In this document: one piece after another, positions 1-32,000 of the stretch
Layout: the number at the start of each line of letters is the position of its first letter
Position numbering within the stretch: position 1 is the stretch's first letter
DNA from: Longivirga aurantiaca
GTDB taxonomy: Bacteria > Actinomycetota > Actinomycetes > S36-B12 > CAIYMF01
Reading direction: 5' to 3'
NCBI RefSeq assembly: GCF_042660085.1
Contig: NZ_JBHSTI010000008.1
Location: forward strand, 1,299,876-1,331,875
Length of the DNA stretch: 32,000 nucleotides
Position numbers and translations under genes: made by a program
The notes under the pieces: model-generated
Seen by the model: only the letters and a program-made list of their open reading frames with translations
Databases searched by the model: none
Told to the model about the DNA's origin: nothing

Positions 1-1
1 A

Positions 2-1990
2 CCGGGCATGTACATCGGGTCCACGGACGGCCGCGGCCTCATGCACTGCCTCTGGGAGATCATCGACAACGCGGTCGACGAGGCTCTGGCCGGCCACTGC
101 CACCTCATCGACGTCGTGCTGCACTCCGACGGCTCGGTCGAGGTCCGCGACGACGGTCGCGGCATCCCCGTCGACGTCGAGCCGAAGACCCGGCTCACCG
201 GTGTCGAGGTCGTCATGACCAAGCTGCACGCCGGCGGCAAGTTCGGCGGCGGGTCGTACACCGCGTCGGGCGGCCTGCACGGCGTCGGCGCGTCGGTGGT
301 CAACGCGCTGTCCGAGCGCCTCGACATCGAGGTCGACCGCGACTCCAAGATCCACACCATGTCGTTCAAGCGCGGCGTGCCGGGCCTGTTCGAGGGCGAC
401 GGCCCCGACGCCGAGTTCACGAAGAAGTCCGGCCTCGTGATCGCCGGGAAGGCAAAGAAGGGTGTCACTGGCACCCGGGTGCGCTACTGGGCCGACCGGC
501 AGATCTTCACCAAGGACGCCGAGTTCGACGTCGAGGCCCTGCGGGCCCGGGCGCGCCAGACCGCGTTCCTCGTGCCCGGGCTCACCCTGGTCATCCGTGA
601 CGAGCGCACCGACGAGGTGTCCGAGGAGACCTACGTCTTCAAGGGCGGCATCACGGAGTACGTCGAGTTCCTGTCGCAGGACGAGGCGGTCACCGGTGTG
701 CTGCGCCTCAAGGGCGCCGGGCACTTCAAGGAGACCGTGCCGGTGCTCGACGGCAAGGGGCACATGTCGTCGCAGGAGGTCGAGCGCGAGCTCGGCGTCG
801 ACGTCGCCATGCGCTGGGGCACCGGGTACGACACCGACGTCCGCAGCTACGTCAACATCATCGCGACGCCCAAGGGCGGCACGCACGTGAGCGGCTTCGA
901 CCGCGCGCTCACCAAGACGGTCAACGACGTCCTGCGCGGCCAGAAGGTGCTCAAGGCGTCCGAGGACAACGTGACCAAGGAGGACATCGCCGAGGGCCTC
1001 ACCGCCATCGTGACGGTGCGCCTCGCCGAGCCGCAGTTCGAGGGCCAGACCAAGGAGGTCCTCGGCACACCGGCGGCCACCCGCATCGTGTCCCACGTCG
1101 TGGCCAAGGAGCTCACCGCCTGGTTCACCTCGCCGCCGCGCGGCGACAAGGCCGCCACCAAGGCGGTGCTCGACAAGATCGCCAACGCCTCCCGTGCCCG
1201 GATCGCCGCTCGCACCCACCGCGACGTGCAGCGCCGCAAGAACGCGCTCGAGTCCTCCGCGCTGCCCGCGAAGCTGGCCGACTGCCGCAGCGACGACGTC
1301 GAGCGCAGCGAGCTGTTCATCGTCGAGGGCGACTCCGCGCTCGGCACCGCCAAGCTCGCGCGCAGCGCCGAGTACCAGGCGCTGCTTCCGATCCGCGGCA
1401 AGATCCTGAACACCCAGAAGGCGTCCGTCGCCGACATGCTGAAGAACACCGAGTGCGCCGCGATCATCCAGGTGATCGGCGCGGGCTCCGGCCGCACGTT
1501 CGACCTCGCCCAGGCGCGCTACGGCAAGGTGATCGTGATGTCCGACGCCGACGTCGACGGCGCCCACATCCGCTGCCTGCTGCTCACGCTCGTGCACCGC
1601 TACATGCGGCCGCTGCTCGAGGATGGCCGCGTCTACGCCGCAGTCCCGCCGCTGCACCGGTTCGAGATCACCAACCCGGGCACGAAGAAGAACGACGTCG
1701 TCTACACGTACTCCGAGGAGGAGTACCGCGCGATGCTCGCCGACCTCACGTCCAAGGGCCGGTCGTTCAAGACGCCGCAGCGCTACAAGGGCCTCGGCGA
1801 GATGGACGCCTCGCAGCTGCGTGAGACCACCATGGACCCCGCGTCGCGCACCCTGCGCCGCATCACCATCTCGGAGACCGACGCCGCGCTCGAGGTCTTC
1901 GACCTCCTCATGGGCACGGACGTCGCCCCGCGCAAGGAGTTCATCGTCGAGGGCGCGCAGAGCCTCGACCGGGCACGCATCGACGCCTGA
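2..1990 (+). CDS. parE: Type IIA DNA topoisomerase subunit B (ParE-like, GyrB family), 5' end cut by window edge
   Basis: ORF 8..1990. The frame stays open back to nt 2 (PGMYIGST is the conserved GyrB/ParE motif), so the true start is upstream. GHKL ATPase motifs (EIIDNAVDEA, GGLHGVG), Toprim motifs (ELFIVEGDSA, MSDADVDGAHI) and QRYKGLGEM are present. Calling it ParE rather than GyrB is inference, because the subunit-A partner (23447..25951) is not adjacent. Confidence 0.9.
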   Translation, partial: PGMYIGSTDGRGLMHCLWEIIDNAVDEALAGHCHLIDVVLHSDGSVEVRDDGRGIPVDVEPKTRLTGVEVVMTKLHAGGKFGGGSYTASGGLHGVGASVVNALSERLDIEVDRDSKIHTMSFKRGVPGLFEGDGPDAEFTKKSGLVIAGKAKKGVTGTRVRYWADRQIFTKDAEFDVEALRARARQTAFLVPGLTLVIRDERTDEVSEETYVFKGGITEYVEFLSQDEAVTGVLRLKGAGHFKETVPVLDGKGHMSSQEVERELGVDVAMRWGTGYDTDVRSYVNIIATPKGGTHVSGFDRALTKTVNDVLRGQKVLKASEDNVTKEDIAEGLTAIVTVRLAEPQFEGQTKEVLGTPAATRIVSHVVAKELTAWFTSPPRGDKAATKAVLDKIANASRARIAARTHRDVQRRKNALESSALPAKLADCRSDDVERSELFIVEGDSALGTAKLARSAEYQALLPIRGKILNTQKASVADMLKNTECAAIIQVIGAGSGRTFDLAQARYGKVIVMSDADVDGAHIRCLLLTLVHRYMRPLLEDGRVYAAVPPLHRFEITNPGTKKNDVVYTYSEEEYRAMLADLTSKGRSFKTPQRYKGLGEMDASQLRETTMDPASRTLRRITISETDAALEVFDLLMGTDVAPRKEFIVEGAQSLDRARIDA

Positions 1991-2030
1991 GCCTGGACAG
2001 GCGCGGGCGGCTCGGTGCCCACGGTCCGCC

Positions 2031-2900
2031 TCAGCGTGAGTCGATGTCGCGACGCCGGTAGACCGCGACGGCGGCACCGGTGAGCACGAGCGCCACCGAA
2101 GCCAGGAGCAGGGCGTCCAGCACGGCGAACCCCGACGTCAGCGGATCCGAGCGCAGGGCCCAGGCGAAGGGCGAGGCGTCCTGCCAGGGCTCCAGCCAGT
2201 CGGCCATGGGGGCGAGCGCATCGACGAGGAAAGCCGTGAGGGCGAGACCGATCCCGCCGCCGAGCACCGCTGCCCGATGGCCTGTGAGCGCGCCGAGCAC
2301 CAGACCGGCCGCCCCGACGAGCAGGGCCAGCAGCGTCACCATGGCGCACCCGGCAAGGATGCCGGCGGTGGACACGTCGAGGTCGACGAGTGGAGCGCCC
2401 ACGGCCACCGTGACTGCGGCGACAGCGGCGACGGCCACGACGGAGACGACCATCGCCAGGGCCTTGGCGAGCAGCACCGTGGTGCGGGCGACGGGGAGCG
2501 CAAGGAGCAGGTCCGCCGTGCCGCGCTCCTCCTCGGCGGCGGTCGCCGCGGCGGCGCTGCCGAGGGCGACGGCGACGAGCACGAGGGGCACGATCATGCT
2601 GAACAGCTCGGCGTTGAGGAACCCCGGACCGGTCGTGTAGGCGTCGAGGTCGAAGGCGGCACGGAAGGCCTCGGGCCACGCATCGAGCATCTGCTGCCAG
2701 CCGGCGGCGGTCGTGGCGATCGAGGGATAGACGGCGAGCTGCACGGCCGTGATGGCCGCAACTCCGACGGACCAGACGACAAGGGAGCGCGAGCGCTCGG
2801 CGAGGGCGCGCTGGGCGATCAGCAGCGCCTGGCGGCCCGGCCCGGGCGCGGGGGCGACCAGCTGCTCGGCCGTCGACGTGAGCGCCTCACGCGTCGACAT
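2031..2900 (-). CDS. ABC-2 type transporter permease
   Basis: Taken from ORF 2031..3062, started at the internal ATG at 2900 (MSTREALTS...). That start overlaps the upstream ATPase stop (2887-2889) by 14 nt. The protein is hydrophobic with several Ala/Val/Leu-rich predicted helices. The N-terminal extension in the ORF track is Arg/Pro/Ser-rich and overlaps the ATPase gene. Confidence 0.75.
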   Translation of the reverse strand: MSTREALTSTAEQLVAPAPGPGRQALLIAQRALAERSRSLVVWSVGVAAITAVQLAVYPSIATTAAGWQQMLDAWPEAFRAAFDLDAYTTGPGFLNAELFSMIVPLVLVAVALGSAAAATAAEEERGTADLLLALPVARTTVLLAKALAMVVSVVAVAAVAAVTVAVGAPLVDLDVSTAGILAGCAMVTLLALLVGAAGLVLGALTGHRAAVLGGGIGLALTAFLVDALAPMADWLEPWQDASPFAWALRSDPLTSGFAVLDALLLASVALVLTGAAVAVYRRRDIDSR

Positions 2901-3795
2901 GATCGGCACCTCCCAGGTATCCGAAGAAGGCGTCCTCGAGATCGGGGTCGTGGGTGTGCACGTCCACGAGGCCGTACGCCGAGGCCGCGCTGACGAGGCC
3001 GCCGACGGGCCCGACCACGGTGCACACGGCCGTACGGCCGTGCACCCGGACCTCGCGCACACCCGGTGCCGAGGACAGGGCGGGCGGGGGGTCGCAGGCG
3101 AAGTCGAGCTCCACCTGCTTGGTGGCCTTCTCCCGCAGCCCGTCGACCGTGTCGACCACGACGAGGCGGCCCCGATCCATGATCGCTACCCGGTCGGCGA
3201 GGTGCTGCACCTCGGCGAGGACGTGGGACGAGAGCAGGACCGTCGCACCCTGGTCCTGCGACTCGCGCACCAGGGCCTGGAACTCCTGCTGCACGAGCGG
3301 GTCGAGGCCCGAGGTCGGCTCGTCCAGGACGAGCAGCCGGGGGCGGTGCAGGAAGGCCTGCACGACGCCGACCTTCTGCCTGTTCCCGCGTGAGAGCTCG
3401 CGGACCCGGCGGTCGAGGTCGAGGTCGAGACGCTCGGCGAGCGCGCGCATGCGGCCGCGGTCGAGGCCGCCGCGCAGCCGCGCGAGGTGTTCGAGGAGGG
3501 CGGCGGCCGTCATCCGGTCGTACAGGGCCAGGTCGCCGGGCAGGTAGCCGGTGCTGCGGCGGATCTCCACGCCGCGGGAGAGAGGCAGCCCGAGGACCTC
3601 GGCCGAGCCTGACGTGGGGCGGATGAGACCGAGCAGGGTGCGGATCGTGGTGGTCTTTCCGGCGCCGTTGGGTCCGAGCAGGCCGTACACCTCGCCCTCG
3701 TCGACCTCGAGGTCGAGGTGGACGACGCCGACGTGCCGTCCGTAGAACTTGGACAGCGCCGACGTGCGGACCGCGGGTCCGCGGCCGGTACCCAT
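2887..3795 (-). CDS. ABC transporter ATP-binding protein
   Basis: Walker A GPNGAGKTT, ABC signature LSRGNRQKV, Walker B LLVLDEPTSGLD, H-loop SSHVL. The ATG at 3795 is preferred because GGAG lies 9 nt upstream; a GTG at 3822 is an alternative. Confidence 0.9.
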   Translation of the reverse strand: MGTGRGPAVRTSALSKFYGRHVGVVHLDLEVDEGEVYGLLGPNGAGKTTTIRTLLGLIRPTSGSAEVLGLPLSRGVEIRRSTGYLPGDLALYDRMTAAALLEHLARLRGGLDRGRMRALAERLDLDLDRRVRELSRGNRQKVGVVQAFLHRPRLLVLDEPTSGLDPLVQQEFQALVRESQDQGATVLLSSHVLAEVQHLADRVAIMDRGRLVVVDTVDGLREKATKQVELDFACDPPPALSSAPGVREVRVHGRTAVCTVVGPVGGLVSAASAYGLVDVHTHDPDLEDAFFGYLGGADHVDA

Positions 3796-3840
3796 ACGGC
3801 AATTCTCCGCCCCCGCGATCACTGATGCGCGGCGGCTCGA

Positions 3841-4872
3841 TCAGCTCAGCATGTCGCGCACGAGCGGCATGACCTTCGTGCCGTACAGCTCGATGCTGCG
3901 CATGAGGTGCTGGTGCGGCAGCGGGCCGGACGAGTACTTCATGTCGAACCGGCTCAGGCCCAGCAGGCGCACGGTGGCCGCGATCTTCGTGGCGACCGTC
4001 TCGGGCGCTCCGACGTACAGCGCGCCCTGGGGCCCGGCCTGCGCCTCGAACTGGGCGCGGTTGGTCGGGCCCCAGCCCCGCTCGGCGCCGATGCGGTCGT
4101 GCATGGCCTTGTAGTGCGGCCAGATCTGCTCGCGCGCCTGCTCGTCGGAGTCGGCCACGTGGCCGGGGGAGTGCACGGCGATCGGCAGCTCGGGACGGCC
4201 GAGCTCGGCGAGCGCCCGGCGGTAGAGGTCGGCGAAGGGCACGAACCGCTCGGCCGGGCCGCCGATGATCGCGAGCACCAGCGGGAGGTCGTACCGCGCC
4301 GCGCGGACGACCGACTCGGGGCTGCCGCCCACGCCGATCCACGCGCGCAGGCCGTTCTCGGTGGTGGGGTAGACGCGCTGATCGGTCAACGGCGGGCGGG
4401 TGCTGCCGGACCAGGTCACCGGCTGCTCGGCGAGCAGCCGGGCGAAGAGGTCGAGCTTGTCGCTGAACAGCTCCTCGTACTCCCCGAGGTCGAAGCCGAA
4501 GAGGGGGAACGACTCGATGAACGAGCCACGGCCCAGGATCACCTCGGCGCGGCCGTGAGAGATGGCGTCGAGGGTGGCGAACCGCTGGAAGACGCGGATC
4601 GGGTCGTCGCTCGAGAGCACCGTGACCGCCGAGCCGAGCCGGATGCGCTGCGTCCGGGCGGCGATGGCCGTGAGCACGACGTCGGGCGCGCTGACCGCGA
4701 AGTCGGGGCGGTGGTGCTCGCCGACGCCGATGAAGTCGATGCCCACCTCGTCGGCGAGAACCCCCTCCTCGACGACGTCGCGGATCACCTGCGGCAGGGG
4801 CACGTACGTGCCGTCCTCGCGCACGGTGGTGTCACCGAAGGTGTCGATGCCGAGCTCGACCACGTCGCTCAT
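3841..4872 (-). CDS. LLM-class (luciferase-like) flavin/F420-dependent oxidoreductase
   Basis: N-terminal pattern typical of luciferase-like monooxygenases (ELGIDTFGD..., VGEHHRPDFAVSAPDVVLTAIAARTQRIRLGSAVTVL). Starts at ATG 4872 (MSDVVELG), with AGGA 5 nt upstream. Confidence 0.8.
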   Translation of the reverse strand: MSDVVELGIDTFGDTTVREDGTYVPLPQVIRDVVEEGVLADEVGIDFIGVGEHHRPDFAVSAPDVVLTAIAARTQRIRLGSAVTVLSSDDPIRVFQRFATLDAISHGRAEVILGRGSFIESFPLFGFDLGEYEELFSDKLDLFARLLAEQPVTWSGSTRPPLTDQRVYPTTENGLRAWIGVGGSPESVVRAARYDLPLVLAIIGGPAERFVPFADLYRRALAELGRPELPIAVHSPGHVADSDEQAREQIWPHYKAMHDRIGAERGWGPTNRAQFEAQAGPQGALYVGAPETVATKIAATVRLLGLSRFDMKYSSGPLPHQHLMRSIELYGTKVMPLVRDMLS

Positions 4873-4959
4873 CGTCGTCCTGTCCGATCGTGTGCACGGA
4901 ACGTCCCGCGCGCTCTCGGAGGCAACGTCCGGCACCCCGGTTTCATGCCCGTCGCGGGC

Positions 4960-5595
4960 TCAGAGCCCGAGCAGGGCCCGCAGTCCCGCGACCGAGGCGG
5001 CTGGGTCGGTGGTGTCGAACCGGAACGCCTGCAGGCCGGCGGCACGGGCGCCCTCGACGTTCGCGGTGAGGTCGTCCACGAACAGCACCCGCGAGGCCTC
5101 GGCGCCGAGCAGGTCGACCGCAGCCGCGTACGACGCGGGATCGGGCTTGCGGACGCCGATGTCGAGGGAGTCGACGATGCGCTCGAAGTAGTGGGCGTAC
5201 TCCCAGGACGCCTTCCAGCCCTCGCCGAGGAACTTGGTGGCGTCGTTGGTGAGCACGGCCTGCCGGTACCGGCTCGGGATGTCGGCGAGCAGCCCGACCA
5301 CGACCGGTCGGCCCTTTCCCTCCCAGCCGAGCTCGCGGAGCGCGTCGTACAGGTGCAGCCCGGGGACGGTCTCGCGGGCGAGCGCCTCGATGTCGCGCCA
5401 GTACTCGGGCTCGTCCCGCTCGCCGCTGTCGACGCGGTCGTACTCGGCGTCGCCCTCGGGCACGAACGGCCCTCGGGGAAGGGTGCCCTCGGGCATGCCG
5501 GTGCGCTCCTCGAGCTCGCCGAACCGCTCGAACGGGCTCTGGTACAGCACCTGCCCGATGTCCCACAGCACCACGTCGATCTCGCTCACGGCCAC
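4960..5595 (-). CDS. HAD-IA superfamily hydrolase (probable phosphatase, YihX / epoxide-hydrolase N-terminal-like), paralog 1
   Basis: HAD motifs are present: I VVLWDIGQVL (DxG variant), II AVLTND, III RKPDP, IV FVDD. GTG start at 5595 (or 5589), preceded by GAGAGGGAG. Confidence 0.8.
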   Translation of the reverse strand: MAVSEIDVVLWDIGQVLYQSPFERFGELEERTGMPEGTLPRGPFVPEGDAEYDRVDSGERDEPEYWRDIEALARETVPGLHLYDALRELGWEGKGRPVVVGLLADIPSRYRQAVLTNDATKFLGEGWKASWEYAHYFERIVDSLDIGVRKPDPASYAAAVDLLGAEASRVLFVDDLTANVEGARAAGLQAFRFDTTDPAASVAGLRALLGL

Positions 5596-5627
5596 TCCCT
5601 CTCGATGTCACCCGCACAGGACGAAAG

Positions 5628-5644
5628 ACGCCCTCCAGGGGCGT
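5628..5644 (-). terminator. Terminator-like hairpin after the Rieske ferredoxin gene
   Basis: On the minus strand: ACGCCC-CTGGA-GGGCGT (6-bp stem, 5-nt loop), followed directly by CTTTCGT. It lies in the 58-nt gap between 5654 and 5595. Confidence 0.3.
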
Positions 5645-5653
5645 GTTCCTTCC

Positions 5654-6022
5654 TCAACCACGCCCCGCGCGCGCAGACGCGAGCAGGATCTCGCGCAGGC
5701 TCGGCTGCGCGACCGGCTCCGGCAGGTCGACCTCGACGACGTCGCCGACCAGGCGGGCGGGGTACGCCGGCAGCCCTTCGCCCTCGCGGTCGTGCCGCGC
5801 GCCGGTGCGCAGGTCGTACTGGAACAGGTGCGACGGGCATGTGACCACGCCGTCGCGGATCACGCCGGTCGCCAGCGATGCCTGGCGGTGGCGGCACGCG
5901 TCCTCCACGGCGTACGGCGTCCCCTCGACGAGCGCCACGAGCACCGGGCACGCCTCGGTCTCGACGCGCAGGCGGCCGTGCCGCTCGACGTCGGCCAGCG
6001 GCACGGTGAGGGTGCGGGTCAC
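5654..6022 (-). CDS. Rieske-type [2Fe-2S] ferredoxin (oxygenase electron-transfer component)
   Basis: 122 aa with the Rieske ligand motif CRH-x16-CPSH. The size and absence of any catalytic domain fit a soluble Rieske ferredoxin. GTG start at 6022 with GAGGAG upstream. Confidence 0.85.
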   Translation of the reverse strand: MTRTLTVPLADVERHGRLRVETEACPVLVALVEGTPYAVEDACRHRQASLATGVIRDGVVTCPSHLFQYDLRTGARHDREGEGLPAYPARLVGDVVEVDLPEPVAQPSLREILLASARAGRG

Positions 6023-6043
6023 GGCGGCTCCTCGGGGAGGAAA

Positions 6044-6058
6044 GGGCAGAACCTGCCC
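6044..6058 (-). terminator. Terminator-like hairpin after the 4-oxalocrotonate tautomerase gene
   Basis: On the minus strand: GGGCAG-GTT-CTGCCC (6-bp stem), followed directly by TTTCCTCC. It lies in the 69-nt gap after the last gene of the dmpEFGHI-like block. Confidence 0.3.
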
Positions 6059-6091
6059 GTCACGGGCGCTGTCCGTCCTGGGCGGGTGAGA

Positions 6092-6316
6092 TCAGGCAGG
6101 GGGAGGGGAGGCGGCGTTGGGGTCGGTGCCGCGGACGGTGGCGAAGGGCTCGCCGCCGATGCCCCACTCGTCGGCGGTGATCTCGTAGATCGCGACGCGG
6201 ATGCGGTCCTTCGGCGTGCCGACCGCCTCGTGCATGGCGTCGGTGAGCTTCGCGATGAGGGCGTGCTTCTGCTCGACGGTGCGGCCCTGCACCATCGTCA
6301 CCTGGATCAGCGGCAT
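6092..6316 (-). CDS. dmpI: 4-oxalocrotonate tautomerase family enzyme
   Basis: 74 aa beginning MPLIQVTM (catalytic Pro1 after Met removal) with the typical beta-alpha-beta length. It sits immediately after the putative decarboxylase, as in dmpH-dmpI and xylI-xylH. Confidence 0.85.
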   Translation of the reverse strand: MPLIQVTMVQGRTVEQKHALIAKLTDAMHEAVGTPKDRIRVAIYEITADEWGIGGEPFATVRGTDPNAASPPPA

Positions 6317-6326
6317 GACTGTCTCC

Positions 6327-7103
6327 TCACCGGAACGCGATCTCCACCGACCCGAGGCGGTCGAACGAGGCGACGACGCTGTCGCCGGGGGCGACCGGGA
6401 TCGCCTCGGTCATCCCGCCGGCCATCACGACCTGCCCGGCCTGCAGGCCCATGCCGCGGGCGGCGAGCGCCCGCACCAGCCAGGCCACGGCGGCGGCAGG
6501 GTGCCCCATCACCGACGCGCCTGCAGCGGTCGAGACGAGCTCGCCGTTCTTCTGCAGGACGCACCCGGTCAGGCGCAGGTCGATGCCGTACGGGTCCAGC
6601 GGCGTTCCGCCGAGCACGAACCCGGCCGACGACGCGTTGTCGGCGACGACGTCGTTGAAGGTGAACGCGTACCCGGCGTACCGGGAGTCGAGGATGTCGA
6701 TCGCCCCGAACACCGCCTCGGTGGCCGCCAGCACGTGCGTGGCCGCGACGTGCGGGCCCTCGAGGTCGCGTCCGAGCAGGAACGCGATCTCGGGCTCCAC
6801 CCGTGGCTGGATGTAGTCCGCGCAGCGCACCGTCTGACCGGCGTCGACCTGCATGTCGCTGGTCAGCCACCCGTACAGCGGCCGGTCCACCTTCATCTGC
6901 GTCATCTTCGCCTTGCTCGTCAGCCCGAGCTTGGCGCCCATGAGCGGGTTGCCCGCCTCGATCCGCGCCCGGACCACCGCGTCCTGCACCTGCAGCGCCG
7001 TGGCCTCGTCGAGGTCGCGCGTGTCGGTGAACGGGGTCGTCGCCGTGCGAGTCCGCACGGCCTCCAGCAGCGTCCCGACGAAGGACTCGATCTCGTCGCT
7101 CAT
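6327..7103 (-). CDS. dmpH: MhpD/XylI/XylJ-family enzyme, probable 4-oxalocrotonate decarboxylase by gene order
   Basis: 258 aa with family motifs GAKLGLTS, VEPEIAFLLG and DILDSRY. Its start overlaps the aldolase stop (ATGA at 7100-7103). The decarboxylase assignment rests only on its position between the aldolase and the tautomerase (dmpG-H-I order). Confidence 0.7.
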   Translation of the reverse strand: MSDEIESFVGTLLEAVRTRTATTPFTDTRDLDEATALQVQDAVVRARIEAGNPLMGAKLGLTSKAKMTQMKVDRPLYGWLTSDMQVDAGQTVRCADYIQPRVEPEIAFLLGRDLEGPHVAATHVLAATEAVFGAIDILDSRYAGYAFTFNDVVADNASSAGFVLGGTPLDPYGIDLRLTGCVLQKNGELVSTAAGASVMGHPAAAVAWLVRALAARGMGLQAGQVVMAGGMTEAIPVAPGDSVVASFDRLGSVEIAFR

Positions 7104-8170
7104 GCGGTCCTCCCCTCGGCCTCGGCGTGCTTGCGGGCGAGCTCGACGGCGACGTCGATGATCATGTCCTCCTGGCCGCCGACCACCTTGCGCCTGCCCA
7201 GCTCGAGCAGGATCTCGGCCTGAGGGACGCCGTACCGCTCGGCGGCGCGCTCGGCGTGCAGCAGGAACGAGCCGTACACGCCGGCGTAGCCGAGCAGCAG
7301 GCCCGCGCGGTCGACCACCTGCTGGCGCGGCATGAGCGGCCGGGTGACCTCCTCGGCCAGGTCCATGAGCATGAGCGGGTTCACGCCGCTCACGATCCCG
7401 TTCTTCTCGCAGACCGCGGCCAGGATCTCGGTGGGGCAGTTGCCGGCGCCCGCGCCGAGCCCGGCGCTCGTTCCGTCGAGGTTGCGCGCGCCCTCCTCGT
7501 ACGCCGCGATCGAGTTCGCGACCGCGAGGGAGAGGTTCTGGTGCGCGTGCACGCCGAGCGGGACGTCGATGCCGCCCACGATCTCGGCCACGCGTGCGCG
7601 CACCTCGTTGGTGGTCATCGCGCCGGCCGAGTCGGCGATGTAGACCGTGTCGGCGCCGTAGCCCTCGAGCAGCTTCGCCTGCTGCAGGAGGCCCTGCGGC
7701 GTGTTCATGTGGCTCATCATCAGGAAGCCGATGGCCTCCATCCCGAGCTCCTTGGCGATCTTGATGTGCTGCTCGGTGATGTCGGCCTCGGTGCAGTGCA
7801 CCGCGATGCGGACGACGTTGACGCCGAGGTCGCGCACCCGCCGCAGCTCGTCCACCGTGCCGATGCCGGGCACGAGCAGCACGGCGATGTCGGCGTTGGT
7901 CGTGGCGTTGACGGCCGCCTCGACAAGCTTCATCTCGTCGACCTTGCTGAAGCCGTAGTTGAACGACGAGCCGCCGAGGCCGTCGCCGTGCGTCACCTCG
8001 ATCACCTGCACGCCGGCGGCGTCGAGGCCCTTGACGACCGCGACAACCTGGTCCTCGGTGTACTGGTGCGAGATGGCGTGCGAGCCGTCGCGCAGGGTCG
8101 AGTCGATGAGGCGGAAGTCGCGCTTCACCTCGGTGCCCGTGGGCGAGTCCGTGTCGATTACGGCGGTCAC
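7100..8170 (-). CDS. dmpG: 4-hydroxy-2-oxovalerate aldolase
   Basis: 356 aa. N-terminal [10 protein letters not shown] motif of the DmpG/MhpE/BphI aldolases, plus [13 protein letters not shown]. Its GTG start overlaps the dehydrogenase stop (GTGA at 8167-8170). Confidence 0.92.
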
Positions 8171-9072
8171 GCCGAGACCTCCTGGTGCGTGGCGATTGCC
8201 TCGCCGACCCGGACCGCGGCAGCGGTCATGATGTCGAGGTTGCCGGCGTACGTCGGCAGGTAGTCGCCGGCGCCCTCCACCTCGAGGAGGACGACCGACC
8301 GGAACGGCACGACGCCGCCCGGGGTGTTGAAGGGGCCCTCCTCGATGAGGGGCGGGGACTTGAGGCGGTAGCCCGGCACGTACTTCGCGACGTCGGCCAC
8401 CATCTGCACGATCGACTCGACCACGGCGTCGTGGTCGGTGCCGTCCGGCAGGGCGCAGAACACGGTGTTGCGCATCAGGATCGGCGGCTCGGCCGGGTTG
8501 AGCACGATGATGGCCTTGCCGATCTCGGCGCCGCCCACCTCGACCAGGGCCTGGCGCGTGGTGCGGGTGAACTCGTCGATGTTGGCCCGGGTGCCCGGAC
8601 CGGCCGACTTCGAGGACACGGCCGACACCATCTCGGCGTACGGCACGCGCGTGACGCGGCTGACGGCGGCGACCATCGGGGTCGTCGCCTGGCCCCCGCA
8701 GGTGACCATGTTGACGTTGATCGCGTCGAGGTGCTCCTCGAGGTTGACCGCGGCGATGACCTTCGGCCCGCGGGCGGCCGGCGTGAGGTCGACCGCCCGG
8801 ATGCCGAGCTCCTCGAGCACCTTGGCGTGCCGCACGTGGGCGTAGGCGCTGGTCGCGTCGAAGACCATGCGCACGGCGTCCGGGTTCTCGCGCACCCAGT
8901 CGATGCCGTTGCTCGGCGCCTCGTAGCCGCGCTCGCGTGCCCGCGAGAGGCCGTCGCTCTCGGGGTCGATGCCGATGAGCGCCACGAGGTCGAGCGAGGG
9001 TGACCGCTCGAGCTTGTACATGAGGTCGGTGCCGATGTTGCCGGACCCGATGATGGCGACGGGGAGTCCCAC
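8167..9072 (-). CDS. dmpF: Acetaldehyde dehydrogenase (acetylating)
   Basis: Rossmann motif [13 protein letters not shown], then the DmpF/MhpF-like body ([11 protein letters not shown] with the catalytic Cys). I start it at GTG 9072 (301 aa), with AAGGGA upstream. The ORF-track extension to 9174 overlaps the upstream gene and is Arg/Ser/Pro-rich. Confidence 0.9.
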
Positions 9073-9082
9073 GATGATCCCT

Positions 9083-9871
9083 TCAGACGATCCGGACTGA
9101 GACCGAGCCGAGCCGGTCGAACTCGGCCCGGTACGTCTCGCGAGCGGCGACCGGGACGGCGGCGTGCAGCGCACCGGTCATGACGATCGAGCCTGCGGGC
9201 AGCGAGGCGCCGAACGGGTGGAGCGTGCGGACGAGCCAGGCGACGGCGGCCGCGGGGTTTCCCAGGGCTGCGGCGCCGGCACCGGTGGCGATGACCTCGC
9301 CGTCGCGGGTGAAGACCATGCCGAGCGTGCGCAGGTCGACGTCGGCCACGGGGGTCGAGCCCCCGCCGATCACGATCGCGCCGCTGCTCGCCATGTCCGA
9401 GACCGTGTCGACGAGCTTGATGCGCCAGTCGGCCACGCGGCTGTCGACGAGCTCGATCGAGGCGACGACGCCCTCGACCGCGCGCTGCACGTCCAGCGGG
9501 GTGCAGTCGGGCCCGGAGAGGTCGGCGCCCAGCACGAGGGCGATCTCCGCCTCCAGCTTCGGCGCGATGAAGTCCGTGAGAGGCACCGCGGCACCGTCGT
9601 CGAGGACGTGCGAGGCCATCACCGGCGCGAAGTCGGGGGAGTCGACGCCGAGCATCTGCTGCATCGGCTTGCTCGTGAGCCCGAGCTTGTAGCCGACGAC
9701 GCGGTCGCCGTCGTCGAGGTAGCGCCGCACGACGCCCTGCTGCACGAGGTAGGCGTCCTCGAGCGTCAGCGTCGGGTCGCCGTCGGTGAGCGGCGGCACC
9801 GGCACCCGCGTGCGGCGTGCCTCGTAGAGCGCGGCGGCGAGCTCGTCGGCGCGCTCGGACGTGAGGGTCAT
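9083..9871 (-). CDS. dmpE: MhpD/XylJ-family enzyme, probable 2-oxopent-4-enoate (2-keto-4-pentenoate) hydratase by gene order
   Basis: 262 aa with motifs [18 protein letters not shown] and IELVDSR. Its position directly upstream of the dehydrogenase and aldolase matches dmpE-F-G. Its start overlaps the IclR stop (ATGA at 9868-9871). Confidence 0.75.
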
Positions 9872-10686
9872 CGCGATCCTTCCTTGCGGGCGGGTGCCTC
9901 GGCGAAACCCATGCGGCGGCTGATGGCGGCAGCCGCCTCGGTGACGGGGCGGACGTAGCGGCGCAGGGTCGCGCCCTCCATGCGGGTGAGCGGCCCGGCG
10001 ATCGACAGGGCGGCGACGACCGTTCCGCGCGTGTCGCGGATCGGGGCGGCGATCGAGGCGACGCCGACCTCGGACTCGTTCACGTTCTCGGCCCAGCCCT
10101 GGGAGCGGACGACGAGGAGCTGGGCGCGCAGCGTGGCCTGGTCCGAGATCGTGTACTGCGTCTTGCGCGGCAGCCGCCAGCCGGCCAGCAGCGCGTCGAG
10201 CTCCTCGGCGGGCAGGTGGGCGAGCAGCACCTTGCCGGTCGACGTCGCGTGGGCGTCGTTGCGGTGGCCGACGCGACCGAACAGCCGGATCGTCTGCGGG
10301 CTCTCCCGGCGCTCGACGTACACGACGTGCCGGCCGTCGAGCACCGCGATCTGCACGGTCTCCTTGGTGATGTTGCGCAGCTGCTCGATCACGGGGTTGG
10401 CCGCTGAGTGCAGGTCGATCGCCGACTGCACGCTGGTGCCGAGCTCGTGCATCGTGAGGGCGAGGCGGTAGGAGCCGGTCTCGGCATCCTGCTCGAGGAG
10501 CTTCTCGACGGTCAGCGTGTGCAGGAGCCGGTGGGTCGTGCTCTTGCCGAGGCCCAGCCGGCGCGACAGCTCGCTGACTCCGATCTCGCGGTCGCCCTTG
10601 CCGAACTCCTTGAGCAGGCGTGCGGCGTTGCTCACGCTGGCGAGGACCTGGGTGTCGCCCACGGGGCGGAGGTCGCGGTCCGACAC
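9868..10686 (-). CDS. IclR-family transcriptional regulator
   Basis: N-terminal winged HTH (GVSELSRRLGLGKSTTHRLLHTL) plus an IclR-type C-terminal effector domain (...LSIAGP...). GTG start at 10686, 1 nt after the upstream stop. Confidence 0.9.
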   Translation of the reverse strand: MSDRDLRPVGDTQVLASVSNAARLLKEFGKGDREIGVSELSRRLGLGKSTTHRLLHTLTVEKLLEQDAETGSYRLALTMHELGTSVQSAIDLHSAANPVIEQLRNITKETVQIAVLDGRHVVYVERRESPQTIRLFGRVGHRNDAHATSTGKVLLAHLPAEELDALLAGWRLPRKTQYTISDQATLRAQLLVVRSQGWAENVNESEVGVASIAAPIRDTRGTVVAALSIAGPLTRMEGATLRRYVRPVTEAAAAISRRMGFAEAPARKEGSR

Positions 10687-10687
10687 G

Positions 10688-11371
10688 TCAGCGCACCTCG
10701 GCGGGCGCGCGCAGGGCCGCTACGAGCGCGCGCCGCACGGCGGAGTCGTCGGCGGCGGGGTCCGCGCACACCGCGGCGAGCGAGGCGTCGTGGGGGGCGA
10801 GCTGCTGGGCGAGGAAGCGCACCGTCTGGTGCAGCCCGACGCGGTCCGCCACGGCGTACTCCTCGGCGAGCGTCGCCCGCGACCCGGCATGGGCCCTGAT
10901 CGTGTCGTGGTCGCGGAACACGGCGGCGTGCTGGTTGGCGAGCCCCGTGCCCGCGTGCTGCGCGTGGTGCGGCGTGAGGCCGCCGCCGGGGGAGACCGAC
11001 AGGTGGTAGACCACGTCCGGGACGCCGAGCACCTGGCGCACCTCCTCGGGTCGGGGGCCGTCCGACTCGTCGATGCCGCCGAGCCCGGGCGCGACGACCG
11101 GGTCGAAGAAGCGCAGGGTCCAGGTGAGGCCGTCGACCTCGTCGGCGATCTCGACCTCGGGGCCGTGCGGGGCCGGCAGCGGGCTCGTCGTGGCGAGCAC
11201 GTGCAGGTGCCGGACACCCACGGCGAGCACGGTCAGGTGGCTGCCGCGCAGCAGGGGGAGACCGGCCTGCTCGCCCACGGCCAGGTGCCGGGCCTGGTCG
11301 AGGTAGGCGCCGTGCAGCGCGGCCACGAACGAGGCCATCGCCTCCCGCATCTGTCCGGGGTCTGCGCTCAT
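10688..11371 (-). CDS. Hypothetical protein, 227 aa, first gene of the minus operon
   Basis: ATG at 11371 (MSADPGQMREAMASF...). G/C dominates third codon positions along the whole frame, which supports real coding. I recognise no family motif. It is His-rich locally (TPHHAQHAG). The ORF-track start at 11494 would run across the divergent promoter region. Confidence 0.6.
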   Translation of the reverse strand: MSADPGQMREAMASFVAALHGAYLDQARHLAVGEQAGLPLLRGSHLTVLAVGVRHLHVLATTSPLPAPHGPEVEIADEVDGLTWTLRFFDPVVAPGLGGIDESDGPRPEEVRQVLGVPDVVYHLSVSPGGGLTPHHAQHAGTGLANQHAAVFRDHDTIRAHAGSRATLAEEYAVADRVGLHQTVRFLAQQLAPHDASLAAVCADPAADDSAVRRALVAALRAPAEVR

Positions 11372-11378
11372 GGCGAGG

Positions 11379-11384
11379 AAGGTA
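11379..11384 (-). promoter_or_regulatory. Candidate -10 hexamer (TACCTT) for a leaderless minus-operon transcript
   Basis: The minus strand reads GCGTACCTTCCTCGCCATG. TACCTT fits the actinobacterial TANNNT -10 consensus and lies exactly 7 nt before the ATG at 11371. There is no Shine-Dalgarno sequence in between. Confidence 0.4.
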
Positions 11385-11392
11385 CGCCGATC

Positions 11393-11433
11393 CTGTCCCG
11401 CATGGCGGCACATCGGTCCACTGTGCGGGACAG
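11393..11433. promoter_or_regulatory. Candidate operator: perfect 10-bp inverted repeat CTGTCCCGCA-N21-TGCGGGACAG
   Basis: Arms at 11393..11402 and 11424..11433 are exact reverse complements. The repeat sits between the two candidate -10 boxes, where both -35 regions would fall. An IclR regulator is encoded in the adjacent operon. Confidence 0.45.
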
Positions 11434-11440
11434 CAACGCC

Positions 11441-11446
11441 TACCTT
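11441..11446 (+). promoter_or_regulatory. Candidate -10 hexamer (TACCTT) for a leaderless plus-operon transcript
   Basis: The plus strand reads CGCCTACCTTCCCGGCCATG. The same TACCTTCC motif lies exactly 7 nt before the ATG at 11454, with no Shine-Dalgarno sequence. It mirrors the minus-strand element. Confidence 0.4.
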
Positions 11447-11453
11447 CCCGGCC

Positions 11454-12362
11454 ATGGGCATCCTGCGGCTCGGCCACGTCGACGTGACGGTCACCGACCT
11501 CGACCTCGCGACGGCCTACTACACCGAAGTGATGGGCATGATCGTCGTCGAGCGTGACGCCGACTCGGTCTACCTGAAGTGCTGGGACGAGGTGGACCAC
11601 CACTCCCTGCGCCTCGTCTACGCACCCCGGGTCGGCCTCGACCTGATGGCCTTCAAGGTCGAGCGCGAGGACGATCTCGCCGACCTCGAGAAGGCCGTGA
11701 ACCGCTACGGCTTCCCCGTGCAGCGGATCTCCAAGGGCGAGTCGGTCGGCCAGGGCGAGTCGATCCGGTTCGAGACGCCGTCGGGCCAGACGATGGAGCT
11801 GGTCCACGACGTCGAGAAGGTCGGCGGGCTCCTGCCGAAGATCAACCCGGCGCCGTTCGTGACGGGCGTCCCCGGCATCGCCCCGCCGCGCATGGACCAC
11901 CTGCTGGTCACGGCCGAGGAGGTCGGCGAGGCCACGACGTTCTACACGAGCGTCCTCGGCTTCCGGGTCACCGAGCAGCTGCTCGACGGCAACGGCCACC
12001 AGATCGGCACCTGGATGGAGCGGTCGTTCTCGCCGCACGACCTCGCGATCGTGTCCGGCCCCAACGGCGGCCTCCACCACTTCGCGTTCTGGCTCGACGA
12101 CTGGGAGTCGGTCCGCAAGGCCGCCGACACGCTGGCCTACAACGGCATCCAGATCGACGTGGGCCCGACGCGACACGGCGTGACGCGAGGCAGCACGATC
12201 TACTTCTTCGACCCGCTCGGCACCCGCAACGAGGTCTTCACGGGCGGCTACCGCCCCGACCCCGACTTCCCGACGATCACCTGGACCGAGGACAACATCG
12301 GCCGAGCCGTCTTCTACTACGAGGGCGAGCTCAACGAGCGCTTCATGAAGGTGCACACCTGA
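11454..12362 (+). CDS. Catechol 2,3-dioxygenase (XylE/DmpB-type two-domain extradiol dioxygenase), copy 1
   Basis: 302 aa from the ATG at 11454. Along its length it resembles XylE as I recall it (LRLGHV..., HHFAF, IDVGPTRHGVTRGSTIYFFDPLGTRNEVFTGG, LNERFMKVHT). The ORF-track start at 11370 lies inside the promoter region. Confidence 0.9.
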   Translation: MGILRLGHVDVTVTDLDLATAYYTEVMGMIVVERDADSVYLKCWDEVDHHSLRLVYAPRVGLDLMAFKVEREDDLADLEKAVNRYGFPVQRISKGESVGQGESIRFETPSGQTMELVHDVEKVGGLLPKINPAPFVTGVPGIAPPRMDHLLVTAEEVGEATTFYTSVLGFRVTEQLLDGNGHQIGTWMERSFSPHDLAIVSGPNGGLHHFAFWLDDWESVRKAADTLAYNGIQIDVGPTRHGVTRGSTIYFFDPLGTRNEVFTGGYRPDPDFPTITWTEDNIGRAVFYYEGELNERFMKVHT

Positions 12363-13273
12363 TGACCATCCTGCGACTCAGCCACGTCGAGGTCCGCGTG
12401 CCCGACCTCGAGCTGGCAACGGCGTACTACTGCGAGGTCGTCGGCCTCATCGAGACCGCGCGCGAGAGCGAGCGGGTCTTCCTCAAGGGGTGGGACGAGC
12501 ACCAGCACCACTCGGTGGTGCTCACCTGGGAGCCGACGCACGGCCTCAACCACTTCGGGTTCAAGGTCACCGAGCTCGAGGACCTCGACCTGTACGCCGC
12601 GCGCCTCAAGGAGGCCGGCGTCGACGTCGTCCGCTACGGCCCCGACGAGTGGGCGCCGGGCCACGGCGAGGCGATCCGCTTCACCCTGCCGAGCGGCCAC
12701 TCGATGGAGCTCGTGCACGGCATGCAGCAGGTGGGCAACCTCCTGCCCCTCACCAACCCGCCGCCCAAGCCGCTGGGCCTTCCGGGCATCGCACCCCCGC
12801 GCATCGACCACATCTTCCTGACGGCCGAGGACGTCGGCGGCATGACCGACTTCTTCGTCGACGTGCTGGGCTTCCGCGTCACCGAGCAGGTCGTCGGCGA
12901 CGACGGCTTCCGCATCGCCACGTGGCTCGAGGTCTCGCACGCCAGCCACGACATCGCGTTGGTCACCGGCTCCAACGGCGGCCTGCACCACTTCGCGTGG
13001 GCGGTGGAGGACTGGACGGCGCTGCGCGACGCGGCGGACGTCTGCGCTTACCACGGCGTCCGGATCGAGACGAACCCGACGCGCCACGGGGCGACGCGCG
13101 GCCACTGCCTCTACTTCTTCGACCCCGTCGGCAACCGCAACGAGGTCTTCACGGGCGGCTACTGGGTCGACCCCGACAACGAGCCCACGATCTGGACCGA
13201 GGCGGAGATGGGTCGAGCCCTGTTCTGGTACGACGGAGTCGTCAACCAGAAGTTCCTGACGGTGCACACATGA
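12362..13273 (+). CDS. Catechol 2,3-dioxygenase (XylE/DmpB-type), copy 2
   Basis: 303 aa within the frame of ORF 11579..13273. The ATG at 12362 shares one base with the copy-1 stop (TGATG). It has the same XylE-like motifs (LRLSHV, HHFAW, TNPTRHGATRGHCLYFFDPVGNRNEVFTGG, VNQKFLTVHT). By eye, about half its positions match copy 1. Confidence 0.9.
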   Translation: MTILRLSHVEVRVPDLELATAYYCEVVGLIETARESERVFLKGWDEHQHHSVVLTWEPTHGLNHFGFKVTELEDLDLYAARLKEAGVDVVRYGPDEWAPGHGEAIRFTLPSGHSMELVHGMQQVGNLLPLTNPPPKPLGLPGIAPPRIDHIFLTAEDVGGMTDFFVDVLGFRVTEQVVGDDGFRIATWLEVSHASHDIALVTGSNGGLHHFAWAVEDWTALRDAADVCAYHGVRIETNPTRHGATRGHCLYFFDPVGNRNEVFTGGYWVDPDNEPTIWTEAEMGRALFWYDGVVNQKFLTVHT

Positions 13274-14355
13274 CCGCCGTGCAGGAGCCGACCACCGGCT
13301 CGGCCTTCCCGCGCACCGAGCGGCCCGACGCGCCGGCGTACCTCAGCCGCTACCTCGAGCGCACCGCTCGCACGGTGACCCGCGAGGAGGCGGAGGACGA
13401 GAGCACGCCGCTCTACCTGCGCCGGTTCCGCGAGCGCCGCGAGTCGACCGACCCGTTCGAGACCCCGGTCCCCACGTACGAGGGCCAGGAGCTCAACACC
13501 ACGCGCGGCTGGGCCGAGGTCACCCGCACGAAGGAGATCGTGCCCGAGCGCCGCGAGCAGGCGGCTCAGGCCACGACCGACATCTACTTCGTGCGCCACG
13601 GCGAGACGCAGGGCTACAGCTCGGAGTCGGGCCTCACACCGCTGGGCTCGTGGCAGGCGCACCGTCGCGGGCAGGAGCTCGCCCGTCGCGTGATGAACGG
13701 CCACACCGTGCGGCTCGCCTGCGCCGAGACCAACCGGGCCCGCCAGACCGCCGAGCACATCCGGCGCGGGTTGCTCGACGGCATGCAGCTGTTCGGTCGC
13801 GAGGCCACGGTCGGCGACATCGTCGGCTACCGCGAGTTCCAGAACTTCGCCGTGTCGACGCCCGAGGGCCTGCGCGACGTGACCTCGGCGTTCCGGCTCT
13901 ACGCCAAGGAGATAGAGGCGTACGAGCGGGTCTCGATGGGGGAGCGCCCGGGCTGGCTCGTGGAGATCGACCGTTTCTGGAAGATCCAGAACGCCGGCGG
14001 AGACCCGATCACCCACTGGCTGACCATGCCGCTCATGCACTTCGAGCCGCCGATCTCCTGCGTTCGCCGGTTCTGGGCCGGCCTGCTGCGGATCCACAAC
14101 GAGACGCCGGGCAACTCCGTCGTCGTCGCCACCCACTCCGGCCCGATCCGCGCCTTCGCCACCTGGGCGATGGGCTACGACCCGGGCGAGCCGTTCAACA
14201 CCGAGTTCGTGCGCGTCCGCCTCATCGACGGCGGAGTCACGGCGCTCGTGCTCTACCGCAACCGCGTCCAGGAGGTGCACGTGCCCGATCTCGAGGCACT
14301 GCCCAACTGGTGGACCGGCACCGCTACCGCGGCCGACGTCGCCGAGGGGATCTGA
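13270..14355 (+). CDS. Histidine phosphatase superfamily protein (PGAM-like) with a ~95-aa charged N-terminal extension
   Basis: 361 aa within the frame of ORF 12490..14355. The ATG at 13270 overlaps the copy-2 dioxygenase stop (ATGA). Catalytic RHG motif (YFVRHGETQG) and distal His (VVATHSGPIRA) are present. The N-terminal ~95 residues are Glu/Arg-rich with no motif I recognise, but they carry coding-type G/C third positions. Confidence 0.8.
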   Translation: MTAVQEPTTGSAFPRTERPDAPAYLSRYLERTARTVTREEAEDESTPLYLRRFRERRESTDPFETPVPTYEGQELNTTRGWAEVTRTKEIVPERREQAAQATTDIYFVRHGETQGYSSESGLTPLGSWQAHRRGQELARRVMNGHTVRLACAETNRARQTAEHIRRGLLDGMQLFGREATVGDIVGYREFQNFAVSTPEGLRDVTSAFRLYAKEIEAYERVSMGERPGWLVEIDRFWKIQNAGGDPITHWLTMPLMHFEPPISCVRRFWAGLLRIHNETPGNSVVVATHSGPIRAFATWAMGYDPGEPFNTEFVRVRLIDGGVTALVLYRNRVQEVHVPDLEALPNWWTGTATAADVAEGI

Positions 14356-15446
14356 TGACGACCATCACCTGGTTCGAGAGCTACTGGGCCGGCATGAAGA
14401 GCGAGGTCGGCGGCAAGGCGGCCAGCCTCGGCGAGATGACGGGTGCCGGGCTCCCGGTGCCCCCCGGCTTCGCGATCACGACCTCGTCGTACCGACGTGC
14501 CCGTGACGAGTCGGACCTCGACGCGCAGATCGCACGTCTCCTGCACGGCCTCGACACGTCGAACACCGACATGGTCTCCGAGCGCTGCGCGAAGATCCGT
14601 CAGGCCATCGCCACGATGCCGATCCCGGAGGGCATCGAGCTGCAGATCCGGGGTGCCTACCTCGAGCTCGGCGCCCGGTTCGGCATGAAGGACGTGCCGG
14701 TCGCGGTGCGGTCGTCGGCGACGTCGGAGGACTCGCCCGACGCGTCGTTCGCCGGCGAGCACGACACGTACCTGTGGGTGCGCGGCGCCGAGGACGTCAT
14801 CGACGCCGTACGCCGCTGCTGGGCCAGCCTGTTCACCGACCGCGCCACCTGCTACCGCGTGGAGATGGGCTACGACCACCGCACGGTCGAGATGTGCGTG
14901 GTCATCCAGAAGATGGTGACGCCGAAGGCGGCCGGCGTGGCCTTCACGCTCGACCCGACCAACGGCGACCGCTCGCAGGTGGCCATCGACGCCGCGTGGG
15001 GGTTCGGCGAGGCGGTCGTGGCCGGCGAGGTCACGCCCGACAACTACCGCGTCGACAAGGTCATGCTCGACATCACCAAGCGCATCGTGAGCGAGAAGTC
15101 GCACGAGTACGTGCTCACCGACCACGACACGGTGGAGAAGGTCGAGACGACGCCCGAGCGGGCGTCGGCGCCGTGCCTGACCGACACCGAGATCAAGGCC
15201 ATCACCAAGCTCGCCAAGACGGCAGAGCGCCACTACGGCTGCCCGCAGGACATCGAGTGGGCAGTCGACCTCGACCTGCCCGAGGGCGACAACATCATCC
15301 TGCTCCAGTCCCGGCCCGAGACCTTCTGGAGCAAGAAGGGGCCCACCACGGTGATCGAACCGGGCACCAAGTCGGGCGACTTCATGTCGAGCATCGTCTC
15401 GACGCTGATGTCGCCGCTGCACACGAAGGGGGCGGACGGTTCCTGA
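14355..15446 (+). CDS. PEP/pyruvate-binding (PPDK_N, ATP-grasp) domain protein; ATP-binding subunit of a split dikinase (phenylphosphate synthase PpsB-like)
   Basis: 363 aa within the frame of ORF 13650..15446. The ATG at 14355 shares one base with the upstream stop (TGATG). Motifs: VGGKAASLGEMTGAGLPVPPGF, VAVRSSATSEDSPDASFAGEHDTY, AAGVAFTLDP, DIEWAVD...ILLQSRPET. It has no His-swivel domain and no TIM-barrel domain. Confidence 0.85.
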   Translation: MTTITWFESYWAGMKSEVGGKAASLGEMTGAGLPVPPGFAITTSSYRRARDESDLDAQIARLLHGLDTSNTDMVSERCAKIRQAIATMPIPEGIELQIRGAYLELGARFGMKDVPVAVRSSATSEDSPDASFAGEHDTYLWVRGAEDVIDAVRRCWASLFTDRATCYRVEMGYDHRTVEMCVVIQKMVTPKAAGVAFTLDPTNGDRSQVAIDAAWGFGEAVVAGEVTPDNYRVDKVMLDITKRIVSEKSHEYVLTDHDTVEKVETTPERASAPCLTDTEIKAITKLAKTAERHYGCPQDIEWAVDLDLPEGDNIILLQSRPETFWSKKGPTTVIEPGTKSGDFMSSIVSTLMSPLHTKGADGS

Positions 15447-15478
15447 CCGGCTGTCCGTAGCACGTCGCACCACAACCG

Positions 15479-15499
15479 CGACCGCGCGCTGCGCGGTCG
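15479..15499 (+). other. Intercistronic GC hairpin between the two dikinase genes
   Basis: CGACCGCGC-GCT-GCGCGGTCG, a 9-bp perfect stem with a 3-nt loop and no U-tract. It lies in the 96-nt spacer, ahead of the strong Shine-Dalgarno GAAGGAG (15531..15537). Confidence 0.5.
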
Positions 15500-15542
15500 T
15501 CCACCCCAGTGAAGACCCGCAAGGGTTCTAGAAGGAGACCGC

Positions 15543-17354
15543 ATGGCTGGGTTCCCGCTCCCGTCGGAGATCACCACTCCGCCCGGCGCCGAAGGCTGGC
15601 AGGAGCTGTACGCGTACTCGTCGACGTGCAGCCCCGCGCGCGCCGAGTACGAGGACTCGATGTTCTGGTTCCAGGACGGCGTGCACTGGCCGAAGGCCCT
15701 GCTGCCGTGGGACGCCTCCCTCATGGAGGTGGCGATCACGGCGCTGTCGCAGTACAACACGCGTCACCTGCTCGTCCCGCCGGCCAACGGCATCGACTTC
15801 CGCATCGTGAACGGCTACACCTACCTGTCGCCGGTGCCAGCCCCGGAGGCCGACATCCCCGCCCGCGCCGAGCAGTTCATGCAGCGCGCAGGCCACTACT
15901 TCATGAACTGGAACGACCTCTACGACAACTGGCTCGTCAAGATCCGCGACCTGGTCAAGGAGATGGAGGGCATCACCTTCGAGACCCTCCCGGACGTCGA
16001 GCCCATGGAGGTCGTCACCTCCGGAGCGGGCAAGGGCGCGGGCGGCGCGCTGCAGGCCAACTACCTGCACCTGCTCACGTCGGCCAGCACCCTGTGGCAG
16101 TACCACTTCGAGTTCCTCAACCTGGGCTACGCCGCCTACCTGGACTTCTTCGGCTTCTGCAAGCAGGCGTTCCCCGGCATCTCCGACCTCGCCATCGCCA
16201 AGATGGTGGCCGGCGTCGAGGTCGACCTGTTCCGTCCGGACGAGGAGCTCAAGCGCCTCGCCCGCATGGCCGTCGACACCGGCATCACCGATGCCTTCAA
16301 GATCGGCGACGTCGAGGGCACGTGCGAGGCGCTGCGCGCCAAGGGCGACGCCGGTCAGGCCTGGATCTCCTCGTTCCAGCAGTCGGCCGAGCCGTGGTTC
16401 AACTTCTCGACCGGATCGGGCTTCTCGAGCCAGGACAAGATCTGGATCGAGAACGTCGAGATCCCGTTCGACTTCATCAAGAACTACATCGACAACCTCC
16501 AGAAGGGCGACGACATCAACCGCCCGACGGAGGCGATCTCGGCCGAGCGCGACCGCATCGTGTCGGAGTACGTCGCCCTGCTCGGCTCGGACGAGGACCG
16601 CGAGGCCTTCAACGGCAAGCTCGGCCTCGCCCGCGTGGTGTTCCCCTATGTCGAGAACCACAACTTCTACGTCGAGCACTGGAGCCACTCGGTCATCTGG
16701 CGCAAGATGAAGGAGCTCGGCGCGATCTTCGCGAAGGAGGGCTTCCTCGCGGACGCCGGCGACATCTTCTTCATGAAGCGCCACGAGATCCCGGACGCGC
16801 TGTTCGACCTCTACCACTCGTGGGCGGCGCCCGCGGTGGCGGCAGGCCCGTCGTACTGGCCGGGGATCATCGCCAGGCGCAAGTCGATCCACTCGGCGCT
16901 CAGCGACTGGAAGCCGACCCCGGCCCTCGGCTCGCCGCCGGAGGTCGTCACCGAGCCCCTCACGATCATGCTGTGGGGCATCACGTCCGACTCGATCGCC
17001 AACTGGCTCGGCGGCGGTGCGAGCGAGGACGGCTCCCTCAACGGCATGGCGGCCTCGCCCGGTGTCGAGGAGGGCCCGGCCCGCGTCATCTTCGGGCCCG
17101 ACCAGATCAACGAGGTGCAGGACGGCGAGATCCTCGTCGCCCCGCTCACCGCGCCGAGCTGGGCGCCGATCTTCGGCAAGATCAAGGCGACCGTCACGGA
17201 CACCGGCGGCATGATGAGCCACGCCGCCATCGTGTGCCGCGAGTACGGCCTCCCGGCGGTGACCGGTACGGGCTTCGCCACGTCGCTCATCACGACCGGC
17301 ATGAGGATCCGCGTCGACGGGTCCAACGGCAAGGTCACGATCCTGGACGACTAA
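15543..17354 (+). CDS. PEP-utilising enzyme mobile-domain protein; phospho-histidine/substrate subunit of a split dikinase (phenylphosphate synthase PpsA-like)
   Basis: 603 aa starting at an ATG preceded by GAAGGAG. The C-terminal ~90 aa form the swivelling His domain (GMAASPG..., TDTGGMMSHAAIVCREYGLPAVTG). The ~500-aa N-terminal region has no motif I can name and is presumably the substrate-binding part. There is no PEP/pyruvate TIM-barrel domain. Confidence 0.85.
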   Translation: MAGFPLPSEITTPPGAEGWQELYAYSSTCSPARAEYEDSMFWFQDGVHWPKALLPWDASLMEVAITALSQYNTRHLLVPPANGIDFRIVNGYTYLSPVPAPEADIPARAEQFMQRAGHYFMNWNDLYDNWLVKIRDLVKEMEGITFETLPDVEPMEVVTSGAGKGAGGALQANYLHLLTSASTLWQYHFEFLNLGYAAYLDFFGFCKQAFPGISDLAIAKMVAGVEVDLFRPDEELKRLARMAVDTGITDAFKIGDVEGTCEALRAKGDAGQAWISSFQQSAEPWFNFSTGSGFSSQDKIWIENVEIPFDFIKNYIDNLQKGDDINRPTEAISAERDRIVSEYVALLGSDEDREAFNGKLGLARVVFPYVENHNFYVEHWSHSVIWRKMKELGAIFAKEGFLADAGDIFFMKRHEIPDALFDLYHSWAAPAVAAGPSYWPGIIARRKSIHSALSDWKPTPALGSPPEVVTEPLTIMLWGITSDSIANWLGGGASEDGSLNGMAASPGVEEGPARVIFGPDQINEVQDGEILVAPLTAPSWAPIFGKIKATVTDTGGMMSHAAIVCREYGLPAVTGTGFATSLITTGMRIRVDGSNGKVTILDD

Positions 17355-17368
17355 GGGCACACTGTCCC

Positions 17369-17397
17369 GCCTGGGGGGCCGGATCGGCCCCCCAGGC
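17369..17397 (+). terminator. Strong GC hairpin downstream of the dikinase (terminator, attenuator or mRNA-stabilising structure)
   Basis: GCCTGGGGGGCCG-GAT-CGGCCCCCCAGGC, a 13-bp perfect stem with a 3-nt loop, starting 15 nt after the stop at 17354. No adjacent U-tract. It is followed by about 65 nt and then the GGAGGA Shine-Dalgarno of the oxygenase gene. Confidence 0.5.
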
Positions 17398-17463
17398 CGG
17401 ATGCTCCGTCAGACTTCTTCCCAGCACTTCCCCAGCACCGCCGCAGCACACCGGAGGAACCGC

Positions 17464-18717
17464 ATGCTCACCGTGGAGCAGAACAACGAGCTCACGCAGA
17501 TCGGCCCGGGCACGCCCATGGGCGAGCTGCTCCGGCGCTACTGGTACCCCATCGCGTTCGAGCAGGACTTCGACACCGTCCCGTCCAAGACGGTGCGGCT
17601 GCTCAGCGAGGACTGGACGCTCTACAAGACCCCGAGCGGCAAGTACGGGATCATCGGCGAGAAGTGCGCGCACCGCCGCGCCTCGCTCACCTACGGCGTC
17701 GTCCACGAGGACGGCATCCGGTGCGGCTACCACGGCTGGAAGTACGACTTCGACGGCCAGTGCACCGAGCAGCCGGCCGAGGCCGACAACCAGAACTTCC
17801 GCGACCGCGTGAAGATGAAGTCGGGCAAGGCGCAGCCGATGGGCGGCCTGGTCTGGGTGTACGTCGGTCCCGACCCCGCGCCCGAGCTTCCGCGCTTCGA
17901 CGTGTTCGTGAAGGCCGGCGTCCGCGACGTCGGCTACACGGTCATCCCGTGCAACTGGCTCCAGATCATGGAGAACTCCGTCGACCCGCACCACGTCGAG
18001 TGGCTGCACGGCTACTACTTCAACTTCCTCGGTGAGACCAACGGCTTCGAGGCTCCCAAGGCCTTCCAGAAGAAGCACATGAAGACCGGCTTCGACGAGA
18101 TGGAGTGGGGCATCCTCAAGCGCCGCGTGCTCGAGGGCGGCACCGAGGAGAACGACGACTGGAAGATCGGCCACCCGCTCGTCTTCCCGTTCTACATGCG
18201 CGTCGGCGGCGCCTACATCGACCAGATGCAGATCCGCGTGCCGATCGACGAGACCCACACCTGGAAGCTCTTCTACTCCACGCACAACCCGGGAGAGAAG
18301 CTCACCACCCAGGAGCGCCCGCACGTGTACGAGTACCTCTGGAAGGACGAGGAGGGCCGGTTCATCACCGACTACATCGAGGGCCAGGACGTCATGGCCT
18401 GGGTGTCGCAGGGTGAGATCACCGACCGCACCCAGGAGCACCTCGGACGTTCGGACGCCGGTGTGGCGCTGCTGCGCAAGATGTTCAAGGAGAACATGCG
18501 CAAGGTGGCCAACGGCGAGGACCCGATCGGCACCGTCCGCTACAAGCACGACATCATCAATCTGCCCTGCGAGAAGGACAAGTTCGGCGCCGAGCGCACC
18601 TTCGCGGCAGCCTGGATCAACGGCGGCTCGATGCGGTACAGCCCGATCAAGGACGAGCTCCTGGCACTGCACGAGTCCTACTGGTCCGACCTGGAGAAGG
18701 CCGAAGCTGGTGCCTGA
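17464..18717 (+). CDS. Rieske non-heme iron oxygenase, catalytic alpha subunit (phthalate-family type, no beta subunit gene)
   Basis: 417 aa from the ATG at 17464, with GGAGGA at 17453..17458. Rieske motif CAHRRASL-x-CGYHGWKY (CxH-x17-CxxH). Mononuclear-iron motif NWLQIMENSVDPHHVEWLH. The N-terminal GPGTPMGELLRRYWYPIA is typical of alpha-only Rieske oxygenases. No small beta-subunit gene follows. Confidence 0.88.
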   Translation: MLTVEQNNELTQIGPGTPMGELLRRYWYPIAFEQDFDTVPSKTVRLLSEDWTLYKTPSGKYGIIGEKCAHRRASLTYGVVHEDGIRCGYHGWKYDFDGQCTEQPAEADNQNFRDRVKMKSGKAQPMGGLVWVYVGPDPAPELPRFDVFVKAGVRDVGYTVIPCNWLQIMENSVDPHHVEWLHGYYFNFLGETNGFEAPKAFQKKHMKTGFDEMEWGILKRRVLEGGTEENDDWKIGHPLVFPFYMRVGGAYIDQMQIRVPIDETHTWKLFYSTHNPGEKLTTQERPHVYEYLWKDEEGRFITDYIEGQDVMAWVSQGEITDRTQEHLGRSDAGVALLRKMFKENMRKVANGEDPIGTVRYKHDIINLPCEKDKFGAERTFAAAWINGGSMRYSPIKDELLALHESYWSDLEKAEAGA

Positions 18718-19006
18718 CGAGCGATCCGAGGTGGTGGCGCGGGCTGCTGACGCCGCGCCGCTGCCGGACGACCCGCACGAGCTGCCCGACCCCGGGCAGT
18801 GGTTCGCACCGGACGCCGAGCGGCACTACCTCGACCGGCCGAAGTTCTGCCCGATGTGCGCGGCTTCGATCGGCGAGCACGGCGGGATCACGACCGAGTA
18901 CTGGACCGGCGACACCCGCAACTTCATGACCTGGTGCGGGGAGTGCGGCTGGTTCGGCGAGGTGGTGCGGTTCGACCGCGTCACGATCATGGAGGAGGAG
19001 CACTGA
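18710..19006 (+). CDS. Small 4-Cys zinc-ribbon / rubredoxin-like protein of unknown function
   Basis: 98 aa if started at GTG 18710, which overlaps the oxygenase stop by 8 nt and has GGAGAAGG 9 nt upstream. Alternative GTG starts lie at 18731 and 18734. It contains CPMC-x25-CGEC with flanking aromatics (YW, FMTW, GW). Third codon positions are strongly G/C. No other start gives a gene that includes both Cys pairs. Confidence 0.6.
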   Translation: MPDERSEVVARAADAAPLPDDPHELPDPGQWFAPDAERHYLDRPKFCPMCAASIGEHGGITTEYWTGDTRNFMTWCGECGWFGEVVRFDRVTIMEEEH

Positions 19007-19020
19007 ACCCGGTCGCCGGC

Positions 19021-19773
19021 GTGGATGTCGAGTCCGCTGCCGAGCTGCTGGACGGTGCCCACCTGCGCGGTGTGCTGCTCGAGGCCGTCGACGTGCGCGT
19101 AGGCGGCCTCGCTGCGGCGTACGGCGTCCAGGACGCGCTCACGGCGCGCCGGATCGCCCGCGGCGCGACCCGGGTCGGGTGGAAGCTCGGGTACACCTCC
19201 GCCGTGATGCGTGCGCAGATGGGGATCTCCGAGCCCAACTTCGGTCCGCTGCTGTCGAGCATGCTGGTCGACGCGGTGGACGACCGGTTCGTGCAGCCGC
19301 GGGTCGAGCCGGAGATCGCGCTGGTCCTCGGCAGCGACCCCGGGCCCGGTGCGGGGATCGACGACGTCCTCGGCGCCTGCCGCTCGGCGCGCGTGGCGCT
19401 GGAGGTCGTCGACTCGGTCTGGACCGGCTACTCCTTCGACCTCGAGCACAACACCGCCGACGGGTCGTCGGCCGCCGGGGTGGTGCTGGGCGAGGTGATC
19501 CCGCTCGACCGGCTCGACGAGGTGGCGGTGACGATGCAGGTCGACGGCGTGGAGGTTGCCCACGGCCGCGGTGCCGACGCGTCGGGGCACCCGGCCCTCG
19601 GGATCGCATGGCTCAGCGCGCGCCTCGCCGAGCGAGGGCTGGCGCTGCACGACGGCGACGTCGTCATCACCGGGGGGCTGACGGCGGCGTACCCGCTCGA
19701 CCGGGGGTCGACGGTGGCGGCCACGTTCGCCCATGACGGGTTCGGCTCACGAACGGTGGAGGTCTCGCGGTGA
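19021..19773 (+). CDS. MhpD/XylI/XylJ-family hydratase/decarboxylase, third paralog
   Basis: 250 aa from GTG 19021, within ORF 18799..19773. Motifs GWKLGYTS, VEPEIALVLG and LEVVDSV are present. The N-terminus aligns by eye with the 9083..9871 paralog from this start. Confidence 0.8.
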   Translation: MDVESAAELLDGAHLRGVLLEAVDVRVGGLAAAYGVQDALTARRIARGATRVGWKLGYTSAVMRAQMGISEPNFGPLLSSMLVDAVDDRFVQPRVEPEIALVLGSDPGPGAGIDDVLGACRSARVALEVVDSVWTGYSFDLEHNTADGSSAAGVVLGEVIPLDRLDEVAVTMQVDGVEVAHGRGADASGHPALGIAWLSARLAERGLALHDGDVVITGGLTAAYPLDRGSTVAATFAHDGFGSRTVEVSR

Positions 19774-20414
19774 CGGCGCTCGTGCTCGACTTCGGCGGCC
19801 CGGTGCTACGCACGCCGTTCGAGCTGCTGCGCGGCGCCGAGACGCGGTTGGGGCTCGCCGACGGCGCGCTCGGCTGGACCGGGCCGTTCGATCCGTCCGT
19901 GGACGAGGACTGGCGGCTCATGCAGGGGCATGCGATCACCGAGCGCGACTACTGGCAGCGCAAGGCCGACGAGTTCGCGGCTCTCACGGGGCGCGAGGCG
20001 TCGTTCCGTGGCCTCATGGACGTGCTCTTCGACGCGCCCGAGCAGGAGCTCGTGCGGCCCGAGGCGCGGCGCCTCGCCGAGGACGCGCGGGGCGCCGGGA
20101 TCCCGGTCGCCGTGTGCACCAACGACATGCAGGCCTTCCATGGCCTCGAGTGGGTCCAGCGCAACGAGTTCCTGAAGCTTGTCGACGTGCTCGTCGACGG
20201 CTCGGTCGAGCACATCCTCAAGCCGGACCCACGGATCTACCTCATGGTGGTGGAACGGCTCGGCCTCGCCGCGGCGGACTGCGTCTTCGTCGACGACCAG
20301 CCCGGCAACGTGGCCGGTGCCGAGGCCGTGGGCATGCCGAGCGTGTGGTTCGACGTCACGGAGCCGTCGTCGTCGTACGCCGAGGCGCGCGCGCTGCTCG
20401 GGCTGGGTGCCTAG
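19770..20414 (+). CDS. HAD-IA superfamily hydrolase (probable phosphatase), paralog 2
   Basis: 214 aa. The GTG start overlaps the upstream stop (GTGA at 19770-19773). Motifs: LVLDFGGPVL, AVCTND, LKPDP, FVDD. It shares cap motifs (E-x-DYW) and the C-terminal ALLGLG with the 4960..5595 paralog. Confidence 0.8.
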   Translation: MTALVLDFGGPVLRTPFELLRGAETRLGLADGALGWTGPFDPSVDEDWRLMQGHAITERDYWQRKADEFAALTGREASFRGLMDVLFDAPEQELVRPEARRLAEDARGAGIPVAVCTNDMQAFHGLEWVQRNEFLKLVDVLVDGSVEHILKPDPRIYLMVVERLGLAAADCVFVDDQPGNVAGAEAVGMPSVWFDVTEPSSSYAEARALLGLGA

Positions 20415-20460
20415 AGATGGCGGCGACGCGGACCGGTCTCGGCGCCTGCGCGGGGCACGT

Positions 20461-21813
20461 ATGTGGTGGGATCGGCTCGTGACCTTCCGTGCAGCCGTCG
20501 TCGGCGCCGGGCCCTCGGGCCTGTACGCGGCCGACGCCCTCGCCTCCGCCGGTGTGAACGTCGACGTCATCGAGCGGCTCCCCGTCCCGTTCGGGCTCGT
20601 GCGCTACGGCGTCGCGCCCGACCACTTCTCCATCCGGTCGGTGCGCGACACCCTCGCCAAGGTGCTCGCGCGGCCCGAGGTGCGGCTGCTGGCGGGCGTC
20701 GAGGTGGGCGCAGACGTCACGGTCGACGAGCTCGTCGCGGCGTACGACGCCGTGGTGCTGACCTACGGCGCCTCGCGCGACCGGCACCTCGACGTGCCGG
20801 GCGAGGACCTGCCGGGCAGCGTCGCGGCCACCGACCTCGTGAACTGGTACTGCGGCCACCCGGACGCCGACCGCGAGCGCATCGAGGCGTCGCTGCGCGG
20901 CGTGACGAGCGCCGTCGTCGTCGGCGTGGGCAACGTGGCGGTCGACGTCGCGCGCGTGCTCGTCGCTCCGGCCGATCGGCTGGCGGCGACCGACATGCCG
21001 CAGCACGTGCTCGACGTGCTGGCCTGCACCGGCATCACCGACGTGCACGTGCTCGGCCGGCGTACCGCTGCGCACGCCAACTGGACCACGAAGGAGCTGC
21101 GCGAGCTCGGCGAGCTCGACGGCGTCGACGTCGTCTGCGGCGCGGCCGAGCTCGTGTCCGAGCCTGTGGCCGACAGGCTCGACGCGGAGGACCGCGTGGT
21201 GCACCGCAACCTCGAGGTGCTGCACGAGTGGTCGCACCGCTCGCCCACCGGGGCGCCGAGGCGGATCCACCTGCACTTCCACGCGCGTCCGGCAGAGCTG
21301 CGCGGCACCGACCGTGTCGAGACGATGGTGGTCGAGCGCACGCAGGTCGACGACGACGGCAGCGCGCACGGCACCGGCCAGACCTGGGAGCTTCCCGCGC
21401 AGCTCGTGATCCGGTCGGTCGGCTATCGCGGCCTGCCGCTCGAGGGCGTGCCGTTCGACCCTCGGCGCAACGTCGTGCGCAACGACGAGGGCCGCGTCGT
21501 CGACGAGGCCGGTGCGCAGGTGCCGGGGCTCTACGTCGCCGGATGGATCAAGCGGGGCCCCAGCGGGATCATCGGCACCAACAAGAAGGATGCCGGCGCG
21601 ACCGTGGCGCACCTGCTCGAGGACCTCGACGGTGCGGCCGAGCGCGGCGGCGACGGCGTCGTGCCCCTGCTGGCCTCGCGCGGCGTCACGCCGGTGGGCC
21701 TGTCCGGCTGGGAGTCGATCGACGCCGCCGAGCGCGCGCTCGGCGCCACCCAGGGCCGCGACCGCACCACGCTGCACACCCGCGACGCCCTGGTCGCCGC
21801 CGCCCGCCCCTGA
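20461..21813 (+). CDS. fprA: Ferredoxin--NADP+ reductase, adrenodoxin-reductase type (FprA-like)
   Basis: About 450 aa. FAD motif AAVVGAGPSGLYAA, FGLVRYGVAPDH, NADP motif VVGVGNVAVDVARVL and GWIKRGPSGIIGTNKKDA all closely match mycobacterial FprA as I recall it. The start is ATG 20461 or the in-frame GTG 20479. Confidence 0.88.
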   Translation: MWWDRLVTFRAAVVGAGPSGLYAADALASAGVNVDVIERLPVPFGLVRYGVAPDHFSIRSVRDTLAKVLARPEVRLLAGVEVGADVTVDELVAAYDAVVLTYGASRDRHLDVPGEDLPGSVAATDLVNWYCGHPDADRERIEASLRGVTSAVVVGVGNVAVDVARVLVAPADRLAATDMPQHVLDVLACTGITDVHVLGRRTAAHANWTTKELRELGELDGVDVVCGAAELVSEPVADRLDAEDRVVHRNLEVLHEWSHRSPTGAPRRIHLHFHARPAELRGTDRVETMVVERTQVDDDGSAHGTGQTWELPAQLVIRSVGYRGLPLEGVPFDPRRNVVRNDEGRVVDEAGAQVPGLYVAGWIKRGPSGIIGTNKKDAGATVAHLLEDLDGAAERGGDGVVPLLASRGVTPVGLSGWESIDAAERALGATQGRDRTTLHTRDALVAAARP

Positions 21814-21867
21814 CCGATTCGGTAGTGGAATCTCGCGGCAGAGTGCGAGATTCCACTACCGAATCGG
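21814..21867. terminator. Bidirectional terminator candidate: perfect 23-bp inverted repeat between convergent genes
   Basis: Left arm CCGATTCGGTAGTGGAATCTCGC (21814..21836), 8-nt loop, exact reverse complement at 21845..21867. It begins 1 nt after the fprA-like stop and ends 4 nt before the carbonic anhydrase stop. There is no U-tract on either side. Confidence 0.65.
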
Positions 21868-21871
21868 GGGT

Positions 21872-22384
21872 TCAGACGTCGCGGGGGAGGAGACGGCCGG
21901 TCTGCACGTCGTAGACCGCGCCGGCGACCGCGAGGTCCTTCGGCAGCAGGGGGTAGGCGCGGATCCGCCGCACGTCGAGCGCGAGCGCGGCCTCCTGGTC
22001 GTCGACCGTGCGGAACTCCACCGAGGCGGTCTCCACGCCGAACTCCTCGCGGATCGCGTCGTGGATCTGCTCCTCGGTGGCGTTCGCCATCTTGCAGTCG
22101 GTGTGCGGCATGACGAGCACGCGGTCGACGCCGAGGAGGTACGTCGCCAGCACGAGGGTGCGGAGCACGTCGTCGGTCACGCGGGCGCCGGCGTTGCGCA
22201 GGATCTTGACGTCGCCGTGCTTCATGCCGACGAGCGCGAGCGGCTCGATCCGGCTGTCCATGCACGTGATGATCGCGAGCCCCTGGGCGGCGCGGCCTCC
22301 GAGCTCGGAGGGGGTGTAGCGCGCGGAGTAGGCGCTGTTGCCGGCGAGCACGTCGGCGAAGGTGTCACCCGGGAACATGGTCAT
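21872..22384 (-). CDS. Beta-class carbonic anhydrase (Rv1284-like)
   Basis: 170 aa from the ATG at 22384 (MTMFPGD). Zinc-ligand motifs CMDSR and HTDC, plus VIRNAG-like ILRNAGARVTDD. The upstream part of ORF 21872..22777 is Arg/Pro-rich and overlaps the neighbouring gene. Confidence 0.85.
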   Translation of the reverse strand: MTMFPGDTFADVLAGNSAYSARYTPSELGGRAAQGLAIITCMDSRIEPLALVGMKHGDVKILRNAGARVTDDVLRTLVLATYLLGVDRVLVMPHTDCKMANATEEQIHDAIREEFGVETASVEFRTVDDQEAALALDVRRIRAYPLLPKDLAVAGAVYDVQTGRLLPRDV

Positions 22385-22460
22385 GCCGACGACGATACAA
22401 GAACGGACGTTCCTCTTTCCTTGTCGGGGTCGTCGCGTCCCGAGGCGTTCGGCGTCGGGC

Positions 22461-23446
22461 TCAGGCCCAGGGCTCCGCGGCCACCGGCTCGTCGGCCGCC
22501 CACGACACCACCGGCACGGCGGCCTTGCCGCACGACTCGCTGCGATCGGGGAGCGCGGAGACCACGCGCCGCACCCGGACGGTCCAGGTGCGGCCGTCGA
22601 CGTGGCGCACCTCGAGTTCGGCGACATCGTCCTGGCCGACGTACGACAGCGGCACCGGAGCGACGTGCTCGCCCACCCGACGCAGCACGTCGATGTCGTC
22701 GAGCCCGTCCACGTCGTGACCGAGGCGTACGGCGATCGCGGCCGACTGGGCCGGAGCAGCCGCCGAGCTACGACCACGCAGGTGGCCCATGGCGCCGATC
22801 CGGCCCGAGGACGCGGCGTCGAGCACCTCGGTCGCAGCGGCGAGGTCGAGGCGGCCGAAGACGTTGCCCGAGGGCAGCAGCATCGCGGTGGGTGCGAAGC
22901 GGTGGCCGCCGAGGTGGTTCACCTCGAGGACACGGCCCGCGTGCGCACCAGCCGCAAGCCCTTCTGCCAGAGGCAGCCCCGCGATCGCGCAGCAGCGGTC
23001 GCGGCGCGAGTTGGTGCAGACGAGCAGGAGCGGCGAGTCGTCCTTGGTGCCCCACGGCGGCAGCTGGCCGTGCGCGGCGTCGCGCATGACGTCGGGCAGC
23101 TCGGGCCGCAGCAGCACGGAGTCCTGAAGAACGCCGCTGCGCATGCGCACGCCGCCGGGCGCGCTGTGGGCGAACCAGAAGCGCCGGCTGGTGGTCTCCT
23201 CGTGCGCGTCGGCGTGCCGACCCGTGGTCCGCGCGAGCAGCACGGCGGTGCGGGTTCCTTCGATCGCGCGCGATAGCGCGGCGCCGACCTCGGCCGGCAG
23301 GTGCGAGTCGGTGAGGGCGACGCGGCCGTAGGGACCCGGCTGCTCGAGCACGAGCCACGCGCGGGCGAGCGGCGCCGTGCCCGGCATCGGCTCGGCGAGC
23401 CGGGCCGAGACGACCGAGCAGCGCTGGTCGTCGGTCACAGGGGTGC

Positions 23447-23450
<4 letters not shown>
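22461..23450 (-). CDS. Sucrase/ferredoxin-like (Suc_Fer-like, thioredoxin-fold [2Fe-2S]) family protein
   Basis: 329 aa, the 3' part of ORF 22461..25547. The GTG at 23450 overlaps the parC-like stop (GTGA). Family pattern: N-terminal Cys + GTA...[11 protein letters not shown], then [13 protein letters not shown] and HLGGHRFAP. Confidence 0.75.
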
Positions 23451-25951
<2,501 letters not shown>

Positions 25952-26032
25952 TGCTCCTGCGGTCGAGGTGGTCGGGGGCCAGGGTCTGGGTCTCTGCGGT
26001 CCGGGTGACAGCAGCCTCCATCATGCGCCTGC

Positions 26033-26446
26033 TCAGCGCACCGTCTGCCTCCGGACGTCCGCGGCCACGGCCGCGACCAGCAGCAGGAGGAACCCGGTGA
26101 TCGCGGCGCCGTAGGCGCCGATGCGGATGGCGGACAGCGGCACGCCGCCGGTGCTGTCGAGGGCGTTGACGAGGATCCACGCGCTCGGGACGGCGACCGC
26201 GAGCAGCGCGCCGATCACGACCAGGGCGCGCAGGTTCGTGAGGGCGCCGAGCAGGGCGACGCCGGCGGCGATCGTGAGGGGCAGGCCCATCGAGGCGAGC
26301 CACCCGGTCGCGCCGACCTCACCCGGCGAGAGCACGCTGCGCCAGGGGATGTCGATGCCGGTCACGTCCCCCACCCACGGCAGGAACTGGCAGCCCGCCA
26401 CGACGAGGGCGAGCAGCAGCGCGACGACGCGTGCGAGCGACTTCAT
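26033..26446 (-). CDS. Small membrane protein, putative lipoprotein
   Basis: 137 aa from the ATG at 26446 (GGGAGGA upstream). Signal peptide with lipobox MKSLARVVALLLALVVAGC, followed by three further hydrophobic segments. Confidence 0.65.
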   Translation of the reverse strand: MKSLARVVALLLALVVAGCQFLPWVGDVTGIDIPWRSVLSPGEVGATGWLASMGLPLTIAAGVALLGALTNLRALVVIGALLAVAVPSAWILVNALDSTGGVPLSAIRIGAYGAAITGFLLLLVAAVAADVRRQTVR

Positions 26447-26542
26447 GCGCGGATCCTCCCAGGTCCGGGGCATCCGCGGCGGAACCTGGGTGGCGTCCTC
26501 ACCGTGTCGCGCCGCCCACGGTCACCCACCGTGCCGCCGGTG

Positions 26543-27484
26543 TCACGGGCGGGCGCCGACGCGCGCCACGACCCGCGCCGCGGCTCGGTTGCCGCGCCCC
26601 AGCGCCACCTCGAGGTCGACGCCGTCGCACCAGGCGGGCAGGAATCCGGCCGCGAACGCGTCGCCGGCACCGGTGGTGTCGACGACGTCCACCGGGACGG
26701 CCGGCGCGTGGGCCTCGCCCTGCTCGCTGTCGACGGCGAGCGAGCCGCGCGAGCCCAGCTTCACCACGACGGTCGCAGCCGCGGAGCGCAGGGCCAGCGC
26801 GGCCTGCCGCGCACCGTCGAGCGCGGCGGCGGTGCTCTCGTCGTGCTGCGGCGCGGGCAGCCCCGCGAGCAGGGCGGCCTCCTCCTCGTTGGCGAGCAGG
26901 ACGTCGACGCCGGAGATCCACGAGAGGAACCGTGCGGCGCCGGTGTCGGCGAGCGGACCCACCGAGGCGACGTCGACGCTCGTGGTCATGCCGCGCAGGC
27001 GCGCCCGGTCGAGGGCGGACAGCCCTGCCATGCGGCTGCTGTCGACCATGAGCATGTAGCCGGACAGGTGCAGGTGGCGGCCTGCGGCGAAGAGGCCGTC
27101 GGGAAGGTCCTGCGGCGTGAGGGCCTGATTGGCGCCAGGGTCGGGCACCATCGTGCGCTCGCCGTCCGGCATCACCAGCACGATGCAGGTGCCGGTGGGC
27201 CGCTGGGCGTCGACGGCGAGGGCGCAATCGACGCCGCCCTCCTCGAGCTCCATCCGCCCGGCGCGGCCGAGGAGGTCGTCGCCGATCCTGCCCACGAACG
27301 TGGTCGTGTGGCCGTCGTGGGCCAGCCACGCAGCGGTGTTGGCAGCGGCCCCGCCGCCCATGACCCGTACGTCGGCCGGGGTGTCGGTGCCCTCGCGCAG
27401 GGCGCCGGGGAGCGAGGCGACGACGTCGGTCATGTACTGGCCGACCGACACGTACCGGCGGTCGGGGTGCGGCGCGCGGCTCAT
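26543..27484 (-). CDS. psuK: PfkB-family carbohydrate kinase, probable pseudouridine kinase
   Basis: 313 aa, the 3' part of ORF 26543..27982. The ATG at 27484 overlaps the psuG stop (ATGA). PfkB signatures GGGAANTA and DTTGAGDAF. The pseudouridine specificity is inferred from coupling to psuG. Confidence 0.75.
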   Translation of the reverse strand: MSRAPHPDRRYVSVGQYMTDVVASLPGALREGTDTPADVRVMGGGAAANTAAWLAHDGHTTTFVGRIGDDLLGRAGRMELEEGGVDCALAVDAQRPTGTCIVLVMPDGERTMVPDPGANQALTPQDLPDGLFAAGRHLHLSGYMLMVDSSRMAGLSALDRARLRGMTTSVDVASVGPLADTGAARFLSWISGVDVLLANEEEAALLAGLPAPQHDESTAAALDGARQAALALRSAAATVVVKLGSRGSLAVDSEQGEAHAPAVPVDVVDTTGAGDAFAAGFLPAWCDGVDLEVALGRGNRAAARVVARVGARP

Positions 27485-28383
27485 GCCGCTGCGGCGACGG
27501 CGATCGCGGCGGCGAGCACGGCGTTGCTGCGCACCAGCGCCACGTTGACCTCGAGGCTGCGGCCCTTGGTCGCGGTGTGGAAGAACTCGAGCAGGAACGG
27601 CGTGACGTCCTTGCCGCGCACGCCCGCCTGGTCGGCGGCCGCGAGACCGGCTACGAGCACGCTGTCGTGCAGGGTGCGGTCGAGCTCGTCCTCCGGCGCG
27701 ACCGGGTTGCAGACGATGACGCCGGCGTCGCACTCGAGCGCCGAGCGCGCGTGCATCACGGCCGCGACCTCGGCGGGGTCGTCGACCCGCCAGTCGACGG
27801 CGAACCCGGAGTCGGCGAGGTAGAAGCCGGGGAAGCGGTCGGTGCGGTAGCCCAGCACCGGCACGTTGAGGGTCTCGAGGCGCTCGAGGGTGGCGGCGAC
27901 GTCGAGGATCGACTTCACCCCGGCGCAGACGACCGTCACGGGCGTGGTCGAGAGCGTGGTCAGGTCGGCCGACTCGTCCCACGTGTCACGTGCACCGCGG
28001 TGCACGCCGCCGAGGCCGCCGGTGGCGAAGACCAGGATGCCGGCCAGATGGGCGAGGTGGGAGGTGGCCGCGACGGTGGTGGCACCGTTCCCGCGCTTGG
28101 CCACGAGCGTGCCGAGGTCGCGGACGCTGACCTTCACGACCGAGTCGTCCTCGGCAACCGTGCGCAGGGCGTCGTCGTCGAGCCCGATCCGGGGGATGCC
28201 GTCCACCACCGCGATGGTCGCGGGGACGGCGCCGCCGGAGCGCACGGAGTCCTCGATCTCGCGCGCCACCCGCAGGTTGTCCGGGCGGGGGAGGCCGTGG
28301 CTGATGATCGTGGACTCGAGGGCGACCACGGGTCGGCCCGACTCGAGGGCGTCGGCGACCTCGGGGTGGATCTGCAGGTGCAT
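27481..28383 (-). CDS. psuG: Pseudouridine-5'-phosphate glycosidase
   Basis: 300 aa. The N-terminal pattern VADALESGRPVVALESTIISHGLPRPDN and the body (VFATGGLGGVHRG, DISADL-like DESADLTTL) are typical of PsuG/YeiN (IndA-like). Confidence 0.9.
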   Translation of the reverse strand: MHLQIHPEVADALESGRPVVALESTIISHGLPRPDNLRVAREIEDSVRSGGAVPATIAVVDGIPRIGLDDDALRTVAEDDSVVKVSVRDLGTLVAKRGNGATTVAATSHLAHLAGILVFATGGLGGVHRGARDTWDESADLTTLSTTPVTVVCAGVKSILDVAATLERLETLNVPVLGYRTDRFPGFYLADSGFAVDWRVDDPAEVAAVMHARSALECDAGVIVCNPVAPEDELDRTLHDSVLVAGLAAADQAGVRGKDVTPFLLEFFHTATKGRSLEVNVALVRSNAVLAAAIAVAAAA

Positions 28384-28426
28384 GGATGAAAGGTAACGGG
28401 AACCCCCGGCGCACTACGTTGGGGCC

Positions 28427-31243
28427 GTGCCAGACGAACCCGAGGTCGCCGAGCCGCCCGAGCACTGGGAGGCGGACGTCGTCCTGCGGGACGGGCGCAC
28501 CGCGAGGCTGCGGCCGATCCGGCCCTCCGACGCCGAGCGGCTCGCCGAGTTCCACCGGTCGCTGTCCGAGGAGACCATCTACTACCGGTTCTTCGCGCCG
28601 TACCCGGAGCTGACGCCGCGCGACCTCACCCGGTTCACGACGGTCGACCACCACGACCGCGTGGCGTTCGTCGCGTTGACGGGCGACGACATCATCGGGG
28701 TCGGCCGCTTCGACCGGGTGGACGAGCGCGACGCCGAGGTCGCCTTCGTCATCCGCGACGCGCACCAGGGCCGCGGCCTGGGGTCGGTGCTGCTCGAGCA
28801 CCTGGCCGCCGCCGCCCGCGAGCTCGGAGTACGGCGCTTCGTCGCCGAGGTGCTTCCCACCAACCGCCGGATGCTGGCGACGTTCGAGGAGGCGGGCTAC
28901 CACCCCTCGCACAAGATGGAGGACGGCGTCGTGTCGCTGGCCTTCGACCTCGAGCCGACGGAGTCGTCGGTGGCCGTGCGCCTGGCCCGCGAGCATCGCG
29001 CCGAGTCGCGCAGCGTCGCCGCCCTCGTGGCGCCCGAGTCGCTCGTGGTGGTCGGCGCGAGCCGCGACCCGCGCTCGCTGGGCAACCGCGTGCTGCGGCA
29101 CCTGCTCGAGGGCGGATACACCGGCCGCCTGTCGGCGGTGAACCGCGCCGCCGTCGAGGAGGGGGTGCAGGTCCTCGGGGTGCCGACGTACGCCTCGGTG
29201 TCCGAGATCCCCGAGCCCGTCACCCTGGCGCTGCTCGCTGTGCCGCACGACGAGGTCGACGCCGTGGTCGACGACTGCGCGGCCGCCCGGGTGCGCGGAC
29301 TGCTGGTGGTGGCATCCGGCTACAGCGAGAGCGGTCCGGACGGCGTCGCCCGCCAGCGGGCGCTGGTGCGCAAGGCGCGCGGCAACGGCATGCGGGTGAT
29401 CGGGCCCAACGCGCTCGGCATCGTCAACACCGACCCGGCCGTCTCGATGAACGCCTCGCTCGCGCCGAAGCTCCCGGGCCACGCGCCGATCGGGTTCTTC
29501 AGCCAGAGCGGGGCGCTCGGGGGCACGATCCTCGCCCGCGCAGTGCGCCGCGGCCTCGGCGTCTCGACGTTCGTGTCGGCGGGCAACCGCGCCGACGTCA
29601 GCGGCAACGACCTGCTGCAGTACTGGGAGGACGACGAGCAGACGTCGGTCGTGCTCCTCTACCTCGAGAGCGTGGGCAACCCGCGCAAGTTCACGCGCAT
29701 TGCGCGCAGGCTGTCGCGCACCAAGCCGGTCGTCGCGATGCGCACGGGCCGATCCACCCAGGCCTACCCGATCGGGCACGCCATCCGCCGGACGACGCTG
29801 CCGGTGGCCGCGGTCGACTCGATGTTCGCCCAGGCGGGCATCGTGGAGGTCGAGTCGCTGGGGGAGATGTTCGACGTCGCGGGGCTGCTCGCCTACCAGC
29901 CGCTGCCGGCGGGACGACGCGTCGCGATCGTGGGCAACTCCGACGCCCTCGCGGTGCTCGCGGGCGACGCGTGCGAGGGCGCCGAGCTCGACGTCGTCGG
30001 CGAGCCGATGACTCTGCGCAGCGACTGCACGCCCCAGGATCTCGCCCGCGCTCTGGCCGCGGTGCTCGACGACCCTGCGGTCGACTCGGTGGTCGTGTCG
30101 CACGTGCCGACGCTCGGCCACGACGGCCGGGCCTGGGAGCGGGTCGTCGCCGAGACCGTGGTGCGCGGGGCAAAGCCGGTCGTGGCGGTGCTCGTGGCCG
30201 CGGAGGAGGAGAGCGGGCTGCTGGCCACGCCGGAGGGCGAGGCCGCGGATCTCGCGATGCCCGAGCACGGGTCGGTCCCGTTCTACGGCACCGTCGAGGA
30301 CGCCGTGCGCGCGCTGCGCCGGGTCACGCGGTACGCCGAGTGGCGCGCACGACCGCTGGGCGACCTGCCCGAGTTCTCCGACATCGACCACAAGCGGGCG
30401 CGCGCGATCGTGGACCAGCTCGTGGGCGAGGAGCTCGACTCCGCTGAGGGCCCGGTGCCCAGCCTCACCGGCCGCGGCAGGGCGGGCGGCGGGCCCGCGG
30501 CCACCACGAACACCGCGCACGTGGACGACGACCCGGACGAGGTCGTGCTGTACGCCGAGGACCCCGACGACGACCTCACGCTGCTCCTCGAGCAGTACGG
30601 CATCCCGGTGTGGCCGGTGGTCGCCGTGACGAGTGCCGAGCAGGCGGTGGAGGTGGCCGACCGCATCGGCTACCCCGTGGTGCTGAAGACGCTCGACCCG
30701 CGCTTCTCCTCGCGCACGGACCTCGGAGGCCTGCGGCTCAACCTCGAGAACGAGCGGGCGGTGCGAACGGCGTTCCGGTCGATGTCGCTGAGCCTCGACC
30801 CCGAGGCCGCGGACCGGCTCGTGCTGCAGCACATGGCGACGCCCGGGGTGGCGTGCGTGGTCGGCTCTACCGAGGACCCGCTCTTCGGACCGGTGGTGTC
30901 GTTCGGGCTGGCCGGCATGGTGCCCGAGCTGCTCGGCGACCGCGGCTACCGCATCCCGCCGCTCACGGACACCGACGCGCACGACCTCGTCGACGCGCCG
31001 GGGGCCTCGCCGATGCTCAACGGCATCGGGGGCACCGAGCCCGTCGACCACGCCGCGATCGAGGACCTGCTGCTCCGGGTCGGGCAGCTCGCGGACGACG
31101 TGCCCGAGCTCGGCGACCTGCGGCTCGAGCCGGTGGTCGTGGCGGAGGAGGGCCTCGCCGTCCTCGGCGCGCGTGCGGTCCTGCGCAGGCCGCAGGCCCG
31201 TTCGGACGCCGAGGCGCGCCGGCTGGGCGTCGGCGACCTCTAG
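28427..31243 (+). CDS. GNAT acetyltransferase fused to an ADP-forming acyl-CoA synthetase-like region (Pat-type protein lysine acetyltransferase, actinobacterial domain order)
   Basis: 938 aa with a GTG start. The N-terminal GNAT core is FVIRDAHQGRGLGSVLLEHL. It is followed by a CoA-binding/succinyl-CoA-synthetase-like flavodoxin region (VVGASRDP..., GPNALGIVN) and a C-terminal ATP-grasp region (GYPVVLKT). Confidence 0.85.
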   Translation: MPDEPEVAEPPEHWEADVVLRDGRTARLRPIRPSDAERLAEFHRSLSEETIYYRFFAPYPELTPRDLTRFTTVDHHDRVAFVALTGDDIIGVGRFDRVDERDAEVAFVIRDAHQGRGLGSVLLEHLAAAARELGVRRFVAEVLPTNRRMLATFEEAGYHPSHKMEDGVVSLAFDLEPTESSVAVRLAREHRAESRSVAALVAPESLVVVGASRDPRSLGNRVLRHLLEGGYTGRLSAVNRAAVEEGVQVLGVPTYASVSEIPEPVTLALLAVPHDEVDAVVDDCAAARVRGLLVVASGYSESGPDGVARQRALVRKARGNGMRVIGPNALGIVNTDPAVSMNASLAPKLPGHAPIGFFSQSGALGGTILARAVRRGLGVSTFVSAGNRADVSGNDLLQYWEDDEQTSVVLLYLESVGNPRKFTRIARRLSRTKPVVAMRTGRSTQAYPIGHAIRRTTLPVAAVDSMFAQAGIVEVESLGEMFDVAGLLAYQPLPAGRRVAIVGNSDALAVLAGDACEGAELDVVGEPMTLRSDCTPQDLARALAAVLDDPAVDSVVVSHVPTLGHDGRAWERVVAETVVRGAKPVVAVLVAAEEESGLLATPEGEAADLAMPEHGSVPFYGTVEDAVRALRRVTRYAEWRARPLGDLPEFSDIDHKRARAIVDQLVGEELDSAEGPVPSLTGRGRAGGGPAATTNTAHVDDDPDEVVLYAEDPDDDLTLLLEQYGIPVWPVVAVTSAEQAVEVADRIGYPVVLKTLDPRFSSRTDLGGLRLNLENERAVRTAFRSMSLSLDPEAADRLVLQHMATPGVACVVGSTEDPLFGPVVSFGLAGMVPELLGDRGYRIPPLTDTDAHDLVDAPGASPMLNGIGGTEPVDHAAIEDLLLRVGQLADDVPELGDLRLEPVVVAEEGLAVLGARAVLRRPQARSDAEARRLGVGDL

Positions 31244-31303
31244 GCGGTCCGCTCGGGCCTAACGCAGTGGCACCGTGTCGGGGGTCTCTGATGGACTCGT
31301 GCC

Positions 31304-32000
31304 ATGGACGGCGACGCGGTGCTGGAGCGGCCCGTCTCCATCCGTGAGGTGCTGAACCCGCCGATCATCCGGATGCTCGTCGGCATCGGCTGCTCGGCGC
31401 TCGGCGGCGGCCTCATCATGTCGCTGCTCGTGGTCTACCTCCACCAGGTCCGCGGCCTGCCGCTGCAGCTCGCCGGGCTGGTCCTCACGTTCCAGGCGCT
31501 GCTCGGCCTCGCCTTCTCTCCGCTGGTCGGTCTGGTGGTGGACCGCATCGGTCCCAAGCCCGTGCTGCTCACGGCCCTCGGCATCGAGGCGGTCGGCACC
31601 GTGGCCATCGGGTTCGCGGCGACCGCGCCGCAGGCGTTCCTCGCGGCCGGGATCATGGCCGTGGGCAACGCAGGGCTGTGGGCGCCGCAGGCCGCGATCC
31701 TGTCGCGGCTGACCACGCCAGAACGCCGCCAGCGCGTGTTCGGGCTGCAGTTCATGCTGCTCAACCTCGGCATCGGGCTCGGCGGCCTCGTGGGGGCGGT
31801 CGTCGTCGACGTCGACCGCCCGTGGACCTTCACGGTCCTGTACGCCGCCAACGCGGTGACGTTCCTGGCGTACGCCGTGGCGGTGGCGGGCGTGCGCGGG
31901 GTCAGCGGGCCGGAGGCGCACCCGCCGGAGGAGGGCGAGGACGGCCGGGGCGGCTACCTCCAGGTGCTCTCGGACCGTCGGCTGCGCCGGTACGTCCTCG
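31304..32000 (+). CDS. MFS transporter, 3' end cut by window edge
   Basis: Absent from the ORF track because no stop is reached. The ATG at 31304 is the first start after an in-frame TGA at 31289. My translation (MDGDAVLERPVSIREVLNPPIIRMLVGIGCSALGGG...GLVVDRIGPKPVLL...) shows successive hydrophobic helices and the MFS loop motif D-R-x-G-x-K. G/C third positions are strong. The antisense ORF 31259..31921 is Arg/Asp/His-rich junk. Confidence 0.8.
   Translation, partial: MDGDAVLERPVSIREVLNPPIIRMLVGIGCSALGGGLIMSLLVVYLHQVRGLPLQLAGLVLTFQALLGLAFSPLVGLVVDRIGPKPVLLTALGIEAVGTVAIGFAATAPQAFLAAGIMAVGNAGLWAPQAAILSRLTTPERRQRVFGLQFMLLNLGIGLGGLVGAVVVDVDRPWTFTVLYAANAVTFLAYAVAVAGVRGVSGPEAHPPEEGEDGRGGYLQVLSDRRLRRYVL

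Follow-up and report, generated by a model that had tools for sequence, protein, structure and literature searches.

A conserved gene cluster joining a two-component dikinase to a Rieske oxygenase suggests an aerobic, ATP-primed conversion of phenols to catechols in Actinobacteria

In the aerobic Cre pathway, the CreHI dikinase is followed by the P450 system CreJEF and then by the phosphohydrolase CreD, with no carboxylase (PMC12167813, PMC9618137, PMC9549646), which contradicts the premise of our first-pass annotation that catabolic aryl phosphates always reach a carboxylase. Downstream enzymes of both the Cre and the Hpe pathways require the phosphate (PMC9618137). Hydroxylation of 3-hydroxypyridine also depends on such a dikinase. 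Reportedly, from work by Du in 2016, the substrate of CreJ is the aryl phosphate itself. Literature searches returned no description of phosphorylation-dependent Rieske oxygenation. Given the Cre precedent, the logic of activation and oxygenation is already known, and what is new is a variant with a Rieske enzyme that feeds meta-cleavage; hence the degree of novelty claimed at first reading is not supported, since the sequence of phosphorylation, oxygenation and dephosphorylation as such has been described. The cluster described here suggests a new aerobic pathway in which ATP primes phenols for conversion to catechols, akin to the known P450-using one. Whereas Cre uses the P450 CreJ and an HD phosphohydrolase, this type of cluster has a Rieske oxygenase and a His phosphatase and HAD hydrolase.

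The window is the whole 32-kb stretch of DNA that was analysed. Gene calls and domain assignments indicate that 11454-21813 (+) is a single operon, and the carriers of this strictly conserved, uncharacterised cluster are soil and freshwater Actinobacteria, among them cultured species such as Nocardioides aquiterrae and Micromonospora globispora. The features are as follows.

5654..6022, minus strand: Rieske-type ferredoxin (Pfam Rieske/Rieske_2)
6092..9871, minus strand: lower meta-cleavage block of 4-OT tautomerase, 4-OD decarboxylase, DmpG aldolase, DmpF acetaldehyde dehydrogenase and hydratase (Pfam)
9868..10686, minus strand: IclR-family regulator, transcribed away from the catabolic operon (Pfam HTH_IclR and IclR_C)
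10688..11371, minus strand: orphan protein of 227 aa, immediately upstream of IclR (no family match)
11393..11433, no strand: putative operator in the divergent intergenic region (inverted repeat)
11454..12362, plus strand: catechol 2,3-dioxygenase (C23O) paralog 1, 302 aa (extradiol dioxygenase profile, TIGR03211)
12362..13273, plus strand: C23O paralog 2, 303 aa (extradiol dioxygenase profile, TIGR03211)
13270..14355, plus strand: histidine phosphatase (branch 1), 361 aa (Pfam His_Phos_1)
14355..15446, plus strand: dikinase ATP-grasp subunit DikB (CreI/PpsB/HpeI-like), 363 aa (PPDK_N only)
15478..15500, plus strand: GC-rich hairpin in the DikB-DikA spacer (RNAfold)
15543..17354, plus strand: dikinase substrate-binding and swivel-His subunit DikA (CreH/PpsA/HpeH-like), 603 aa (PEP-utilizers domain)
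17464..18717 (alternative start 17401), plus strand: alpha-only Rieske non-heme iron oxygenase of the phthalate family, 417 aa (Rieske and LigXa_C)
18710..19006, plus strand: 4-Cys zinc-ribbon-like mini-protein, Rieske subfamily partner (invariant Cys)
19021..19773, plus strand: MhpD/DmpH-like FAA_hydrolase paralog, accessory and not core (Pfam, NCBIfam)
19770..20414, plus strand: HAD-IA hydrolase (Pfam Hydrolase/HAD_2, TIGR02247)
20407..21813, plus strand: FprA-type NADPH-ferredoxin reductase (match to 1lqt)

Pfam searches upheld the gene content first described, on one strand with mostly overlapping junctions; the stop codon of the His phosphatase overlaps the DikB start, and the exceptions are the DikB-DikA spacer (96 nt) and the ~110 nt that separate DikA from the Rieske gene. 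The start first given to the Rieske gene (17401) probably lies 21 codons too far upstream, and 17464 is favoured because orthologs are conserved from ML..EQN onward and a ribosome-binding site lies ahead of 17464. As had been stated, profile searches of the 32-kb window found no carboxylase and no flavin or diiron phenol hydroxylase.

The dikinase proved to be split as proposed at first reading. In Pfam searches, DikB has PPDK_N only (383 bits), DikA has only a PEP-utilizers domain (aa 526-596) beside its unassigned region, and neither has a PEP/pyruvate TIM barrel. DikA contains the swivel motif TDTGGMMSHAAIVCREYG, of the form T..GG...H, with Met at -2 and Ser at -1, residues likewise found in CreH/PpsA (PMC12167813), and it matches NCBIfam PRK08296 with 808 bits. 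DikB is 46% identical over 313 aa to HpeI in crystal structure 9goj and 49-50% identical to Cre-type ATP-grasp subunits. The nearest relatives of DikA are Cre-type subunits from syntenic reference clusters (53-56% identity), ahead of PpsA of Azoarcus KH32C (46-48%), whereas RPH-like proteins share only ~24%. In phylogenies of both subunits, the window-type dikinases form their own monophyletic clade, nearest the Cre-type. By domain content, the 9goj match and subunit phylogeny, the pair is thus assigned to the PpsAB/CreHI/HpeHI family, in agreement with the two-component dikinase first proposed. Database names like 'pyruvate, water dikinase' would suggest an ordinary central-metabolism PEP synthase/PPDK, or a rifampicin phosphotransferase, adjoining a catabolic operon by chance. 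We give this reading virtually no credence, and it is effectively refuted by domain content (no PEP/pyruvate-binding domain), the split architecture, the low RPH identity and synteny invariant across 80 loci.

Aerobic dioxygenation of aniline needs prior ATP-dependent activation, and in an arylamine variant the dikinase would convert aniline or aminophenol to a phosphoamidate, which the Rieske enzyme would dioxygenate with release of phosphoramidate. Pps-like synthases are reported to activate aniline (PMC7500099), and a phosphoamidate has been proposed for Desulfatiglans anilini. However, the swivel motif and overall identity place the dikinase among phenol kinases, and deaminase or nitrogen-handling genes are not recurrent in related loci, so that this variant seems very improbable.

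Synteny was compared in 80 related genomes or loci, out of >572 genomes with a relative, and per-gene counts were restricted to loci with enough flank, hence their differing denominators. Core gene order is near-invariant across the 80 loci, which represent several orders of Actinomycetota. The Rieske gene (75/75), the mini-protein (71/71), each C23O (73/73) and the IclR regulator (66/66) are always present, and the His phosphatase (73/74), the ATP-grasp subunit (77/78), the HAD gene (64/69) and the 227-aa orphan (64/68) nearly so; an equivalent of the FAA_hydrolase (19021..19773) occupies this position in only a minority of related loci. This arrangement exceeds chance by far. The neighbourhood survey proposed in the first-pass annotation found strict co-occurrence of dikinase, Rieske and C23O genes without a carboxylase, and such synteny implies that dikinase, oxygenase, phosphatases and C23Os belong to one pathway.

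Roles within the cluster may nevertheless be uncoupled, with the Rieske enzyme acting on a non-phosphorylated aromatic carboxylate or free phenol, and dikinase and phosphatase serving separately for uptake trapping and release, detoxification or another intermediate. The nearest Rieske relatives indeed lie in phthalate-like clusters without a dikinase, and the mini-protein also occurs in Peribacillus, directly after the nearest Rieske relative, again with no dikinase. In addition, the conserved phosphatase could merely undo phosphorylation, much as a gamma-glutamylanilide hydrolase is retained in aniline dioxygenase clusters. However, dikinase, phosphatase and oxygenase genes are adjacent or translationally coupled in 75/75 loci, the diol dehydrogenase and decarboxylases needed by carboxylate-type relatives are missing, and neither the Cre nor the Hpe pathway offers a precedent for a two-ATP trap-then-release cycle. 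Uncoupled roles are therefore unlikely, if still worth bearing in mind.

Reference proteins were also searched against 82 loci (1.49 Mb). UbiD/Ppc, UbiX, BCCP and carboxyltransferase were found in 0/82 loci, as were CreJ-like P450 and HD phosphohydrolase, and biotin carboxylase occurred in 2/82, at distal positions. Hence the cluster is carboxylase-free in the window, as first claimed, and in 81 related loci. A phosphatase gene was present in 3/3 compared dikinase clusters without phenylphosphate carboxylase, and its type differs: HD in the Cre-type, HAD in the Hpe-type and a metallophosphoesterase in Haladaptatus. The Haladaptatus plasmid, which combines a dikinase and a Rieske alpha/beta oxygenase with alcohol and aldehyde dehydrogenases and a phosphoesterase, brings to mind a Cre-like side-chain oxidation, in which the Rieske enzyme would take CreJ's place and oxidise a phosphorylated 4-alkylphenol at its alkyl group, towards a hydroxybenzoate. 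Cre-type dikinases are nearest, ATP-grasp-first gene order and an IclR regulator are shared, and TsaM, another member of this Rieske family, hydroxylates anionic p-toluenesulfonate at its methyl group. Yet alcohol dehydrogenase/SDR is not recurrent (4 distal matches in 82 loci), aldehyde dehydrogenase is confined to Nocardioides-type loci, where it closes the meta-pathway block, and ring cleavage falls to XylE-type catechol 2,3-dioxygenases rather than to protocatechuate enzymes. We consider side-chain oxidation improbable.

The oxygenase has Rieske and LigXa_C domains and a weak VanA_C match (Pfam), and is an alpha subunit without a beta subunit. Among solved structures it comes closest to RO_CH34, phthalate dioxygenase and isophthalate dioxygenase (E 6e-46 to 7e-37), and plasmid genes of phthalate-type clusters share 46-48% identity with it. 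Phthalate and isophthalate dioxygenases hold carboxylates via a conserved Arg; K240 and R242 are invariant within the oxygenase clade, and both plasmid relatives retain the K.R motif. Its relatives and these residues make the oxygenase suited to an anionic aromatic; on a low-confidence alignment, R242 may be the counterpart of the carboxylate-binding Arg. The substrates of its closest relatives are aromatic carboxylates and not phosphates, which counts against an aryl phosphate substrate. Clusters of the plasmid relatives carry a diol dehydrogenase, whereas no cis-diol dehydrogenase was found in our cluster loci (reference-protein search, 82 loci), so that rearomatisation must come via monooxygenation or loss of a leaving group. 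In the mini-protein, C47, C50, C76 and C79 are invariant. For electron transfer, 20407-21813 matches the FprA structure 1lqt (8e-97), an FNR+Fer2 protein like phthalate dioxygenase reductase stands in its place in Nocardioides-type loci (n=27), and Rieske-type ferredoxin homologs occur in 47 related loci, in one further locus (L081) and in the window.

The LigXa_C and weak VanA_C matches, and the presence of DdmC among solved relatives, also bear on O-demethylation. A guaiacol-type 2-methoxyphenol would be phosphorylated at its free OH and demethylated by VanA/LigXa/DdmC chemistry to 2-hydroxyaryl phosphate and formaldehyde, and the phosphatase would then free catechol. This would account for catechol without a phenol hydroxylase, for the need of a phosphatase and for the missing diol dehydrogenase. 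However, ring dioxygenases are closer by ~30 orders of magnitude (6e-46 vs 9e-15), formaldehyde-handling or tetrahydrofolate genes are not recurrent in related loci, and nothing indicates methoxylated substrates. We judge O-demethylation unlikely.

Our preferred reading, to which we lean rather than commit, is that one or more phenols are phosphorylated and oxygenated beside the ester, and that catechols for meta-cleavage arise once phosphate has been hydrolysed off or eliminated. The IclR-controlled operon would let its carriers degrade one or more monocyclic phenols aerobically. By family membership, the dikinase would use ATP to convert the phenolic OH to an aryl phosphate, giving AMP and Pi, with phosphate carried by the phospho-His of the swivel domain. 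Synteny and enzyme relatives suggest that this dianionic aryl phosphate is the Rieske substrate; oxygen would be added next to the ester carbon, with the zinc-ribbon mini-protein as oxygenase partner, and the FprA-type or PDR-type reductase and Rieske ferredoxin would relay electrons to it from NAD(P)H. The His phosphatase, the DxG-type HAD or both may then hydrolyse a 2-hydroxyaryl phosphate, the route that we slightly favour, or phosphate may be eliminated spontaneously following 1,2-(ipso)-dioxygenation. Spontaneous loss would leave two conserved phosphatase-like genes without a role, and hydrolytic loss would require a dioxygenase-like enzyme working as a monooxygenase. Phosphorylation may both trap scarce phenols with high affinity and give the oxygenase an anionic handle. 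Two ATP equivalents would be spent per phenol, a cost that counts against the proposal without a rationale; scavenging is a suggestion only (PMC12167813).

Motifs RHGET (His110) and THSGP (His289) of the His phosphatase are invariant, and behind a poorly ordered N-terminal extension of 100 aa its AF2 core matches PhoE, PGM and TIGAR folds (probability 1.0). Motif I of the HAD-IA hydrolase is D-F-G-G, also invariant, and a paralog lies at 4960-5595 (-).

Finally, the two XylE-type C23Os would cleave the catechol ring, and the products would enter the meta-cleavage pathway, a step for which homology argues well. Both C23Os score as true catechol 2,3-dioxygenases by profile (379 bits for paralog 1 and 345 for paralog 2 against TIGR03211, NCBIfam cut-off 320), and paralog 1 matches the XylE 1mpy and LapB 3hpv structures (E ~1e-78 to 1e-77); its metal and catalytic residues are present, judged by eye against XylE numbering. 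The paralogs are 53% identical to each other, below the identity of paralog 2 to most of its own orthologs (at least ~70%; a few 64-68%), which points to an old duplication. The proposed pathway offers no explanation for two conserved paralogs. The lower meta-cleavage block precedes the core in some related loci and follows it in others. Window-type loci keep 4-OT and 4-OD, and lack HMS dehydrogenase (27/28) and HMS hydrolase (26/28), both of which Nocardioides-type loci additionally carry, in keeping with a catechol as the product. Such missing HMS genes are ill-suited to a plain catechol route, unless encoded elsewhere.

The 227-aa orphan has no Pfam, NCBIfam or PDB match, and Foldseek found no PDB match for its AF2 model (pLDDT 92.7). 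It has only 166 representatives in 1.84 billion proteins, several of them fused to IclR domains, and is probably a regulatory partner of IclR. The divergent intergenic region contains a 10-bp inverted repeat, CTGTCCCGCA / TGCGGGACAG, and on visual inspection GT(C/T)CCGCAT..CGG.AC recurs in the corresponding region of most related loci; the regulator may bind this putative operator. The DikB-DikA spacer, 0 to 232 nt long across loci, folds in the window into a hairpin with a 10-bp stem and 3-nt loop (RNAfold), and similar hairpins occur in close relatives only.

With a slightly better than even chance, this operon encodes a route from phenols to catechols in which a kinase step primes a Rieske oxygenase. 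The catabolic genes form a single plus-strand operon at 11454-21813, delimited by a GC3 frame plot and inspection of start codons in a window of 72% G+C. Gene identities were taken from Pfam, NCBIfam and PDB searches. These agreed with all gene and domain observations of the first-pass annotation, and only its start of the Rieske oxygenase gene at 17401 needs revision, the start being probably at 17464.

Genes and sites of the catabolic island and its borders (coordinates, strand, description)
8-1990 and 23447-25951 (-), parE/gyrB-like and parC/gyrA-like topoisomerase genes, bracketing the island
5654-9871, minus, lower meta-cleavage genes and Rieske ferredoxin, same strand as the IclR gene and farther along
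9868-10686, minus, IclR regulator, divergent from the operon
10688-11371, minus, orphan 227-aa gene, divergent from the operon
11393-11402 and 11424-11433, palindrome arms between the orphan/IclR genes and the operon
11454-12362, plus, catechol 2,3-dioxygenase (C23O) 1
12362-13273, plus, catechol 2,3-dioxygenase 2
13270-14355, plus, branch-1 histidine phosphatase
14355-15446, plus, PPDK_N-only protein (DikB)
15543-17354, plus, 603-aa protein with a C-terminal swivel as sole known domain (DikA)
17464-18717, plus, alpha-only Rieske oxygenase
18710-19006, plus, 4-Cys mini-protein
19021-19773, plus, FAA_hydrolase paralog
19770-20414, plus, HAD hydrolase
20407-21813, plus, FprA-type reductase
21872-~22400, minus, beta-carbonic anhydrase, just downstream of the island

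By every sequence-level criterion, DikAB is a two-component phenolic dikinase. Such enzymes pair an ATP-grasp polypeptide of ~40 kDa with a substrate-binding/swivel polypeptide of ~66-71 kDa, with about 45% or more identity, over full length, to characterised members; the criteria and the swivel motif definition are those of Dexter et al. (PMC12167813). The profile search proposed in the first-pass annotation finds PPDK_N alone in DikB (363 aa) and PEP-utilizers alone, C-terminally, in DikA. Neither protein has a Pfam match to the PEP/pyruvate-binding TIM barrel, and their NCBIfam PEP synthase matches span the grasp and swivel parts only. The swivel motif of DikA, TDTGGMMSH, fits T/SxxGGxxxH with Met at -2 instead of the regulatory Thr, and Ser at -1 of the catalytic His matches CreH/PpsA. 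DikB is 46% identical over 313 aa to the HpeI crystal structure 9goj. The split domains, the lack of a TIM barrel and this identity bear out the earlier assignment to the PpsAB/HpeHI type.

Reference clusters were drawn from plasmids by tblastn: Cre-type clusters (the CreHI dikinase/P450 route) of Rhodococcus ruber and R. oxybenzonivorans, with IclR, P450, both dikinase genes, SDR, ferredoxin, reductase, HD phosphohydrolase and aldehyde dehydrogenase; a true pps-ppc (phenylphosphate synthase) cluster of Azoarcus KH32C; and an Hpe/Acv-like (HpeHI/AcvAB route) cluster of Rhizobium. Against these references, which were assigned by cluster context and not by assay, DikA is 53-56% identical to Cre-type and 46-48% to Pps swivel subunits, and DikB 49-50% to Cre-type proteins and 44% to the Azoarcus KH32C B subunit. 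The phylogeny that had also been proposed places both subunits among phenolic dikinases: in neighbour-joining trees the window clade is monophyletic and distinct, with Cre-type proteins nearest, and the two groups have in common an ATP-grasp gene preceding the swivel gene. We predict from sequence that DikAB acts as an ATP-dependent kinase of phenolic hydroxyl groups, yielding AMP and Pi.

Homologs of DikA number in the thousands, the best 120 being 602-605 aa long and 65-93% identical, and a scan with one genome per species found a relative in >572 genomes. The 80 closest belong to Nanopelagicales-like MAGs, to Nocardioides, Micromonospora, Blastococcus and Nostocoides, and to Streptosporangiaceae, Pseudonocardiales and Acidimicrobiia. 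Searching their genomic neighbourhoods (loci) by tblastn with all window proteins revealed near-invariant synteny. Counting only loci whose contig extends far enough, the Rieske oxygenase is present in 75/75, the mini-protein in 71/71, each C23O paralog in 73/73 and IclR in 66/66, followed by the histidine phosphatase (73/74), the ATP-grasp subunit (77/78), the orphan gene (64/68) and HAD (64/69). This gene arrangement is not chance. De novo clustering of all ORFs added recurrent families of three kinds only, namely a PDR-type (phthalate-dioxygenase-reductase) protein that substitutes for FprA, an aldehyde dehydrogenase and housekeeping neighbours. The co-occurrence check suggested with the first-pass annotation thus gave a recurrent combination of dikinase, Rieske oxygenase and C23O without carboxylase in 80 syntenic loci.

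Which enzyme consumes the aryl phosphate was approached by tblastn of reference proteins from the Cre/Pps/Hpe-type plasmid clusters against the window and 81 loci (1.49 Mb). There were 0 matches in the 82 loci for UbiD/Ppc subunits, UbiX, BCCP and carboxyltransferase, and equally 0 for PpsC, CreJ-like P450 and HD phosphohydrolase; the UbiD-type PpcABCD, UbiX and CBS protein PpsC of Azoarcus KH32C in particular had 0 matches in the window and the 81 loci. Biotin carboxylase matched in 2/82 loci, both times far from the core, SDR matches (4/82) were distal, and aldehyde dehydrogenase was confined to the meta-pathway block in some loci only. The 32-kb window itself contains no carboxylase and no flavin or diiron phenol hydroxylase. 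The earlier claim that a carboxylase is lacking therefore holds for the window and, as regards a carboxylation system near the core, for all 82 loci; a carboxylase just outside the window, a concern raised at that time, was not found within 10 kb on either side in these loci. Since the carboxylase, P450 and HD searches and the ORF clustering gave no other, the Rieske oxygenase is the sole conserved candidate consumer.

The best solved relatives of this oxygenase are RO_CH34, phthalate 4,5-dioxygenase and isophthalate dioxygenase (E 6e-46 to 7e-37), and O-demethylases score far worse (9e-15). The alpha subunit contains the Rieske ligand motifs C89/H91 and C108/H111, and by analogy with phthalate dioxygenase the mononuclear iron His-His-Asp ligands would be provided by DPHHVEWLH and a conserved QD at residues 329-330, which aligns with the QD of PDO_KF1 and RO_CH34. 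No beta-subunit gene was found within the window by Pfam. Relatives of the phthalate and isophthalate dioxygenase (PDO/IPDO) type are alpha3-alpha3 dioxygenases in which a conserved Arg, Arg244 in PDO and Arg234 in IPDO, holds the substrate carboxylates (PMC8649396, PMC12445078). An invariant K240-R241-R242 lies in the stretch matching the PDO Arg, where the HMMER alignment is offset and of low confidence, so that any equivalence to the carboxylate-binding residue is tentative. In addition, His197 (numbering from 17401), which precedes the first iron-ligand His in DPHHVEW, is invariant in the dikinase-linked clade; this position is Thr or Ile in phthalate-type relatives, and His197 is a candidate specificity determinant.

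The nearest plasmid-borne Rieske relatives, at 46-48% identity, belong to clusters of phthalate type that also encode a diol dehydrogenase and decarboxylases: the Peribacillus cluster carries a Gfo/Idh/MocA diol dehydrogenase and the Burkholderia cluster an 'oxidoreductase domain protein'. A cis-dihydrodiol dehydrogenase gave a single weak match in the 82 loci and none in the window cluster. Therefore, an aromatic product would require either monooxygenation or a dioxygenation that attacks a carbon carrying a leaving group. The latter would amount to an aryl-phosphate 1,2-dioxygenase with spontaneous phosphate loss, a third kind of aerobic phenol-to-catechol system beside the flavin and diiron phenol hydroxylases, and we judge it possible but rather unlikely. 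Phosphorylation with ATP would here make the phenolic oxygen a leaving group, the phosphate would depart spontaneously, and both catechol oxygens would come from O2. To our knowledge, this reaction type is undescribed for Rieske oxygenases.

The phosphatases bear on these two options. The product of 13270-14355 belongs, as judged from its sequence and model, to branch 1 of the histidine phosphatase superfamily: R109-H110-G111 and the second catalytic His289 are invariant, and the modelled core matches PhoE, PGM and TIGAR with a Foldseek probability of 1.0. It is also the most universal accessory gene among the loci. The HAD protein at 19770-20414 has motif I D-x-G instead of D-x-D, invariant in orthologs, and a HAD paralog at 4960-5595(-) likewise has D-x-G; hence both are without the second Asp that canonical HAD phosphatases have. 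Phosphatases that act on activated esters can have D-x-G, glucose-1-phosphatase YihX being one example, and the HAD protein weakly matches the YihX family in NCBIfam. Moreover, every compared dikinase cluster without phenylphosphate carboxylase includes a phosphatase gene, the fold differing from cluster to cluster, which tips the balance slightly towards oxygenation followed by hydrolysis of the phosphate. Spontaneous elimination is compatible with a conserved hydrolase as well; aniline dioxygenase clusters retain one for the activated intermediate.

At the ring-cleavage step, both C23Os are, on sequence evidence, bona fide XylE-type enzymes. They score 379 and 345 bits against TIGR03211 (cut-off 320), and both contain the metal-ligand and catalytic residues by eye against XylE numbering; paralog 1 matches XylE at 1e-77. 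The paralogs are 53% identical to each other and mostly >=70% identical to their own orthologs. The product class would therefore be monocyclic catechols.

Two architectures of the lower pathway occur among the loci. Nocardioides-type loci carry an aldehyde dehydrogenase (HMS dehydrogenase) in 18/18 and an alpha/beta-hydrolase fused to the Rieske ferredoxin in 13/18. One such fusion, of 419 aa, lies at 2938-4197 of the Nocardioides pyridinolyticus locus L081; its hydrolase part is probably a meta-cleavage product hydrolase and has tblastn matches in 15 further loci, and in lineages with hydrolase matches a PDR-type FNR+Fer2 reductase stands in for FprA. Window-type loci keep the tautomerase 4-OT and decarboxylase 4-OD (6092-9871 in the window), and within 10 kb they have HMS dehydrogenase in 1/28 and hydrolase in 2/28. 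Either these genes are encoded at another site, or ring fission yields an acid from the outset.

In a more radical sub-variant of the 1,2-dioxygenase reading, the ring would still carry its phosphate when it is cleaved: C23O would convert a 3-phospho-oxy-catechol to an acyl phosphate, and phosphate loss would give 2-hydroxymuconate directly. This sub-variant is considered for window-type clusters because they keep 4-OT and 4-OD without HMS dehydrogenase, and it would account for the missing dehydrogenase and hydrolase there. As a main explanation it was set aside, since Nocardioides-type loci carry both of these enzymes at high frequency and since there is no diol dehydrogenase to form the required intermediate.

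The favoured kinase-primed route resembles the aerobic Cre pathway, in which CreHI is followed by P450 CreJEF and then by phosphohydrolase CreD (PMC12167813, PMC9618137, PMC9549646). In Corynebacterium glutamicum the pathway also includes the CreG/CreC dehydrogenases, and Cre-type clusters are found on the Rhodococcus plasmids. Both systems are aerobic, have a two-component dikinase with an oxygenase next and a dedicated phosphatase, lack a carboxylase, and use an IclR regulator and the same dikinase gene order, the Cre-type dikinases being the closest. However, in Cre the P450 oxidises an alkyl side chain, alcohol/aldehyde dehydrogenases and an HD phosphohydrolase follow, and the product is 4-hydroxybenzoate. 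The window instead has a Rieske oxygenase, a histidine phosphatase with HAD and XylE-type C23Os, with no dehydrogenases, which implies ring oxygenation to catechol. Hence the logic is already known and Cre-like, and the novelty lies in the kind of oxygenase, in an outcome that concerns the ring and in the connection to meta-cleavage. Activation followed by oxygenation without carboxylase, as first proposed, is partly supported, by the synteny in 80 loci and the tblastn searches of 82 loci, and its novelty is reduced by the Cre precedent.

Other systems resemble the window in part. Pps of anaerobic phenol degradation (Thauera/Aromatoleum/Azoarcus) has the same two-polypeptide dikinase with Ser before the catalytic His, but the window differs by reversed gene order, an O2-dependent context and the absence of the PpsC CBS protein, UbiD-type carboxylase and UbiX. 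Hpe/Acv systems likewise operate aerobically, and their clusters encode a two-component dikinase and a phosphatase of the HAD family (HpeD in Hpe); their aryl phosphate is carboxylated on the acetyl side chain by a biotin-dependent carboxylase, whereas the window has no biotin carboxylase system, and the residue before the catalytic His is Cys in HpeH and Ser in DikA. With PDO_KF1, IPDO_KF1, RO_CH34 and their plasmid relatives, the best structural relatives, the window has in common an alpha-only Rieske enzyme, predicted in the window to act on an anionic aromatic as they do, a conserved basic stretch of tentative equivalence, electron supply via a PDR-type or ferredoxin/reductase partner, and the mini-protein, also seen in Peribacillus. 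The products of those relatives are cis-dihydrodiols, and a diol dehydrogenase and a decarboxylase are required there, neither of which is in the window cluster; identity to them is 46-48% at best, and the window clade has its own invariant residues such as His197. In the aniline route, a glutamine-synthetase-like gamma-glutamylanilide synthetase derivatises the substrate with ATP before alpha/beta Rieske dioxygenation to catechol. That route and the one proposed for the window would have in common an ATP-dependent derivatisation of a ring substituent and a hydrolase kept in the cluster, and the activating group (glutamyl in the aniline route), enzyme family and oxygenase type differ.

In Ensifer adhaerens HP1, hydroxylation by the 3-hydroxypyridine dehydrogenase HpdA needs an adjacent PEP-utilising/PPDK_N pair (bioRxiv 10.1101/2020.01.08.898148); HpdA is a molybdenum enzyme, unlike the window Rieske oxygenase, and common to both would be ring hydroxylation of a hydroxy-aromatic beside a dikinase pair. 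A Haladaptatus salinisoli plasmid locus (L088) combines dikinase A and B with Rieske alpha/beta, a Zn alcohol dehydrogenase, an aldehyde dehydrogenase, a metallophosphoesterase and a NUDIX gene, and resembles a Cre route whose P450 has given way to a Rieske enzyme. In view of the Cre, 3-hydroxypyridine and Haladaptatus cases, the earlier premise of carboxylases as the destination of catabolic aryl phosphates is incomplete. A full-text literature search returned no description of aryl phosphate turnover by a Rieske oxygenase, in line with the first-pass annotation, nor of this cluster. A riboflavin catabolism paper (PMC12746152) was considered as a related system and rejected, as there is no dikinase there.

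If the kinase-primed route is correct, a widespread aerobic entry into the catechol meta-pathway begins with a kinase and not a hydroxylase, and the Cre/Hpe principle of phosphate as trap and recognition handle extends to Rieske oxygenases and ring oxygenation. Genome-based reading of phenol-degrading potential would change, the current names being pyruvate,water dikinase, PhoE and hypothetical protein. The route could also account for trace-phenolic scavenging by oligotrophic freshwater and soil Actinobacteria, and would offer a regioselective kinase/oxygenase/phosphatase cascade for catechol production. Were the 1,2-dioxygenase reading true, Actinomycetota of soil and freshwater would have such a system in >570 species-level genomes. 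Cultured strains of Nocardioides, Micromonospora, Blastococcus and Nostocoides carry the cluster, so the hypothesis is directly testable.

The divergent intergenic region of most loci, across distant genera, contains a palindrome GT(C/T)CCGCAT..CGG.AC (GTCCCGCA), and the window copy at 11393-11433 is likely an operator. Of 1.84 billion proteins searched, only 166 representatives belong to the orphan 227-aa family; its AF2 model reaches pLDDT 92.7, with an invariant His cluster of H135, H136, H139 and H148. A role as the missing enzyme was rejected: the protein has no Pfam, NCBIfam or PDB sequence match and its model no Foldseek match in PDB, and a part in regulation is suggested instead by the fusion of several metagenomic representatives to IclR domains.

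A clear homolog of the mini-protein lies directly after the closest plasmid-borne Rieske gene, in Peribacillus sp. R9-11 (L089:10320-10520), within a phthalate-like cluster without dikinase. We thus rejected a part in phosphate chemistry and regard the mini-protein as a partner of this Rieske subfamily; it looks like an undescribed zinc-ribbon or rubredoxin-like accessory.

In the otherwise tightly packed operon, a 96-nt spacer (15447-15542) with a 10-bp GC hairpin parts DikB and DikA. In relatives the spacer measures between 0 and 232 nt, with the hairpin confined to close ones, so a conserved RNA element was rejected. The carbonic anhydrase was weighed as a sign of carboxylation, but it lies on the opposite strand and co-occurs only in close relatives, which makes it a neighbour outside the system; its placement with the topoisomerase genes is retained in these (e.g. 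locus L091). Finally, the complete Cre-type clusters of the R. ruber and R. oxybenzonivorans plasmids (L082, L083) adjoin a toluene-4-monooxygenase operon, suggesting a plasmid-borne route from toluene via p-cresol into the Cre pathway.
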